Of a stretch of 64,000 nucleotides of DNA, positions 1-64,000 are shown one piece after another (within the stretch, counting starts at the first letter, position 1; the number at the start of each line of letters is the position of its first letter). The notes under the pieces are model-generated. The model saw nothing but the letters and a program-made list of their open reading frames with translations. It searched no databases and was not told where the DNA came from. The position numbers and the translations under genes were made by a program. This DNA comes from Candidatus Schekmanbacteria bacterium (lineage in GTDB: Bacteria > CSSED10-310 > JACPHN01): assembly GCA_016188575.1 (NCBI GenBank), contig JACPHN010000012.1:8197-72196 (forward strand). Reading direction: 5' to 3'.

Positions 1-1187
1 CGCTCGACCGTTTCCGGACCGTGCTCCGCGCAGCGCTCGGCAAGCTCTTCCAGAGGGCGGCGAAACGCCTCCAGAGCGGACCCGGCGCTGGCCGCACCGG
101 CGCTCGCTCCGGCGGGCGGCGGCGAACAGTCGCCAACCAAGACCAGCAGACCCTGCTTTGTGGCTTCACGGGAAAGCTCGAGCGCCAGGCGCGTCTTGCC
201 GAGACCGCTCTCGCCCTCCAGGATCACGATGCCGCCACGTCCTTTCGTTGCCGAGGCAAGCGCCGAGTGCAAGGTCGCCAGCTCCGTCTCGCGTCCGGAG
301 ATTGCGGATCGCAGCAAGAAGCTCCGTGGGCTGGGCGACGCCCTGGTGGCAGGCGGGCGCGCGCCTAGCTCGACAAGCCTTTCTGCAACGTCCGCAGCAT
401 ATCCAGGCCGCTGATCCGGCTCCTTCGCCAGCAACGCGAGCAGCAGGGCGTCCAGTTCGGAGGGCAGGCACGGGTCAAGCGACGATGGCACCGGCGCAAC
501 TCCCCTGAGATGACCGCGTATGACCTCCCCAATCGTCGCTCCGCAGAACGGGGGTCGCCCTGTCAGCATCTCAAAAGCCACGCAGCCAAGCGAGTAGAGG
601 TCCGCGCGTGAGTCGACCAGCTCGCCGCGAATCTGCTCGGGTGACATGTAGCGAATGGTGCCGACGACTACACCGGCAAGCTCGAGATCTTCCTGACCCA
701 GGCGCCCCGAAAAGGACGTGGACAGCCCGAAGTCCACGAGCACCGGACTGCCGTCGAGCCGCACCAGGATATTCTCGGGCTTGAGGTCGCGATGCACCAG
801 GCCTTCACCATGCAAGTAGGCCAGCGTTTCGGCGAGCCGCATGACGATCCCCGTAATCCCTGCAATCCTCGCGGCGGCGGTTCTCTCCGTAGCGCGAACA
901 AGCGCGCAGTGATCGCGCAGGTCCCGCCCGTTCACATGCTCCATGGCATACCAGTGCACACCGCCGTCCATCCCGTGATCGATCACGCGAACGATTCCAG
1001 GATGGGAGAGTCTGGCGAGCGCGCGAATCTCCCGGCGAATCGCCGTCGTTTTCGCGGCGCCACAAGCAACCACGGTCTTGATGGCCACAGGTTCCGAATC
1101 GCTGTCGCGGCGGGCAAGATAGACGACGCCCTCGCCCCCGCGGCCGAGCGGGCGCACAACGGCATAAGGGCCAACAGTTTGCAACAT
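1..1187 (-). CDS. Ser/Thr protein kinase fused to an AAA/STAND-type NTPase region (N-terminal part; gene continues past window start)
   Basis: Reverse-strand frame starting at ATG 1185-1187 gives Hanks kinase motifs HRDLKPENIL, DFGLS, MSPEQIRG. Further downstream (about plus coordinates 160-250) there is a Walker-A GESGLGKTRL. No stop before the window edge, so the ORF is absent from the complete-ORF track. Confidence 0.8.
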   Translation of the reverse strand, partial: MLQTVGPYAVVRPLGRGGEGVVYLARRDSDSEPVAIKTVVACGAAKTTAIRREIRALARLSHPGIVRVIDHGMDGGVHWYAMEHVNGRDLRDHCALVRATERTAAARIAGITGIVMRLAETLAYLHGEGLVHRDLKPENILVRLDGSPVLVDFGLSTSFSGRLGQEDLELAGVVVGTIRYMSPEQIRGELVDSRADLYSLGCVAFEMLTGRPPFCGATIGEVIRGHLRGVAPVPSSLDPCLPSELDALLLALLAKEPDQRPGYAADVAERLVELGARPPATRASPSPRSFLLRSAISGRETELATLHSALASATKGRGGIVILEGESGLGKTRLALELSREATKQGLLVLVGDCSPPPAGASAGAASAGSALEAFRRPLEELAERCAEHGPETVE

Positions 1188-1523
1188 GATGGGTAATGAT
1201 AGCCCAAGTCACGGATCGCTACCGCCTACCCGTGCGCTCGTCGCGTGAGCGGCGGGAGCAGCACCACGGTCGCGACGTGGCGTGCCACTGGTATTTCTCG
1301 GAAAGAGCCGGTATCATGGTTGACGTGGGGTGCCGCGCGGCCCGTGGTTTCGGAGGGGCAGGATGCGGGTGATCGAGCACCATATCCTGGTCTTGTGCGC
1401 CGGGCAGGCCGTGGGCGCGGACGCCGCTGCCGCTATGATGGGCTCCGCGGGCGGCCAGGCTCAGAGTGTCGGCTGGCCACCGCGAAACGGGGCGATCTTT
1501 CAGTTCTCAGCGAGAGGGAGAGC

Positions 1524-2891
1524 ATGTGGGGACGTAGCGCACTTGTAATTTCTATTGGTTTCCTTTTGTTCCTGTCCGCCGTTAGAAACCTGGACGCCGC
1601 TCCTCTCGACGCCCGGTTCACCTACCAGGGGTACCTCACGGACGGCGGCCTCGCCGCCAACGGAGCCTACGATCTGACGTTTTCGCTGTTCGACGCGAGC
1701 GCGGACGGGAACCAGATCGCTTCCACCGTCACCGTGGCCGATGTGACCGTCACAAATGGCACCTTCTCGACGGCGCTCGATTTCGGCGCCGGCGCGTTCA
1801 CGGGTGATGAGCGCTTCCTGGAAATCGCCGTCAGACAGGGCGCAAGCTCGGGAGCATACACCCCACTTTCGCCGCGCCATCGACTGGATGCCACGCCCCA
1901 CGCTCAGTTTGCCATCTCGGCCAACAGTGTGCCGTGGAGCGGCGTATCCGGCGTGCCAGCGGACCTGGCCGACGGTGACAATGACACGACCTACGCCGCT
2001 GGCCAGGGGTTGGCTCTGTCCGCAGGTGAGCTCAGCGCGTCGTTCGGCGGCACCGGCAGCGCGACCTCCGTGGCGCGCAGTGACCACGACCACGCCGGTA
2101 CCTACGCGGACTCCGGTCACGATCACGACGCGAGCTACTACACGGAGACCGAGCTCAACACCAGTGGAGCTGGAGGCCAGGTGCACTGGAACAATCTCAC
2201 CAGCGTGCCGTCCGGCCTTGCCGACGGCGACCAGGACACCACGTATTCGGCGGGCAACGGACTGACTTTGACCGGCACGACGTTCGCCGTCAGCTTTGCC
2301 GGCACCGGCGCCGCCACTACTGCCGCGCGCAGCGACCACGACCACAACTCCAGCTACTATACGGAGTCCGAGTCCGATTCACGCTTTGTCAACGCGACCG
2401 GCGACACCATGACGGGTAACCTCACGGTTCCAAAGGTGGCCTATTCCACTCCCCGCACGTGCTACTTTTCCGTCAGCGGTGAGCACTTCGTCACGTGGAC
2501 GAATTCCAACTACAGCAGTGGCGGTGGGAACGGCGGCGCGAACGGCCTGACGGGCCAGGATCACCTCGTCGCCGCGGCAAGCTTCCCGCAAGGTGCGGTG
2601 ATAACACAGCTCAAGCTCTACTACTACGATACGAGCGCTAATAATAATTTGACTGGTCGTCTGCTGTGCCTCTATTTTACAGGAGGGTACTCAATCCCAG
2701 CCACTGCTTATAGCTCAGGCTCCACTGGCTATGGTTCAAGCAGTACTGCGGCACCTTATACTATAGATAACACTGTACAGGCATGCTCCGTCGATGTTTT
2801 TCCTACCAGCGGAAACTGGGATGATGGAGGGAGCTATTCTCTAAAAGTCATGGGCGCCGTCATTACGTATACTGTATCCGAGGCGGACTAG
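1524..2891 (+). CDS. secreted tail-fibre-like repeat protein (hypothetical)
   Basis: Track ORF 1245..2891. The most plausible start is ATG 1524, preceded by GAGAGGGAGAG and giving a signal peptide MWGRSALVISIGFLLFLSAV. Two ~45-aa tandem repeats (LADGDxDTTYxAGxGLxL..SFxGTGxA..ARSDHDH..YYTExE). A GDTMTGNL motif like those of phage tail-fibre/receptor-binding proteins. The last ~260 nt (2630-2891) are AT-rich versus the rest of the gene. Confidence 0.6.
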   Translation: MWGRSALVISIGFLLFLSAVRNLDAAPLDARFTYQGYLTDGGLAANGAYDLTFSLFDASADGNQIASTVTVADVTVTNGTFSTALDFGAGAFTGDERFLEIAVRQGASSGAYTPLSPRHRLDATPHAQFAISANSVPWSGVSGVPADLADGDNDTTYAAGQGLALSAGELSASFGGTGSATSVARSDHDHAGTYADSGHDHDASYYTETELNTSGAGGQVHWNNLTSVPSGLADGDQDTTYSAGNGLTLTGTTFAVSFAGTGAATTAARSDHDHNSSYYTESESDSRFVNATGDTMTGNLTVPKVAYSTPRTCYFSVSGEHFVTWTNSNYSSGGGNGGANGLTGQDHLVAAASFPQGAVITQLKLYYYDTSANNNLTGRLLCLYFTGGYSIPATAYSSGSTGYGSSSTAAPYTIDNTVQACSVDVFPTSGNWDDGGSYSLKVMGAVITYTVSEAD

Positions 2892-2996
2892 GCAATTCTT
2901 GAAGGCATTAACGAGGACGATGGTTACGGCTGAGCCCTGCCGTGACCATCCTTTCTGAAGTCGCTTGCTGAGTAGGGCGAGTAAGGAGGCTGAGCA

Positions 2997-3530
2997 ATGA
3001 AGAGCTCACGAAATTTCCCGTCAGTGTTACTTGTGCTGAGTGTTTTTCTGGCTGTTGCCGCCGCGGCTACTGCTTTTGCATCCGACACTACGGAGATCAA
3101 GACTGATCAGGGTGCGCAGGTGCAGGTGTCGGAGGATGGAAGCGTAAATCTCAGCGCCGGTGGGAACCAGGTCAAAGTGGACGCTGGAAGCGTCGAATTG
3201 TCCGGCGATAGCGAGGCTCCGGCGACCAGCACGGGCGCGGGCGCAACTCTGGCCATCGACGGCACGGGCAAGAAAATCGTCCATACATGTGACGCAACTC
3301 ACGCTCGGGCGATCGAGCTGTCGGGCTCAGGTCAGGCCCTCGAGCTCAAAGGCGAGTGTGAGCGGCTTGAAGTTTCGGGCACCAACAACACAGTGACCGC
3401 GGAGGCGCTGGGCGCGATCGAAGTGTCCGGAGTCGCCAACAAGGTCGCCTACAAGAAGGGCCTGGCGGAAAAGCTGCCGAAGATCGAGCAGTCCGGCTTG
3501 AATAACTCAGTGACGCAAATCACGGAGTAG
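2997..3530 (+). CDS. secreted DUF3060-like repeat protein
   Basis: GTAAGGAGG RBS 7 nt before ATG 2997. Signal peptide MKSSRNFPSVLLVLSVFLAVAAAATAFA. Repeated NxV..SG..NxV beta-strand repeats typical of DUF3060. Confidence 0.65.
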   Translation: MKSSRNFPSVLLVLSVFLAVAAAATAFASDTTEIKTDQGAQVQVSEDGSVNLSAGGNQVKVDAGSVELSGDSEAPATSTGAGATLAIDGTGKKIVHTCDATHARAIELSGSGQALELKGECERLEVSGTNNTVTAEALGAIEVSGVANKVAYKKGLAEKLPKIEQSGLNNSVTQITE

Positions 3531-3624
3531 CGCCGCCGGCGGCACTGCGACCTGCGCACGGTCGCGAGGACGCTGGCAAGCAGAGGTGGAGACGGCGAGT
3601 CGTCCCGGCGCAGCAGGCGCGGGA

Positions 3625-4797
3625 TCACTCGTCGAATTCGTGGCCGTCCACTTCCACTCCCGTGGCCAGCCATCGCTTGGCCGCCTCGCGGCCTGCTTCA
3701 TACATGGCTGTCATCGCCTCTCGCTCGAAGTAGAGATACGATCCGGCGTCGAATAGATAACCGGGTCGCGGGCGAATCTCGCGGAAAAGATTAACGCGAT
3801 CGAGGCTTAGCTCGGGAACCAGCGCCGCCAGTGCGTTTCGGTCCAGCAATAGCTTCCGATCGATATTGTACGCGTTTTCCAGAAACGCATCCGCCAGGCG
3901 CTCAATGGCCCCGCCGAAGGTTGCCAGCGAGTCGCCGTTCTTGTGCTCGCGAACTGTGACCAGTACGGGGACGATACGCCGGGCGCCGAGCGATACCGCC
4001 GGGGCCAGCGGGGTATTCACCAGGAGGCCGCCATCCCAAAGCTCCCGCCGGCCAATCCTTACGGGATTGAAGAGAACCGGAATCGAGGCACTTGCAATGA
4101 TCATGTCGAGCGAGATCGTTGGGCTGTAGAGGTAGTGCCGGGCAGCGGCCGCATCGCGTTTCTTGGGCGGGTAGTTGACGATGCGGACGACGCCGCCGTC
4201 TTTGGCGTCCACCGTGTTGATGGCCAGTCGTGTCGTCGTTTGCTTCAGCTCAGGAGCGCCAATGGCGCGCTGCAACCGAATCCGCAGCTCATCCGTATTG
4301 AACAGGTACGAAGCGCGGATGTGCTCGAGAATGAAGCTGATCGTGTCGAAGCGCGCCGTCATGAGATATTGGAGCAGCAGCGCGCAACACTCGCTCGGCA
4401 AGTACCATCGGTGCTTCGCGAACAGCCGGCGCAGAATCGATATCTCGCGGGCACGCTTGCTGAGCGGGCGCGTGGGTTCGATGAGCAAGACCTCCTTCAG
4501 CGCTTGGAGGAGGGTGGCGAAGAAGGAGTGATTGGCGATCACCGGCGGGTCGTCGGCCAGCTCAAGCCAGAAGCTCAGCATCTGGTCCGGATCAAGGCCG
4601 GCGGCGATAAGCGCGCCGTTCAGGGCTCCGGCCGAGGTCCCACTCACCACTTCAGGCGCCCTCTCCAGACCCCGGGGATCGCGGCGCAAGACTTCGTACA
4701 CGCCGACCTGAAACGCCCCCCGTGCGCCACCACCGGACAAGACCAGACCGATCGGCTGGTCTTCGTTTGCTCGCAAGTCCACATCCGCCTGGCGCAT
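3625..4797 (-). CDS. patatin-like phospholipase
   Basis: Oxyanion GGGARG, nucleophile elbow GTSAG and catalytic DGG motif in track ORF 3625..4869. The start is placed at ATG 4795-4797 (MRQADVDL), which has GGAGGAGG upstream. Confidence 0.8.
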   Translation of the reverse strand: MRQADVDLRANEDQPIGLVLSGGGARGAFQVGVYEVLRRDPRGLERAPEVVSGTSAGALNGALIAAGLDPDQMLSFWLELADDPPVIANHSFFATLLQALKEVLLIEPTRPLSKRAREISILRRLFAKHRWYLPSECCALLLQYLMTARFDTISFILEHIRASYLFNTDELRIRLQRAIGAPELKQTTTRLAINTVDAKDGGVVRIVNYPPKKRDAAAARHYLYSPTISLDMIIASASIPVLFNPVRIGRRELWDGGLLVNTPLAPAVSLGARRIVPVLVTVREHKNGDSLATFGGAIERLADAFLENAYNIDRKLLLDRNALAALVPELSLDRVNLFREIRPRPGYLFDAGSYLYFEREAMTAMYEAGREAAKRWLATGVEVDGHEFDE

Positions 4798-4974
4798 CCG
4801 TTGTGCCTCCTCCGCTTCTCTGCCCAACCGTGGGAACGCCACCTCAGCCGCACTGTATATACCGCGCACCTCGGACCCAGCCGTCTACGATACATCGCCG
4901 CGCCGCTCCCGGCAAGGAGGCTTGGCGGCGATCATGGTCGCGCCAAGCAGCGCGGTTGTCGCAAAGCCGTGGAG

Positions 4975-5235
4975 TCAGGCCACCGTCAAGACCGGCCGCG
5001 CATTGCGCCAGTACCCGCAGACGACGCGGTCGCAATATGCCACGTGGGTCTCTCCGCTCGCGTCGCGCGCGACGGCCAGAATGCTTACCCCGCACGCGGG
5101 GCACCGCTCGGTGGATGCGAGGCCGCTCGCGCCGGTGCGCGCGGCGTGCTCGAGCGATAGCCTCCAGAAGTACTGAATCCGCAGGCGGTTCAGCGTCCTC
5201 GCTTCGAATAGGCTTCGTTGTGAGTATCGCACCAT
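4975..5235 (-). CDS. possible small Cys-containing protein (CPAC..C..C), very tentative
   Basis: 86-codon frame MVRYSQ..CPACGVSILAVARDASGETHVAYCDRVVCGYW in the gap between the patatin and EF-hand genes. No clear RBS. Confidence 0.2.
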   Translation of the reverse strand: MVRYSQRSLFEARTLNRLRIQYFWRLSLEHAARTGASGLASTERCPACGVSILAVARDASGETHVAYCDRVVCGYWRNARPVLTVA

Positions 5236-5335
5236 CGTTTTCGAACCGGACTTGCTGCAGAGGCCGGCAAAAGCGTAGCATTGCTGGGCACACGAAATCC
5301 AGCCGGCCACGCGACCGTCACCGGCTGGCAGCAGC

Positions 5336-6400
5336 CTAGATGGAGGAGGGGGCATGCAGACTCCGCCGCTTTGCAATCTGTGTGACCGCGGCGTACCATT
5401 CTGACCACGAGAGCGTGCGATTCGCGACACTCGCGCCGCGCTGATCGGTGTCAACGGCATCCAGGGCAAGCCGCGCCGCCAATTGGGCCACGAGCTCTCG
5501 ATGAGCGACCTTGGTGGGAAGCTGTCGATGGGCACTGTCGCGAAGCTCCTTGAACGAGAGGCGGCCGTCTCGATTCGCCGCATCGATCCGGTCGAACTGG
5601 CGCCGCGCCGCCGCACGCACCTGCTCAACGGAGGATGTCTTCCCAACTCCGGGCGCCAGCGTTTGCAGGATGCGTAGCTCAAACGTTTGAAATTCGTTCC
5701 AGGTGACCCGGCCGTCGCCGTTCTTGTCCAGCTCTTTCAGCAGCGCCGCCGCCGCGCCATCCAACTTCTTCCCGCGAAACCATTCTCCCTCAGCGAAGCG
5801 AAGATCTCGATCGAGATACCGGCGCAGCTCGGCAAGGCCAAAGGTCTGATTTGCGGTTTTCGCTCCGCGCGAGCCGGCCCCAAGAATCCTGTTGAAAACT
5901 CGTCCTACTGGACCATTGACGGACTGTCCGGGATTGGTCGTGGCACAGTTTCCACTCACCGATTGAGGCTCCCCAGCGCTTTCGGGTGCTCTGGCGGGCT
6001 CGCCGCTGGCTGGTGTCGAGCCGGAGCTTTCCTTCTCGAGCCGCGACCCGGCCACCGGCGTGGGGCGTGAGGACCGGGCTGCCAGGGCGCTGACATCGAC
6101 AGCATGCCGCTGGGCGGCTGCGTTCGCAGCGGCCCCGTGCGGCCTGCCAACAGCAGTGAGCAGCCCAAGCTGCTCTCGCTGCTGAGGGAGCGCAGCGTCC
6201 TCCCTGATCAGCTCCACGCCGGCGGCGGTGAGTGGCGCGATGCCCCTGATGGGCTCCGGCGACACGGGTTCCTCGCCAATACGATGATAGTAGTGTCCTG
6301 CGGCAGTGATGGCACGAGTGATCATCTTCATGCTCCGTGGTGATGACAGTTTGCTCGCGGTTTCTGGGGGGATTACGACAGAGGTCGGTGGCGTATTCAC
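5336..6400 (-). CDS. EF-hand calcium-binding domain protein
   Basis: Canonical EF-hand loop DKNGDGRVTWNEF plus a degenerate second one (DAANRDGRLSFKEL). Long low-complexity N-terminal region. The start is uncertain (ATG alternatives near 6331/6325). Confidence 0.55.
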   Translation of the reverse strand: MNTPPTSVVIPPETASKLSSPRSMKMITRAITAAGHYYHRIGEEPVSPEPIRGIAPLTAAGVELIREDAALPQQREQLGLLTAVGRPHGAAANAAAQRHAVDVSALAARSSRPTPVAGSRLEKESSGSTPASGEPARAPESAGEPQSVSGNCATTNPGQSVNGPVGRVFNRILGAGSRGAKTANQTFGLAELRRYLDRDLRFAEGEWFRGKKLDGAAAALLKELDKNGDGRVTWNEFQTFELRILQTLAPGVGKTSSVEQVRAAARRQFDRIDAANRDGRLSFKELRDSAHRQLPTKVAHRELVAQLAARLALDAVDTDQRGASVANRTLSWSEWYAAVTQIAKRRSLHAPSSI

Positions 6401-6505
6401 AGGGTCGCGTCTTGGTCAGCGACACTCAGGGCCGAGGCAATGGACAGACGCTTGACTTCGGCCGCAGGCAAGCCATACGAATGGCCAGCAAGGTGACGCG
6501 ACCTC

Positions 6506-7132
6506 GTGTCTGCCCCCCTTTTTTCCGGAAGTGCAATGGTTCGCGGTGGTTTCATGGAAACGCAGTGGAAATGTGGACGTGTACATATCCTGGCGGCCAT
6601 AGCAGCGGCACTTGCCGCCGCGGCGCTCATGACCCCGGAACCGGAGCAGAGCGCGCTGACGGCGTGGTTTTTCCCGGGTGCCCCCGGCGCCAGCGCATCT
6701 CCTTCCGCTCGGCGCGTTTCCGGCTCCGCTGGCTACCGGGAGCTGCGCGGCGCGCTACTGGCGCAACTTGATCGGCTACCGGTCAAGGAGCAGGACGGTA
6801 GCGAGCGACCTGTCGTGCTGAGCCCGACCGCGATCGCCGGCGATTACGTCGGCGTTGTCGCGCCGCCGCTGAGCGGCCAGACTGCGCAGCAGCAGCTCGA
6901 GGCACTGGATGAGATGACCGCTGCACCGATCGAGAAGCTCATTTCGCTGTTTCCGGATCTGCGCGAGTCGGGTGACGGCACCGCGGCCGACCGCGAAGTG
7001 ATGGCGCGAGCGCGGGTAGCGGCTCTCGTAGCGTTGCTCGAGCTTGACGGCCACCGCACCCGGGCGGCGCGGGCAAGTGGCTTCGAGCCGCGCGAAGCCG
7101 TAGCCGGCACCGGCAACTCCCCGCCGCAATAA
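6506..7132 (+). CDS. hypothetical protein with N-terminal hydrophobic/signal segment
   Basis: Track ORF. Hydrophobic stretch RVHILAAIAAALAAAALM near the N-terminus. No recognisable domain. Alternative starts at 6536/6554. Confidence 0.4.
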   Translation: MSAPLFSGSAMVRGGFMETQWKCGRVHILAAIAAALAAAALMTPEPEQSALTAWFFPGAPGASASPSARRVSGSAGYRELRGALLAQLDRLPVKEQDGSERPVVLSPTAIAGDYVGVVAPPLSGQTAQQQLEALDEMTAAPIEKLISLFPDLRESGDGTAADREVMARARVAALVALLELDGHRTRAARASGFEPREAVAGTGNSPPQ

Positions 7133-7179
7133 GGCCAATGGCGCCAGCGCGCCGCCTTGGCGGGCGATCGGAAGGCTCC

Positions 7180-7325
7180 CGGATTCGTCACCTGCAGGCT
7201 GTGCGAAAAGCACATCACGAAGACGCCGCACCTCACCTCCCCCCGCACGCGGAGGGAGGGTGGGGGGCGCTGAGGCGCAGATGCGGACCGGCGGTGGATC
7301 CAGGGAGCTTCGGGTCTCCTTGACA
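7180..7325 (+). repeat. copy A of a ~140-bp dispersed repeat (hairpin core CCTCCCCCC..GGAGGGAGGG); its 3' end supplies the TTGACA -35 box
   Basis: Shares CATCA(C/A)GAAGAC(G/T)CC, CTCACCTCC..GCGG(A/G)GAGGG and GGCGGTGGAT blocks with the copies at 32008-32150 and 41791-41955. Confidence 0.7.
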
Positions 7326-7348
7326 CCAGCCTCATCCGGTGGTATAAT
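7320..7348 (+). promoter_or_regulatory. consensus sigma70-type promoter (TTGACA-17 nt-TATAAT)
   Basis: TTGACA at 7320-7325, a 17-nt spacer, TATAAT at 7343-7348. It sits ~200 bp upstream of rsgA and ~70 bp upstream of the leader ORF. Confidence 0.55.
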
Positions 7349-7420
7349 CGAGTTTATTCTCGCGTAGCTTTCATCTGCTACGCCCCGCATGACCTCATAC
7401 CTCGGGAAAGGAGGCTGTTT

Positions 7421-7480
7421 ATGGTGCGCAGAGAATATGCAGGATTCGCCCCCAGCCTCGTATCGAGGTCGGTGCGCTAA
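7421..7480 (+). CDS. 19-codon leader ORF (MVRREYAGFAPSLVSRSVR) in the rsgA 5' leader
   Basis: AAGGAGG (7408-7414) 6 nt before ATG 7421; TAA at 7478-7480. Flanked by hairpins at 7362-7383 (gcgtagc-N8-gctacgc) and 7494-7510 (cccac-N7-gtggg). Confidence 0.3.
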   Translation: MVRREYAGFAPSLVSRSVR

Positions 7481-7549
7481 CCGGGGTCTTGCGCCCACTG
7501 ATGCGGTGGGAATACACATTCCGGTTCGCGGCTCCGGCTTTCGCCATTC

Positions 7550-8664
7550 ATGACATGTTCGCTGAACCGGAGTGTACTCGAATTGGATCTCACCAATCTG
7601 GGCTGGTGCCCGCAGTTTTGCTCGCAGTTCGACACCTTTCGCGCTGAAGGATTCCTCCCGGCGCGGATTGGGTGTGAGTATCAGCACATCTACACCATTT
7701 TCAGTGACGCCGGCATCCTCTCCGCGCGCGTCTCGGGCCGCTTCCGTCATCGCGCCGATGATCGCTCGGATTTTCCCGTAGTCGGCGATTGGGTTGCGGT
7801 CGAGCTCTCGAGCCTCCGCGATCAAGCAACCATCCATGCGACTCTACCGCGGCGAACTTCCGTTTGCCGAAAAGTCGCGCCGGCAACGTGACCGATCGCC
7901 AGGTCATCGTCGCCAACATCGACGTGCTTTTCATCGTCTGCGCACTCGACTTCGACTTCAACATCAGAAGGATCGAGCGATATCTCGCCGTTGCCCGCGA
8001 AAGTGGCGCCGAGCCTGTCGTCGTCCTCAACAAGGCCGACCTCGTCGCCGACCCGGCCGCATTCGTGCAAAAGGTCTCGCAGACCGCTCCCGAAGCGCCG
8101 GTTCTCGTCATGTCCGCCCTGGAGGGAGCGGGAATCGACCAGCTTGGTCACTACTTGAGCCGTGGCAAGACCGGTGCTCTGCTCGGATCGTCGGGCGTTG
8201 GAAAATCGACCATCCTCAACAGCATGATGGGGCTGGAGCTTCAGGAAACCAACTCCGTGCGGAGCTCGGATGGGCGCGGCCGCCACACCACCACGTCGCG
8301 CGCCCTCGTGCCCTTGCAAAACGGCGGTGCCATCATCGACAACCCGGGCATGCGGGAAGTTCAAGTGTGGTGCGAAGACGAGAGCATAGACGCCGTCTTC
8401 GACGACATCGAGGCGCTCTCCGAGGACTGTCGATTCAGCGATTGCTCGCATACTGTCGAACCGGGGTGCGCGATTCTCGCCGCCGTGGGCGCCGGAGCAA
8501 TCGATGGGGAACGCCTCGGGAACTATCGGAAACTCCAGCGCGAAGCGGCGTTCCTGGCACGCCGCCAGGACCAGCGCGCAAGGCTGGACGAAAAAAGGCG
8601 TGTCAAGCAGATCACCAAGCGGTTCGAGCGCCGAGCTCGATCGGCCAACCGGGGCGGCGCGTAA
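7550..8664 (+). pseudogene. rsgA: ribosome small-subunit-dependent GTPase A (RsgA/YjeQ), interrupted by an apparent 1-nt frameshift near 7876-7882 (or a sequencing error)
   Basis: OB-fold N-terminus (CEYQHIYTIF..RVSGRFRH..PVVGDWV) in frame 7550..7891. Circularly permuted GTPase motifs (LNKADL, GSSGVGKSTILN, DNPG) and a Cys/His zinc finger (CRFSDCSH..C) in frame 7789..8664. The frames would join as ..RKVAPGNVTDRQVIVANID if one extra G is assumed in gcgccggcaac. Confidence 0.75.
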
Positions 8665-8871
8665 GCACCGCCGGCCGCTAGCCCGCCGGTGGACGCCCCG
8701 CGCCGCCGGCGGCCCCGGCGGCTGCCGATCGCCGGTCACATACGGGGCCGGCTTCCCCAAGCGATGCAGCACGGACAACAGTTGCGCCTTGGCACCCGAT
8801 AACTGTTCCGAAAATACCCCGCTCGTAAACGCGAGAGAAAAGCCACGCCAGGCGAGGAAAGGAATCTACCG

Positions 8872-10077
8872 ATGACCATGCGCGTCACGGAGACCGGGCA
8901 CTCATACGATTTTCCACCAACGACCCAAGCCCCGATCCACATTGTCCGGCGCGGCGAAACCCTGTCGGGCATCGCACGCGAGCACGGCACCACCTGGCAG
9001 GAGCTCGCGCGGTTCAACAACTTCCCCGATCCCAATCATATCGTCGCGGGTCAGGCCATCCGCATTCCGGAGACGGTCCGCGGCTCGACCCAGCTCGACG
9101 ACGCGCCGGCTCTGGCGCGCCGCCCAACCACGGACGGTTACGAGACCGCCGCCTCCGACCGCTACGGCATTGCGGCTGCCGCTGCCGCAGAGGGCGGTGA
9201 TGCCGGCGCCGTCCAGCACACCACGCTCAGACACGGGAGCCACTCAGCAGAAGTCACGCAAATGCAACTACGGCTCGCGGAGCTCGGCTTCCCTCCAGGG
9301 CCGGCGGATGGCGTTTTCGGACCGGAGACTCGCGCGGCCGTGCGTAGATTTCAGAAGGCGAATCTGCTTGCGGCCGACGGCGTCGTGGGACCGCTGACCT
9401 GGTCGGCTCTCGATGCGGGTCGCGCGGCCGCGCCGCCCGAGGCTTCGCCGACAGGGCCGACGGTACCAGCTCCGGCGCTTCCCATGGGCGGCTTTGACGG
9501 CTCGCACCCGGCGCGCGCGGTTAGCGGCGTGCGGCCGTGGCTTCCCGTCGACGCCCCACTCATCAATGGCGAGGGAGACCGTTCTGCGGCCAGCTACGAT
9601 CAGGTCATCAATCAGTTCGGCGTCGGCAGAAACCGGCGCTACGAAGTCAATCAGCAAGGGCGCGACGACACGTACTGCAACATCTTCTCCTGGGATGTGA
9701 CCCGCGCCATGGGCGCCGAGATTCCGCACTACGTGGATCGAGACGGTAACCCCATGACGCGCGAAGCGGCGCTGCGAACGCCCGGCTATCGCGAGCTGAG
9801 CGGCAATCGCACGGCGCGATGGCTCCGCGACCATGGCGAGGATCACGGCTGGCGAATCGTGACGGCAGAGGAGGCACAACGGCGCGCCAATCTCGGACAC
9901 CCAACCGTGGCAACCCGCGAGAACCCCTCGGGCGCCGGGCACATCGCCGTTGTCCGCCCCGGTGAGCTAACAGCAGACGGCCCTGCCATCGCACAGGCCG
10001 GCGGTCGCAACTTCAATCGGGGCCACGTCCGTGACGGCTTTCACGGCCGAGCTCCTGTCTACTATTCCCACGACTGA
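8872..10077 (+). CDS. peptidoglycan hydrolase-like protein: LysM + PG-binding (PGRP-like) + C-terminal Cys/His (CHAP/NlpC-like) domain
   Basis: LysM (HIVRRGETLSGIAREHGTTWQELARFNNF..GQAIRIP). PG_binding_1-like (LRLAELGF..DGVFGPETRAAVRRFQ). A C-terminal YCNIFSWDV ... GHIAVVRPG Cys/His pair. GAGGAAAGG upstream. Confidence 0.65.
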   Translation: MTMRVTETGHSYDFPPTTQAPIHIVRRGETLSGIAREHGTTWQELARFNNFPDPNHIVAGQAIRIPETVRGSTQLDDAPALARRPTTDGYETAASDRYGIAAAAAAEGGDAGAVQHTTLRHGSHSAEVTQMQLRLAELGFPPGPADGVFGPETRAAVRRFQKANLLAADGVVGPLTWSALDAGRAAAPPEASPTGPTVPAPALPMGGFDGSHPARAVSGVRPWLPVDAPLINGEGDRSAASYDQVINQFGVGRNRRYEVNQQGRDDTYCNIFSWDVTRAMGAEIPHYVDRDGNPMTREAALRTPGYRELSGNRTARWLRDHGEDHGWRIVTAEEAQRRANLGHPTVATRENPSGAGHIAVVRPGELTADGPAIAQAGGRNFNRGHVRDGFHGRAPVYYSHD

Positions 10078-10125
10078 CGCACCACCGGCGACATCGCCGC
10101 TACCTCAGCGCCCCTGACTCCGCTC

Positions 10126-10614
10126 ATGCAAGGCAAACTTCGTGATCATTCCGGCTTCTATTACTTGCGGCCGCAAGGAATCGGCGCAGGATACACGGAG
10201 TACTTTGCTCTGTTTCGCGATGGCACCTGGCTTCAGAGCACCGAGCATCCGTGCCACGAGCACAATGAGCCGATTGACGAGCTCGTGCTGGCGCGCCGTG
10301 GCCAGTGGAGTGTCACCGAGAACCGACTCGCGATGATCGAAACCGAGCGCGACGTGTACAGGGGGGGCCGCTTCGACTGCCAGGGATTCTGGTGCGAACC
10401 GGCTGAAGGTCAGCTCCTCACTCTTCGAGACGATCTCGTGGTGGCTGTCGAGGAGGACCGGCTCAGCATCAGCATTGGCTCGGCCGCCACCGCCGGCGCT
10501 CGCGTGGCAACGCTCTGGATCGAAGGCACGCTGTACTTCAACCTGGGTGCTGCAGAGGACTTCGTTGACCCACCGGCGCCCTGCGGGCTTGACATCCGTA
10601 GGCCGTTGGCCTGA
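10126..10614 (+). CDS. hypothetical protein
   Basis: GC3-rich, balanced composition. The overlapping minus-strand ORF 10105..10722 is Arg-rich and less protein-like. No domain recognised. Confidence 0.4.
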   Translation: MQGKLRDHSGFYYLRPQGIGAGYTEYFALFRDGTWLQSTEHPCHEHNEPIDELVLARRGQWSVTENRLAMIETERDVYRGGRFDCQGFWCEPAEGQLLTLRDDLVVAVEEDRLSISIGSAATAGARVATLWIEGTLYFNLGAAEDFVDPPAPCGLDIRRPLA

Positions 10615-10727
10615 ATCTGAGCGCGATTTCGGGGCGAAATGTCGGCCTACGACAGGCTGGCCGAGCGGACCCACTTTTCGGACTGCCCCCGCCAACTGGC
10701 GGTCTTCCATTGTTGGAGCCACTATCG

Positions 10728-11207
10728 ATGAACGAAGCAGCCAAGAAAAAGGCCTTGCTCATGGTGCCCTACGGACTTCAGGTCCTCGGCGCCAAGAGCG
10801 GCGAGGCCATGAGCCTCTCCACGGTCAACTGGTGCACGCAATGCTCCTTCAAGCCGCCGCTCGTTGCGGTGGCGTTGAAAGTCGCGTCGCATACTCACGC
10901 TCTTGTCAAAGAGGGCGGCGCATTCTCGCTGAGCTTTCTCGGCACCGGGCAAAAAGATGTCGCATTTTCCTTCTTCAAGCATAGCCTGCCCGAAGGCAAC
11001 ACCATGGCCGGACACGCTTTCACCCTTTCTCCGGTGACGGCCTCGCCGGTTCTGCAAAGCGCGCCCGCCTGGGTTGAATGCCGAGTCGTTGGCTTCTACG
11101 AGCACGGCGATCATTCGCTCGTCGTGGGCGAGGTCGTGGAGGCGAGCGCCAACTTCGAGAGTGAGCCGCTTACCCTGAAAGAGGTTGGAGCAAAGTACGG
11201 CGGATGA
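10728..11207 (+). CDS. flavin reductase-like (FMN-binding split barrel) protein
   Basis: Flavin_Reduct-type pattern (..LSTVNWCTQCSFKPPLVAVAL..GGAFSLSFLG..). Its stop overlaps the next start (ATGA at 11204-11207). Confidence 0.6.
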   Translation: MNEAAKKKALLMVPYGLQVLGAKSGEAMSLSTVNWCTQCSFKPPLVAVALKVASHTHALVKEGGAFSLSFLGTGQKDVAFSFFKHSLPEGNTMAGHAFTLSPVTASPVLQSAPAWVECRVVGFYEHGDHSLVVGEVVEASANFESEPLTLKEVGAKYGG

Positions 11208-13138
11208 GCACTGAAATTCGCACGACGACCTGCAACCGGGATTGCCCGGACGCATGCCACATCGAAGTCACGGTCGAGCATGGCCGCGCGGTGAAACTCG
11301 CGGGGAGCAAGCGACACCCCGTGACCAGCGGCTTCCTGTGTCTTCGCACCAACCGGTTCCTGGAGCGGCACGCATCCCCCGACCGGCTCACCGCGCCACT
11401 GCTGCGGAGGAACGGAGAGCTAGCTCCCGTGAGCTGGCAAGAGGCGCTCGACCATGCCGCAACAGAGCTTCTCCGGATCCGCGGAGAATCGGGTCCAGCA
11501 GCGATTTTCCATTACCGCAGCGGCGGTTCGCTAGGCCTGTTGAAACATCTGTGCGACTATTTCTTCGAGCGCTTCGGGCCGGTAACGACCAAGTCAGGCG
11601 ACATCTGCAGCGGTGCTGCCGAGGCCGCTCAGGAGCTTGATTTCGGGGTCAGCGACAGCAGTGACATTTTTCAACTGCTGCGCGCACGTCAAGTCATCCT
11701 GTGGGGGAAGAACATTGTCACCTCGAGCCCCCACCTGGTACCAATCCTGCGTGAGGCACGGGGGCGCGGAGCGGAAGCCGTGCTCATCGACCCCGTGTGG
11801 AACAAGACCGCGCAGCTTTGCGACCGCTTCTTGCAAGTCCGTCCGGGTGGAGATCTCCCGCTCGCGATGGCGGTTGCCCACATCCTCTTCGATTCGGGCT
11901 GGGTTGACCCCGCAGCCGCGTCGTATTGTGGCAATTTGGAGCAATTTCGCGAGCTCGCGACCTCCAGAAGCGTGGGCTCCTGGTGCGCAAGCGCCGATCT
12001 CCCTGTGACGGACGCCGCCGACCTTGCCCGCCGTCTGGGCTGCGCGGGTCCCGCAACCATCCTCGTAGGCTGGGGCATGGGCCGCCGGGCAGACGGGGGC
12101 AGCACCGTCCGGGCTCTGGATGCGCTCGCCGCGGTTTCGGGCAATCTCGGCATTCCCGGCGGCGGCGTGTCCTTCTATTACCGGCGCCGTGCCGCATTTG
12201 ACCTGTCTTTTCTCGGCGGTGCCGCACGCGCTCCACGAACGGTTTTCGAGCCGCAGCTCGGGGCCCAGCTAGAGGCTCTTGACGACCCACCGATCCGCGC
12301 CGTTTGGGTGACCGCCGGCAATCCCGTGGCGATGCTCCCAGACTCGGCTCGCACCGACCGGGCGCTGCGCCAGCGGGAGCTTGTTGTTGTCGTCGACAGC
12401 TTTCTCACCGACACCGGCCGCGCCGCAACCCTGGTCCTTCCGACGACAACGATGCTCGAAGACGATGACATCGTTGGCGCCTATGGACACCATTGGCTCG
12501 GCGAGGTACGCCCCGCCTGCGACCGTCTGCAGGGAGTCCGCACCGACCTGGAAATCATGCAGGAGCTGGCGGCGCGCGTGGGGTTGGGAGCCGTGCTGGC
12601 GGGTTCAGCACGTGACTGGAAGCAGCGGCTCCTCGCCGTGGAGGGTGGGCAGCAACCCGTCTCTCTGGATCAGGTGTCGGCAGGGCCGATTCGCAACCCC
12701 CTGGCGCCCGACGTGCTCTTCGCGGATCGGCGCTTTCCGACGCCGAGTGGGCGAGTAAACCTCATGGCGGAGCTCCCGCCGCTTCCGGAGGTGCCGGCGC
12801 CCAGCACAGCCTTCCCGCTGCTGCTGTTGTCCATCTCCACCCCGCGTTCCCAGAGCTCGCAGCAGACTGATGCGTTGGCTGTGCCCGCGCCGGCCACCGT
12901 GCATCCGGATAGCGCTTGCGGCTTGGGCGCCGGTTCGGTCTGCCGTCTCGTCTCCCCCATCGGCACCATGGAGGTAACCTTGGTCCTCGACCACCGCCAA
13001 CGCAAAGATGTCGTCCTGCTGCCCAAAGGAGGACACTTCCATTCCGGGCACTGCGCCAACGCCCTGATCGGCGGGCGGCCAACCGATCTCGGTGGAGGTG
13101 GTGCCATTCACAGCGAGTATGTTCACATCGAGGCGTGA
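11204..13138 (+). CDS. molybdopterin-dependent oxidoreductase (MopB superfamily) with N-terminal 4Fe-4S Cys cluster
   Basis: CNRDCPDAC..C motif at the N-terminus. Molybdopterin oxidoreductase-like body. Translationally coupled to the upstream flavin reductase. Confidence 0.7.
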   Translation: MSTEIRTTTCNRDCPDACHIEVTVEHGRAVKLAGSKRHPVTSGFLCLRTNRFLERHASPDRLTAPLLRRNGELAPVSWQEALDHAATELLRIRGESGPAAIFHYRSGGSLGLLKHLCDYFFERFGPVTTKSGDICSGAAEAAQELDFGVSDSSDIFQLLRARQVILWGKNIVTSSPHLVPILREARGRGAEAVLIDPVWNKTAQLCDRFLQVRPGGDLPLAMAVAHILFDSGWVDPAAASYCGNLEQFRELATSRSVGSWCASADLPVTDAADLARRLGCAGPATILVGWGMGRRADGGSTVRALDALAAVSGNLGIPGGGVSFYYRRRAAFDLSFLGGAARAPRTVFEPQLGAQLEALDDPPIRAVWVTAGNPVAMLPDSARTDRALRQRELVVVVDSFLTDTGRAATLVLPTTTMLEDDDIVGAYGHHWLGEVRPACDRLQGVRTDLEIMQELAARVGLGAVLAGSARDWKQRLLAVEGGQQPVSLDQVSAGPIRNPLAPDVLFADRRFPTPSGRVNLMAELPPLPEVPAPSTAFPLLLLSISTPRSQSSQQTDALAVPAPATVHPDSACGLGAGSVCRLVSPIGTMEVTLVLDHRQRKDVVLLPKGGHFHSGHCANALIGGRPTDLGGGGAIHSEYVHIEA

Positions 13139-13195
13139 CCGACAGGTCGAAGCATTTCGTTCAGCCTGGCGGGGCTCTGATTCGGATGAGGAAGG

Positions 13196-14368
13196 ATGAG
13201 CGCCTGGATTCCGTTTCACAAACCGGATATCGGCGAAGAGGAAATAGGCGCTGTTGTCGATTGCCTGCGCAGTGGATGGCTGACGACGGGACCGAGAACG
13301 GCGGCGTTCGAAAACGACTTCGCGAGCTACCTCGGAGTACGCCGTGCCGTGGCGGTCAGCTCCTGCACGGCGGCGCTCCACCTTGGGCTGCTCGCGGCTG
13401 GCATCGGTCCGGGTGACGAGGTGGTAACGACGCCGTTCACTTTTCCAGCGACTGTCAATGTCATTCTCCATGCCGGCGCCAAACCGGTCTTTGCGGACAT
13501 CGACCGTGAGACGCTGAATATCTCCGTTGCCGCCGCTGAGCAGTGCATCAGCCGCCGCACCAAGGCGCTAGTGCCAGTCCATTACGCGGGACGTGCATGC
13601 CCCATCCGAGAGCTCCGAGCGCTCGCTGAGCACCACGGCCTGTATCTGCTACAGGATGCAGCCCATGCCATAGAGACCGCGGTGGAGGGACGATCCGTGG
13701 CGGGCTACGGACACGCCGCAGCCTACAGCTTCTACGCCACCAAGAACATCTCGACAGCCGAGGGCGGCATGTTGGCCAGCGACGACGAGGAGATCGCGAA
13801 TCGCGTGCGATTGCTGCGCCTGCACGGCATCTCGCGCGACGCCTGGAAGCGATATCGAGAGCCCGGCCACGGTTTGTTCACCTGCGAGGCCGTGGGGTTC
13901 AAGTGCAATCTCACGGACGTTCAGTCCGCGCTCGGGCTCGCGCAATTGAAGCGCATCGACGAGCTATGGGAAAAACGCCGGCGACGGTCACAGGAATACG
14001 ACCGCCTGCTGGGCAGCGCCTTGCCCGATGTCGCATGCGTTTGCCGTGTCGCCGAAGACTCGCGAGTCAGCCGCCACGCGCACCACCTGTACGTCGTCCT
14101 GTTGCCGCTCGAACAGCTCTTCGCCGACCGCGACACCATCATGCGCGCGATGGAAGAAGAGGGCATCGGCGTCAGCTTGCATTTCCAGCCGCTGCATGAA
14201 ATGCCACTCTACGCAAAGCTCCTTGGAACGTGCGCCGATGACTGTCCGGCCGCGAGCTGGGCGGGGCAGCGCTGCCTCTCATTGCCACTGTACCCGGGCC
14301 TCGAGAGCAGCGACCAGAGCCGCATCGTTGATTCGCTCGTCCGAGTACTTGACCGATTCCGGAGATAG
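13196..14368 (+). CDS. DegT/DnrJ/EryC1/StrS-family PLP-dependent sugar aminotransferase
   Basis: GAGGAAGG RBS. Typical DegT N-terminus (IPFHKPDIGEEEI..) and the PLP-lysine region YATKNISTAEGGML. Confidence 0.8.
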   Translation: MSAWIPFHKPDIGEEEIGAVVDCLRSGWLTTGPRTAAFENDFASYLGVRRAVAVSSCTAALHLGLLAAGIGPGDEVVTTPFTFPATVNVILHAGAKPVFADIDRETLNISVAAAEQCISRRTKALVPVHYAGRACPIRELRALAEHHGLYLLQDAAHAIETAVEGRSVAGYGHAAAYSFYATKNISTAEGGMLASDDEEIANRVRLLRLHGISRDAWKRYREPGHGLFTCEAVGFKCNLTDVQSALGLAQLKRIDELWEKRRRRSQEYDRLLGSALPDVACVCRVAEDSRVSRHAHHLYVVLLPLEQLFADRDTIMRAMEEEGIGVSLHFQPLHEMPLYAKLLGTCADDCPAASWAGQRCLSLPLYPGLESSDQSRIVDSLVRVLDRFRR

Positions 14369-14386
14369 CCCGATAGTACATCCATC

Positions 14387-14683
14387 ATGGCGAACACGTG
14401 GAATGAAATCGTCGTTGTCTGTCCGGGGCACATGGGCTTTGCCCAGATGCACGCCGCCAACGCCATTGTTTCGCACGCGCTTGGCGAAAGCGTCTCCTTG
14501 CGCTTTTCCATGACCGAGCAGGGGGTGTTCGTGGGCTCGCACGTCAGCAGCTCGCCGCTCCAGGGCATCGAGACGATTCAGGAGGCACTGGAGACGGTCG
14601 CAACAGCCGGCGGGCAACTCCCTCTCTTGCTGCTGCTCCTCCATGACGGTGCACTTCGCTACCAGTTGTCTGGAACTTTCTAA
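14387..14683 (+). CDS. small hypothetical protein (faint DsrE/YchN-like pattern), tentative
   Basis: 98-aa ORF, GC3-rich. IVVVCPGHMGF..A..A..HALGESV pattern. Poly-Leu tract. No RBS. Confidence 0.3.
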   Translation: MANTWNEIVVVCPGHMGFAQMHAANAIVSHALGESVSLRFSMTEQGVFVGSHVSSSPLQGIETIQEALETVATAGGQLPLLLLLLHDGALRYQLSGTF

Positions 14684-14741
14684 GGCACCGCTGGCGCCTG
14701 GCGCAGACGCCTCGTTGAAAGCGTGGCAATCGCGGAGAGCG

Positions 14742-16637
14742 CTACCTTGAAGGCGCCGTCACGCCGCCCACTGCCGGAGGAGCATCAGGTTGCGCCGGTA
14801 GGCGTACCGTAAGGACCGCCCCACCGGCTTGTCGGTTAGCCGCCCGTATCGAGCCTCGGTGGTCGGAGATGATGCGATGCGCGATCGCCAGGCCGAGGCC
14901 GGTGCCGCCTGCTTTCGTGGTGAAATACGGCGTAAAGACCTTTTCGAGCGCATCGCTCGAGATTCCGGTCCCGGTGTCCTCGACGGATACCTCGACGCCG
15001 GCGAATCCAGCGCCGTCTCCGGCCGCGTCCGGTGTTGCCTGCGGCGCAGATAGCGCCGACGTGCTGATCGTTAGCACGCCGCCATTCGGCATGGCATCCA
15101 CAGCGTTGGCGATGAGATTGATGAACACCTGTGACAGCAGCTCGGGATCCGCGGCGATTGGCGCCGGCGCCGATAGACGTGACGTAATCTCGATGCTCTC
15201 GGGAAGTCCTGAGTACAGCCCCATGCTTCGCTGCACTACGTCGTCCACCGAGCACGGCTGAAAGCTGGGAGATGGCAGCCGCGCAAACTGCGAGAACTCG
15301 TTGACGATGCGCTTCAGTCTGTCCACTTCCTCGAGAATCGTTTCCGTGCTTTCGGTAAAAATCTCGGCGAAATCCGGGTGAGAGCGCGTGTACGCCTTTT
15401 GCATGCTCTGGATGGAGAGCTGGATGGGGAACAATGGGTTCTTGATTTCGTGAGCAATGCGCTGTGCGATTTCCCGCCAGGCGGCTACCCGCTCCGCTTG
15501 CTTCAGCCGCTGCTCCGCGGACGACAGGTCGCGAGTCATGCTGTTGAAGGCGCGCATGAGCTCGCCGATCTCGTCACGGCGTGCTGTTGGCAGGGCGAGC
15601 TCGCGATCTCCCCTCGCTACGAGCGCAGCGGCCTCGCGTAAACTCGCCAGCGGTGCCGTCAGGCGCCGGGCGAGCAGCAGAGCAGTCCCGGCGGCCATCG
15701 GTACGCCGAGTGCAGCAATGACCCAAAAGGCTCGCTGCAACTGCCCGAGCATCTGGCCGAGCTCGCTGTTGGAGAACACGACGACCAGCCCGAATCCGGG
15801 GCTCTCGGCCACCGGCACGCTGCCCGTGGTGGTGGCTTCCGGACCAGCTCTGCCCAGCGGTACTCTGCGCGCCGCGAGGCCGGGTCCCGCAAGCGAGACG
15901 CGTCCCGTGGTGACTGAGTCCGGTGTGCGCGCCTCGAAAAGGCGCTCGGAATCGCGAGCGATTGCGAGCAACGACGCGCTGGAACCGCTCTGCCCGCCGG
16001 CTTGCGCGGTCGCCGGAAGCTCCACCGCTCCGGTCGAGGCCAGCCAGACCCGCGGCCCCATGCGGATCAGGATTTGAACGTTGAAGATCTCCTCAAGGCG
16101 CTGCAGTTCCTTCTCGTCGTACCAGGCACCGCCGGCGAGGAAGAAGGCCACGCTTCCAGAGCGCACCTCGTGGACCGCCTGCAGCGTCGGGCGCTCCACG
16201 CCGCCGGGACGTCCTTCCACGCGCAGCGAAACCTTGCCGGGCTGCTTCACCTGCCGCCGGTCGTCCGCGTCCACGTACCCGAATCTGGCCGGCCAATGTG
16301 CGCTGGACAGGAGCTGCCCGTTCTCGTCGACGATGTCGAGGACCTGCAAGTCGAGTCCTTGCGCGAGCCTGCCCGCAAGTCCAAAGGCCGCGCCTGGGTC
16401 CGGGCGACCCTGCTGGGCAGCCAGCAGCAAGCGGCGCATCTCGTCGCGCTCCGCAGCCGCGGCGACGCGCCGCTCGATCAGCGCAGCCTCCTCTTCGAAG
16501 GTGCGGCGAATCAGGCGCACCGTACGTTCCATTCGCAAGAGCGCAACATCGTCGAACTGGCGGGAGACCAGGTGGGCCCCGAGCAAGGCGAAGCCCAGGA
16601 TCGCAACCACGACCACCACCGCAAACGCCATGCCCAT
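14742..16637 (-). CDS. NtrY-like sensor histidine kinase (TM + HAMP/PAS + HisKA + HATPase_c)
   Basis: HisKA H-box AHEIKNPLFPIQLS and HATPase GTGLGLAIAHRII. The start is taken at MGMAFAVVVVVAILGF (ATG at 16637); the track ORF extends to 17015 through an Arg/Gly-rich non-protein-like stretch. Confidence 0.7.
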   Translation of the reverse strand: MGMAFAVVVVVAILGFALLGAHLVSRQFDDVALLRMERTVRLIRRTFEEEAALIERRVAAAAERDEMRRLLLAAQQGRPDPGAAFGLAGRLAQGLDLQVLDIVDENGQLLSSAHWPARFGYVDADDRRQVKQPGKVSLRVEGRPGGVERPTLQAVHEVRSGSVAFFLAGGAWYDEKELQRLEEIFNVQILIRMGPRVWLASTGAVELPATAQAGGQSGSSASLLAIARDSERLFEARTPDSVTTGRVSLAGPGLAARRVPLGRAGPEATTTGSVPVAESPGFGLVVVFSNSELGQMLGQLQRAFWVIAALGVPMAAGTALLLARRLTAPLASLREAAALVARGDRELALPTARRDEIGELMRAFNSMTRDLSSAEQRLKQAERVAAWREIAQRIAHEIKNPLFPIQLSIQSMQKAYTRSHPDFAEIFTESTETILEEVDRLKRIVNEFSQFARLPSPSFQPCSVDDVVQRSMGLYSGLPESIEITSRLSAPAPIAADPELLSQVFINLIANAVDAMPNGGVLTISTSALSAPQATPDAAGDGAGFAGVEVSVEDTGTGISSDALEKVFTPYFTTKAGGTGLGLAIAHRIISDHRGSIRAANRQAGGAVLTVRLPAQPDAPPAVGGVTAPSR

Positions 16638-16681
16638 CTTGGCGCCGAGCGAGCCGATCAAGATCCGGGCGAGGGACGCTC

Positions 16682-18286
16682 TCACGGACCTCGACGCTCC
16701 TTTCGCACGGGTTCCCGTTGGAGCCAGGCATTTTCGAGCAGCGGCACCTGTTCCACCGGGTCGAGCGCAACACCGATAAGCTCTTTGGCCATTGCATAGG
16801 CTGTGACAGGATGGTACAGCGGGACCAACAGTGCCTCGTCTTGGAGCTGCACGTCCAGGCGCAGGATCGCCAACGCGGCCCCAGCCTGGTCTGTCGCGTG
16901 CGGCCAGTCTGCCCACGCAGGCGGGCGCCCAGCGGCCGCACCCCGACTCCTGTAATCGCCTGCCATCTTCAATGCCAACAGCGCTAGCTCGGGCTCCAGG
17001 GTAGGAGGAACCCACTCTTCGATTGCCAGTCCTGGAGGCGGCGACTGCTCGTCAGCGCCGCCCCGCGCCCGCCCCAGGCTGGGTATTCCGGCCTGCAAGA
17101 GGTTCACCGCGACGCGATCCACAACCGACTGTGGGACGGAAAAATCGGGCGAAAAGAAGATCGACAACGGAGGCATGCGGGCGGCAGTGCGCGGAAGTGG
17201 GGTTTTCTCGCCGGGGTTGGCGGAGTCGTGCGGCGGCTCCGGAAGGGGCAGGATGGACGGCGGCAGCAGCGTCGATGCCACCACGCCCTGCCCCCCGAGC
17301 AGCACATCTACCAAGGACCTACGGTCCAGGATTCCCCGTAGCTCCACGGCGCGGCCTGCGTCGATCGGCGCCCCGGAGCCCGGTCGCAATGCCAGGACAA
17401 CGGTTGTTGCGGCCGTGCTCGTTAGCACCCCCAGCCGGGCCGCGGCGCTCTCCGCTGCAAGCTGCACGGGATCTGCGCGGGCAACATCCAGATCGCCGAG
17501 ACCGACCCGAAGTACGTGGTCTCGCGCCGCCGTGATCACATATTCGACGCCATCCAAATACGGTCGCCCGCGCGCGTGGCGCACGAAGGGTATGAGCGTG
17601 GTGCCGTCAGCGCCGAGCACAAACGGCCCGGAGGTCGCGATGACCGGTGCAGGCCCACTGTCACGTCCGCCGCGCCGAACAATCGCCATCCAGGGCAGCG
17701 CCAGTCGCCAGATGAACGACGGATCGTCGCGGTCGAGCGTCACGGAAATCCCCGGAGCGCTCGTTACCGCGATGCCGGCCAGATGGGGCGAAGACCCAGA
17801 AGCGAATTCTGCGAAACCGGCGACCGGATCGAGCGTCCACGCGTAACTCGGGTGGCGCGCCACCGCTTCAAGGCTGGCGCGCACGTCATCCGGCAAAAGC
17901 GGCGACCCATCGGAGAAGCGAAGGCGCGCATCGAGCACCAAGTCAATGCGGCGACCTGACACTTTCACATCCGATGCCAGATCCGGTTCAACTCGCCCAT
18001 CTCGAATGCGCACGAGATGCCCGTGGATTTGCCGAGCAACCACGCGCTCGTCGGCGGCGAATGGCCAGCCCAGCGGCTCCAGCACCGCCTGGCTCGGTCG
18101 CTCGCTGACCGCGACCCTGATAATGCCTCCATAGGCGGCACCCACACGAGCGGTTGCCTCCTGGGCGAATTCGCCCAGGAGCAACGCCCCGCCCAGCAGC
18201 ACCCGCAGCGCGACTCCGCTTGGTTTGGCGACGCCCCTCAGGCGCACGCGGTACCGTTCCGGCATGGCAGTGCGCCCGTTCGACAT
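16682..18286 (-). CDS. family-5 solute-binding-protein-like periplasmic protein (SBP_bac_5-like)
   Basis: Signal-like N-terminus. DppA/OppA-type patterns (IIRVAVSERP..LDP, PFVLGADGTTLIPF). Immediately upstream of the histidine kinase. Confidence 0.55.
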   Translation of the reverse strand: MSNGRTAMPERYRVRLRGVAKPSGVALRVLLGGALLLGEFAQEATARVGAAYGGIIRVAVSERPSQAVLEPLGWPFAADERVVARQIHGHLVRIRDGRVEPDLASDVKVSGRRIDLVLDARLRFSDGSPLLPDDVRASLEAVARHPSYAWTLDPVAGFAEFASGSSPHLAGIAVTSAPGISVTLDRDDPSFIWRLALPWMAIVRRGGRDSGPAPVIATSGPFVLGADGTTLIPFVRHARGRPYLDGVEYVITAARDHVLRVGLGDLDVARADPVQLAAESAAARLGVLTSTAATTVVLALRPGSGAPIDAGRAVELRGILDRRSLVDVLLGGQGVVASTLLPPSILPLPEPPHDSANPGEKTPLPRTAARMPPLSIFFSPDFSVPQSVVDRVAVNLLQAGIPSLGRARGGADEQSPPPGLAIEEWVPPTLEPELALLALKMAGDYRSRGAAAGRPPAWADWPHATDQAGAALAILRLDVQLQDEALLVPLYHPVTAYAMAKELIGVALDPVEQVPLLENAWLQREPVRKERRGP

Positions 18287-18294
18287 GTCGATCG

Positions 18295-19860
18295 TCAGGA
18301 TTTCGCCTTGGCGCGAATCGTGCCCTTGCTCAATTCGAGCAGGGCTTGCGCCTCGGGAAAAGCTGCCAAGGCCCGTACTACCTGGTTCTGCGACTCGACC
18401 TGCACTTTGAAGCCGGCCTCGGGACCCCAGAGAACCGTCGCGATCTCGCGCTTCAGCGCGCGGCGAATCCCGTCCTTGTCCTTTTCCGACAGCACCGCGG
18501 GTAGCGCGCTACCCGCCGACCTCATGTGCTCGGCAAACCCCTGGAATATCTGCTCGGTGACCGCGAAATCCTCCTTCAGCTTCGAGCGATCTTCCGCGGA
18601 CGTCCACTGCACCGCGAACTTGAAGAACACCTGATCAGCCTCGAGTTTCTCGGTCACAGGAGTGAGCGTGCTTTCGAATTCGACCTCGATGTCCGGGTGA
18701 ATGCCCCCACCGCCCTTGACTTGGCGGCCGGCGTTTGAATAGAAAATCTCCTCCGCCGGTGTCGCCTCGCCCGCGGCCGCCTGCCGATAGCGCGCGTGGT
18801 ACGGCCTCTGGATCGACCTCCCGGAGGGCGTGTAATATTGTGCCGTTGTCACCTGGAGCGCTCCTTCGCGAACCGGGTAGAGACGCTGCACGAGTCCCTT
18901 GCCAAAGGTGTCGGTGCCAACGACGAGGCCGCGATCCCAGTCCTGGACTGCGCCAGCCACGATTTCCGACGCCGAGGCGGTGCCGCCATTGGTCAAAATC
19001 ACCAGCGGGACATCGGTGCGCAAGCGGGACTCTGATGCTTTGGACGCCTTGAACTCCAAGTCGCTTCCCGGGATCCTGCCCCGGGTGTACACGATGAGTC
19101 GCCCTTCGGGAAGTAGCAGATCCGAGACCTCTACTGCGGCGTTGAGCAAGCCCCCGGGATTGCCGCGAAAGTCCAGCAGCAGATGCTTCATGCCCTTCTT
19201 GGCCAGCGCCTCCACTGCTTCGCGGAGCTCTTTTGCCGTGGTCGAGGAAAAATTCGTGACGCGCACGTAGCCAGTGCCGCTGCGGATCATGAACGCATAC
19301 GGGACGCTCTTCAGGGGAATGGTGTCGCGCACCAGCGTGATGTCTTTGGCTTCAGCCCAGCCGATCCGCAGGATGGAGATGGTAACAGAAGTGCCTTCTT
19401 GGCCGCGAAGCTTGTTGATGACGTCCGACGAGCTCATCCCGTCGGTCGGAGCACCGTTGATCTTGACGATGCGATCCCCCGAGCGAATCCCGGCGGCATG
19501 CGCAGGCGTCCCTTCGATCGGCGAGATGACGGTGGGATAGCCGTCGCGAATGTCGAAGGAGACGCCGATTCCGCCGAAGGCGCCGGTCTGCTCCGCGGTC
19601 ATACGTGAATAGGTGTCGGCATCGAGGTAGTGCGTGTGAGGGTCGAGCATCCGCAGCATCCCGTAGATCGACCCCTCGACGAGGTCCTTTCGAGACTTGT
19701 CGTGAAACGCTTGCCGCTCGACGATGGCGAAGACTTCGGAAAACGCTCTCACGTTCGGTGACGCGGCCTGAGATCCATAGACCCGATGAGCCAGGCTCGT
19801 CACGAACAGCGAGGCAAGACCGAGAGCGAGAAGGGTTACGGCGATTGCTGATTTTCTCAT
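18295..19860 (-). CDS. ctpA: C-terminal processing peptidase (S41, CtpA/Prc-like) with PDZ domain
   Basis: PDZ (GIRSGDRIVKINGAPTDGMS), S41 core (LVILTNGGTASASEIVAGAVQD, GxxTFGKG). Start at MRKSAIAVTLLALGLA (ATG 19858-19860); the track ORF runs to 19995. Confidence 0.8.
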   Translation of the reverse strand: MRKSAIAVTLLALGLASLFVTSLAHRVYGSQAASPNVRAFSEVFAIVERQAFHDKSRKDLVEGSIYGMLRMLDPHTHYLDADTYSRMTAEQTGAFGGIGVSFDIRDGYPTVISPIEGTPAHAAGIRSGDRIVKINGAPTDGMSSSDVINKLRGQEGTSVTISILRIGWAEAKDITLVRDTIPLKSVPYAFMIRSGTGYVRVTNFSSTTAKELREAVEALAKKGMKHLLLDFRGNPGGLLNAAVEVSDLLLPEGRLIVYTRGRIPGSDLEFKASKASESRLRTDVPLVILTNGGTASASEIVAGAVQDWDRGLVVGTDTFGKGLVQRLYPVREGALQVTTAQYYTPSGRSIQRPYHARYRQAAAGEATPAEEIFYSNAGRQVKGGGGIHPDIEVEFESTLTPVTEKLEADQVFFKFAVQWTSAEDRSKLKEDFAVTEQIFQGFAEHMRSAGSALPAVLSEKDKDGIRRALKREIATVLWGPEAGFKVQVESQNQVVRALAAFPEAQALLELSKGTIRAKAKS

Positions 19861-19991
19861 GGGATGCGGCCGATCTGGGTTGCGAGCCGGCGAACCGCGG
19901 CGGCTCGCGCGATGCCTGTCATCTTCAACAATACCACGCCTGCGTGCCGCTGACAAGCATGACCCGTGCATGTCGTCGGCCATCGCCGGCT

Positions 19992-20639
19992 TCACTGCGG
20001 GGATACCTTTGGAGCCGCAGACAGGCGCATCGGCGGAGCATCAGGAGGGCGCAGCTCTTCCCGCTTTTGCTGCTCCTCCCGCTGGTCCACCAAGCGCTGT
20101 TCAATAACGGCGATCCACTGTTCGATTTGCGCCTTGTCCGGCGCGTCCGGTTCCAGCTCGAGGTACCGCGTCAGATAGTACCGAGCGTAGCGGAAGTGAT
20201 ACAGATTGTTCGCATAAATCACGCCAAGGTTTCTGGCGGCCTGGGGGACACCCGAATTGTAGAACAGAATGCGCAAATTCTCCTGCACTGCCTGTTGGTG
20301 CAGACCTTGCTTCCGGTAGAGCTCGGCGAGGTCGAGGCGTGCCGCGACGTCGCGAGAGTCGATCTCCAGTGCTCTCTGTAAGTAGCTCACGGCGACGGCC
20401 GGCTTGTTGAGGTAGATGTAGGTCAAACCAAGGGCATGGTGAGCCGGCGCCAGGTCGGGTTCCTGATGAATTGCCAGCTCGAGCTCGTCAACGGCTTTCT
20501 GCAGCTCCCCGCGGTCGAAGTAGTCGCGCCCCGTCTGGTAGTGCTGCACGGCCTTCTTGAGCCGGCGCCCGCAACCCAGCGCCAAGAAGCAACAACAGAC
20601 GGCAACCGACACACGAATCCAGTACGGGAGCTTTTTCAC
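19992..20639 (-). CDS. TPR-repeat lipoprotein (possible TadD-like pilotin)
   Basis: Lipobox FLALGC and several TPR-like repeats. 4-nt overlap with ctpA. Confidence 0.55.
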   Translation of the reverse strand: MKKLPYWIRVSVAVCCCFLALGCGRRLKKAVQHYQTGRDYFDRGELQKAVDELELAIHQEPDLAPAHHALGLTYIYLNKPAVAVSYLQRALEIDSRDVAARLDLAELYRKQGLHQQAVQENLRILFYNSGVPQAARNLGVIYANNLYHFRYARYYLTRYLELEPDAPDKAQIEQWIAVIEQRLVDQREEQQKREELRPPDAPPMRLSAAPKVSPQ

Positions 20640-20664
20640 GTTTCGTTCCGTTCGCGCTTGGATA

Positions 20665-21040
20665 CTATGGCAGCTCTTCCATGGCCAGCTCGTCGCCTAC
20701 GGCCAGCGCGTGTCGTGCCGCAGCTCCGGCCGGGAGCTCGATTACGCTCCTGGCTCCTTTTCCACCGCCAACGTGCCATCGGCCCGGGGCCAGGCCCGGG
20801 CACACGCGCGTCACTCTGAACGCCGAATCGAGAAACACGGCGTCTATTTCAAAGCGCATTCTCACGGTGTGTATGCTCGGGCACGGGATAATCCACATGC
20901 CATCTCCCTCCGCCAGTGAGGATCTGCCGAGCAGCCCTCGCATCCGCGAGAAAACCGTGGCGGCTTTCTCGGCTCGCGGCACAATGATCGCACCGGACGC
21001 CGCGTGGCGGATTCGGACCACGGGCAGGCTCTTCCCCATG
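20665..21040 (-). CDS. DUF192 (COG1430) domain protein
   Basis: Frame MGKSLPVVRIRH..RMRGLLGR..GMWIIPCPSIHTVRMRFEIDAVFLD..VIELPAG matches the DUF192 pattern. ATG at 21038-21040 with GAGAGGGAAAC upstream. Confidence 0.6.
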
Positions 21041-21070
21041 TTTCCCTCTCTTGCCTGTCCGCCGCCCCGG

Positions 21071-22603
21071 CTAGCTGCCGCCGCCGCCGAGCTCGGCGAG
21101 CTTTGCTTTCGCCTTCCTGTGGTATTCGTCACCGGGGTCCTTGGAGATCTCGAGCACTTTCTCCCATTGCCGGCGGGCTTCCGCGAGCTGGTTGAGCGAC
21201 TGGTAGGTAACACCCAGTCCAAACGCCTCTCTGGCGGCAACCTTGATGCGTTCAACCTCCTGCAACAGGGGCCGCGTGCGCTCCTGGATCTCTCGTTCGG
21301 CGCTCTTGACCTCGATGAGCACATTTGAGCTGTTCGGAAGACCGAGGCCCGAGACCTCCTCGATCTTGGCGCGGGCGACGTCGTAGTGGTTCAGGGCCGT
21401 GGCCGGCAAGCCGTCGTTTGCGGCCTTGCCTCCCTTTTCGATCGCCTCGCGAATAGCGGCCAACAGAGCCGTCGCTGCCGCCTCCATTGAGGTCACGGAC
21501 TGGCGCTTGGCAAGTGCCTGACGGGCGTTCGCGATGCCGGCGCTGGCCTGCGGGGATCCTGGGGATCGCTCGAGCACGCTTTGCCAGGCGGTGATGGCGC
21601 CGCTATAGTTTCCGGCGTTGAACAGCGCCTGTGCCTTGGCGCTTAGTGCGGCAGTCTCCTTGTCCTGAGCAGCTTCCATGTCCTTGAGCTTGGCGGCGAT
21701 ACGCTTCTCGATCTCCACAACGCGACCGCGCCCTTTGCTAGCCTCCGCGTTCTTGGGATCCAGTTGCAGTGCTTCATCGAAGGCTTTTCGCGCATCCGCG
21801 GCGCGGGTACGCGCGTGATCGAGCTCGGAGGCCGTCCTGGCTTGCGCGAACAGCTTCTCCAGGCCTTCCAGACTTTCGCGCGCCGCCCGCGCAGATACTT
21901 CGAGTCGTTTCTGAATTCGGAGCCGCTCGGTCTGTTCGGCGAGAAGCGGTTCGCCGGCAGCCGGCGTTGCGGGTATCGCCGTAGCCGTGGCAGGCGCGAT
22001 CTCGGGGGCGGCGACGGCAGCGCTGGCCACTGGTGTCGGTTGCGGATCCCGTTGTTTTCGTTTTCCCGAGGAACCCAGGACGACAACCATCAGCACCATG
22101 GCGATGGCGGCGATCAGGTAGAGTCTGCGCCGGCCACCTGTCGAGGCGGCCGGGCCCGCGCGCCGTCCCAGGCGAGCAGCGAGGCGATCGCGCCATCCGG
22201 TCTTCCTGGCGACAACCTGCACGCGCTGGCTGTCTTCGGCGCCGGGGGCCTTGCGTTTGCCCGCAATAGCGAACTTCAGGAACACGCGGCCCACCTGGAT
22301 GGTGTCCTCATCCTTGAGATAGCACTTTCGCGTCAGCTCCCCGTTGACGCGAATGCCATTGGTGCTTCCCAAATCCTTCAGCAGGTAGGTGCCGCCCTCG
22401 TAGGACAGGCGGATGTGATTGCGCGACACCGACGCGTCGGGGACCACGATGTCGCACTCTTTGGACCGGCCGATGATGACCTCGTCCTTGTCCAGCTCGA
22501 GCTCTTCCTTGTCCCCGCTCGGCAAGAACATGGTAACCCGTGTGCTCGGGCCCATGCGCCGCTTTTCGTAGACCTGTGTCCGCTCGAGCTCAGCCTCGTT
22601 CAC
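21071..22603 (-). CDS. FHA-domain membrane protein with C-terminal TPR-like region (paralog 1)
   Basis: FHA signature (IIGRSKECDIVV..SVSRNHIRL..LLKDLGSTNGIRVNG), then a TM segment (LIAAIAMVLMVVVLG) and helical TPR-like repeats. Confidence 0.7.
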   Translation of the reverse strand: MNEAELERTQVYEKRRMGPSTRVTMFLPSGDKEELELDKDEVIIGRSKECDIVVPDASVSRNHIRLSYEGGTYLLKDLGSTNGIRVNGELTRKCYLKDEDTIQVGRVFLKFAIAGKRKAPGAEDSQRVQVVARKTGWRDRLAARLGRRAGPAASTGGRRRLYLIAAIAMVLMVVVLGSSGKRKQRDPQPTPVASAAVAAPEIAPATATAIPATPAAGEPLLAEQTERLRIQKRLEVSARAARESLEGLEKLFAQARTASELDHARTRAADARKAFDEALQLDPKNAEASKGRGRVVEIEKRIAAKLKDMEAAQDKETAALSAKAQALFNAGNYSGAITAWQSVLERSPGSPQASAGIANARQALAKRQSVTSMEAAATALLAAIREAIEKGGKAANDGLPATALNHYDVARAKIEEVSGLGLPNSSNVLIEVKSAEREIQERTRPLLQEVERIKVAAREAFGLGVTYQSLNQLAEARRQWEKVLEISKDPGDEYHRKAKAKLAELGGGGS

Positions 22604-22610
22604 TCAGCAC

Positions 22611-23543
22611 CTAACGCGCCTTCAAAAAGGCCTCGGCCTCTGCGATCCTCGCTTCGGCATCCTTGCGAGTTGGATGATCCGGGCCGGCAAGGAATTGGAC
22701 GTACTTGAACGAGTTGATGGCCTCCTGGTACCGCAAAGCCTGCATTTCGACGTTGCCCTGCTGGTAGGATCTCTGAATGGCCTCTTCCAGGGCCTTTTGC
22801 GACTGTCCGAGCTTGAGCATCGCCAGCGTCCAGCCAGGTTCCCGGGCAAGCGCTTTCTCGAAAGATTCAATAGCTGTCTTGTACTCCCGCTGGTCGAACA
22901 GGATCACACCGGTGGTATACGCCTTCATGGCTTCCTGGTCGCGGCGCTTGGCCACATTCGGCTCGCCACTCTCCTTGACGAGGTCGTCGCGAATCCTGCC
23001 CAAGTCCAGCCCAGGGGTTGCTGTCGGACCCGCATCCGCGCCTTCCTTGGGCTTGCGCGGCTCCGAAACCGCCACCACCACGACGAGCAGAAACAGCACG
23101 GCGCCAATCCCGTAGATGGCGAGACGCATGGGGCTTCGCGCCGCGGCTCCCCCGGCTGATCGCTTTCGGCGCTGACCTCGCGGCGACGACTTCTGCCCGG
23201 CCATTTCGAAGCGAAACTGAGTATCGCCGATCTGAATGGTGTCGCCGGGCACGAGCGCCACCCGGTCGATGCGCTCGCCTCCCACGAGGACGCCGTTCTT
23301 GCTGCGCAGATCCGAGAGCACGAATTCGCCGCCGACAAACGCCACGCGGGCATGCACCGAAGATACTTTTTCATCCTCAAGGGCGATGTCGTTTGAGCCG
23401 AGCCGACCGATGTAGAGGGTCGGCGCGAGAATCTGGAACTCCAGATTTGCGCACTTCCCCTTCACGCCGACCAGCGACGCCTTGGGAAGCGCCGCTTCGC
23501 GGTCGTGTTCTTCGCCCGTTGGTCCGATGACTACATCTTCCAC
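22611..23543 (-). CDS. FHA-domain membrane protein with TPR-like region (paralog 2)
   Basis: FHA (YIGRLGSNDIAL..VSSVHARV..VLSDLRSKNGVLVGG), TM (LAIYGIGAVLFLLVVVVAV), TPR-like C-terminus. 7-bp gap to paralog 1. Confidence 0.7.
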   Translation of the reverse strand: MEDVVIGPTGEEHDREAALPKASLVGVKGKCANLEFQILAPTLYIGRLGSNDIALEDEKVSSVHARVAFVGGEFVLSDLRSKNGVLVGGERIDRVALVPGDTIQIGDTQFRFEMAGQKSSPRGQRRKRSAGGAAARSPMRLAIYGIGAVLFLLVVVVAVSEPRKPKEGADAGPTATPGLDLGRIRDDLVKESGEPNVAKRRDQEAMKAYTTGVILFDQREYKTAIESFEKALAREPGWTLAMLKLGQSQKALEEAIQRSYQQGNVEMQALRYQEAINSFKYVQFLAGPDHPTRKDAEARIAEAEAFLKAR

Positions 23544-23580
23544 TGTTCTCTCCGGGGCACCTCAGTTTGCGCCCGTGCTC

Positions 23581-25110
23581 CTAATCGCCTCGGGGTTCGA
23601 CTCGCGGTATCGCGCGAGTTTCCACCCCGACCTCCAGCGGTTCGATCAGGATCAAGTGCATTCCGCGTTTGCCGCCACCCGCGGCGATCCCGTGCACCTC
23701 TACGGCCACCGATCCGCCGGCCGTGACCTCGCGATGCCGAGCGCCGCGAACGGCTCCGGCTGACACCTTTTTCAGGCATTCTATCACGACGCTTCGCAAT
23801 TCGCCTTCGCGAAAAACCTCAAGCAGGTGACGGCCCCGCGGCTCGCGACCGGCGTTTCCGATCAGGCCTCTCGCGAGCGCATTAGCGAACGCCACGCGGT
23901 TGTCGGCCGTGACCAGAAGGACGCCATTGGGCAGGTGCTCCACCAGCCGTTGCACCGTCTCCAGCGGCAACGATTCCACTCCGAGCTCCTCGCCTCCGTG
24001 CGGTTCAGCCTGCTCGTCTACGCCCTTGTCCGCGCGCTCGAGGAAACGCTGGAGCGTCTCCGCCAACTGGTTGACTTCCCTGGCCTTGAATCGCGGCAGC
24101 GTCTGCCAGCTCCCATTCTTGATGCGAACCTCGAGCTCCTGGGTCAGATGGTCGATCGGGCGATACGCCAGCCGCGCCAGCACCAGGCTCACTGCCGCCG
24201 CGAATGCGCCGGCAAACAGCGCCAGCACTGCGATCAGAGCAAATGGCGCCTTGCCCTGCTTGCGGACATCGGCATAGGAAAAATCGATCACTGCGGTCCC
24301 AAGGCGCTCGTTGTCGAGGCGGATGGGGTAGGAGAGGCGGTCGGTGACCTCGTTGACCGACTGAACGAGAAGCTCCGGCGAGCGCGCCGCCTCCTGAAAT
24401 GTCGCGTCGGACACCGCCGCGGCCGGCACGAGGATGTGTCCCGTACGGTCCAGAACGTAGGCGCGCTCGACGCCCGGGTAGCGCGCAATTGTTTCACAGT
24501 CAATCAACCCAATTTTCGTCGCGGCCAGCGCCTCGCGGTTGGTAACCGCGTGGTACTGGACGGCAAGCAGCGAGCGCGTCTTCGCTTCCGCCTCCAGGGA
24601 ATCACGATACGATCCGGAGATCGGGATGCCCACCAGCATGCTCGAAAAAAGCACCAGCCCCACCACCCAAACCACCAAGCGCGCCCGCACTCCAAGCTCA
24701 GGTACCGGGATTTTCCCGCGGAGACCGGCCAGCACGCCCGTCGCGCGCGGCTTGTCGGCGGCTACCAGAGCCTCGTCGGCGCCCAGCACCGGCGCTCCCA
24801 CCGGCTCCTGCGGGCGCGCAGCGACATCCTCATCGATGTACTTCAGCAGATAGCTGCCGATCTCGATTGTGTCTTCATCCTGAAGCTCCCGGATCCGGAT
24901 CTCAACGTCATTGACGTACGTGCCGTTCAGGCTTCCAAGGTCGGAGAGAATCGCCTTTTGGTCGACCACCTCGATTTTCGCGTGACGCCGCGAGACGCCT
25001 CCTTCCGTAAGCTGGATCTGGTTGGAGCTGAGGCGACCGAGATAGTACTTTCCGTCCGCGAGCTCAAGCTCCCTTTCCTGGGTGCCGTCAATAATGATCA
25101 GTTTTTTCAT
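23581..25110 (-). CDS. FHA-domain membrane protein with two TM segments and a C-terminal PAS-like domain (paralog 3)
   Basis: FHA (YLGRLSSNQIQL..VSRRHAKI..ILSDLGSLNGTYVND), two TM segments, C-terminal sensor-like region. Starts 18 bp after the tadC stop. Confidence 0.7.
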   Translation of the reverse strand: MKKLIIIDGTQERELELADGKYYLGRLSSNQIQLTEGGVSRRHAKIEVVDQKAILSDLGSLNGTYVNDVEIRIRELQDEDTIEIGSYLLKYIDEDVAARPQEPVGAPVLGADEALVAADKPRATGVLAGLRGKIPVPELGVRARLVVWVVGLVLFSSMLVGIPISGSYRDSLEAEAKTRSLLAVQYHAVTNREALAATKIGLIDCETIARYPGVERAYVLDRTGHILVPAAAVSDATFQEAARSPELLVQSVNEVTDRLSYPIRLDNERLGTAVIDFSYADVRKQGKAPFALIAVLALFAGAFAAAVSLVLARLAYRPIDHLTQELEVRIKNGSWQTLPRFKAREVNQLAETLQRFLERADKGVDEQAEPHGGEELGVESLPLETVQRLVEHLPNGVLLVTADNRVAFANALARGLIGNAGREPRGRHLLEVFREGELRSVVIECLKKVSAGAVRGARHREVTAGGSVAVEVHGIAAGGGKRGMHLILIEPLEVGVETRAIPRVEPRGD

Positions 25111-25128
25111 CTACGGGTGGGGCTCAGC

Positions 25129-26040
25129 CTAGAACGCGGCAGCACTGAGGCCTTCGCCGCCAAGGATTTCGCCACGGAGCTGAAAGAATGCCAGTCCGAA
25201 CGAGCCGAACATGACGATGAAGATCGCAGGCAAGATGAAAAGCATGAGCGGGATCAGCACGAGGATGGAGGCTTGCGCTCCCGCCTTCTCCGCCCGCGAA
25301 AATCGCTCGGCACGCATCTTGTCGGCCTGAGCTCTGAGCACCACGCCGATCGATGCACCCATCTGGTCGGCCTGAATGAGCACCGCGGCGAAGGATGTGA
25401 TGTCGGAGATGCCGATGCGATGTGCCAGTGCACGCAACGACTCCGCCCGCGTCTTGCCCATGCGGATTTCCTTCAACATAGTTTGAAACTCGTCTTTGAG
25501 CGGCCCTGGTGAGCACTTCTCGACTACGCGCTGCAGGCCGATCTGGAAGTCCAGACCGGCTTCGACCGAGAGCGTCAACAGGTCGATGAAGTAGGGGAGC
25601 TGGCGGAGAATTTCCTTTCGGCGCTGGGTAACAAGCCCGGACAGCCAGAGGTTGGGAAACCAAAAGCCGACGACAAAGCACCCGCCGAGAATCGCCGGGT
25701 GCAACCGTTTGGTGAACGCGAAGCCGAGGCCCATCACCACGAAGCCAAAAACGACCTTGAACGCCAGAAATTCGTCGGGGGTCACCTCGCCGTGCAGTCC
25801 TGCGTGGACGAGTTGTTGTCCGACTCTTTTCCGCCACCTCGGCAAGCGCAAGTTCGTAACCACGGGGACGAAAGCCGAAAGAAAAGGATACAGCAGCTTG
25901 AAGAATAGATGCTCGGAACGGATCTGTTTTTTCTCGTATCCGAGAGTTTCTTTGACTTTTTGCTCTTCCTCGGACTCAAAGAACTGCCTGAAAAAGAGAG
26001 ACGCGGCTATGGCAGCCAGGACAAATATGGCGAAGTGCAT
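25129..26040 (-). CDS. tadC: Flp pilus assembly inner-membrane platform protein TadC (T2SSF family)
   Basis: T2SSF-domain pattern (DITSFAAVLIQADQMGASIGVVLRAQADKMRAERFSRAEKAGAQASILVLIPL). Confidence 0.8.
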   Translation of the reverse strand: MHFAIFVLAAIAASLFFRQFFESEEEQKVKETLGYEKKQIRSEHLFFKLLYPFLSAFVPVVTNLRLPRWRKRVGQQLVHAGLHGEVTPDEFLAFKVVFGFVVMGLGFAFTKRLHPAILGGCFVVGFWFPNLWLSGLVTQRRKEILRQLPYFIDLLTLSVEAGLDFQIGLQRVVEKCSPGPLKDEFQTMLKEIRMGKTRAESLRALAHRIGISDITSFAAVLIQADQMGASIGVVLRAQADKMRAERFSRAEKAGAQASILVLIPLMLFILPAIFIVMFGSFGLAFFQLRGEILGGEGLSAAAF

Positions 26041-26062
26041 GAGGTAACTCCTTCTCGTCCGG

Positions 26063-26911
26063 CTATACGCGAATCGTCACGAGTTTCTTGAGAACAAAGA
26101 AGCCCATAATGTCCAATGCGGCTGCTATGGCCATCATGAGCCAGCCTGCAGGCGTTGTCAGGAGCGGCATGACAATCTGTTTTTGCATTACATACATGAG
26201 TATGACAAACGCTACAGGGCTAAAGCAGGCCATTATGCCCTGAAGATATCCCTGCGCGGTCAGGGACTTTATCTTGTCCTCTACTTTCTTCCGCTCGCGA
26301 ATCGTGTATACGACTGTGTCAAACGTCTCGGCCAGGTTACCGCCTGTCTCTCTCAGCGTCAGGATCGAAGTTACTACCATGTCCAGGTCCTCGGACTGCA
26401 TGCGCTCATTCAGGTGCTTTAGCGCATCATCTAGCTGTGCCGACAACCGCTGCTCCTTCAGCACGAGACCCAGCTCGTCACTAATGGGTGCGTCCATTTC
26501 CGAGACGACAATGTGAAAGGATTGTAGCAGCGACAGGCCCGACCGCAGGGAGTTTGCAAGCAGTACCAGCGAGTCGACAAGCTGCCCGCCAAACGCATTA
26601 CGCCGCTTCTGCGCGCGTCGCTTCACATACAGGCGCGGAATCAGCCACCCGATCGCCCCAAGCGGCAATGCGGCCAGCGGGGATGGGTAGACGAGCCATC
26701 CGAGCACGGCGCCGGCGGTACCCCCGCCGACAAACATCAGAATGCACTGCGCCTTGGTGACTTCGACGAATTGTCGGTCGAGCTCATCATGCAGCCATTC
26801 GGCGTATCCTGTCGTCCAGGCAATGACGGCCCGCTCCACGGCCTGGTAGTTCAGCCCGAGAATGGCGATACACGCGGCAGAGATGAGACCGAACAGCAGG
26901 ATGTCGTGCAT
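26063..26911 (-). CDS. tadB: Flp pilus assembly platform protein TadB (T2SSF family)
   Basis: T2SSF-domain pattern (LRSGLSLLQSF..DLDMVVTSILTLRETGGNLAETFD). Confidence 0.8.
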   Translation of the reverse strand: MHDILLFGLISAACIAILGLNYQAVERAVIAWTTGYAEWLHDELDRQFVEVTKAQCILMFVGGGTAGAVLGWLVYPSPLAALPLGAIGWLIPRLYVKRRAQKRRNAFGGQLVDSLVLLANSLRSGLSLLQSFHIVVSEMDAPISDELGLVLKEQRLSAQLDDALKHLNERMQSEDLDMVVTSILTLRETGGNLAETFDTVVYTIRERKKVEDKIKSLTAQGYLQGIMACFSPVAFVILMYVMQKQIVMPLLTTPAGWLMMAIAAALDIMGFFVLKKLVTIRV

Positions 26912-26919
26912 GAGCGCTC

Positions 26920-29193
<2,274 letters not shown>

Positions 29194-29378
29194 GAGGTGA
29201 CTTTCCGCATGATGCGAAACCGTGAGAAGCGGTCATTATGGGGACAGGGGGCGCCACTGCAGCATAGTTTTTCGCCCAGGGAATTGTCAACGCTCGCCGG
29301 CGATGACGGCGGCGGGCGTGCCAGGGCCACCGTAGGAAAAGCGGATGGCCCTGGGAATGCCTGCGCTCGGTCGCGCGG

Positions 29379-30938
29379 CTACTTGCCTGCGGGCGTGCGC
29401 GTGAATTTCGGTTGGCTGTCGATTTTCAACCGCATGCCGTCGAGCAGCTCACGGTCAGACTGGACGGCGCGCCCTGGATCGACGACAGTCGGAGTAACAA
29501 AAAGCACGACCTCCGACTGCTCCAGTTGCGTCTGCTTTGATCCGAACAGGTAGTTCAACACCGGTATGCGTCCGATACCGGGAAGCCGTGACCATTGCTG
29601 CCGAAGCGTATTGGCGATGACTCCGCCGATGACCAAACTGTCACCTTTCGGAATGTTTACCCGCGTGTCCACGAGCTCCTTCGAGAATAGCGGCAGCTCG
29701 AAAGCGGTAACGGTGCCGATCAGTTGCAGCATCTCGGCCTTGATCTTCAGATCCACGTCGTCCCCGTCATTCACCATCGGTGTCGCCTCGACGACGAAGC
29801 CGAACTCCTTGTATTCGACGGTGTATCCGGAGATGCCGGATCCGGTTACGATGGGGTATTCGCCGCCAGCCACCGTTTCCTTGCCTGTATCACCCGCCTT
29901 GATGACCATGCGCGGGTTGCCGACGATCGTTCCACCGCCATCCTGGACCAGGAGGTTCACGGTCGGAATGAGGTTGGTGATGGTCCCGAAGAACCGGTAG
30001 TACAGCTCGCCCGTCTTCAAATTGCTGAAGAACTTTCCAGGAAGCTCTTCCTGATCGGCGGACGTGTCGGCTTGTTCAAATTCGATCGAGCCGTCGTCCG
30101 GCTTTGCAGAGCCAATCTCTGACGGCCACCTTATTCCGAGTCGGCTCAAGTCTTCGTTGAAGATCTTCATGACCTTCACGTCCAGGTGCACTTGCTTGCC
30201 GGCCTCAAAGCGCGAGCCTTCCTTGACCACGTCGATGGCGGCGATTACGCGATCGGACGTGTAGGTGTTCGCGATGGAAATGGCGCGATCGCGATCGGCT
30301 TCGGAGTTGACACGTCCCTCGAGCAGAATTTTGTCCTTGATGACGCGAGTCTTGAGCTCCTGTCGGCCGATTGCGCGCTCGATCTCCTGGGCCAGGAGGC
30401 GGATCGCCTCCGGGTTGAGCTGGACCTGAAAAAGGATGAGCTCGGGGTTCCCGGATGCATTCTTGCGGACGAACTCGTAGTCCGACTCGGCAAAGACCGC
30501 TCCTTCGACGACCACCCGGTTGCCGGCAACCTTCACGTGGACGCCTTCGACGCCGCGAAAGAGCTCGCCGAGCTCACTGGCAAGCCGATCCAGATTGGCG
30601 ACGACATTGATCTGGATCGTGTCGCGCTTGGTTTGCTTGTTGTCCCACATCACCAGGTTGGTACTGCCAGTGGTCTTGGCGTTGACGAGCACCTCGCGCT
30701 GGTTTTCGGACACTTTGAAGTCCGCGACCTCCGGATCACCGATCGCGATCTGGCCGATCGTGTACGCCAGGCTCAGCGGGCGCGTGGTGCCTTTGATCAT
30801 CGTGATCGTCTCGGGCAGCTTCTCTTGCGCGCCCGCGGCGCCGCCCAGCCACAGCACGGCGCAGACCGCTACCGCAAGATTTGCGATTCCGTTGCGATAC
30901 TTCGGTCGATTCGTCCCATCAGCCAGCATTACAGCCAT
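29379..30938 (-). CDS. cpaC: Tad/Flp secretin CpaC/RcpA
   Basis: Signal sequence. Secretin C-domain motifs (VIGGVIANTLRQQWSRLPGIGRIPVLNYLFGS..VVLFVTPTVV). Confidence 0.85.
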   Translation of the reverse strand: MAVMLADGTNRPKYRNGIANLAVAVCAVLWLGGAAGAQEKLPETITMIKGTTRPLSLAYTIGQIAIGDPEVADFKVSENQREVLVNAKTTGSTNLVMWDNKQTKRDTIQINVVANLDRLASELGELFRGVEGVHVKVAGNRVVVEGAVFAESDYEFVRKNASGNPELILFQVQLNPEAIRLLAQEIERAIGRQELKTRVIKDKILLEGRVNSEADRDRAISIANTYTSDRVIAAIDVVKEGSRFEAGKQVHLDVKVMKIFNEDLSRLGIRWPSEIGSAKPDDGSIEFEQADTSADQEELPGKFFSNLKTGELYYRFFGTITNLIPTVNLLVQDGGGTIVGNPRMVIKAGDTGKETVAGGEYPIVTGSGISGYTVEYKEFGFVVEATPMVNDGDDVDLKIKAEMLQLIGTVTAFELPLFSKELVDTRVNIPKGDSLVIGGVIANTLRQQWSRLPGIGRIPVLNYLFGSKQTQLEQSEVVLFVTPTVVDPGRAVQSDRELLDGMRLKIDSQPKFTRTPAGK

Positions 30939-30998
30939 GACTCCTCCCTCTCGTGTCCGAAACCCAGGCTTCTCTGTATCGCGGCCGTCATCCGGCGG

Positions 30999-31862
30999 CT
31001 AGCGACCGCCGAAGCTCTGCTCGGTGCCGCGGATCTCCTGCCATTGTGGCGCGATGCTCATCCGTGGCGCCAGCTTGCCCTTTCCGAGCAACTTGTTCGT
31101 GGTAATCTGTTCGAGCTTGTATTCTTCTTCGGTCTCGATCTGCGACCGCAGGACGACGGTGATGACGCCGCTGTCCTGAGCAGTGATCAGGCGTCCCGCG
31201 TGCTCGGGCAGGACGGCAAGAGTCAAGTTCTGCGGATACTCTTCCTTTCCCATCCCTTTGCGGCCGCCGACTTCGCCCCGCTTCTCCTGCGCTTCACGTT
31301 CCTCCTCGATCGTCTGCAGTTGCTCAGGGGTAATGGCGGACATGCGGCGCTCGACAGCGAGCACGAGGATGTTCTGGAGAAGCAGCTCCGTCGCGCTTAC
31401 CCGGTCGTCTTCGTCCTTGATCTGAAACGTTCCGAAGATGTCTACGTAGTTTCCGGGGCGCACCAAGCCGGCGACGCCGGTCACGTCATTGACCACCAGG
31501 CTCAGTGCTCGATACCCCGGCGGTACTTTCAGGGCGAGGCCGGTCTCCAAGCCGAAGGAGAACAGCTTGGTCTTTAGAATCTGTTCGCCGCTGAGCATAG
31601 GGGTCGAAGTCACTTGCCCGACCGCTTCCTTTTCAGACTTCAGGGCTCCAGGCTGGATGTATGCGGCCGGAACCTTGATGATCTTCACCATAATGTCATC
31701 GACGCGCTCGTATTGGAGGATGTCACGGGTCGCGACAAGAACGTCTTGCTCCGAGCCTAGCTGCATGTATTCTTTTTCTACCTGGCCGATGTAGCGGTAG
31801 ATTAGCGCCCCCACGATCAGCCCTAGCATGATAGAAATGAGCAGTCCCTGCTTGCTTTTCAT
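30999..31862 (-). CDS. cpaB: Flp pilus assembly protein CpaB/RcpC (SAF domain)
   Basis: N-terminal TM (LLISIMLGLIVGALIY) and CpaB-like body. Directly upstream of the secretin. Confidence 0.75.
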   Translation of the reverse strand: MKSKQGLLISIMLGLIVGALIYRYIGQVEKEYMQLGSEQDVLVATRDILQYERVDDIMVKIIKVPAAYIQPGALKSEKEAVGQVTSTPMLSGEQILKTKLFSFGLETGLALKVPPGYRALSLVVNDVTGVAGLVRPGNYVDIFGTFQIKDEDDRVSATELLLQNILVLAVERRMSAITPEQLQTIEEEREAQEKRGEVGGRKGMGKEEYPQNLTLAVLPEHAGRLITAQDSGVITVVLRSQIETEEEYKLEQITTNKLLGKGKLAPRMSIAPQWQEIRGTEQSFGGR

Positions 31863-32007
31863 GTCGCAGCCTCACCTCCCAGGGCCCCGCCATCGAGCTC
31901 GCGAGCAAGGATACCCGGCCGGGCCTTGCGCGGGGTGCATCGCCGTCCAATTTCAACGGCAGTTTACCGGCGAAGGTCCGGTAGCGCAAGGGGCCGTATT
32001 CGCCTAA

Positions 32008-32150
32008 ATCCGCCGCCAGATCGACTGCAAGTTGAGCGGAAAGCGCATCAAGAAGACTCCCCGCTTCACCCGCACGTGAGGGGAGGGACGCAGGAGCACT
32101 GTCACGTGGACATCGAACTGGCGGTGGATATGGGCTCGGGTCCTGAGCGC
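32008..32150 (+). repeat. copy C of the ~140-bp dispersed repeat, inside the tad gene array (between pseudopilin and cpaB)
   Basis: AATCCGCCGCC..CTGCAAG..GCGGAAAGCGCATCAAGAAGACTCC..GAGGGGAGGGACG..GGCGGTGGAT blocks shared with copies A and B. Confidence 0.7.
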
Positions 32151-32229
32151 GGGCTGCCAACAACGCCAATGCCGGGTCGCGGCGATGCGCTGCTACCCGG
32201 CATTGATAGATTCGCTATTGGGCGATGGA

Positions 32230-32595
32230 TCAACTGCAGTTTTCGACAGACGTCCTAGGCCAGGGGCGATGCGGTTGATACAACTTGACCGTGCTCGAGA
32301 ATTCGGCGAGCCCTTGGGGCTTGAAAAAGATCCATTTTGCCGTCTTCAGCGTCACGCAGGGTTGATTTTCATCGTCGTCCCAGCCCAGTTGCGGTTCCAC
32401 CATTCGCTCCAGAGCGTCGTTGCGAGCTGCCGAAAACGCGTACGTCTGGTTCCAGTTTCCGATGATGTAGGTAATGAGCAACAGCACGACGGGAATGAAC
32501 ACCAGCATGATGACGAGCAGCACCTCGAGAATGGATTGGCCGCTCTCACCCTTCATTCGCCGCGGGGTCCCGCTCTGCATTTTCACGTTTCGCAT
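32230..32595 (-). CDS. TadE-like pseudopilin
   Basis: ATG at 32593-32595 with GGGAGA upstream. N-terminus ..GESGQSILEVLLVIMLVFIPVVLLLITY typical of TadE/pseudopilins. Confidence 0.6.
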   Translation of the reverse strand: MRNVKMQSGTPRRMKGESGQSILEVLLVIMLVFIPVVLLLITYIIGNWNQTYAFSAARNDALERMVEPQLGWDDDENQPCVTLKTAKWIFFKPQGLAEFSSTVKLYQPHRPWPRTSVENCS

Positions 32596-32617
32596 GTCAG
32601 GGTCTCCCACCGGTGTC

Positions 32618-33676
32618 CTAGTGCAGGTACTGATGGGCGTCCGGGATACCGTGCCCAAGCGCGTTGGCTACCCGCGGGTAGCCGATCTTGACGAGGTATT
32701 CTTCGTAGTCGTCGCGATCGAAGAAGATGCCGTAGTTCCATGTCGGTCCATAGATGTCCGGTGGCCAGGGACTGCCAGGAGTGAAGAACATGGCGGCATG
32801 AGCTGCGACGATATTCCCCATCGGCAGAGATGCTAGCTCTCCCCATGGAACGAGAGGGTTGGGAGTGAACTGCCAGATGATTGTGCGATCTGGATCGTGC
32901 ACGAGGTAGCCACCGAAGGGCTTGGCAGCCGCGACTGCCTCCATTGGGGGGATACCGTCCGGTGCAATCAGCCTACCGGCAAAAAGCTGCTCGGGCGGAA
33001 TCGGCTTGGAGCGAACGCGCACACCCATTACGGTAACCGTGCGCGTGTCCTTACCGTCGTGCCAGGTCTTGATCTTCGGCAACGAACCGTAGTTGGTGCA
33101 GGGATATTCGACGCCCAGGAAGGAGCATACATCCTGATAGTAATAGTAGAAGTCCGAATCATGCTGCTTCTTGAGGAGCGTGATCTTGTTTTCGAGGCCG
33201 TGCGGCAGGATGATGTCGGGTTCGCCGTCAACGTTGACGTAGTTCTTCTTGACGATCATCTTGACCATGTTCTTTGCCCAAAAAGAGAACATGGCGTTGG
33301 CGCCGCCGGGGCCATCGATATCCTTCATCAGGGTATCAACCTTGGCCTGAAGCTCGCCCGCGTAGCCGATCGCGGCCGGCATCGAAACCGCGACGGGATC
33401 CTCCCAGTGGCTCGCCGACTTGTTGAGATACGTGAAGTACTGCCGCCGAATCTCCTTTTCCTTGCGGATAATCTCGTTGAATCCGAGTGCATGGACCGCG
33501 GCGCCGCTCATCGCCCCAACATCTGCGGCGTTCTGCAGGGCCTCCTTGTGGCTGATAAGAACACCGGTGTTGTAAATCAGGCCAACGAACAGAAAGGCTC
33601 CCAGCACGAGGAAGAGAGCCATCAGGAATGCCTGTCCATGCTCGCGTCCGAGCGGTCTGTGCAAGTTCTCTGGCAT
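32618..33676 (-). CDS. tadG: TadG-like (Flp pilus assembly, TadG N-terminal domain) protein
   Basis: Start MPENLHRPLGREHGQAFLMALFLVLGAFLFVGLIYNTG (ATG 33674-33676, AGGAG 7 nt upstream) resembles the TadG N-terminal motif. Large periplasmic body. Confidence 0.65.
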   Translation of the reverse strand: MPENLHRPLGREHGQAFLMALFLVLGAFLFVGLIYNTGVLISHKEALQNAADVGAMSGAAVHALGFNEIIRKEKEIRRQYFTYLNKSASHWEDPVAVSMPAAIGYAGELQAKVDTLMKDIDGPGGANAMFSFWAKNMVKMIVKKNYVNVDGEPDIILPHGLENKITLLKKQHDSDFYYYYQDVCSFLGVEYPCTNYGSLPKIKTWHDGKDTRTVTVMGVRVRSKPIPPEQLFAGRLIAPDGIPPMEAVAAAKPFGGYLVHDPDRTIIWQFTPNPLVPWGELASLPMGNIVAAHAAMFFTPGSPWPPDIYGPTWNYGIFFDRDDYEEYLVKIGYPRVANALGHGIPDAHQYLH

Positions 33677-33693
33677 GTGGGCGCTCCTGATTC

Positions 33694-34347
33694 TTAGTAA
33701 TTGTCCGTGAACTCGAGTGGACCGCACTTGCCCCAGATTTCGCATTCTCTCGGGATCCCCAGGCTGAACTGCCCCAGTCCGGGAAGGGCAAAAAACCCTT
33801 CCTCGGGCAGCGGAGCGTAACCGAGAATCATGGTGCGATTGTCGGTCTCGGGGTTCCACGGGACCCAGGGGAACAGCTTTCGGATCAGCCAGGGGAAGAA
33901 GTCGTCGGGGTCCATCAGGTCGAAGGGAATCGACAGCGGTTTCGGGATGAACAGATCCATCTCCCAGTACACCACGACGCCGCCGGACACGAAGGGAATG
34001 CTGTAGTAGATCGCCTTCGCCTCGTATCTCGAGCCGCCGTACGCCTGCGCCATGATGTTCTTGGCGACCTTGGCGTGCTCACCGCTCCAAGAAACGGGCA
34101 GGATCTCGCTGTTGGTAATCACCGTGCGCGCGGACATGAAAGCCGCGTAGTTCGCCATTTGCCAGGCATTCACGATGATCGCGATCTGCGCGATTACGAT
34201 GAACGCGATGAGGATGACAAATGCCGCGATGATGAACTCGATGATCGACGAGCCGCGCTCTCGCCCGGCGCTGTCTGTCTCGCCACGCTGCCCGCGCACT
34301 ACAGTGCGCATTCGCTCCCGTGCTCGCCACATGCCGCTCATCTCCAT
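33694..34347 (-). CDS. tadE: TadE-like protein
   Basis: TadE N-terminal motif GSSIIEFIIAAFVILIAFIVIAQ. Confidence 0.7.
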   Translation of the reverse strand: MEMSGMWRARERMRTVVRGQRGETDSAGRERGSSIIEFIIAAFVILIAFIVIAQIAIIVNAWQMANYAAFMSARTVITNSEILPVSWSGEHAKVAKNIMAQAYGGSRYEAKAIYYSIPFVSGGVVVYWEMDLFIPKPLSIPFDLMDPDDFFPWLIRKLFPWVPWNPETDNRTMILGYAPLPEEGFFALPGLGQFSLGIPRECEIWGKCGPLEFTDNY

Positions 34348-34365
34348 TGGCGCCTCGCGAGGGCC

Positions 34366-34550
34366 TTAGAAGCCGATCGCGTCGGCGAAGTCGTTGATCT
34401 TTTCCTTGATCTTCTCGAAGATCTCGATCAGCGCGTCGGCGAACACCAGTGCAATGGTGACCATGGTGACGCCGATCATGATGCTCAAAACGATCCATTC
34501 GACTGTGGTTTGCCCGCTCTCGTCCACCGCGAGCCTGCTCAGGTGTTGCA
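34366..34550 (-). CDS. flp: Flp-family prepilin (61 aa)
   Basis: ATG at 34548-34550 with GGGGAAAGGGGA upstream. Leader MQHLSRLAVDESG then mature QTTVEWIVLSIMIGVTMVTIALV, i.e. the G/xxxxE(Y/W) Flp motif. Confidence 0.8.
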
Positions 34551-34577
34551 TGGATGTCCCCTTTCCCCGTCCCCAGG

Positions 34578-34841
34578 TTAGAGCGATTTGTTGTGATAAG
34601 AAGGTTTCTGCACGACTTTGGTGAAGTTGCCGAAAATGCTCGCGCGGCCGGACTCCGGGCATTCGACCTTGTCCGGGCAGGCGATGTCGGCACCGCCGAT
34701 CAGCGTCGCGACGGTCCGCACGATCATGTATCCAATGACGATGCCGACGATGATCAGCAGCACGTAGCTTGCCGTCATCTGGCCGTCATCGTCGCGAAGA
34801 AGGTCCCGCCAGAGTCTTCTTGGGGATGTCATTCCGTTCAC
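34578..34841 (-). CDS. second Flp-like prepilin with extended Cys-containing C-terminal tail
   Basis: AAGGAG then a probable GTG start (34839-34841) or ATG 34832. Leader ..RRLWRDLLRDDDG then QMTASYVLLIIVGIVIGY (Ser in place of the usual Glu at +5). Tail ..GGADIACPDKVECPESG... Confidence 0.55.
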   Translation of the reverse strand: MNGMTSPRRLWRDLLRDDDGQMTASYVLLIIVGIVIGYMIVRTVATLIGGADIACPDKVECPESGRASIFGNFTKVVQKPSYHNKSL

Positions 34842-35580
34842 GGCTGATACTCCTTTCCGGCTGGGCTTATGCAATCTTCATACCAGAGCAATCGTCCTCG
34901 CGGATCTGGCGCCGTCGCGCAGGAATAGCGCCGCAGCGCACTTTCCTCTCCTGGCAGGGGGCCGCACTGAAGGGGTTCGCTGGCCGACTGTGGAAGCAGG
35001 TTCACACTCCTCGCCCCGAGGGTGCGCGGCGATGCCCATGAGGCGCAGTCTGCCGTTGGGAACACTTCTTCACAGCAGATGCAGCAGCGTGCATAGCGTC
35101 GGGCCTCGGTCCGCACTGCCGCTGCCCTCGCGCCGCAAACGAGACCGGCAGAACTGCGGCGATACGCATGGCCCATTGACAAAAGTACCCCCGGCGCGAC
35201 TCGAACGTGCAACCTGCGGATTAGCATACCCCACCCGGTTTCCCGAGCCACCGCTCGCCGCGGTGTTGGAGTCTGGACTATATCTTCGCCATTCCAGGCG
35301 CGGCGCGTATAGTCTCTGAGGGTCCTTGGTAGTGCCTCTACAGGCCTCGCCCGCGGTTCCCTGCGGATTGCCCATTGTCGCATCCCGAGGTCTTTTTTCA
35401 CCGTCACGTACGCTCGCCACGCGGGCCGCGTTGTGGTGCCTCGGGCTTTAGGGGTTCCCCGCATACTGCGCCGTCCACTTCCACGGTTGGGCCTCGCCAC
35501 AGCGATGCTGGTTCCCGCGGAAGGCTCCTTGTTGAAGTCCGCTGCTCTATCCTTTGAGCTACGGGGGCAGTTCTGTTCTC

Positions 35581-37049
35581 CTATCCTCCGGCCGAGCTTC
35601 CCTTGCCAAGCTCGGTCCGCAAGCGACGAAGCGTCTTCGCGATCACCTCATCCTGCTTGTCCAGATCCTCGATTTTCTTGCACGCGAAGATGACGGTGCT
35701 ATGATCTCTCCCACCGAACTTGCTGCCGATTTCCGTGGTCGAGTCATTGGTAAGCTCGCGCGCCAGATACATGGCAATCTGTCTGGCTTCGGCAACCGGC
35801 TTGGTGCGCCCCCTGGCTCGGAGGTCGCGCGACTTGAGGCTAAAATACTCCGCCACGCGATCGATCACAAGCTCTGTTGTCACCCGCGCCTCCGGTTCGT
35901 TGAGGATGTCGCGCAGCACTTCGCGGACAAAGGGGACGGTGATGCGATTCCCGCGGAAAGCGGCCTGAGCCGCAACGCGGTTGAGACACCCTTCGAGCTC
36001 GCGAACGCTGGACGTCACGCGCTCGGCAATGAAGAGCGCCGCATCGTCGGGCACCTTCACCTTCAGTGACGCCGCTTTCTTGCGGATGATGGCCACCTTG
36101 GTTTCGAGGTCTGGCGGCTGGATGTCGACAATCAGGCCGCACTCGAACCGCGATCGCAGCCGGTGCTCGAGGGTCTTGATGTCCTTGGGCAGGCGGTCGC
36201 TGGTCAATACGATCTGCTTATGGGCGTCATATAGCGTATTGAAGGTATGAAAAAACTCTTCTTGCGTGCGCTCTTTTCCCGCCAGGCCATGGACGTCGTC
36301 GATCATGAGCAGGTCGACCTTGCGGTACCGTTCCCGGAAGCCGGTGACCTGCTGGTTGGTGATCGATTCGATCATTTCTTCCATGAAGCGCTGCGACGGC
36401 ACGTAGCACAGCCTCACTTCGCCGCCGCCGACAGCGGCGCGACTTGCCACCACGTGGCCGATCGCGTGCAACAGATGCGTCTTGCCCAAACCACTGCCGC
36501 CGTAGATGAAGAGCGGGTTATAGCGCCCCGCGGGATGCTCGGCAACGGACAGCGACGCCGCGTGCGCAAATTGGTTTCCCGCCCCCACGACGAAATTGTC
36601 AAACGTGTAGCGGGTACTGAGCGGCATGCCCGTATATTCGCAACTGCCCTGTCGGCCCGCGACGGCGCCTTCCTCGACCAGCGCGGCAAAGAGGGTTTCT
36701 ACTCCCGGGTTTTCCGGGCCACCCTTGGGATCGGCTGCAGCAAGGCGCCGCGTCGTTGGCCGCCGACCTGGCGCAGCGCTCCGGAACGCCGCCTGAGCGG
36801 GAACCGGCTCGGGATGCGCGAAGACGACCGACACCTCCTGCCCGTCATCGCAAACCTCGCGAATGGTCTCCTGGATCAGGTGCGCGTAGAACGTTTTTAG
36901 ATATCGGCCGTGATCAGCATTGGGAACGGACAACACAACGTTGTCACCCATGTGACGTTCCAGGCTAACCGGCGCGAACCATCGCTCGTAACATCTTGAG
37001 GTCACCTTTGCTCGTAGGCCTTCCTGAACGCGCGGCCATAGGTTATCCA
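35581..37049 (-). CDS. dnaA: chromosomal replication initiator protein DnaA
   Basis: N-terminus MDNLWPRVQEGLRAKV.., AAA+ Walker A GGSGLGKTHLL, box VII..., C-terminal DNA-binding domain (ARQIAMYLARELT..). GAGGTG RBS. The track ORF extends to 37098 but the conserved start is ATG 37047-37049. Confidence 0.9.
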
Positions 37050-37341
37050 TCTGGTAGCCCACCTCAAATGTACACAGCAGCCCGCGGGCACAAACCACCT
37101 ATCAGGACCGGGAGACTGGTAGGAGAACTATCACGAGGTCCTTGAGAAGCGCTCTATGGGCGACCCCCAATCGCCATCTTTCTCCTACGGACCTCTTGAT
37201 CTGTTGTGTAGCGGACCATAGCTGCTCTCGAAGTATCCCCAACAACCGACAACAGGAAAGTACCAGGGCACCGTCCGGGTGTCAAGTCGTGAGCCATCGA
37301 CAGCTAGATTTCGGCACCCGCCGCTGCCGGCCGTCGGCGGC

Positions 37342-39075
37342 TCAACGCGGCGCCGGGGTCAGGTGGGAGTGAATCAGGCGGAGCAGCGGCAGCATCACAT
37401 TTCCGCTGAAGTCAAGGGTCGCTCCCGCGGCCGCAAAGAGCTCCGGGAGCGGCCGGCTTCCACCCAGGCCAAGCGCTTTTCGATAGGCGTTCACCGCCCC
37501 CAGTGGATCCGCCAATGACCGCTGCCATACTTGCAGCGCTCCGAGCTGCGCGATCACGTACTCCACGTAGTAGAAGGGCGTCTCGAAAAGATGGCTTTGC
37601 TGCAGCCACTCCACCTGTTGCAGCTCCTCCAAGCCATGGTGGTCCACCAGGCCCGCGTAGCGCGCGCGCAGATGCGCCCAGGTGTTGCGCCTGGCCGCTT
37701 TCGAGCGCTCCGTCGCGGTATAGATCGCGTGCTGAAAGGCGTCGATGGTCGCGGCCCACGCAAAGAAGGGGATGATGCCGCGAAGCTGGCGCCGCCGCGC
37801 TCGCTCCGCGTCATGCTGGCTGTAGAAAACCTCCAGATGACGAGCCCCCAGCAGCTCCATGGCCATGGAAGCGACCTCCGCAATCTCGGTAGGGACGTCG
37901 CGATACACGAGTAGGGGCTCGTGCCGAGTCAGGCAGCAGTGAAAGGCGTGCCCGCCCTCATGCAGCAAGGCCACGACGTCTTCATGCCCCCCCGCGGAGC
38001 TCATGAAGATAAACGGCAGCCGGCGGCGGGCGAGCGTGATCTGATAAGCGCCGGGAGCTTTCCCCACGCGACTGGCAAGATCCAGCAACCCGTACCGGGA
38101 AAGCTCGCAGAACTGCTCGCCGAAGGCCGAAAACACGCGCTCGAAGATCGTTTGGCAGCCCTCTCGAAGGGCCTCCGTGCTGGTGAAGGGGGACAGCGGT
38201 GACTCGCCATCCGGATCGGCGAGCAGGTCCCACGGGCGAAGCACAGAGACCCCGAGCTGGTCCGCAAGCTGTTGCTGAACCATGCGCACCGATGGCATCG
38301 CGAAGCGCTCGGTGGTCGCGTGAAGTTGCTCGCAATCCCGCGGCCCGTAGTCGAATCTCCGCAAGCGGCGAAACATGTAATCCCGGTAGCTTGCGAACCC
38401 GCAGTTGGACGCCATCTGGCCGCGAAGCAAGACGAGCTCGTGGAAAACGTCCTCGAGCTCGTCTTTGTCCTGGAATCGCCGCTGCTCCACGGCTTGCCAC
38501 GCCGCCTTCCGCCGCGAGCGGTCGAGCTCTTCCAGGTATGGCCGCATTTCGGGAAGCGTGCGTTGCTGGCCGTCGAAATCGACGGTCATGTTGCCCATGA
38601 GGCGTTGATATCGCCGCGAATGGCGCGCCTCAGCAGTTTCCAGTGCCAGGTTGTCCGCCACGAAAAGCGCCGCCTCGTTCTCGATGATTCTGTCGAGGAC
38701 CGCGTAGCGACGCGGCTCGAGGTCGCCGCGCCCCGTGCTGGCCAGGTATCGCAGGTGAAGGCGATGCCACCGTTCCTTCGCAGGTTCGGTCACGGTTTCA
38801 ATGTAGTCGAGATACGCCTGGTCAAGGGCGTCGGAGGCAGTGTCCCGCGTTGAGGCGATGTAGCGCAGCGAGAGCTCCTCGTCGATCGCCGCTTGCAGCT
38901 CGCTGCAGAAAACCAGCCAGGCCTGTAGCTTGGTGGCGCTCTCCAGCGAGTGCCGCTCGAGCTGATCGAATAGGGGTTCGACGCGGCTCCAGGAATCGAC
39001 GCTGGTGCGGGCGTCCAGGAAGGTGCCAGCGGACGGCGGCGGCACCGCGGCGAGAAAGGTCAACGGGGTGCTCAT
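37342..39075 (-). CDS. pepF: M3-family oligoendopeptidase F-like metallopeptidase
   Basis: HEGGHAFH zinc motif and PepF-like length and architecture. Confidence 0.75.
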   Translation of the reverse strand: MSTPLTFLAAVPPPSAGTFLDARTSVDSWSRVEPLFDQLERHSLESATKLQAWLVFCSELQAAIDEELSLRYIASTRDTASDALDQAYLDYIETVTEPAKERWHRLHLRYLASTGRGDLEPRRYAVLDRIIENEAALFVADNLALETAEARHSRRYQRLMGNMTVDFDGQQRTLPEMRPYLEELDRSRRKAAWQAVEQRRFQDKDELEDVFHELVLLRGQMASNCGFASYRDYMFRRLRRFDYGPRDCEQLHATTERFAMPSVRMVQQQLADQLGVSVLRPWDLLADPDGESPLSPFTSTEALREGCQTIFERVFSAFGEQFCELSRYGLLDLASRVGKAPGAYQITLARRRLPFIFMSSAGGHEDVVALLHEGGHAFHCCLTRHEPLLVYRDVPTEIAEVASMAMELLGARHLEVFYSQHDAERARRRQLRGIIPFFAWAATIDAFQHAIYTATERSKAARRNTWAHLRARYAGLVDHHGLEELQQVEWLQQSHLFETPFYYVEYVIAQLGALQVWQRSLADPLGAVNAYRKALGLGGSRPLPELFAAAGATLDFSGNVMLPLLRLIHSHLTPAPR

Positions 39076-39121
39076 GGGGAGAGCTCTCGGAAAGCGTCCA
39101 GCAACAGGCGAAACAACAGCA

Positions 39122-39982
39122 TCAGCGGGCCTGGCGAACCTCCAGCTTGCGAACCACTAACTGGGTCGGATCGACGTCTTCAGAGACTCCTTCAAACTTG
39201 CAGAGCGCGCGCCCATCGATGATGTGCGTATCGGAGCTCTGCCGCAATCCGCCGTCCCCGGGAAAAGCGACGGTCAGACGCAGTCGCGCGCCATCGAGAT
39301 TGCGGTCCGGGGTCTGCAGGGCGACTACGTAGTTATCGCCGATACGGAAAACTTCGGCAATCGTGAAGGCGCTCATGGTTCGACGACGGGCGGGTTGATG
39401 CAGAGCCAGAGCGGGGCCGGCTTCGGGCGGCGCGGGCGGGCCAACCTCCAGGGGCTCGGGCGCCGGTTCCTCGGCGGCTTCGGGTGGCGCCGACGGCTCG
39501 CTGGCCTCGCGTACGCCCGATCTGGTCTTGCGCTCCGCGCGCAGCAGTAATTCGCGCTCCGCCCGCAGCGAAGCCAGCTCCTTGCTGCACCGGGCGCACC
39601 GCAAGAGATGCTCCCCGCCCTCGAGTGAAGACGCGCGGCCGAGCGCTTCTTCGACCAGCGCCCACCAAGGTAGACATTCGGAGGAGCGATCGCGCAGCAG
39701 CCGCTCGTCCTGAATACCGAGCGCGAGCAGCAGCTCGCGCTCGCGCGCCTCGCACTGATCGCGGCAGTGTTGGCACCGCCGCATGTGGTCGGCGAGCAAG
39801 GCCGCTTCGGAGTCAGAAAGCGCATCGAGGCAGTACAGAGTGATCTTCTCATTCACCAGGTCGTGCACCTGGACGAGCTCAAGACCGAGGTCCGCGTTAC
39901 CCGGGTCGAGGGCAAGCAGTCTGAGCAACTCTTCTTTGCGCAGGAGCAGATAATTGATGGGGAAGTTCGCGGGATCGATCAT
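39122..39982 (-). CDS. zf-HC2 (anti-sigma-factor-like) zinc-finger protein
   Basis: H-x3-C-x2-C motif (LADHMRRCQHC) of zf-HC2 anti-sigma factors plus a second CARC pair. Its start overlaps the upstream stop (ATGA 39979-39982). Confidence 0.5.
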   Translation of the reverse strand: MIDPANFPINYLLLRKEELLRLLALDPGNADLGLELVQVHDLVNEKITLYCLDALSDSEAALLADHMRRCQHCRDQCEARERELLLALGIQDERLLRDRSSECLPWWALVEEALGRASSLEGGEHLLRCARCSKELASLRAERELLLRAERKTRSGVREASEPSAPPEAAEEPAPEPLEVGPPAPPEAGPALALHQPARRRTMSAFTIAEVFRIGDNYVVALQTPDRNLDGARLRLTVAFPGDGGLRQSSDTHIIDGRALCKFEGVSEDVDPTQLVVRKLEVRQAR

Positions 39983-41763
39983 CGCTCGGCGCCGGGGTTT
40001 GGACCGCTCTGACTATAGGCCGCGATCAGCTCGGGGACGCGTCGCAGTGCCTCGCTGCCGCCCACGGGCCGGTCATATAGACGCATTACCATGAGCATGG
40101 CACCCATCCACTCCAGGCCCCGATGGACCAGGCGCGCTTCGGGAAGATTCGTCAGGAACTCGTCGCGAGTTGAGAAGCGCTCGATGACAATCCCGGACCA
40201 CCCGAGCCGGACAGAGTCCAGGTGGGCTCCCGACCCGGCGGTGAGGGAGTGTCTCGCCGTGTGTGGTTCGGCCAGGCGCGCAGCGGAGGCGGCAGGTCCG
40301 TCAGCGCCGGCCTTCAGATTCCAGGCCTCCAGCACCACGGCGCCGGGGCCAACCTGTCGTGTCAAGCCTGCCAGCACGGTTCCTGATCTGTCCCCCTTCA
40401 GGAGCCATGAATCCCCGGATGGACCATCCGGGATCAGAACGATGCCGTTCTGACAGCTCACCTCGTAGGCAAACTGGTCGGCGGGGATGCCGTCGACGAC
40501 ATCGGAAACGAAGAGACCGGCCAGGCGCGGAAACGACGCATGCTCCTCGCCCCGCGGGACGGTGACGCGGACGCCGTGGATCAGGCTCAAGCCGTCGGTC
40601 GCGGCTACCGCCTCGGCGTCGGTGACGAGTTGGCCGAAGCCGCTTCGTTGAAAGAGGCCATGGGGGCGCTCGTAGGGGACGAGAATGGCGGCGCCGTCGA
40701 GGCCGCGGCGAGCGAGCCGAACGCGCCATTGCGGCAATCTTCCGATGCGCTCACGGCAAAACGGCAGCACGTGCATGTCGAGATACCGTCGTTCCGCGAG
40801 CTCCTCGCGAATGACCTGCCGGGCGTCTGCAATCTGCCTGAGGTTGAGGCGAAAAGGTTCGTCCTCGGATCCACCGGTCAGACCGACTTCCTCACAAAGC
40901 AGGGTGCGGCGAAGAAAGGAGACGAGCAAAGGGGAAAGATCGGTGGTTTGCAGACAATGAAGGAATTTCTCCTTGAGGATCCCGAGGCCGATCTCGCGAA
41001 CCGATTCGCGGTAAAGCTGTCTGAAGTAGGCGGTGCCGGCGTCGCGGAGATCGCCCGCCGGGCGTTTTCGATGGACCACATAGTCCCAGAGATCGCGCCG
41101 GGCGTCGCGGTCGAGACCGACGAGTGCGCGGAGGGGGAGTGGCGTCGCCGTGTCATAGTGTTCAGGAACGGCTGCGGCCCGCACCCACCAGGGGCGGGCG
41201 AGCCCGAGCAACAAGATATCGAGTAGCGAATGCCGCTGCTCTCGATCCAAACCGCGAAAGAACGGATGGTCGGGCACTTTGAAGCGCGCCTCGAAGAGGC
41301 TGGTGCCGATCCGCGGGGAGAAGGTTTCCTGCCACCGCACGGCGTGGCACTCGCGGGCAAACAGGCGGATCATCTCATCGGCCGGATCGAGTCGATCCGC
41401 GGAGAGGAAAAGGCGCAGGCGCCAATCCGACACGATTTGGCGGCGTTCAAATGGCGACAGATCGATGGAGGGGTCAACACGCCGGCGCGACGCCGCCAGC
41501 GTCCGCACCCATACGCCAACCTGTGGGCTCAAGATATGGTGCAAGTAGTCGACAGGCACAGCTCGCAAACGATGCGATGACCCCCGCCCCGCGGCCGGGT
41601 CACCTGGGTGGATGACTGCTTGTTCTTGCCAGGCCAAGCGGCAGAAACTCGCCGGCAGGGCCGCCGTCAACCGCTCGGTGAGCAGCCCGCCGAGGCCCAT
41701 CGCGTAGCTCGTCACCACGCCGCGCTGAGATTGGCACAAGCCGATGATAAGTCCAGCCCACAC
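39979..41763 (-). CDS. large hypothetical protein (594 aa), no recognised domain
   Basis: Long GC3-rich ORF. GTG start at 41763 (the ATG alternative is ~60 nt downstream). Translationally coupled to the zf-HC2 gene. Confidence 0.45.
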   Translation of the reverse strand: MWAGLIIGLCQSQRGVVTSYAMGLGGLLTERLTAALPASFCRLAWQEQAVIHPGDPAAGRGSSHRLRAVPVDYLHHILSPQVGVWVRTLAASRRRVDPSIDLSPFERRQIVSDWRLRLFLSADRLDPADEMIRLFARECHAVRWQETFSPRIGTSLFEARFKVPDHPFFRGLDREQRHSLLDILLLGLARPWWVRAAAVPEHYDTATPLPLRALVGLDRDARRDLWDYVVHRKRPAGDLRDAGTAYFRQLYRESVREIGLGILKEKFLHCLQTTDLSPLLVSFLRRTLLCEEVGLTGGSEDEPFRLNLRQIADARQVIREELAERRYLDMHVLPFCRERIGRLPQWRVRLARRGLDGAAILVPYERPHGLFQRSGFGQLVTDAEAVAATDGLSLIHGVRVTVPRGEEHASFPRLAGLFVSDVVDGIPADQFAYEVSCQNGIVLIPDGPSGDSWLLKGDRSGTVLAGLTRQVGPGAVVLEAWNLKAGADGPAASAARLAEPHTARHSLTAGSGAHLDSVRLGWSGIVIERFSTRDEFLTNLPEARLVHRGLEWMGAMLMVMRLYDRPVGGSEALRRVPELIAAYSQSGPNPGAER

Positions 41764-41790
41764 CTGGAGTCAACCGCGCCCCCAGGGCCT

Positions 41791-41955
41791 GAATCCGCCG
41801 CCGGTTCGCCTGCAAGGCACGCGGAAAGTCCATCACGAAGACTCCCCATCTCACCTCCTACCGCAAGCGCGGGGAGGGACGGGGGGGCGCTGCCGCGTCG
41901 ACTTCGAGCAGGCGGTGGATTCAGGAGGGCACGCCGGCCGGCAGGGCTTGACGTC
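41791..41955 (+). repeat. copy B of the ~140-bp dispersed repeat, ending in TTGACG-17nt-AACAAT upstream of the 42102 gene
   Basis: Same conserved blocks as copies A and C. Lies in a divergent intergenic region. Confidence 0.7.
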
Positions 41956-42101
41956 TGATGATTCGGCAGCAACAATTTCGCGGGCCGTTCCGGATGCCAA
42001 CAATCGCTCATGGCCGCCCTGTGCCGTGGCGGGATGAAGGCCTCCGGTCATGACCACATCTGGTATCAGCACCCGCCCGTCGGGCAAAGTGGACCTGGCA
42101 A

Positions 42102-44753
42102 ATGCGCCGTGCCCTGGTAGTGAGCCTCGGGATTGCCGCAGCGGCGGCCGCCCTGCTTTCGCTCCCGCGTCCGAAAGACGCTCTGGACGTCGGGGTATCG
42201 ATGCAGTGGCGGCAGCCGACCTGCGCCACGGGTGGGGATCGCGCCGCGGAGCTCGAGCAGGGCCGGGTGAGCGTGATCATGCTGCCACCGGCGCTGGCGC
42301 CCCCGCTGTCGAGCGCCCTGACGACGCCGGCCTGCGCCGGCAACGTCAACGGTCAGGCGATGTGGCAGACCTATTTGTGGAGCCCGTACCCCGGTCGCTA
42401 TCGACTTGTCCTGTCGACGAAGCGGCATGCTCGACTCTATGTCGGCAAGCGGGAGGTCCTCGATGTCGTGGGTGAAAAGCCGCACGTCCACACGGAGGCA
42501 GCGGCGACCGAGATCGAGCTTGCCCGACAACCGCTGCTGCTTGTAGTCACGGCGACGGGACTGAGCGCTGAGGACTTCCGCCCCACCGGCGCGAGCTACG
42601 GCCAGGAGGAGTCAGCGCTCACACTGTCGCTGACGATTTCCGGGACGCCTGAGCAGAGCGGCGCGCCAATTTTTCAGCTCGCCGCGGAGCCCAAGCCCTG
42701 GCAAACGCGCATTGCGCGGCTCCTCATCGCCTTGCCGCCGGCAACCTGTGCGCTGCTCTTCGCGGGCTTCGCCGCAGCCGGCGTCACCATCGCCACGGCG
42801 GAGCGCTGGCGGCGCGCGCGGCTCGGGTTCGACGCCGCCGACCGCACGCGGCTCGGATTGCTCGGAGCCTGCACCGCCTTCGTTGTGGCCGGCGCTCTGC
42901 TGATCCATGGCACGGTGGAACAGCGCGGAGCACACGCCACGTATTATCGCGGAGCGGCCGCGGGTTCTCCCACTTTCCTGCGTCAACGGGAAGCCGCCAT
43001 CGACTTGAGAACACCTTGGGTTCATCCGAATTTCCCGACCCAGGATTTTTCGGCGGACTGGGAAGGCTATTTCACCGCCGTGGCCGCGGGACCGTACCAA
43101 TTCGCGGCGCGCTACGGCGGCTTTGTGAGCGTTGAGGTCGATGGTCACTCCGTGATCAAGGCAGCCAGCACCACGCCGAAGGTGATCGCGGGCGTGGTCT
43201 CCTTGCCACAGGGAGAGCGGTCGATTCGCGTCAGATACGTGCACGGGCGCGGCGTCGCCGCACTCGAGCTCTTCGTCCTGACACCGGGCGGGCAGGGCTG
43301 GGAACTACTCGGTAGCGGAGACCTCAGGCCATACAGTATCGGCGCGTCCGCGCAGGCTGTGGAGCTGCTCGTGCTCGGGCTGGCACCCGCGGTGGCGCTG
43401 GCCTTCGCGTTGCGCCTCCTGCGCCTCGCGGTGGCCGCTCTCGCGCGGGCCAGAGCCGCGCCGGAGAAGCTCAGGCGAAGCCTGTCAACCTATGCGCGCT
43501 ACGCGGTGTACACGGCGCTGGCGTGGGCGATCGTTTTCGGATTCCTCGAGACGGCGTGTCGACTGCTCGGGCTCCCGGTGCGGCGCGGCGCGGCCCCGGT
43601 CACCGCCACTGTCGAGCAGTGGGTGCGATCACATGACGAGGCCGTGCCGAAAGTCGATGGCGCGTATCAGATTTTTTGCTTCGGGAGCAGCTCGATGGCC
43701 GGCAATCCCCACCCGCAGAGCTCGGCTCCGCGGTGGCTCGAGGCGATCCTGAAAGATCGCGTGCCTGGAAGAACGGCGCGCGTGGTCAACTTCGGCCGCC
43801 CGGGCGCGCCCAGCCACTTCGTCCGCGAGGCAGTCCCGACAGCCATGAGTCTGGACCCGGATCTCCTGATTGTGTATTCAGGCCATAACGAGTTTCACGA
43901 GCGCAACCGCTATCTGGCGAGCCAGACGCGGCGGCAACTCGGCGTCCTGCATCGCAGTCGACTCTACCTGACGTTTGTCGACATCCTGGCAACCTGCTGT
44001 GGTGACGTGCTTTGGTCAGGGCAGACCGAGGTCGCGCGCAAGCTCGGCCGTGACGAAGAGGATCGCTTCATGACGTTCTACGAGCAAAACATCCGCGCCG
44101 CGCTGGAAAGCGCGCGCACCCATGGCAAGCGAGTGCTCCTCGGAACACTCACTTCCAACCTGGAGTATCCGCCACTCGGGTCAATCCAGTCGGGCGCGCT
44201 CGGGCCGGAGCAGCGCCGGGTGTGGCTTGAGGCCACGGCGGAGGCGCGGGTGGCGACCGCCGAGGGACGCCTCGCTGAGGCCGTCGCGAAGTTGCGGGAA
44301 GCTCAGCGGGCCAACCCCGAGCACGCGCGCACCGTGTATGACCTGGCGGCCGCTCTCGCTGCCGGCGGCGAAACCGCGGAGGCGAAGCACTATTACGAGC
44401 TGGCGCGCGACAACGACCGCACGCCGCTCCGCGCGCCGACGCGCATCAACCAGATTGTGCGGCGCCTGGCAGCGGAGTTTCCAAACGTCATCCTGGTCGA
44501 CATCGAGAAGCTGTTCGTCGAACACGCCCCAAATGGCATCCCCGGGTGGACGCTGTTCGAGGACTATTGCCACCCAAAGAAAGAGAGCTACCGGCTCATG
44601 GCCAGAGCATTTGCGGAGGCGATGCGAACGGCCGGCCTCATGGCGGCGGCGGAGTCGTGGACCGAGAGCGAGGGGGAAGCGGCCCGTGAGCTCGCGGTGG
44701 CCGTGGGCATCGACGGGCCAGCGGCGGCGAGACTGCGAGATCCTGTGAACTAG
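42102..44753 (+). CDS. multi-TM protein with PA14-like domain and C-terminal SGNH/GDSL-type hydrolase + TPR-like region
   Basis: Signal/TM N-terminus. PA14-like block (DWEGYFTAVAAGPYQFAARYGGFVSVEVDGHSVI). Four TM helices. SGNH blocks (FCFGSSSMAG; YSGHNEF; DYCHP). Confidence 0.6.
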   Translation: MRRALVVSLGIAAAAAALLSLPRPKDALDVGVSMQWRQPTCATGGDRAAELEQGRVSVIMLPPALAPPLSSALTTPACAGNVNGQAMWQTYLWSPYPGRYRLVLSTKRHARLYVGKREVLDVVGEKPHVHTEAAATEIELARQPLLLVVTATGLSAEDFRPTGASYGQEESALTLSLTISGTPEQSGAPIFQLAAEPKPWQTRIARLLIALPPATCALLFAGFAAAGVTIATAERWRRARLGFDAADRTRLGLLGACTAFVVAGALLIHGTVEQRGAHATYYRGAAAGSPTFLRQREAAIDLRTPWVHPNFPTQDFSADWEGYFTAVAAGPYQFAARYGGFVSVEVDGHSVIKAASTTPKVIAGVVSLPQGERSIRVRYVHGRGVAALELFVLTPGGQGWELLGSGDLRPYSIGASAQAVELLVLGLAPAVALAFALRLLRLAVAALARARAAPEKLRRSLSTYARYAVYTALAWAIVFGFLETACRLLGLPVRRGAAPVTATVEQWVRSHDEAVPKVDGAYQIFCFGSSSMAGNPHPQSSAPRWLEAILKDRVPGRTARVVNFGRPGAPSHFVREAVPTAMSLDPDLLIVYSGHNEFHERNRYLASQTRRQLGVLHRSRLYLTFVDILATCCGDVLWSGQTEVARKLGRDEEDRFMTFYEQNIRAALESARTHGKRVLLGTLTSNLEYPPLGSIQSGALGPEQRRVWLEATAEARVATAEGRLAEAVAKLREAQRANPEHARTVYDLAAALAAGGETAEAKHYYELARDNDRTPLRAPTRINQIVRRLAAEFPNVILVDIEKLFVEHAPNGIPGWTLFEDYCHPKKESYRLMARAFAEAMRTAGLMAAAESWTESEGEAARELAVAVGIDGPAAARLRDPVN

Positions 44754-44828
44754 AGCCGTCACCAACCACGGGCGCCGCTGCGGCCAGCGCGCCGGCTGGA
44801 GTCGCCGAGCACACCCAGGAGCAGCGTC

Positions 44829-45458
44829 TCAGCTCTGCGCGCTCTCGCGATCCAGCTTGTCGAGCATGCCGTCGAGGACCCAGTGCAGGTGGCTCCTGCG
44901 GGCGGCGAGCTCGGCCTCCGCCAGCGGGTCCGTGCCCCACATCGCCGAAAGGACAGGCGCGTACGTAAAGTAGTTGATGACCATGCCCGAGAACGTCACG
45001 AAAAACTGGCGGGCCGACGTTTCGGGGCGCTGCACGGCAAGGTCCTCGAGCGGCACGCGAATAGACTCGAACAACATGGCGAGATTGCGCTGGATCGATT
45101 CCAGGTGTGGCCCATTGCTCGATACCTGTTGCTGAATCAGACGCGGGTATCGCCAATTGGTGGCCATGAAACGGAAGTAGGCATCGAGCATGTCGTGAAG
45201 GCGCTGGCGCACGGACATCGGACGCCGCGCCACCGCGGCGAGAACGGCCGCGTGAGCAGCGTAGTACCGCTCGATGACCTGTTCGAAAAGCTCCGCCTTG
45301 CTGCTGTAGTAGTAGAAGACCAGCGCCTTGTTGACTTGCGCCTTGCGGGCAACATCGCTGATGCTGACGGCATCGTAACCAAGCTCGCCGAACAGCTCGT
45401 CGGCGGCGTTCAGGATTCGTGACGCCGAATCCTTGGGCCGGGACATCTTTTTTTCCAT
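44829..45458 (-). CDS. TetR/AcrR-family transcriptional regulator
   Basis: N-terminal TetR HTH (ILNAADELFGELGYDAVSISDVARKAQVNKALVFYYYSSK). Confidence 0.8.
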   Translation of the reverse strand: MEKKMSRPKDSASRILNAADELFGELGYDAVSISDVARKAQVNKALVFYYYSSKAELFEQVIERYYAAHAAVLAAVARRPMSVRQRLHDMLDAYFRFMATNWRYPRLIQQQVSSNGPHLESIQRNLAMLFESIRVPLEDLAVQRPETSARQFFVTFSGMVINYFTYAPVLSAMWGTDPLAEAELAARRSHLHWVLDGMLDKLDRESAQS

Positions 45459-45556
45459 GAGACCTCCGCGGAGCCTGCCGGCCGATTCCGAACGACGGCT
45501 TTGCCCGCAAGGTAGCTCAGGCCCGGGAAAATCACAAGTCTATCGGCGGCGTGCCT

Positions 45557-47488
45557 CTAGTTTCCCGCGAAAACGTGCAGCAGGTCGATTGGCGGAAGCG
45601 TGTCGGCGCTCCCCACGGCCGGCGGCACATAGGTTCCCAGCGCCCTGTCCGCCCAGGCCATGAGCAAGAGCGACGGGTCGTCGAGCGGCGCGGCAAACTG
45701 AAAATCGGCGACCGCGGCACGGCCATCGCTGGTCACTTCCCGAACGGTTATCACGAGATCCGAGAGCGTGATCGTCTCCTGCGGGTGAAACGGGAAACCA
45801 AGGCCGCGCACCATGCGCTCGCCCTCGGTGCTGTAGAACCCGTCTCTCGGCCGCACGCGCAGGGTGCGCTCGTCGAGTCGCTGCACTTCCACGGGTGCCA
45901 GGCCGGTCGCCAGCAGCCGGAGCTTTCGGAATGTCGGCTTGCCCGCGGCCTGACGCTGACTTTGGAGGTAGGCGACAAATCCGTCCGCGGGGGCATTGAC
46001 GACGACCAGAGTCCGGTCGCGGATGTCCTCTCCGGCAAATACCGCGGCGTCAATGCGCCCGAAGGCGTCCGCGAGCGCGTTCACCGACACGGCGCGAAAC
46101 GGCAGCAGCGTGGGAGCGAGCGCCAGGTGAGCCGCGATCAGGCAGGGCACCGCGACCCGCACGGCGGCGCGGCGACAGGCACCGGAGGTGAGCCCGGGCG
46201 CCGTCGTAGCGGCAAGGAACGTGGCAATCAACCCCATGCCGCCGATGCCCGTAAAGACGAGCAGCCGATCGGAGGTGAACGTGGCACACACGGGAACCGC
46301 GGCCAACAGCGCGCCGAGCGCCCAGAACCGCGCCGCGGCCTGCGCGCGAAGGACCGGCCAGGCCAGCCACAGGACGCTGCCGATCGCCGCCAGCGCCAGG
46401 CCGTATACCGCGACCCGCAGTTGCGCGGGGTAAAGGAGCCACAGGTCCGACCAGGGCCCGCCAAGCTGCGCGAGGAGAAGCACGGGAAGCCGCTCGAGCA
46501 GCGCGCCCACGAACCGGATCGGCTCCTGCAGGGGGTGCACGTATATCCCGCCGCCCCTGGTCCCATACCCAAGCGCGGCGTACAGCCCACTCCACGCGAC
46601 GGTAATGACCGCGAACGGGGTCAAGCGCAACAGGCGGAAACGCAGGGCACCGGAGTCCAGGAACAGGGCGTAGGAAAACAGGTAGGCGGTAATCGCCAGC
46701 GCTGATTCGCCGGCCAGCAAGGCGAGCCCGAAAAGGAGGGGGCCGAGCCAACAGCCCTTTTGCCAGCCGCTGCGCCGCCAGGCGTCGTGCGCCACGAGCG
46801 CCGCCACGGCCAGAGTCGCCGCGATCAGAGCGTTGCGGTTTGCCACGAAGCTCAGGACCATCCCGCGAGCATCGTCTACGGCGTACAGAAGCAGGGCGAG
46901 ACCGGCAATCCAGGGCTCGTGGATCCGCCGATACAGGAGGTGAACGACAAGCAGCAATGCTCCAAACCAGAGCAAGGAGTGGGCGTGCATCCACACCGAG
47001 GAGGTGGGAAAAAGCCAGTGATCAAGCACGTGAGTGCATGCGGACAGCGGTCGCCAAAAAGAAAGTTGAAAGCCGTCACTCGTCCACCAGGCGAAGCCGC
47101 CTGACTCCATCATGGCCGCGCGTTGCGCGGGCTCGCCTGAGGCGAAGACAAACAAGTCGAGCGGAGCGTACGGGAAACCGGGGGAAGGATTGTCCGGCGA
47201 GAGGCGAAGCTGATGGATATAGTCATCGGCGAGTCGCTTTGCCGCCAGACAGGGTGCGGCGAGCGTCACCGCCGCCAGAATGATGACTAGCGGAGCGCGG
47301 CGGTGTTGCAGACGGGCCCGCACCCGCTCTAACCAGCTCGTGCGAGCCCGCGACCCGGGGAGCGCGGAGGTTTCGCCGCCCCCACCGGAGCCCGCGGCAC
47401 TGGCGGCAAAAGCGCTCAGGTCGCGGTCATTGGCCGTAGTCTCGAATACTCGCGGGGACGGTCTCTCGTTTGGCATACGTTTGCCCAT
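45557..47488 (-). CDS. polytopic membrane protein, ArnT/PMT-like (GT-C fold) glycosyltransferase candidate
   Basis: More than 10 predicted TM helices with a large C-terminal soluble domain. The GT-C assignment rests on architecture only. Confidence 0.5.
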   Translation of the reverse strand: MGKRMPNERPSPRVFETTANDRDLSAFAASAAGSGGGGETSALPGSRARTSWLERVRARLQHRRAPLVIILAAVTLAAPCLAAKRLADDYIHQLRLSPDNPSPGFPYAPLDLFVFASGEPAQRAAMMESGGFAWWTSDGFQLSFWRPLSACTHVLDHWLFPTSSVWMHAHSLLWFGALLLVVHLLYRRIHEPWIAGLALLLYAVDDARGMVLSFVANRNALIAATLAVAALVAHDAWRRSGWQKGCWLGPLLFGLALLAGESALAITAYLFSYALFLDSGALRFRLLRLTPFAVITVAWSGLYAALGYGTRGGGIYVHPLQEPIRFVGALLERLPVLLLAQLGGPWSDLWLLYPAQLRVAVYGLALAAIGSVLWLAWPVLRAQAAARFWALGALLAAVPVCATFTSDRLLVFTGIGGMGLIATFLAATTAPGLTSGACRRAAVRVAVPCLIAAHLALAPTLLPFRAVSVNALADAFGRIDAAVFAGEDIRDRTLVVVNAPADGFVAYLQSQRQAAGKPTFRKLRLLATGLAPVEVQRLDERTLRVRPRDGFYSTEGERMVRGLGFPFHPQETITLSDLVITVREVTSDGRAAVADFQFAAPLDDPSLLLMAWADRALGTYVPPAVGSADTLPPIDLLHVFAGN

Positions 47489-47610
47489 CGATAGCAGGAG
47501 CTCACGCCGCCACCGGTCGGTCGCCGCGGCAAGAGCGATACTTGCCCCGGGAACGCCGCGCTGTCAAGCGCGCCGGCGCGTCGAGATCGGGCACGTGCGG
47601 ACCTACGGCC

Positions 47611-49428
47611 TCATGCTCCGAAAAACTCGCTCCCCACTCCGCGCCGCATGCAACGCGCGTACGCCGCGGGCCAAACCCTGTTGAGCCAATACGAGGCTTT
47701 CCCCATGCGGGAGAGGACGAGCCGGTCCCGGCGCCGCGCCGCCTGCTGTACGATCGCGACCGCGACGTCTTGCGGCCGCGCCATCGCGCCGATGATCACC
47801 CGGGGCCGAGCTACCGGATTGCCGTCGCCGCCGAGAGCCGCGGTGTCGATCGGCGTATCCGTAAAGCCCGGACAGACGAGATGCACGCCGATGCCGGATC
47901 CGCAGAGCTCCGCCCGCAGGCTGTCAAAGAAACCGTGAAGCGCGTGCTTGCTGGCCGCATAGCCGGCGCGGCCTACCAGCGGGGCGAAGCCCGCGATGCT
48001 GGAAATCACTACAATCCGACCGCGCGCCTGGCGAAGAAACGGCAAGGCCGCCTGCGTGCAGTACACAGCGCCGAAGAAGTTTACCTCCATGACCTTGCGG
48101 ATCACCTCCGCCCGCGTCTGCTCAACGAGGCTGCGGTGCGAAATGCCGGCGTTGTTGACGAGCACGTCGACGCCGCCGAAGTCCGTCGCGATCTCCGCGA
48201 ACGTCCGCCGAACGCGCTCGGCATCGGTAACATCACAAGTGTACGGCCGGGCGCGCACCTGTCGCGCCGCCAGGTCCATGGCCAGGGCCTCGACCCCGGG
48301 TCCGTCGCGGTCGATTATCGCGATCTGGCCGCCGGCCTCGGCGAACTCCTGGGCCAGGGCGCGGCCGAGCCCCCCGGCAGCGCCGGTAATCACCACGGTG
48401 CGGCCGGAAAAGGCGCCCCGCCCGCGGCGGTACACGCCAAACGCCGCGCGCGAGGTGCAGCGCGGGGTGAAGCCGAGCTCGCGCTTGAGCCGATCATTGG
48501 ACATCACCGGTCGGTACTGCAGGAATTTGAGCTGTTCGGGGCCAACCTGGCTCAGTCGGAGTCGCCTGAGCACCGCGAGGACGCGCGCCAGCAGACGCGG
48601 CGGCACGGACAGATACGGCTTCCCCATACACCTGGCGATCTCTCTAAGCGTCATCACCCCGTCACCGACAAGATTGTAGATTCCGGTCCGCGCCGAGAAG
48701 ACTCCCAGCAACACCGCGGCGACGACGTCCTCATCCCAGGTGAAGGTGAAGGGTGCGGCACTGCCCTTGACGCCGAGAACGAACGGCCTCTCGAACAGCC
48801 TGGTGATCAGGTTAGCGGTCGTGCTGCCGAGTATCGTGCCAGCGCGCAGCACCAGTTGGGCAAGCTCAGGGTGGTCGGCGCGGTAGCGCGCAAGCGCTTC
48901 TTCGACCAGTCGCTTGCTCCGCGCATAGGGGAAATCATCGTTGCCCCGCAACGGATCCCGCTCGTCCAGGCAAGGGGAGCTATCGGGATGATAACCGTAG
49001 GCCGCGCCACTGCTCAGGACGATCACCTTGCGAACCTTCGCTGCGACGCTGGCGGCGAGCAGATTTTGCATGCCCGCCACGTCCGCGTCGAGCTGGCCGC
49101 CTTGAGTGCCTTGCGGAGCGGGATTGAGGGTCGCCGCCAGATGAACCACAGTGTCGATCCGGTGTTCGCGCAAGACCGCGACAAGCTTCTCGCTTTGGAC
49201 GTCCAGGAGCGCGTGCACGACCCCTGGCAGGCGCGAGGTCACCGGCAGCTCACGGATATCCGCGGCCACGATCGTCGCGACCGACCGGCGCTCGCGAGCA
49301 AGAGCCGCGGTAAGCAGACGCCCCACGTAGCCCGCAGCACCGGTAATGAGGACAGCACGGGCACTCTCGGGTGACGACTCGGTGCTTTGCTCTGTTTCGG
49401 GTGGCATTTGTCGACTCTCCGTGCCCAC
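47611..49428 (-). CDS. bifunctional fusion: NAD-dependent epimerase/dehydratase domain + short-chain dehydrogenase/reductase (SDR) domain
   Basis: Two Rossmann motifs (VLITGAAGYVGRLL and VVITGAAGGLGRALA) and the SDR catalytic YAASK. 3-nt gap to the upstream TPP enzyme gene. Confidence 0.75.
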   Translation of the reverse strand: MGTESRQMPPETEQSTESSPESARAVLITGAAGYVGRLLTAALARERRSVATIVAADIRELPVTSRLPGVVHALLDVQSEKLVAVLREHRIDTVVHLAATLNPAPQGTQGGQLDADVAGMQNLLAASVAAKVRKVIVLSSGAAYGYHPDSSPCLDERDPLRGNDDFPYARSKRLVEEALARYRADHPELAQLVLRAGTILGSTTANLITRLFERPFVLGVKGSAAPFTFTWDEDVVAAVLLGVFSARTGIYNLVGDGVMTLREIARCMGKPYLSVPPRLLARVLAVLRRLRLSQVGPEQLKFLQYRPVMSNDRLKRELGFTPRCTSRAAFGVYRRGRGAFSGRTVVITGAAGGLGRALAQEFAEAGGQIAIIDRDGPGVEALAMDLAARQVRARPYTCDVTDAERVRRTFAEIATDFGGVDVLVNNAGISHRSLVEQTRAEVIRKVMEVNFFGAVYCTQAALPFLRQARGRIVVISSIAGFAPLVGRAGYAASKHALHGFFDSLRAELCGSGIGVHLVCPGFTDTPIDTAALGGDGNPVARPRVIIGAMARPQDVAVAIVQQAARRRDRLVLSRMGKASYWLNRVWPAAYARCMRRGVGSEFFGA

Positions 49429-49431
49429 GGG

Positions 49432-51207
49432 CTAGCGCCCCGGTTCCTCGTGCATCGCTTTGAAATCCCGCAGGTTTGGCGCCCATAGATGCTTCACCGG
49501 GTCGACATCGACGTGCACCACCGCACACCGCCCCGCCCGGAGGCAACGCGCGAGCGCCCCACGCAGCGCCTGCGGGTCGCCGACACGCTCCGCGTATGCT
49601 CCCAGGGCGCGGCCCAGCTTGTCGAATTCGATCTCGCGGAAGTCGGTGTTGATGGTCTCATCCGGTCCCAACGATCGCAGCAGCAGCGTCTTGAGAGGTC
49701 GCAACGCAAACTGCTGGTTCATCTTGACCATTCCCCACTGCTTGTCGCACAGCACCAAAAAGATGACGTCGAGCCCATCGCGCACCGCGGTTTCGATCTC
49801 CTGGCAGTGCATGGCCATCGCCCCGTCACCGATGATGCAATAGACCGTGCGCGCGGGGTGAGCAACCTTGGCGCCCAGGGCCTGGCCGATCCCGGCACCG
49901 AGCATGCCCATCTTGAACGTCGTCAGCACCGAGCGCGGCGCGCGGACCTCGTGGTAAAACTGCGCCCAGATCGACGTATTGCCGCCGTCCACGACGAGGA
50001 TAGCGTCATCACCGAACACCTCCTGGCAGATGCCGGCGACGTGCGCGGAGCACATGGGCACGGAGGTGTCGGACAGTGCGCTGTCGAGCTTCTGGCGGCG
50101 CGCCCGGCAGGCGGCGCCAAGCCGCTCGACGAAGGCGCGGCGCTCCGGCATCGCCGCCGGCGGATTCAGCGCCTGCAGGCGCTCGAGGAGCGCGACGAGG
50201 AAAGATCTGGCGTCGGCCTGAATCGCGAGGTCGGCGGGTCTGTTAGCGCCGAGCGGATCGGGCTCGAGGTCAACGTGGATCAGACGTTGCTGCCGTGGAT
50301 CACCCCAGTAGGGCGGCTTTCCCCACCAGTCGGTCTCCCCCATCCGCGTGCCGACAGCCAGCACGACGTCCGCACCGCGGCGCGCCTCGTTGACCGCCTC
50401 GACATAGATCATGGGGACAGCGTGGCGAGCACGCTCGTCAACCGCCGACCGCCCCCCCCAGCTTGTCGTGATGGGCGCTTCCAGGAGCGCCGCCAGCGCC
50501 GCGAGCTCGCGACCCGCATCCCCATGCAGCACACCCGAGCCCGCATGAAGGAGCGGGCGACGCGCCTCGGCGAGCATCGCCGCGGCGGCGGCAACCGCAG
50601 CCGGGGACGGGTGCGGAAGCTCGGCGCGATAGGTCTCGGGCGCACGGAACCAGGCGTCGTCAGAGTCGAACGTGCCGTTCATGATGTTCTCCGGAACGTC
50701 GACGTGCACCACTCCAGGGCGCCCCATGAAGCAGGTCCGCAGCGCGCGCCTGAGAATCTCCGCGAGCCGGTCCGCCGCGGGAACCACGCAGCTCCACTTC
50801 GCCATCGACTTGATGACCTCGACGTGCGGGAAGTATTGAAAAGTGCCGCCCCGATCGGGATACGAAATCCCCGTTCGGCGGCAGCTCGTGATCAGCAAGA
50901 CGCGGTTTCCCTCCGCGTTTTCCACGGCGATCCCGGGCAAGATGTTGGCGACACCGGGTCCGTTGCTGGCGATGCAGACGCCGAGCTTTCCGGTAGACCG
51001 CGCGTACGCCCCGGCCATGTGCGCGGCGCAGGTTTCGTGGCGCGGGGATACGAGTCGGATGCCGTTTTCCGCCAGCTTCGAGTAGAACCCGAAGTAGGTT
51101 CCGTCGATGATGCCGAAGACGTGCTCGACGTGCTCGGCGGCGAGCATCCTGGCCGCGATTTCGCCGCCCTTGACGTGCTGCCGACTCGTGCTCGCGATGA
51201 GCGCCAT
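49432..51207 (-). CDS. thiamine-pyrophosphate-dependent enzyme (acetolactate-synthase/benzoylformate-decarboxylase-like)
   Basis: TPP_enzyme N/M/C pattern and the TPP-binding GDGAMAM motif. Start at MALIASTSRQ (ATG 51205-51207, GGGAGGA upstream); the track ORF to 51702 is an artefactual extension. Confidence 0.8.
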   Translation of the reverse strand: MALIASTSRQHVKGGEIAARMLAAEHVEHVFGIIDGTYFGFYSKLAENGIRLVSPRHETCAAHMAGAYARSTGKLGVCIASNGPGVANILPGIAVENAEGNRVLLITSCRRTGISYPDRGGTFQYFPHVEVIKSMAKWSCVVPAADRLAEILRRALRTCFMGRPGVVHVDVPENIMNGTFDSDDAWFRAPETYRAELPHPSPAAVAAAAAMLAEARRPLLHAGSGVLHGDAGRELAALAALLEAPITTSWGGRSAVDERARHAVPMIYVEAVNEARRGADVVLAVGTRMGETDWWGKPPYWGDPRQQRLIHVDLEPDPLGANRPADLAIQADARSFLVALLERLQALNPPAAMPERRAFVERLGAACRARRQKLDSALSDTSVPMCSAHVAGICQEVFGDDAILVVDGGNTSIWAQFYHEVRAPRSVLTTFKMGMLGAGIGQALGAKVAHPARTVYCIIGDGAMAMHCQEIETAVRDGLDVIFLVLCDKQWGMVKMNQQFALRPLKTLLLRSLGPDETINTDFREIEFDKLGRALGAYAERVGDPQALRGALARCLRAGRCAVVHVDVDPVKHLWAPNLRDFKAMHEEPGR

Positions 51208-51257
51208 GTGAGATCCTCCCGAAGTTGGAGCAATGCCGGGGCCGGGCCGGCGCGATG

Positions 51258-51273
51258 TTAACCGATCGGTTAA
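51258..51273 (-). promoter_or_regulatory. perfect 16-bp palindrome TTAACCGATCGGTTAA next to an AT-rich -10-like TATTAT; candidate TetR operator
   Basis: Palindrome ~50 bp upstream of the TPP-enzyme start codon, on the transcribed side of ATAATA (51274-51279). Confidence 0.45.
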
Positions 51274-51628
51274 ATAATAAGCATGCCAGGGCAATCGGTC
51301 AAGTGACAAGAGCGCAGAGCTCGCTCTATCCACCGCCGGTTCGCCGTCGCTGTGACAGTGACCCCCTCCCTCGCCCTGCAAGCGGCATAAGCGCCCGGAT
51401 AAGGAATGGCAGCGCGTAATAGCCATCCTCCGCTCACTGGAGGGAGGCCAGGAGAGGGGAACAACGGCGAGAAATTCCTCGGGCCCGAGGCAACCTCGGC
51501 CCCCCGACGGTCGCGGGGACGATCTCTGACCGGTTTGTGCAGCCTGACCTGCCGACATGCGTCGGGCAGGCTCGGCCAGGACTCGCCCGCGAGATCCCGC
51601 CTGGCGAGGCGCACAGGTCCCGACCCGA

Positions 51629-54600
51629 TCACTTCTCTGGATCTGGCCCGCGACGATCTTCCCGTCGCGCAACGGGACGAGCGGTCGAGCGACGCCGAGC
51701 ATGAGCGGGTCGCGGGACGCAAGGCAATCCGGCGGCGAGGAGCAACAGGCACAGAACCTTGGGGTCGAGCAACGGCACCCCGTCCGCGGCCGGGGCGGTT
51801 TCGCAGACCGTGTTGGAAAGCTGGCCGTCCTGGCCTCCCTTCGTCGCCTTCACGGCGAAGCAGTAGGTGTCTCCTGGCGAGAACAGGTTCGGAAAGGTAA
51901 GCGACGTTTGTCTGGAAACCTGGATCTGGCCCGAGAGCTGATCCGCGGATACCCCCCAATAGACAATGTAGTCGGTTGCTCGCGCGGCAGGCTGCCAGCT
52001 AAGGGTAGCGCTGTAGGCGCCCGCTCGCGGCAAGCGGCCCGCCAGAGCAGTGGTCGTCGCATCGGGCGCCGTCGCCGAGGGAGCTCCGAACATGATGCCC
52101 AGCGCCACCCCGCGCGCGATTCCGACCGGAGCGTCCACCACGAACGATGCTACGGGGCCGTCGGGAAGCGCATTGCCATCGGAGTCAGCGACGCGAATAA
52201 GCTGAAAGGTGTAGGACCCATCGGGCGCCAGCTCCCCGACTTCGTAGCTCGCAGTCGCATTCGTCGTTGAGCGCCACTCGAGGTCCACGTTCGCCACCTG
52301 AACGTCATCCTGAAGCACCAGGACGCGCCCTTGGTCCGTGCTCATCGGCCGGCTGAGCGCGATCGTCAGCCCGACAGTCTCGCTTCCCGCGATGGGTGGC
52401 GACGCCATCGCGCTCACGACGAAGGCGGGCGCGTCGGCTATGGGAACGGCCGAGGGGTTGTCCCAGAAGACCGAACCCCTCGCATAACTGTCCGCATGGT
52501 CGTAAATGCGCCGGGCGATCTCGAAGCCGTCGGTGGTCCCCCAGTAGCTCCCCTCCGCGTGAGCTCCCGGCCCCGGCCACGGCGGAGCCACGACATCGAA
52601 CAGCCCGGAACCGCCCGTGTTGTTCGCCGTGATGTTATTGGACTGGATCGAGGCGTACCCGTCGAGAAGCATACCGCCCCGATTGCCCGTAATCGTGTTG
52701 TTGGTGACGACCGCTTCGGCGGAGCGGATGCGCAGCGGATGCTCCGCGAGCCCCCCCGTGACGGACGACCCGTAGAGGATGGAGTCGCCGCCGAGATCGA
52801 TCCTGCCGATGCCGTCAAAGGAGCTATTCCGGACCGCCGCGGGAGCAAGCACGACCTCGTCGGCCACTCCGGCCATGCGACAATCCTGGATGAGGGGCCC
52901 CCCGGCAATTTCACCGCCGATGTACACCGCGCTGAGCCCTTCTGCAAGCTCGCAGTGCTCGAGAATCGATCCGCCGATGTAGCTCCCTTCGGCGTCGACG
53001 ACTCCGGGTTGCCCATCCGCGCCGAAGATGATCGTCACCCTGCAATAGGTGGAGCCGGCCTCACAGCTTTCCTTGTCGATCGGCGCAATCGTGATGGGTA
53101 GTCCTCCATCCGCGCCGCGGGCGATTAGGGTGCCGTCCACGAGCAGAAGCGCCAGGTGGTCGAAAAGGAGCTCCGCCCCCCCCACGATCTCCAGGCTCGC
53201 GCCAGACTTGACGTGCGTCGTGCCGACGAAGCGATAGCGTCCACCCGCGGGGAGACGGAGGATGCCGTCGACATCGCCGGTGATCTCCTGCGCGACCGGC
53301 AAGGTCACCGTCGACTGACGGTGAGGCTCCTGTGCGATGAGAATCGTCAAGTCCATCGACACGTCCCACGCGGAAACCTCCGAGCCGACCGTGACGAGAA
53401 AGGGAGCCCCGACATTGCTCAACTCGTCCCCCGACGGGGCTCGCGCAAAGGTCACCGCGGCGCTGCCGACCGTGACGCCCCGCTCGGTCGTTTCCAGCGT
53501 GGCCGTAACTCCCTCGGCGGAGAAGGTGGCATCGCTCAGGTGCACAATCAACCCAACCGTCTCGCCGTGCTCGGCGGCACCGTCGCCATCGCAAGATGGA
53601 CAGCCGGGCGTTGGGGAGTCGTCGACGTCGACATCGGTGACTTGTAGATTCAGGGGCGGGGTCGCAGTCAGCGCCGCGTGGGCGTCCACCAATCTGACTC
53701 TGACTGCGGACTCTTCCCGGTAAGGCGCGGTGTGCACGACTTGCAGAGCGGCTCGGCGAATGTCCCAGTCGGGATGAAGCGACACGACCAGCGCGATCAC
53801 GCCCGCGACGTGTGGTGCGGCCATGCTGGTCCCTTCCCATGAGGAATAGGTCTGGCCGGTCATGGTCGACCAGATTCCCGTGCCGGGGGCGTAGACATCC
53901 ACCCAATCCCCGTAGTTGGAAAAGGGCGCGCGCCCGCCCGACGTGTCGGTTGCGCCGACACCGATCACGTGGTCGTAGGCGGCGGGGTATGTAGGCGCTT
54001 CCCAGCCGTCGTTGCCGGCAGCTCCGACGCAGACCATCCCGGCGGTCTCCGCGGCCGCGTCGACCGCCTCGCGGACCGCCTCGGAGCTCGTATGGAAACC
54101 GAGCGCCAGAACGGCCACCTTGGCGTCGCCTTCGGCCGCCTTCAGGATCCCCTCGGCAACCAGGGACACGGTACTGGCTCCTCCCATTCCGAGCACCTTG
54201 ATCGGCAAGATTCGACAGCCCCAGCACACTCCGGCGATTCCCCTGCTGTTGTTTCCGTCCGCTGCCGCTATTCCCGCCACGTGCGTGCCGTGCCCGGAAT
54301 CGTCATACAAAGGGCGCGCCGAGCTGGGAGAACCGTTGACCAGATCCCACCCGGGAATGGTGAGCAGGCGATCGGCCGAGAAGTCGGGGTGGTCGGCGGC
54401 GAGGCCGCTGTCAATCACGGCGATGGTCACCGACGAGTCGCCGGTCGTGACCTCCCAGGCCTCGGGTGCGTTGATGTCGACGTTCACGTGGGAATCCGGG
54501 GTCGTAGGGGAGTCCAGGCCCCACTGGGAGCTAAACTTGGGGTCGTCGGGTACGAGGCCGGCTGCGGTGACCACCGCATCGAGCTCTGCCCATTCGACAT

Positions 54601-55054
54601 CCGCGTTTTGGGCCAGGTCTCGCTGCGCCGCGGCCGCCTCCCCGGAATCGTCGAAGCTCAGGATGAGCGTGCGCAGCAGCCCCCCGATGGCTTCCGCTCC
54701 GGCTACGGCTCGCTCGTCTCGGCGGTTGAGAGATTTCATGCGCAGCGCGAGAAGAGCCGCGCGCGAGCGGTACAATGGCCGGACCGCCGTGGCACCGAAT
54801 GCGAACCGATCGACCTCAGCCGGCACGCCCGCAGCCTGCAGCCGCTGGCCGAGGCTCGATCCCGCGCTCAGCTTGACGATTACCTGTGCCGGTACCGGCT
54901 CCTTTCCGCCGGCGCGCCCGGCGGGCAGCGTCAGGGTCATCGCCGCGAGAACGACGAAGGCCAGACGGGCCACCGCTGCGGCCCGGAAGAGACCCTGGCG
55001 CCCGAGGACGCGACCACGACTCCAAGGATCTCGACAACTATTCGCACTGCTCAC
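51629..55054 (-). CDS. large secreted subtilisin-like S8 peptidase with beta-helix repeats and C-terminal FN3-like domain
   Basis: S8 triad motifs DSGLAADHPDF / HGTHVAGIAA / GTSMAAPHVAGV. Long parallel beta-helix-like Gly/Asn-rich repeats. FN3-like C-terminus. GTG start at 55054. Confidence 0.8.
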   Translation of the reverse strand: MSSANSCRDPWSRGRVLGRQGLFRAAAVARLAFVVLAAMTLTLPAGRAGGKEPVPAQVIVKLSAGSSLGQRLQAAGVPAEVDRFAFGATAVRPLYRSRAALLALRMKSLNRRDERAVAGAEAIGGLLRTLILSFDDSGEAAAAQRDLAQNADVEWAELDAVVTAAGLVPDDPKFSSQWGLDSPTTPDSHVNVDINAPEAWEVTTGDSSVTIAVIDSGLAADHPDFSADRLLTIPGWDLVNGSPSSARPLYDDSGHGTHVAGIAAADGNNSRGIAGVCWGCRILPIKVLGMGGASTVSLVAEGILKAAEGDAKVAVLALGFHTSSEAVREAVDAAAETAGMVCVGAAGNDGWEAPTYPAAYDHVIGVGATDTSGGRAPFSNYGDWVDVYAPGTGIWSTMTGQTYSSWEGTSMAAPHVAGVIALVVSLHPDWDIRRAALQVVHTAPYREESAVRVRLVDAHAALTATPPLNLQVTDVDVDDSPTPGCPSCDGDGAAEHGETVGLIVHLSDATFSAEGVTATLETTERGVTVGSAAVTFARAPSGDELSNVGAPFLVTVGSEVSAWDVSMDLTILIAQEPHRQSTVTLPVAQEITGDVDGILRLPAGGRYRFVGTTHVKSGASLEIVGGAELLFDHLALLLVDGTLIARGADGGLPITIAPIDKESCEAGSTYCRVTIIFGADGQPGVVDAEGSYIGGSILEHCELAEGLSAVYIGGEIAGGPLIQDCRMAGVADEVVLAPAAVRNSSFDGIGRIDLGGDSILYGSSVTGGLAEHPLRIRSAEAVVTNNTITGNRGGMLLDGYASIQSNNITANNTGGSGLFDVVAPPWPGPGAHAEGSYWGTTDGFEIARRIYDHADSYARGSVFWDNPSAVPIADAPAFVVSAMASPPIAGSETVGLTIALSRPMSTDQGRVLVLQDDVQVANVDLEWRSTTNATASYEVGELAPDGSYTFQLIRVADSDGNALPDGPVASFVVDAPVGIARGVALGIMFGAPSATAPDATTTALAGRLPRAGAYSATLSWQPAARATDYIVYWGVSADQLSGQIQVSRQTSLTFPNLFSPGDTYCFAVKATKGGQDGQLSNTVCETAPAADGVPLLDPKVLCLLLLAAGLPCVPRPAHARRRSTARPVARREDRRGPDPEK

Positions 55055-55275
55055 CTCTGGCTCCTCCGTATGCGAACGAAAAGGCCCCCGGGGGAGGGTT
55101 CACCCCAGGGAATCGACGCCTACCCGGCGTGCTGCCCTCGATTATCATTGTGGTCCGTCGCAGGAAATTCGGCCAGCCACCGGCCCGCCCACGGGAGTGG
55201 CCAGGCCGGGAAAGGAAACGCCGCGCTGCTTGCCCACCGGGTGGCCCGGCCCGGGTTGATAGTTTCCGGGTAAAT

Positions 55276-55314
55276 GTTCACCCCCTCCCCCCCAGGCGGA
55301 GGGAGGGGGTGAAC
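55276..55314 (-). terminator. perfect 14-bp-stem GC-rich hairpin (GTTCACCCCCTCCC-N11-GGGAGGGGGTGAAC) 20 bp downstream of the FG-GAP protease gene; related to the core of the dispersed repeat
   Basis: Inverted repeat read directly from the sequence. No strong U-tract (ATTTACCC follows on the minus strand). Confidence 0.45.
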
Positions 55315-55333
55315 AGATACGTTTCCCGCCGTT

Positions 55334-58009
55334 TCAGTCGAGGTCGACGAGCTCCGAGCCGGCATTGCAAATCCCGGCGTAACACCCGCTCATCACGTGA
55401 GCGACCCCGGCATCATCCCACTTGAAATCCTCTCCCGGCACCCCGATAACCAGCTCCTCCCGCCAATCCGAATCGAGGTCGCCGGCCAGGAGCGCCGCTC
55501 CAAAGCGGTCCCCTGATTCCGCAACTCCCGCCGAAGCGATCGTGTCCTGATGCCACAACTGGTCCTCGGCGGCATGCAGGCCGCTCGGCTTGCCCCGAAT
55601 GATGATGACCCCACCAGCGTTCTGGATGGAGCCGACAGCTTCTCCAGGGATGCCGATGGCCAGATCCGCGCTACCATCTCCGATAAGGTCACCGGCGGCG
55701 AGGCTGGCGCCAAGCAGGTCACCAGCTTCCGAAACGCCGGCAATTCCCGGGCTGTTCTGTGTCCACCGCTGATTGCCCGCGCTCGACAGACCGCAAGCCT
55801 GTCCGTAAAGGACGGCCACTGCTCCCGCGTCCTCGGCGCCGTCTACGAGCTGCCCGGGAATGCCGACCGCCAGATCGTCGAACCCATCCCCGTCGAAGTC
55901 AGCGGCAGCCACGGACCTTCCGTAGAAGTCTCCGAGCTCCGCGGCGCCTTCGAGGCCAGCCAAGCCCTCGTACCACTGCTGGCTTTCGGCGCTGCCGGCA
56001 CCCATGCTCGGACTCCCGTACAGCACGTGTATCGCCCCGGCATTCCGCTGCGTGGCGACCGCTTCGCCGGGGGCGCCGACGACCAGGTCCGCGAGCTGAT
56101 CGCCGTTGAAGTCTCCCGACGTCAGGCTGGCGCCAAAAAGATCGCCGGCCTCCGCCACGCCGGCGATCCCGGTGCTGTTCTGGCTCCACAGTTGGCCAGC
56201 AACCAGGCCTCGACCGGTCCCGAAAAGGACATTGACGGCCCCGGCGAAGTCCTTCCCGTCCACGTTCTCGCCGGGGACGCCAATGGCCAGATCGTCGTGG
56301 CCGTTGCCGTCGAAGTCGCCGCTGGTGAGCGCGGCGCCAAACCGGTCTCCGGTCTCTGCCACGCCTGGAACCTGATCGCTGTCCTGGTGCCAGCGCTGGC
56401 TGGCCTTGTACGTGAGGCCGGCTGGCGCGCCGTAGAGCACCACGACGGCGCCGGCGGCCGCCTTCCCGTTGAGCGATTCACCCGGAGCTCCAATGGCGAG
56501 GTCGTCACATGTGTCCCCGTTGAAATCCGCCGCTGACAGCGCGGCGCCAAAGCCATCGCCGGCCTCGCTTTTGCCTTTCACACCCGGCGTATCCTGGGTA
56601 ATCGTCTCATCGGGCTCGCTGGCAAAGGGCCTGGGGCCCCAGTAGACGACCACCCCGCCCGAGCCTACTTTTCCGTCTCGATCTCGGTCCGGCTCACCAA
56701 GCGCCAGATCCTGGTTGCCATCGCAGTTGAAGTCGCCGATCGCCATGCTGGAGCCGAGCTCCGCTCCGTGTCGGGCGAAGAGCAGGCGATTCGGAGAACC
56801 GGCGCCGATGTTGGAGAGCGCGCCCGTCGTCGCGGTGCCGAGGATCCAGGCGGCGACCTCGTCCGGATGAGCCGCGGGATGCTCGCCCAGGTACTGCGCC
56901 GCTACTCCAGCGACGTGGGGCGCGGCCATCGAGGTCCCTCTCATCGTTTTCGTTGCAGTCGAACTGGCGAGGCCGGCTGACTTGATGCCGGCACCCGGAG
57001 CAAAGATGTCCACGCATGCCCCGAAGTTCGACCCCTTCGCATCGCCTTCGTCCGTCTTCCCCCAGTCGTCCACGTCGGGACGCCGGTCCGTCTCATCCAC
57101 CGCTCCGACCGTCAGCAGCCGAGCGACGCGGGCAGGCGACCGGTTGCAAGCATCCGCATCCTGATTTCCGGCGGCGACGACCACCGTGATGCCGACGTTC
57201 CACAAGCTCAGCACGCTCTCGTCGACGGCCTCGTTCGCATTGAAGCTGAGGCTCATGTTGGCGACTGCCGGGGCGATGTGGTGCTCGATCGTCCACTCCA
57301 CACCGGAAATCAGGTGCTCACTGTTGGCCTTGACAACTTTCGCGCAGTCGAAAATGCGCACTGGATGCACGATCGCCTGCCGCGCGACCCCTAGGGTCTC
57401 ACCCAATGCAATTGCCGCCACGTGGGTGCCATGCCCTTTTTCGCAGTCGGCCGTACCGTTTCCGTCCTGGATGAGGTCCTTCCCATTTCCGACGCGGCCG
57501 GCAAATTCGGTGTGTGCCGCATACAGCCCGCTGTCGAAGACGTAAACGTGAACGCCCGTTCCAGCGCTGCCGTACGTGTAGCCGGAATCCAGAGGCAGGT
57601 GTCGCTGGTCGATGCGATCGAGCCCCCAGGCCCCGTTCACCACGGCCTCCTCGACTTCGCCCACGACCACCGGGGAAATGTACCGAACGGCAGCATCTTT
57701 CCGGAGCTCTTCGAGGGCGGCCTCGTCGAGCTGGGCAGAGAATCCCTCGAGCGCGAGCGCGAACGCGCGGCGGGTGGAAACGCCGCGAGCCTTCGCGAAG
57801 TCACGCACGCGCTGCCTTCTGGTTTCCGGATCCGAGATTTCATTCCGGTCTCCGGCCGTCCCGCTCTCCAGCGCCACTATGTAGAGACCCGGGATTTCCC
57901 GAGCGGGCGCCGGAGGGGCCGGAAACTGGCCGACCTCCGCTCTGGCGAAGACGGAGGTGAGGACGAAGAGTGCGCTGATTTTGCAGCCGAGCTTTTTTGA
58001 TCCAGTCAT
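55334..58009 (-). CDS. secreted proteinase-K-like S8 peptidase with I9 propeptide and C-terminal FG-GAP (integrin-alpha-like) repeats
   Basis: I9-like N-terminal region. S8 motifs VYVFDSGLY / HGTHVAAIA / GTSMAAPHVAGV. At least six GDFNGDGxDDLAIGxPG FG-GAP repeats. ATG 58007-58009 (the track M at 58027 is a TTG). Confidence 0.8.
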   Translation of the reverse strand: MTGSKKLGCKISALFVLTSVFARAEVGQFPAPPAPAREIPGLYIVALESGTAGDRNEISDPETRRQRVRDFAKARGVSTRRAFALALEGFSAQLDEAALEELRKDAAVRYISPVVVGEVEEAVVNGAWGLDRIDQRHLPLDSGYTYGSAGTGVHVYVFDSGLYAAHTEFAGRVGNGKDLIQDGNGTADCEKGHGTHVAAIALGETLGVARQAIVHPVRIFDCAKVVKANSEHLISGVEWTIEHHIAPAVANMSLSFNANEAVDESVLSLWNVGITVVVAAGNQDADACNRSPARVARLLTVGAVDETDRRPDVDDWGKTDEGDAKGSNFGACVDIFAPGAGIKSAGLASSTATKTMRGTSMAAPHVAGVAAQYLGEHPAAHPDEVAAWILGTATTGALSNIGAGSPNRLLFARHGAELGSSMAIGDFNCDGNQDLALGEPDRDRDGKVGSGGVVVYWGPRPFASEPDETITQDTPGVKGKSEAGDGFGAALSAADFNGDTCDDLAIGAPGESLNGKAAAGAVVVLYGAPAGLTYKASQRWHQDSDQVPGVAETGDRFGAALTSGDFDGNGHDDLAIGVPGENVDGKDFAGAVNVLFGTGRGLVAGQLWSQNSTGIAGVAEAGDLFGASLTSGDFNGDQLADLVVGAPGEAVATQRNAGAIHVLYGSPSMGAGSAESQQWYEGLAGLEGAAELGDFYGRSVAAADFDGDGFDDLAVGIPGQLVDGAEDAGAVAVLYGQACGLSSAGNQRWTQNSPGIAGVSEAGDLLGASLAAGDLIGDGSADLAIGIPGEAVGSIQNAGGVIIIRGKPSGLHAAEDQLWHQDTIASAGVAESGDRFGAALLAGDLDSDWREELVIGVPGEDFKWDDAGVAHVMSGCYAGICNAGSELVDLD

Positions 58010-58062
58010 GGGATGTCTTTCTCGCAAGGTGATTTGAGGCGGAGCTTTCAGGGTGGCTGACA

Positions 58063-58084
58063 GGGGGACCCGGGCGGGTCCCCC
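58063..58084 (-). terminator. GC-rich hairpin (GGGGGACCC-GGGC-GGGTCCCCC) just downstream of the metalloprotease gene
   Basis: 9-bp perfect stem, 4-nt loop, 20 bp past the stop of the 58105..59322 gene. Confidence 0.4.
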
Positions 58085-58104
58085 GAACGACGCCCTACCC
58101 AGAC

Positions 58105-59322
58105 CTACCAGGCCGAGCTCTCCAGGCAGTTGTGGTAGACCAGCGCCGCCGTATCGATTTTCTCACCGCCATTTCCGTAGAGGCCGTGATAGTAGAAGTC
58201 CCAGACGTTGGTGCCTTTCGTGCTGTCGCTCTTGTTCTCTCCGTCTTGTCGGTTGTTCGTCCCCTTGGGGAAAAAGTTGAGCTTGTCGAAGAACCACCAC
58301 AGTGGCTGCGAAGCGGAAGCATCATGCGTGCTGTCATACACATCCCAAAAGTATCTTGCTACGTTCGATTCCGTTTTCTCCGCATCGCCGGTGCACGTTT
58401 CGCCCTCGATGTCGTATCCGTAACTGGTCGGTTTCTTCGCTGACGGGTAGAAGAAGGTTGCCGCCGCGACAAAGTTGGCCCATCCCTCTCCGAAGGCGCA
58501 GGATTCAGTTTCCGCCGAATTCCAGCTATGCCCGCCGATACAGCTATAGTCGAGGCTGTCGCGCTCCCACGCCAGCATGTTGACGACGTGACCGAGCTCG
58601 TGGGCCATGGTGCTGTTGTTGAACGCGTAGCCACTGTCGGGCATCCCAATCTTCGTGCGGCTGTAGGTAGCCCCGGTCTTTGCAGAGGGATACGGAAAGT
58701 GGATGTTTACACCCGCCATATACTCCCAGAGGTAGGCGGACGCGGTCCCGACGTTGGTCAGGAAGTTCGCGGCGGTCGCGAACATGTTGGACAGCTTGTG
58801 CGGGTTCGCCTTGGTACCGAGGTACCGATTACCAATGTCGACCGTCTGTCCGCTCTTTCCCGTCTTGTATCCGGAGTACAGGGCACTGACCCATTTGCCC
58901 CCTTCTGTGGTGACGAATCGAAAGCGCGGGGTGCCGTTCTTTTCGTGACCGGATTCGTATCGAAACTCGGCGTGCAGGCTCGGGCTCGAAGAGGAAGACG
59001 TCCAGCTCACGTTGAAGCTACCGGTGCCGTCAGTCTTTGCTGTGCCTACGACGTTGCCGTTCTTGTCAAGCAGGTAGATTTTCGCGTGGGGAACGCCGCG
59101 CCACGTATACTTGTCCGCGGTGAGGTAGACCGCCCCGTCTCCGGGTTGAGCAGCATAGTACCTGTACTCGTAGTAAAGAATGCGGCCCTTCATTGCCCCG
59201 GTGTATGAGGCCGCCAGAGCTGGCGTTGCTGGAGCGAGCAGGGCGATGGTGCACGTGGCCGCGGAAAGGAAGGCGAGGAGGCAGCGAAGCATGTTTCTTT
59301 TGCTCATGGTAAGACCTTTCAT
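58105..59322 (-). CDS. secreted zinc metalloprotease (HExxH)
   Basis: Signal peptide (MLRCLLAFLSAATCTIALLAPATPALA), MAHELGHVVN zinc-binding motif. Noticeably lower GC than its neighbours. Alternative ATG start at 59307. Confidence 0.7.
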   Translation of the reverse strand: MKGLTMSKRNMLRCLLAFLSAATCTIALLAPATPALAASYTGAMKGRILYYEYRYYAAQPGDGAVYLTADKYTWRGVPHAKIYLLDKNGNVVGTAKTDGTGSFNVSWTSSSSSPSLHAEFRYESGHEKNGTPRFRFVTTEGGKWVSALYSGYKTGKSGQTVDIGNRYLGTKANPHKLSNMFATAANFLTNVGTASAYLWEYMAGVNIHFPYPSAKTGATYSRTKIGMPDSGYAFNNSTMAHELGHVVNMLAWERDSLDYSCIGGHSWNSAETESCAFGEGWANFVAAATFFYPSAKKPTSYGYDIEGETCTGDAEKTESNVARYFWDVYDSTHDASASQPLWWFFDKLNFFPKGTNNRQDGENKSDSTKGTNVWDFYYHGLYGNGGEKIDTAALVYHNCLESSAW

Positions 59323-59375
59323 GGGTGTTTTTTGGGTTCAGGGGAGTTGATGGAAGGATGCGGTGCGCGGGATTC

Positions 59376-59918
59376 TCATTCGACCTCCGAGTCGTCGGCG
59401 AAACCCCGAGCGGTGCCCGCGAAGTGCTCGCCCCTGGCGAGCTGCCGCGTGGGAGCATCATCTTCGGCCTGGCGGATCTCCTCCAGGGAGGCGGTTCGGT
59501 ATCCGCCGGCCGCTGAATCCCGCAGAAAGGAGGCCGAAAGGGGGTACTCGGCGATCATCTCGCCGCGTTCGTCCTCGAGCCGGACGCGGAAGTTGAAGTG
59601 GCGAACGGGCCGATCTCGCCTCTCGATCTCGGCGTGGATGGTTACGGCGCCCATCGAGTCGACGCGCTCGGTAAGGATGGGCGTTGCGGATTCTTCCGCC
59701 CGATCGCCTCTGGGCAGTAGCACGACTTGCACGATCCTGTCGGACGAGGAGGTCAGAACAAGCTCGAGAGCAGTAGAGCCTCCTACATCTTCGATGCTTG
59801 AAAGCGTGACGTCTACCTCCGGCCGAGGCGAGCTTGCGGAGGCAGTGGTGAAGGTCAATAGAGCGGTGGCGGCCACGACCGAGAGCATGAGCGTGTAGGT
59901 GCGAGCAAATACGGACAT
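59376..59918 (-). CDS. secreted hypothetical protein
   Basis: ATG 59916-59918 with GGAGG 8 nt upstream. Signal peptide MSVFARTYTLMLSVVAATALLTFTTASA. Confidence 0.45.
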   Translation of the reverse strand: MSVFARTYTLMLSVVAATALLTFTTASASSPRPEVDVTLSSIEDVGGSTALELVLTSSSDRIVQVVLLPRGDRAEESATPILTERVDSMGAVTIHAEIERRDRPVRHFNFRVRLEDERGEMIAEYPLSASFLRDSAAGGYRTASLEEIRQAEDDAPTRQLARGEHFAGTARGFADDSEVE

Positions 59919-60346
59919 TTCGAAACCTCCGATGCGTGTAAACGCAGTTTGCATAGTTGCCCCATGCTGGAGCAATCGACGTGCCAAAGGCGGTGGCCAG
60001 GGTCGGGAGTGCCCGTGCCCGCGGCTCCGGCTCGTATTTTTCCGCACCGGTACGCGATCGGATCTCGACATGATCGTGGCTCACTTCGGACCGCGGTGCT
60101 CGACCTGCGCTCGTGCGAGGTTTGCGGCAAGCCCACGCTTTCGCGGCCAACACCGGGTTTTGGCTGCGAAAGCATGTCGGCAACACCACGCCCTGTTCGG
60201 GCCACCGATTCATCCGCCCCGTGGCGCGGCGACCGCCGAGCCGCCACGTTGCCACGCCGGGCCGGCTCGCGGTACAGTTCGAGCCGTGCGAGCTCTCGCT
60301 CGACCTCGTTTTCTACCCACAGCTTGCTGAGCCCCGGATCCCATGA

Positions 60347-63300
60347 TTGACGACCGCGAATGGCTCGACGATGCACCAGAGCAGTTGGGGGCATATCGCC
60401 TGGCCGAAGTGGTGGGGGAAGGCGGAATGGGGCGGGTGTACCGGGCCTTTCGGGTTGGCGACGCGAGCCCGGCCGCCATCAAGATGCTGCGTGCCCCCAA
60501 CAAGGCCATCGAGGCGACGATCCGGCGCGAAATTCACGCGCTGCAGCGGCTGGCGCATCCCGGCATTGTCCGGATCTTCGATTCGGGCAGCTATCGCGGT
60601 GCGCCGTGGTTTGCCATGGACCTGATCGAAGGCGAAAACCTTCGAGACTGGGTACAAGCGCGCTGGGACCCGAGACACGCGAATCTTTCGGATGAGCTGA
60701 CGGCAACGGCGCCGGCGGTGACACGGAGCGCCCGCGAGGTGGAGACCGGCGTCGCCGAAGGCTTCATCCCCCAGGCGAGGTCGCGGCTCCGCCCTCGGGC
60801 CTCGCTTACGGCGCTCCGCGACGTCTTGACGCTGTTTGCCGGACTCTGCGAGTCACTGGCCTATCTTCATGGGGAGGGCGTAGTCCACCGTGACCTGAAA
60901 CCGGGGAACGTCCTCGTGTCGCCCCATGGCCGCCCGATAATCGTCGATTTCGGTATCTCGATGGGCTTTGGCGGGGCCGACAACCGCGAGGAGCTCACCG
61001 TCGACCTGCAGCCGCGTGGCACGATCGCCTATATGGCTCCCGAGCAGATTCGAGGCGAGCTTCTCGACGCGCGCGCGGATCTCTATGCGCTCGGCTGTAT
61101 GCTGTACGAAGCCGCGACGGGATCTCTCCCTTTCCGCGGCAACTTTCCGGCGCTCCTGGCGGCTCACCTGCGCAAGGAACCCCTGCTGCCGTCCGCGATC
61201 GTGCCCGCGCTGCCGGCGGAGCTCGACGGGCTGATTGGAAACCTCCTCGCCAAGGACCCTCGCCAGCGGTTGGGATACGCGCGGGACGTCGCCCGGGTGT
61301 TGGAAGCGCTCGGCGCCCGATGGAGGCCTTCCGCGAATGCCCCCCGCGCGCGGTCATACCTTTACCGGGCCAGGTTTCACGGCCGCGAAGCGGAGCTCGA
61401 GGAGCTCCTGCGGAGCGCTCGTCGAGTTGCCGAGCGAGACGGGGCAGGACAGGTCGTGCTCCTGCGGGGCGAGAGTGGGATCGGGAAAACCCGTCTGCTT
61501 CAGGAGCTCGTTCGAAAGGTGAGCCCGCGCATGATTGTGCTCGGCGACCGGACTCGAGCACCACATGCTGGTATGGCGTCCGCCGAGGAGCCAGGGGGGC
61601 TCCCCCTGCAACCGCTTGAACACCTCTTCGAGCACGTTGCCCAGCTTTGCGAGCAACTGGGATCGGAGGGCACCGCGCGTCTGTTGCAGGACAGTGGCCC
61701 GCTGCTCTCGGCATACGCTCCCCCCCTCAGGCTGTTACCGGGAATCGATCCGCTGGCGCCGATCGTCCCGCTGCCGCCGGAGGCGTCGCGATTGCGCCTT
61801 TTCTTCGCGCTGCGCCAGCTTCTTGGTGCCGTGGCGCGTGAGGGGCCGATCGTCCTGATCCTCGATGACGCCCAATGGCTCGACGAGCTGACGGCCGGTT
61901 TCCTGGTTTTTCTGGCGGACTCTTCCGGTGGGGATTATCCGGCAACGATGGTCCTGGCGGCTTACCGTAGCGAGGAAGAAACCGCCCATTTGCGGCGGGT
62001 GCGCCAGACCTCCGGTCTACGAGCTATTTCTCTCCGAGGTCTCTCCGTGCGGGAATTCGGCCTCGTGGCAATCGACATGCTCGCTCTGGATGAGGAGCCG
62101 GAGAAGTTTGTGCGATTTCTCGAGGAAGTGGCCGAGGGCAACCCTTTTTTCGCGGCCGAGTACCTGCGGGCGGCCGTCGATGAAGGCGTGCTGTATCGCG
62201 ATGCGTTGGGCCGCTGGAGGCTGGCGGCTGGCCCCGGTACCGCGGCGGACCCGACCTACGCGTCGCTTCGGCTCCCGCATGGACTGAAGGATCTGCTGCA
62301 GCGCCGAATCGCTCGCTTCTCCGCTGCGGTGCGCGCGGTCCTGGAGATGGCGGCCGTCGTCGGCCCGACCGTGGAGCTCTCGCTGCTGTCCGCGCTGGCT
62401 GGCGCGGAACACGCGGACCTCTACGGCGCGCTCGATTCGCTGATCACCGGGGCGGTGCTCGAGGAAACGGCGATCGCGGGGACACTGAGCTTCGTTCACG
62501 ACAAGCTGCGGGAGGCGGCCTGTGTGGAGATCCCGGATGAGCGAAGACGAGTGCTTCATCTCCGCGTCGCCGTGCAGCTGCGAGACCGCGGCGACGGCGA
62601 GACCGTGGACTGGGGACAACTGGCGCGGCACTGGGATCAAGGGGAAGCACGAGCAGAAGCCGTGGCGGCGTACCAGAAGGCGGCAGAACGCGCGCGAGAC
62701 GCGGCGGCGGTCAAGGAGGCGACCCAGTATTGCACGCGGGCACTGGCGCTGTGCAGCGACGAGGATCGGTCTGCAGAGGCGCGGATTCTCCAGCTCCGGG
62801 GCACCATTCTCGATTTTGCCGGAGATTCGGCGGCGGCGGTTACCGATCTCGACGCCGCGGCGCGGCTGTTCGCCGTGACGCGCGACACCCCGGCCCGCTC
62901 GGCGTGTCTTCTCTTGATGGCGGCCGCGCAGTTGCGGCAGGGTGCCTTTCAGGACGTTCTGGAAACACTGAGGGGGGATGGACCAGATGGGGTCGGCCCC
63001 ACAGTCCCGGCCTCCGAGGTCGAGGCATCGCACATCGTTCTGATCGGGGCCGCTCAATGGCGCCTGGGCAACGTGATCGCGGCCGAGAACAATCTCAGGC
63101 GCGCCATTGATTCCGCGCGGCGGTCCGGCGCCGAAAAAGCGCTCGCGAATGGGTTGCAGTACCTCGTTCTGATGCTGCATGAGCAGGGACGCATGGAGGA
63201 GGGGAGAGCGCCGTCCGAGGAGCTCCTGGCGCTCGTTGCACGGCTAGGGGAGCCGCGAGAATGCGCCCGCGCTCTTTCGAACGCCGCCGTGCTTCACATT

Positions 63301-64000
63301 CGGCTCGGGAGATTCGACACGGCCCGAGCCCTGCTCGAGCGATCGCTGGACATTCTTCGATCCATCGGAGACCGGCCGGGCGTTGCCATGACGCTCGGAA
63401 ATCTCGGTGGGCTGCATCTCGAAACGGGCGACTTGGAGAAGGCGCTGCAGGCGCTCGAGCAGGCGGCGGAAGCGAGCCGAACCATTGGCGATCGCCCTGG
63501 CATGCTGCGGCATCTGCTGAACAAGTGCAACATCCTGCGCGACCTCGGGAAGCTCGGCGAGGCGCTCGAAGGCGTCCGGCGCGTGGTGCAGGAGCACCTC
63601 GACACGCGCAATGAACGAGATTTGCCGCTGTCTCTATACCTTCGCGGCGCCGTTCTCGCGGATTGCGGCGCGTTCCTGGAGGCGCGCCGAGACCTCCAGG
63701 AGGCGGCCGCCGCCTATGCGGGCTTCGATGCCAGATACGGGGAGGCGGAATGTGCAGAAAAGCTCGGCGAGATTGCCCACTTCCGGGGAGACGCCGAGGA
63801 AGCGCGGCGGCTGTGGAAACAGGCGCTGGACCTGGCGCGGCGAACTGGATATCGCTCGGTGGAGCTGGTCGCTCGCGGACGACTTTGTGCCGGCCGAGCC
63901 GCCTCCGGCGAGGCGTGCGAGCCCGAGATGGTGGCGCTCGACGCCGCGGCCAGAAGCGAGGACGAAGACACTATCCTCGAGGTCTGCATCGTCTTGGGCG
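60347..64000 (+). CDS. Ser/Thr protein kinase - AAA/STAND NTPase - TPR repeat fusion (continues past window end)
   Basis: VHRDLKPGNVLV, DFGIS, GTIAYMAPEQ. Walker A LLRGESGIGKTRL. Long TPR-like C-terminus. Open to the window end. Confidence 0.8.

Follow-up and report, generated by a model that had tools for sequence, protein, structure and literature searches.

The window analysed here, a stretch of 64,000 nucleotides from a genome deposited as Candidatus Schekmanbacteria bacterium, contains a real and previously undescribed family of dispersed repeats. Our main reading, to which we assign a probability of roughly 0.6, is that the repeat is an old, lineage-specific and non-coding MITE-like element bounded by terminal inverted repeats. 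The family totals four full copies and one half copy in about 77 kb of the host genome. Copies A, B and C and the half copy D lie in the window, and copy E was found on another contig of the same genome when the search was extended beyond the window with the Logan contigs of run SRR12113422 (Table 1).

The repeat family and its anatomy

Over an aligned length of about 130-140 nt, copies A, B and C were 68-76% identical in pairwise comparisons, with a mean column identity of 75%. They were recovered by their own nhmmer profile with E-values of 1e-43 to 1e-49 and by a covariance model with scores of 123-161 bits, which bears out an earlier interpretation, made from the letters alone and here called the sequence-only reading, that had recognized these three as homologous. 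The conserved blocks quoted in that reading are all present, and the core block GCGRAAAGNNCATCANGAAGAC was matched three times in the window where 0.03 matches were expected. The flanks of different copies are unrelated in sequence. The G+C content of the copies is 61-70%, and the tips of the inverted repeats are 127-138 bp apart, which is far below the upper size of about 1 kb for a MITE. The unit as a whole measures about 130-140 bp. A filter-free scan with the covariance model detected no further copies in the window. Likewise, 7 kb of Logan contig past the left end of the window contained no copy, and 6 kb on the other contig contained copy E. The copies had been described as intergenic and all plus-oriented; the first part of this statement holds, whereas the second is wrong because the 3'-half copy D is located on the minus strand (E 4e-7).

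Table 1. Coordinates of the repeat copies, their parts, a stand-alone hairpin and the neighbouring promoter-like sites.
Feature	Position	Strand	Description
Copy A	7178..7304	+	Full length, decayed; covariance model 122.6 bits
Copy B	32003..32134	+	Full length; covariance model 135.6 bits
Copy C	41788..41925	+	Best preserved; covariance model 160.7 bits
Copy D	51314..51400	-	Covers the 3' half only (3' arm of the hairpin through right inverted repeat); model positions 85-160, nhmmer E 3.9e-7
Copy E	L076 5996-6137 (other contig, same genome)	-	72 bits, E 6e-16
Left terminal inverted repeat of C	41788..41808	+	CCTGAATCCGCCGCCGGTTCG
Right terminal inverted repeat of C	41905..41925	+	CGAGCAGGCGGTGGATTCAGG
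Central hairpin of A	7231..7266	+	CCTCC/GGAGG; helix 5, 100% paired in four copies
Central hairpin of B	32057..32087	+	Re-formed from other bases after 6-nt deletion
Central hairpin of C	41843..41886	+	Predicted fold
Stand-alone near-perfect hairpin	55276..55314		Resembles the central hairpin of copy A
Promoter-like site	7320..7348	+	TTGACA-17-TATAAT, 12/12 matches, TG before the -10; 15 nt past copy A
Promoter-like site	41948..41976	+	TTGACG-17-AACAAT; 22 nt past copy C
Promoter-like site	41744..41773	-	TTGACT-18-TATCAT; faces away from C, 14 nt from its left end
Promoter-like site	51274..51302	-	TTGACC-17-TATTAT; about 12 nt past copy D, precedes the TPP-enzyme gene

The most telling and defining feature, which was overlooked in the sequence-only reading, is the pair of imperfect terminal inverted repeats of 15-20 bp at the ends of the element, 5'-CCTGAATCCGCCGCC(GGTTCG) ... 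(CGAGCA)GGCGGTGGATTCAGG-3'. The two arms in copy C are 21 nt in length, 86% complementary and 96 nt apart. The inverted repeats are also present in B, partly deleted in A and degenerate in E, and GGCGGTGGAT in the right repeat is invariant across A, B, C and D. The outer helix that they form consists of 15 pairs, two of which have changed on both sides. Between the ends lie a small hairpin formed around CTGCAAG, a central hairpin and a conserved core, GCGGAAAG..CATCACGAAGAC, for which the fold prediction shows no pairing. The imperfect CCTCC/GGAGG hairpin said to be common to the copies was found in each of them. Fold z-scores of -4.8 for C and -5.0 for B are in line with long closed stem structures. 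Several copies have decayed. Copy A has lost part of its left end through an 8-nt deletion in the left terminal inverted repeat and is altered elsewhere by indels (4 nt and 1 nt). In B, 6 nt are deleted from the central hairpin in its 5' arm, the whole 5' half is absent from D and most of the right end is absent from E.

The stand-alone hairpin had been regarded as a core-only copy of the family. It has the exact 12-mer GCGGAGGGAGGG in common with copy A (two matches, 0.02 expected) and, since this 12-mer is found only there and in copy A, its status as a core-only copy is plausible; as a family member it is not detectable by nhmmer, and its covariance-model score is only 16.5 bits. It may be related to the hairpin module of the element. 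It is located about 20 nt past the stop codon of a minus-strand gene (55334-58027), in a terminator-like position. A second hairpin, at 32167-32205, has 18-nt arms that are 89% complementary and a 3-nt loop, and lies about 25 nt past the stop codon of a 121-aa minus-strand gene, of which it is probably the terminator. Both terminator-like hairpins are without a U-tract (no clear one in the case of 32167-32205), which suggests that terminators in this host may lack U-tails.

We searched for relatives of the element in several databases. As the sequence-only reading had proposed, a match to a known element was sought in Rfam with cmsearch, and no Rfam family matched anywhere in the window at gathering thresholds; under permissive settings (E <= 10 / E <= 1) the best hit over C reached 11.7 bits (E 9.8) and nothing was obtained over A. 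A search for the exact core pattern in 185,579 species genomes and in the JGI metagenomes yielded single chance matches, which failed in nhmmer beyond the pattern. These negatives are weak because copy E fails the pattern and the window's own copies were not returned; the latter implies that the source MAG is absent from the searched sets or masked there. Nothing similar was seen in viral contigs, plasmids or phages, and copy C had no blastn match (word size 11) in any of the 5,426 complete E. coli genomes.

Judging from its proteins, the host lineage is very isolated, with no close relatives in the databases. The best foreign match to DnaA (35581-37098) among 5.8 billion proteins is 46% identical, and the 573-aa gene at 39979-41700 beside copy C is an ORFan with no homologue. 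The precomputed list of Pfam domains for this DnaA is without the DnaA_N domain that nearly all of its matches carry. The G+C content of the window is 64%, versus about 38% as suggested by the names of other Schekmanbacteria genomes, and the NCBI label 'Candidatus Schekmanbacteria bacterium' (MBI2565743.1) may for this reason be loose.

Coding potential and genomic setting

The sequence-only reading had ascribed to the repeats a protein-like conservation pattern and raised the prospect of a small basic peptide. We therefore examined indels and substitutions by codon position. When A, B, C and E were aligned under guidance of the model, the indels, described as exactly one and two codons, measured 8, 6, 4, 2, 1, 1 and 1 nt, so that only one of the seven is a multiple of 3. 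The substitutions, for which third-position changes had been emphasized, were evenly spread over the codon positions, with counts of 8/12/13 for B versus C in the frame used by that reading and 25/27/22 for the four copies in the GC3-rich frame. No phase bias was observed in any segment or frame (core permutation p = 0.97). The residues V-D-x-E-x-A-V-D are encoded in B and C, and the same place in A reads R-C-G-P-A-V-D.

It is correct that the frame ..RK(A/V)H(H/Q)ED.. is open in A, B and C, but with indels of random phase it is not conserved as a frame, and open frames are expected by chance at a G+C content of 64-70%; in these sequences of 61-70% G+C several frames are open. The copies have no start codon and no SD or other ribosome-binding site in common. 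The GC3-rich frame, which is the most gene-like, is interrupted by stops in A, B and C. A 3-base periodicity in G+C content is present (for example 0.64/0.80/0.38 in B), and the stretch K-x-I-x-K-T-P-H-L-T-S of the GC3-rich frame includes three adjacent codons that vary at the third position only (ACT/ACC/ACG, CCC/CCG and CAT/CAC); we regard both as anecdotal, or at most as a trace of ancient coding ancestry. Searches with the three stop-free frames of copy C, a query set that leaves out the GC3-rich frame, gave no match at E <= 0.001 among 1.84 billion representative proteins. A Logan gene call reads through copy E in the GC3-rich frame. Random-phase indels without frame conservation are what the sequence-only reading itself had taken to indicate a plain REP/MITE. 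We also considered and discarded a minus-strand SD and ATG in the core (GGGGAG-N8-ATG), since the peptides downstream differ in length and frame and none joins the flanking gene.

All copies are intergenic; the one apparent exception, E, owes its 'coding' status to an automatic gene call that was extended too far. Copy A is situated between an ORF at 6506-7132 on the plus strand and the promoter of rsgA. Copy B lies in the Tad operon between the 121-aa gene (32230-32595, minus), with its terminator-like hairpin, and cpaB (30999-31862, minus), and is antisense to both neighbours. Copy C is placed exactly between two divergent promoter-like sites. Copy D separates an S8 peptidase gene (51629-55054, minus) from the gene for a TPP enzyme, the Pfam domains of which start at residue 178 of ORF 49432-51702, and copy E starts about 20 nt past the stop codon of a co-oriented gene, with no promoter-like site nearby. 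With A, D and E co-oriented with their neighbours and B antisense, the element occurs in either orientation relative to genes.

Hexamers of the -35 type are located 13-22 nt from the ends of A, C (on both sides), D and, weakly, B. The sequence-only reading had two copies end in a -35-like TTGAC(A/G). The hexamers at 7320 and 41948 are real and have good -10 partners, but 15-22 nt separate them from the terminal inverted repeats, in sequence over which the copies no longer align, and they are thus neighbours of the element and not parts of it.

Several other features were observed in the surroundings of the copies. Downstream of the promoter-like site next to copy A, which has an extended -10, come a small hairpin, GTAGC...GCTAC (about 7365-7384), and an ORF of 19 codons (7422-7481) with a strong SD (GGAAAGGAGG-N6-ATG). 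The segment 7320-7481 is ahead of rsgA, has no Rfam match and may be a leader. The rsgA gene (7550-8664, plus) is itself distributed over two frames, with RsgA_N encoded by ORF 7550-7891 and the GTPase domain by ORF 7789-8664, implying a frameshift near 7870 (assembly error, pseudogene or recoding). On the contig with copy E, the Logan call for a PhnD-like binding protein (406 aa) runs through the copy as an N-terminal extension (L076 5996-6139), and the NCBI version (MBI2571685.1, 360 aa) starts at an ATG inside the degenerate right inverted repeat of E; the true start may be further downstream, at a signal-peptide-like segment. Large peptidases of the S8 (subtilase) family that have fn3 or FG-GAP domains are represented by at least four paralogues in about 77 kb (window 51629-58027, L069 1032-4346 and L076 490-3969), adjoined by large Ser/Thr kinase-AAA-TPR proteins, in what looks like a lineage-specific expansion.

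Origin of the copies

The REP/MITE-like element that the sequence-only reading had offered as a fallback fits the data, given the inverted ends, the hairpin, the dispersed intergenic copies in both orientations and the flanking direct repeats. Short direct repeats abut all four full copies, namely AGGG in C, GTGA in E, TCG in B and GCT in A. For this analysis, the ends were set at the tips of the inverted repeats and the right-hand repeat was allowed an offset of 0-2 nt. The probability that the summed lengths reach 14 or more was 3e-4 in comparison with random pairs of sites in the window; because the boundaries were chosen after inspection and the right repeat is offset by 0-2 nt, this value is only suggestive of a target-site duplication. 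Inverted repeats, direct repeats, the absence of a gene and a stable stem-loop make up the anatomy of MITEs (PMC10969869; PMC3184786), and both their defining features and the fading of the direct repeats with age have been reviewed (PMC10969869).

If the element is MITE-like, its copies would have been mobilised in trans by a transposase that belongs to an insertion sequence in another part of the genome. This parent would carry matching ends (CCTGAATCC..., with inverted repeats starting CCTGAATCCGCC), and each insertion would have duplicated 3-4 bp of target. We infer further that selection acted on the sites at which copies persisted, such that they survived only where insertion was harmless, either immediately ahead of -35 boxes or in the interval that separates a terminator from the promoter after it. 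The position of copies beside -35 boxes would then follow from the short spacers, which tolerate an insertion only immediately ahead of the -35. The present copies, at 68-76% identity, would be old and decaying.

No transposase or insertion sequence with matching ends was identified in the window (Pfam, about 40 candidate genes), nor were any further pairs of inverted repeats. There are no orthologous loci in which empty sites or conservation could be compared, as expected from the distance to the nearest foreign DnaA and the ORFan beside copy C. Some properties of the copies argue against a MITE. Their G+C-rich composition differs from that of MITEs, which are typically A+T-rich (PMC10969869), an identity of 68-76% is low given that only a handful of copies are known, and the retention of structure through this divergence could reflect selection on an RNA or DNA structure and not neutral decay.

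This last property leads to the alternative that the repeat is a functional structured element and not the relic of a transposon, either a small RNA from the plus strand, with the conserved unpaired core CAUCACGAAGAC as seed or protein-binding site, or a DNA module upstream of promoters that serves as insulator, terminator or regulator site. We consider this unlikely. Consistent with it, 88% of the cells in the consensus structure of four copies pair, as compared to 40-49% with slid partners, and all cells of the central hairpin do so, despite a divergence of about 28%; copy E has matching 1-nt deletions, one in each hairpin arm. Five pairs have changed on both sides, but 30 of 500 shuffles reached the observed value, so that the covariation is weak and not significant. 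Similarly, the 20 G-U pairs on the plus strand exceed the 9 A-C mismatches, and A, B and C all keep a G-U pair in their outer stem, but the excess is biased because the plus strand was the one used for the fold prediction. The -35 hexamers near the element ends and the location of A, D and E downstream of a co-oriented gene would suit such a role; however, the spacing to the -35 varies (13-22 nt), so that the helical phase is not constant, and no promoter adjoins E. No copy has a promoter-like site upstream on the same strand or a terminator-like tail after it, the copies do not share one orientation with respect to transcription (B is antisense within its operon, C lies between divergent promoters) and no Rfam family matches. 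The stronger proposition, that this is a structured RNA or DNA module of an uncultured lineage and no selfish DNA, with helices kept by selection at about 28% divergence, we hold to be rather improbable. The same applies to its possible forms, such as an insulator upstream of promoters or a multi-copy sRNA that acts on mRNAs or ribosomes through the core and an anti-SD-like arm CUCACCUCC.

Another possibility is a palindrome of the REP/BIME type, spread by a RAYT, by a single-strand transposase of the IS200/IS605 type or by recombination and not by cut-and-paste, in which case the stand-alone hairpin would represent the basic unit, around which the 130-bp element was assembled as a composite. 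The 12-mer common to this hairpin and copy A points in that direction, as does the G+C-rich composition, which is typical of REPs. A second hairpin of the kind, CCTCC(GCTCACT)GGAGG, is found at 51427-51443, directly upstream of D, where its missing 5' half would be. Yet hairpins of the form CCTCC..GGAGG are not clearly enriched beyond the elements, with 8 in the window versus 3 in the reverse order and most of them the elements themselves, and for the same reason we abandoned the idea of an SD/anti-SD hairpin as a genome-wide motif. Moreover, homology extends over 130-140 bp with long terminal inverted repeats and not over a palindrome of 20-40 nt, a size seen only in the stand-alone hairpin, no RAYT or Y1 transposase was detected among the window genes scanned, and the copies are flanked by short direct repeats, which are not expected from Y1 transposition. 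On balance a REP/BIME origin is very unlikely.

A small basic peptide, whether in the frame ..RK(A/V)H(H/Q)ED.. or in the GC3-rich frame ..K-x-I-x-K-T-P-H-L-T-S.., can draw on the frame open in A, B and C, the G+C periodicity and the run of third-position changes, but against the irregular indels, the even substitutions, the stops, the lack of a common start and the absence of homologues for the three stop-free frames of copy C it is exceedingly improbable and essentially refuted.

Two further ideas were rejected. The right inverted repeat, with ATCCACC, resembles the DnaA box TTATCCACA, and dnaA is located in the window, but there is neither a cluster of consensus boxes nor a skew switch. An origin from a tRNA, as in SINEs, was dismissed since ARAGORN finds no tRNA in the intact window. 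A tRNA-Arg(UCU) gene located just downstream of dnaA on the minus strand (35186-35568) is apparently split in the anticodon loop by what appears to be a group I intron of about 310 nt (35225-35534). In Rfam, 35186-35568 scored below threshold for Intron_gpI (21 bits, E 0.005) and for tRNA (18.8 bits), and ARAGORN called a tRNA-Arg(tct) once the insert had been removed in silico. The automatic gene call sets a 208-aa ORF over the split tRNA.

The MITE-like reading, if true, would make the family a routine addition to the MITE-like repeats of bacteria, from a deep-branching uncultured lineage. It would explain the odd open frames and the over-extended gene calls, the element would mark tolerated insertion points just upstream of promoters, and the repeat could be used as a probe for the partner insertion sequence in the full MAG. 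Greater importance would attach to the family only if the copies proved to be transcribed, structure-conserved RNAs.

Comparison with known repeat systems

The Rickettsia palindromic elements (RPEs) are similar to the family described here in being palindromic and about 100-150 bp in size, and in that both have been given a 'frame-preserving' reading. RPEs are inserted in frame within genes, whereas our copies are intergenic and contain indels that break the frame. The REP/BIME sequences mobilised by RAYTs are likewise G+C-rich, palindromic and intergenic, and the stand-alone hairpin resembles a REP-like unit. The unit of the new family is, however, four to five times as long, its unique core is enclosed by terminal inverted repeats, and no RAYT was seen in the window.

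The ERIC/IRU (RU-1) elements of Enterobacteriaceae and Vibrio, which are imperfect palindromes of 127 bp, are comparable in size to the unit of about 130 bp studied here, and they too are intergenic, have diverged copies and contain ORFs that are visible by eye. The same observation, that RU elements carry ORFs, was made by Delihas (PMC2759123). They differ in belonging to hosts of another phylum, and no sequence similarity was found in the 5,426 E. coli genomes.

The Correia elements of Neisseria are MITEs of about 100-155 bp with terminal inverted repeats, mostly located just upstream of genes (PMC10969869; PMC3184786). They have no sequence similarity to our family, and they carry -35 boxes that are here outside the element. 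In contrast to Correia elements, the copies are G+C-rich and not A+T-rich, the apparent duplication is a variable 3-4 bp and not TA, no IHF site is evident, and both mobility and a partner transposase are putative. Despite these differences, the two are alike in size class, in their terminal inverted repeats, in having no coding capacity, in the stable stem-loop that would form if they were transcribed, in the intergenic position of copies beside promoters and in the short direct repeats that flank them.

What the first reader, a model, noticed from the sequence alone, without database searches (positions are those of the whole stretch)
7320..7550. Perfect consensus sigma70 promoter, structured leader and 19-codon ORF upstream of rsgA
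TTGACA-17-TATAAT is a perfect match. That is rare in a high-GC genome.

The predicted transcript begins with a 7-bp-stem hairpin. It carries a strong AAGGAGG-ATG leader ORF (MVRREYAGFAPSLVSRSVR). A second hairpin precedes rsgA, which itself lacks a recognisable SD.

This arrangement is typical of leader-peptide or attenuation control. Alternatively it could be a small protein or type I toxin-like gene. No such control is described for rsgA.
Basis: seen in the sequence. Interest (0 to 1): 0.55.

Follow-up and report, generated by a model that had tools for sequence, protein, structure and literature searches.

The report
Leader ORF switch upstream of RsgA paralog
A perfect promoter, a 19-codon mini-gene and RNA hairpins sit in front of a ribosome-assembly GTPase gene, and similar mini-genes precede this gene's relatives in many bacterial phyla, so this looks like an undescribed ribosome-sensing control region.

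Summary
TTGACA-17-TATAAT (7320-7348) is the only site of that kind in 64 kb. AAGGAGG-6-ATG (7408-7423) is also unique and opens a 19-codon ORF (7421-7480). rsgA most likely starts at TTG 7583. It does have a Shine-Dalgarno sequence (SD), GGAG at 7569-7572, buried in a 15-bp hairpin.

No close relative of this lineage (a Candidatus Schekmanbacteria MAG) exists in the databases, and no Rfam family matches. I therefore examined 160 loci encoding RsgA relatives (40-53% identical).

- SD-preceded short ORFs lie upstream of 40 of 76 rsgA genes with a free upstream region, against 16 of 169 neighbouring genes (p=7e-13).
- The commonest lengths are 17-20 codons.
- The ORFs are often behind near-consensus promoters.
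- Their own SD often pairs with a CCUC stretch inside the ORF, as it does here.
- Some loci (e.g. Anaeromonas) add an intrinsic terminator.

Best reading: an erm/hflXr-like, ribosome-occupancy-sensing leader that controls an RsgA paralog.

Caveats:
- The switch is inferred, not shown.
- The window's alternative pairing is only marginally better than chance.
- The leader has no sequence homology to the other leaders.
- rsgA here carries a frameshift near 7876-7884.

The type I toxin reading is rejected.

The parts
7176..7309 (+). Copy of an intergenic repeat of about 135 nt with terminal inverted repeats (...ATCCGCCGCC / GGCGGTGGAT...). It ends 20 nt before the -35 box and is not part of the leader proper.
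   Evidence: nhmmer profile hits at 7176-7309, 41785-41929, 32002-32131 and 51320-51390(-); alignments.
7320..7348 (+). Perfect sigma70-type promoter: TTGACA (7320-7325), 17 nt, TATAAT (7343-7348), with extended -10 TG at 7340-7341. Predicted transcription start about 7355-7356.
   Evidence: unique in the window at up to 1 mismatch; 0/100 shuffles. TATAAT occurs once in the window.
7362..7383 (+). 5'-terminal stem-loop: 7-bp stem GCGUAGC/GCUACGC with an 8-nt loop. Probably a transcript-stabilising 5' hairpin.
   Evidence: Sequence. Present in every predicted fold.
7386..7397 (+). Segment 1 (CGCAUGACCUCA). In the minimum-energy fold it pairs with segment 2 and closes a long hairpin around the whole leader ORF.
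   Evidence: Duplex -16.4 to -16.7 kcal/mol, 6 of 1000 shuffles as good.
7408..7414 (+). [quoted passage not shown] GAGGCUG (7411-7417) pairs with CAGCCUC (7453-7459) inside the ORF.
   Evidence: SD1:distal-ORF duplex -15.8 against -12.2 kcal/mol in shuffles, p=0.06. The same design is significant in 25 of 58 homologous leaders.
7421..7480 (+). Leader ORF of 19 codons plus TAA: MVRREYAGFAPSLVSRSVR. It contains rare codons AGA, AGG, GTA and GCA.
   Evidence: codon usage. Analogous ORFs, mostly of 17-20 codons, lie upstream of RsgA-paralog genes.
7475..7493 (+). Segment 2 (CGCUAACCGGGGUCUUGCG). It overlaps the last sense codon and the stop codon of the leader ORF. It pairs either with segment 1 or, as CGCUAACCGGGGU, with segment 3. 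AACCGGGGU is a near-copy of the SD2 stretch AACCGGAGU.
   Evidence: The 2:3 helix is the predicted fold when the transcript ends at 7548. 2:3 duplex -11.5 to -17.5 kcal/mol, p=0.08.
7494..7510 (+). Small hairpin CCCACUG-AUG-CGGUGGG between segments 2 and 3.
7516..7575 (+). Segments 3 (7516-7530) and 4 (7560-7575) form a 15-bp hairpin. Its 3' arm contains the rsgA Shine-Dalgarno sequence GGAG (7569-7572). ATG 7550 lies in its loop.
   Evidence: probability that the SD is unpaired is about 0 in all folds. Duplex -25 kcal/mol, 1 of 1000 shuffles as good.
7583..7891 (+). rsgA paralog, N-terminal reading frame. Probable start is TTG 7583 (MDLTNLGW...). The frame ends at TGA 7889-7891 because of a frameshift around 7876-7884.
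   Evidence: Pfam RsgA_N. The alignment with ten homologues places their starts 2-3 residues before LxxLGW.
7880..8664 (+). rsgA paralog, GTPase and zinc-finger part in the other reading frame. The repaired protein is a full-length RsgA.
   Evidence: Pfam RsgA_GTPase E=7e-48. Repaired protein scores 153 bits on TIGR00157 against a cut-off of 100. It matches PDB RsgA structures and keeps the invariant columns across the junction.

Best explanation
The region is the promoter and about 225-nt 5' leader of an RsgA-paralog GTPase gene. It is built as a ribosome-occupancy-sensing leader-ORF switch of the erm/hflXr kind.

Elements read from the sequence:
- A consensus sigma70 promoter should give strong, probably constitutive transcription from about 7356.
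- The transcript opens with a protective 5' hairpin.
- It then carries a 19-codon ORF with the strongest ribosome-binding site in the window.

Predicted resting fold:
- The leader ORF is locked in a long hairpin. Segment 1 pairs with segment 2, and SD1 pairs with a CCUC stretch in codons 11-13.
- The rsgA ribosome-binding site (GGAG 7569-7572, weak UUG start at 7583) is buried in a 15-bp helix formed by segments 3 and 4.
- In this state little RsgA would be made.

Inferred switch:
- A ribosome that lingers inside the leader ORF keeps segment 1 from pairing with segment 2.
- Segment 2 is a near-copy of the SD2 stretch. It can then pair with segment 3, and segment 4 with the rsgA SD is left free.
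- This would be most likely co-transcriptionally, before segment 4 has been made.
- Slowed or stalled translation would therefore raise synthesis of the GTPase.

In AT-rich relatives the same logic appears to be wired through an intrinsic terminator instead.

Status of each step:
- Shown: the elements, their uniqueness, the predicted helices, and the recurrence of such leader ORFs across the gene family.
- Inferred: translation of the ORF, the switching, and the signal sensed. The signal could be translation inhibitors or ribosome defects.
For: In the window:
- The promoter is unique in 64 kb. The RBS plus ATG is also unique.
- Helix 3:4 masks the SD. The probability that it is unpaired is about 0, the energy is -25 kcal/mol and p=0.001.
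- Helix 1:2 has p=0.006.
- The 2:3 helix is the predicted fold of the transcript truncated at 7548. Segment 2 matches segment 4 in 8 of 9 bases.

In the gene family (160 loci):
- SD-preceded ORFs of 12-32 codons occur upstream of 40/76 rsgA genes with a free upstream region, against 16/169 other genes. Odds ratio 10.6, p=7e-13.
- They are also enriched against reverse-complement and shuffle controls: 33/77 against 9, and 27/63 against 8.
- The commonest lengths are 17-20 codons.
- Clade-conserved ORFs have frame-preserving indels, and in Limnocylindria an SD2 hairpin has a 5' arm made of the end of the ORF.
- SD1:anti-SD pairing is significant in 25/58 leaders, against about 3 expected.
- Near-consensus promoters lie about 50 nt upstream in Zixibacteriota, L045, L083, L102, L053/L066, L022 and L132.
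- The isolate Anaeromonas frigoriresistens has TTGACA-17-TATAAT, an SD-ORF and a hairpin followed by T7. L022 has a GC hairpin followed by U7.

Precedents:
- hflXr, a paralog of a ribosome GTPase, is controlled by a 14-codon leader ORF (PMC6310831).
- One of the two S. coelicolor RsgA/EngC paralogs is WblC- and tetracycline-induced (PMC7157823).
Against: - No sequence homology links this window's leader to any other leader (nhmmer). No relative closer than 56% RsgA identity exists. Conservation of this particular ORF and its hairpins therefore cannot be tested.
- The window's SD1:anti-SD duplex (p=0.06) and its 2:3 alternative helix (p=0.08) are only marginal.
- In equilibrium folds with a ribosome footprint placed on the ORF, the rsgA SD stays paired. 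Any switch must be kinetic.
- Across the family, masking of the rsgA SD is not significantly stronger than in control genes: median probability unpaired 0.23 against 0.28, p=0.06.
- The self-versus-cross covariation test of SD1 flanks is weak: 8.7 against 8.1, p=0.02.
- About half of the relatives have no such ORF. Many sit in operons behind a GDE_C or GNAT gene.
- The enrichment counts include related sequences, for example nine Limnocylindria.
- rsgA is frameshifted here, so the locus may be decaying.
- There are no expression data.
Confidence: 0.55

Rival explanations
1. Transcriptional variant. The leader ORF controls premature termination, either Rho-dependent or at a non-canonical terminator such as 7494-7510, rather than access to the ribosome-binding site.
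For: Relatives in AT-rich genomes carry clear intrinsic terminators between the ORF and rsgA: L022, L031 and the Zixibacteriota loci. About 100 untranslated nt follow the ORF here.
Against: No hairpin followed by a T-run lies between 7480 and 7583. The strongest helix masks the SD rather than preceding a U-tract. Rho dependence cannot be judged from sequence.
Confidence: 0.15
2. Strong constitutive promoter with a structured but non-regulatory 5' UTR. The short ORF is incidental, or merely a translational enhancer or coupling device.
For: The window-specific statistics for the alternative pairing are marginal. The fold z-score is only -2.6 and is similar on the opposite strand. The SD stays masked in all equilibrium folds.
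Against: The unique AAGGAGG-6-ATG lies directly behind a unique perfect promoter. Such ORFs are 10-fold enriched, with a commonest length of 17-20 codons, in front of the same gene family across phyla. Clade-level frame conservation is seen.
Confidence: 0.15
3. Relic. The locus is being lost. rsgA is a pseudogene and the leader is a leftover that no longer controls anything.
For: The frameshift around 7876-7884 splits rsgA. Neither N-terminal fragment nor any 100%-identical RsgA fragment is in the protein collection, consistent with the gene being annotated as a pseudogene. This reading is compatible with the best explanation as the element's ancestral function.
Against: The promoter and RBS are still perfect. 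All invariant RsgA residues are intact on both sides of the shift, so the indel is recent or an assembly error in a GC-rich run (GCGCCGGC).
Confidence: 0.1
4. Independent small gene: a functional 19-residue protein, a type I toxin, or a small RNA that happens to lie upstream of rsgA.
For: Very strong expression signals.
Against: The peptide is basic and polar with no hydrophobic stretch, so it is unlike a membrane toxin. Peptide sequences differ completely between clades, whereas length, position and RNA pairing recur. The scan of 1-20000 found no promoter-like site on the opposite strand near the region. No terminator separates it from rsgA. There is no Rfam match.
Confidence: 0.05

Closest known systems
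rli80-hflXr of Listeria monocytogenes, a ribosome-dependent attenuator in front of a paralog of a ribosome GTPase (PMC6310831)
   Same: A second copy of a housekeeping ribosome-associated GTPase is preceded by a constitutively transcribed leader. The leader holds a short translated ORF and alternative RNA structures. Expression is proposed to rise when ribosomes stall.
   Different: hflXr uses a 14-codon ORF with an RLR arrest motif and an intrinsic terminator, and its control is transcriptional. Here the ORF has 19 codons and no RLR motif, there is no terminator, and the mask is on the ribosome-binding site. The gene is RsgA-like (30S) rather than HflX-like (50S/70S). There is no sequence homology and no experiment.
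ermC-type translational attenuation (as summarised in PMC11264731 and PMC6310831)
   Same: Four-segment logic. There is a leader ORF of about 19 codons. Segments 1:2 and 3:4 pair in the off state, with 3:4 hiding the SD of the regulated gene. A 2:3 alternative would free it.
   Different: Here segment 1 lies upstream of the leader ORF's own SD. That SD is itself paired with the distal part of the ORF, a self-sequestering design seen in many of the related leaders. No known arrest motif is present, the inducer is unknown, and the 2:3 helix is statistically marginal.
WblC/WhiB7-dependent RsgA/EngC paralog of Streptomyces coelicolor (SCO6149 versus SCO5211; PMC7157823)
   Same: A second RsgA copy belongs to the response to translation-targeting antibiotics.
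   Different: There the induction is by a transcription factor, which is itself uORF-controlled. Here a cis-acting leader sits directly on the gene. I could not test whether SCO6149 belongs to the same RsgA subfamily.
Amino-acid operon leader peptides (trp, his, thr, leu)
   Same: A short leader ORF couples ribosome position to alternative RNA folds.
   Different: There is no run of codons for one amino acid, no intrinsic terminator, and the downstream gene is not biosynthetic.

Membership tests
Ribosome-dependent leader-ORF attenuators (erm / hflXr type) | A short ORF with its own ribosome-binding site in the 5' leader of the regulated gene | tested here: met
   AAGGAGG-6-ATG, 19 codons, 7408-7480. 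The motif is unique in the window. Translation itself was not shown.
Ribosome-dependent leader-ORF attenuators (erm / hflXr type) | The RBS of the regulated gene is masked by a helix (translational type), or a terminator lies between the ORF and the gene (transcriptional type) | tested here: met
   Helix 7516-7530:7560-7575 contains GGAG 7569-7572. The probability that it is unpaired is about 0. Energy -25 kcal/mol, p=0.001. There is no terminator.
Ribosome-dependent leader-ORF attenuators (erm / hflXr type) | A mutually exclusive alternative pairing that links ribosome position on the ORF to the mask | tested here: inconclusive
   The 2:3 helix (7475-7487:7518-7530) forms in the fold of the transcript cut at 7548, and segment 2 mimics segment 4. 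However p=0.08, and equilibrium folds with a ribosome footprint keep 3:4.
Ribosome-dependent leader-ORF attenuators (erm / hflXr type) | Recurrence of the leader ORF in orthologous loci | tested here: met
   40/76 against 16/169, p=7e-13. Frame-preserving indels within clades. This holds at family level only, because no close relative of this lineage is available.
Ribosome-dependent leader-ORF attenuators (erm / hflXr type) | Induction by ribosome stalling or translation inhibitors | not testable with these tools
   This needs reporter, toeprint or Ribo-seq experiments.
Macrolide-type arrest peptides | An RLR or +x+ arrest motif in the leader peptide | tested here: not met
   MVRREYAGFAPSLVSRSVR has no R/K-x-R/K triplet apart from adjacent RR at residues 3-4. 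The motifs in relatives track the CCUC anti-SD rather than a shared peptide.
Amino-acid biosynthesis leader-peptide attenuators | Tandem regulatory codons plus an intrinsic terminator | tested here: not met
   No codon runs. No hairpin with a T-tract between 7480 and 7583.
Type I toxin-antitoxin | A small hydrophobic membrane peptide and an overlapping antisense RNA | tested here: not met
   The peptide is polar and basic. The scan of 1-20000 found no promoter-like site on the opposite strand near the region.
Any Rfam family (riboswitches, leaders, sRNAs) | A covariance-model match | tested here: not met
   No match at gathering score in the whole window. Nothing relevant up to E=10 in 7000-7800. 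No match in 16 related loci.
RsgA/YjeQ/EngC GTPase (downstream gene) | OB-fold N-domain, circularly permuted GTPase and zinc-finger; match to TIGR00157 | tested here: met
   Pfam RsgA_N and RsgA_GTPase. The repaired protein scores 153 bits against a cut-off of 100 and matches PDB RsgA structures. The reading frame is interrupted near 7876-7884.

The most novel reading that the evidence does not exclude
The window holds one member of an undescribed class of leader-ORF riboregulators found in many phyla. The class consists of a strong promoter, a self-sequestered SD, an ORF of 17-20 codons, and a structured spacer or terminator. It is attached to a distinct subfamily of RsgA-like GTPases.

This would imply that these paralogs are factors induced by translation stress or antibiotics and directed at the 30S subunit. 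They would be the small-subunit counterpart of HflXr.

Weak hints that fit this reading:
- GNAT neighbours, some matching the Acetyltransf_9 model, the Pfam family that to my knowledge includes the aminoglycoside acetyltransferase Eis, together with APH-family, methyltransferase and ABC neighbours in several lineages.
- The WblC-dependent RsgA paralog of Streptomyces.
Probability: 0.35. Interest if true: 0.8.

Novelty: new variant of a known kind. Interest (0 to 1): 0.62.

Why it matters
RsgA is studied as a housekeeping 30S maturation factor, and I found no cis-regulatory control described for it. A conserved leader ORF in front of a widespread second RsgA copy would mark that copy as a regulated stress factor. 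It would also give a testable hypothesis: induction by stalled or defective ribosomes, possibly as protection of the 30S subunit against antibiotics. Finally, it would add a new family of ribosome-sensing leaders, found in at least eight phyla, most of them known only from uncultured genomes. The self-sequestering design, in which the leader ORF hides its own Shine-Dalgarno sequence, is a variation on the erm scheme whose logic is not yet understood.

Tried and rejected
- **Known RNA families.** Rfam gave no match at gathering score over the whole window, at E up to 10 over 7000-7800, or in 16 related loci.
- **Close relatives for direct conservation.** The genome scan, the protein search and the metagenome scan gave nothing above 56% RsgA identity. 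Exact look-ups of neighbouring proteins found only one 10-kb Logan contig, which does not reach rsgA, and the NCBI MAG record.
- **Sequence homology of the leader.** nhmmer with the leader against all 160 loci gave no hit.
- **Promoter as part of the upstream repeat.** The repeat's similarity ends at GGCGGTGGAT (7290-7299), before the -35 box. Relatives without the repeat also have consensus promoters. Rejected as the explanation. The association of the repeat with TTGAC boxes in three of four copies remains unexplained.
- **The 54-codon ORF 7389-7553**, whose stop overlaps ATG 7550. It has no SD and no Pfam hit. Rejected.
- **ATG 7550 as the rsgA start.** Homologues start 2-3 residues before LxxLGW, so this is less likely than TTG 7583.
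- **Family-wide masking of the rsgA SD.** Not significant.
- **Ungapped covariation test of the SD1 flanks.** Only weak.
- **Gene-neighbourhood analysis for function.** Mixed, with common families only.
- **Literature.** No paper linking RsgA/YjeQ/EngC to a leader peptide or uORF on the gene itself.
Full report
**1. What is in the sequence**

- **Promoter.** At 7320-7348 lies TTGACA, 17 nt, TATAAT, preceded by an extended -10 TG. Allowing one mismatch, it is the only such site on either strand, and none of 100 dinucleotide shuffles produced one. TATAAT occurs once in the window.
- **5' hairpin.** The expected start near 7355-7356 is followed by a perfect 7-bp stem-loop at 7362-7383.
- **Leader ORF.** AAGGAGG (7408-7414) comes next, then ATG 7421 six nt later, opening a 19-codon ORF to TAA 7478-7480 (MVRREYAGFAPSLVSRSVR). 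AAGGAGG-N6-ATG is also unique in the window.
- **Downstream gene.** It is RsgA-like. The ORF 7550-7891 hits RsgA_N and the ORF 7789-8664 hits RsgA_GTPase.
- **Frameshift.** The two parts are in different frames. Joined at about 7876-7884 they give a protein that aligns without a gap to homologues and keeps all invariant columns. It scores 153 bits on TIGR00157 against a cut-off of 100 and matches solved RsgA structures. The gene therefore carries a frameshift, either real or an assembly error.
- **rsgA start.** Homologues begin 2-3 residues before the LxxLGW motif. The likely start is therefore TTG 7583 (MDLTNLGW) rather than ATG 7550. GGAG lies 10 nt upstream of it, at 7569-7572.

**2. Predicted RNA structure of the leader**

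The leader folds at -92.5 kcal/mol, z = -2.6. That is modest, and the opposite strand is similar. The fold has recognisable parts.

- The 5' hairpin.
- A long hairpin enclosing the whole leader ORF. Within it:
  - segment 1 (7386-7397) pairs with segment 2 (7483-7493);
  - CCUCGG pairs with UCGAGG;
  - the ORF's own SD (GAGGCUG, 7411-7417) pairs with CAGCCUC (7453-7459, codons 11-13).
- A small hairpin at 7494-7510.
- A 15-bp helix 7516-7530:7560-7575 that contains the rsgA SD.

Statistics for the helices:

| Helix | Energy (kcal/mol) | Shuffle test |
|---|---|---|
| 3:4 | -25 | 1 of 1000 as good |
| 1:2 | -16.7 | 6 of 1000 as good |
| 2:3 (alternative) | -11.5 to -17.5 | p=0.08 |
| SD1:anti-SD | -15.8 | p=0.06 |

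- The rsgA SD has a probability of being unpaired of about 0 in every fold.
- If the transcript is cut at 7548, before segment 4 exists, the predicted fold pairs CGCUAACCGGGGU (7475-7487) with AUUCCGGUUCGCG (7518-30). The first of these covers the last sense codon, the stop codon and 7 further nt.
- AACCGGGGU is an 8-of-9 copy of the SD stretch AACCGGAGU. This gives the four-segment layout of an erm-type attenuator.
- With a ribosome footprint imposed on the ORF, equilibrium folding still keeps 3:4. Any switch would have to be kinetic.

**3. Source and relatives**

- Two window proteins are identical to MBI2565713 and MBI2565714 of a 'Candidatus Schekmanbacteria bacterium' MAG, on a contig of 73,451 bp.
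- A Logan contig of SRR12113422 is 100% identical over 2.4 kb.
- The nearest RsgA relatives are 53-56% identical among 5.8 billion proteins. They are 40-53% identical in GTDB genomes and JGI metagenomes.
- nhmmer with the leader finds nothing in any fetched locus.
- Rfam gives no match in the window or in related loci.

**4. The comparative result**

I screened the 160 loci that encode members of this RsgA subfamily.

*Enrichment of short ORFs*
- An ORF of 8-40 codons behind a strong SD lies within 320 nt upstream of rsgA in 33 of 77 genome loci. The reverse-complement control gives 9 and shuffles give 9.2.
- The same holds in 27 of 63 metagenome loci, against 8 in the control.
- Against real genes as the control, and for ORFs of 12-32 codons: 40 of 76 rsgA genes with a free upstream region have one. 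Only 16 of 169 other genes in the same loci do. Odds ratio 10.6, Fisher p=7e-13.
- Lengths peak at 17-20 codons, which account for 21 of 41 ORFs.

*Clade-specific peptides*
- Limnocylindria: MTELAATTLxRTSGRAAA.
- Zixibacteriota and allies: MAIVENSxKVSCLRLSF.
- An Armatimonadetes MAG and an unclassified bacterium (L053, L066): MEIVYCCNEILFPVMCLLATC.
- Cyanobacteria: MAESVAI...
- Others occur in Spirochaetota, Bacillota, Fermentibacteria, Acidobacteriota and the FCB group.
- In nine Limnocylindria the ORF keeps its frame through 6- and 9-nt indels.

*Shared architecture*
- The ORF's own SD pairs with a CCUC-containing stretch in the distal ORF. This is better than shuffles at p<=0.05 in 25 of 58 leaders, where about 3 are expected.
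- In Limnocylindria the rsgA SD is held in a hairpin whose 5' arm is the last codons of the ORF plus UCCUUCGG.
- Near-consensus promoters lie 46-55 nt upstream of the ORF:
  - L045: TTGACA-17-TATAAT
  - L002: TTGACA-16-TATAAT
  - L083: TTGACA-18-TAGAAT
  - L102: TTGACA-18-TACAAT
  - L053, L066, L022 and L132: 10 of 12 positions
- The isolate Anaeromonas frigoriresistens (L031) has TTGACA-17-TATAAT, AAAGGAG, a 12-codon ORF and then AGCATGG-TTAATTA-CCATGCT-TTTTTTT before rsgA.
- L022 has GGCCUUCCCGCGCGGGAAGG-UUUUUUU.
- The family therefore seems to use either RBS masking or terminators.

*Limits*
- Masking of the rsgA SD is not significantly stronger than in control genes across the whole family.
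- A crude covariation test of the SD1 flanks is weak.
- About half of the loci have no leader, and many of those sit in operons.
- The counts include related sequences.

**5. Interpretation**

The best reading is a ribosome-occupancy-sensing leader. Transcription is strong. The leader ORF is translated only occasionally because its SD is paired. rsgA has a weak UUG start and a masked SD, and it is translated only when a ribosome dwelling in the ORF redirects segment 2 to segment 3.

The peptides differ between clades. What recurs is the length, the position and the RNA pairing. A generic sensor of slow translation is therefore more likely than a specific arrest peptide.

Closest precedents:
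- hflXr, a paralog of a ribosome GTPase behind a 14-codon leader ORF (PMC6310831).
- ermC.
- One of two RsgA/EngC paralogs of S. coelicolor is WblC- and tetracycline-induced (PMC7157823).

I found no paper describing a leader ORF on rsgA.

Neighbours of these paralogs include the following, all of them common families:
- GNAT genes, 11 of 152 neighbours, six of which match the Acetyltransf_9 model
- APH-family kinases
- methyltransferases
- ABC ATPases

I treat this only as a hint that the paralog belongs with antibiotic-response functions.

**6. Rivals**

- A transcriptional (Rho or non-canonical terminator) version of the same idea.
- A non-regulatory structured UTR with an incidental ORF. 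This is hard to square with the enrichment.
- A relic leader in front of a dying gene. This is compatible with the ancestral function.
- An independent small protein, toxin or sRNA. This is rejected because the peptide is polar, peptides are not conserved between clades, no terminator precedes rsgA, and there is no Rfam match.

**7. Verdict**

The leader-ORF interpretation is supported at the level of the gene family. The mechanism and the signal are inferred. The element is a new variant of a known kind, namely leader-ORF attenuators.

Noticed in passing
window 7176-7309(+), 41785-41929(+), 32002-32131(+), 51320-51390(-): An intergenic repeat family of about 135 nt. It has terminal inverted repeats (ATCCGCCGCC ... 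GGCGGTGGAT) and a G-rich internal hairpin, which makes it MITE/REP-like. In three of the four copies a TTGAC -35-like box follows 20-27 nt after the conserved 3' end: TTGACA-17-TATAAT at 7320, TTGACG-17-AACAAT at about 41949, and TTGACC-17-TATTAT at 51302-51274 on the minus strand. It was not found in any of the 160 loci from other organisms.
   Followed up: partly
window 7876-7884: rsgA is interrupted by a frameshift in the run GTCGCGCCGGC. Both halves keep all residues that are invariant in homologues, so this is either a recent mutation or an assembly error.
   Followed up: partly
window 51302-51205 (minus strand): A promoter-like site TTGACC-17-TATTAT is followed at once by a perfect 16-bp palindrome TTAACCGATCGGTTAA (51273-51258), a likely operator. 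Then come GGGAGG and ATG 51207, which opens a gene whose N-terminus (MALIASTSRQHVKGGEIAARMLAAEHVEHVFGIIDG) looks, from my own recollection and without a family search, like a thiamine-diphosphate enzyme of the acetolactate-synthase type. The listed 756-codon ORF 49432-51702 is therefore probably over-extended at its 5' end.
   Followed up: no
whole window: The window belongs to a 73,451-bp contig of an NCBI MAG labelled Candidatus Schekmanbacteria bacterium (proteins MBI2565713 and MBI2565714). The same strain is present in the sequencing run SRR12113422 (100% identity over 2,412 bp).
   Followed up: yes
L002 5131-6123, L022 5178-6176, L074/L076/L080 upstream ORFs, L050 upstream ORF: In several lineages the RsgA paralog is adjacent to, or overlaps, GNAT acetyltransferase genes (some matching the Acetyltransf_9 model), APH-family phosphotransferase genes or ABC ATPase genes. 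In an acidobacterial clade it follows a GDE_C glycogen-debranching gene with no leader.
   Followed up: partly
window 7599-7622: A terminator-like hairpin TGGGC-TGGT-GCCCG followed by CAGTTTTGCT lies 16 nt inside the rsgA coding region, over the conserved LGW codons. It is probably chance, but it sits where a pause or attenuation site could act.
   Followed up: no
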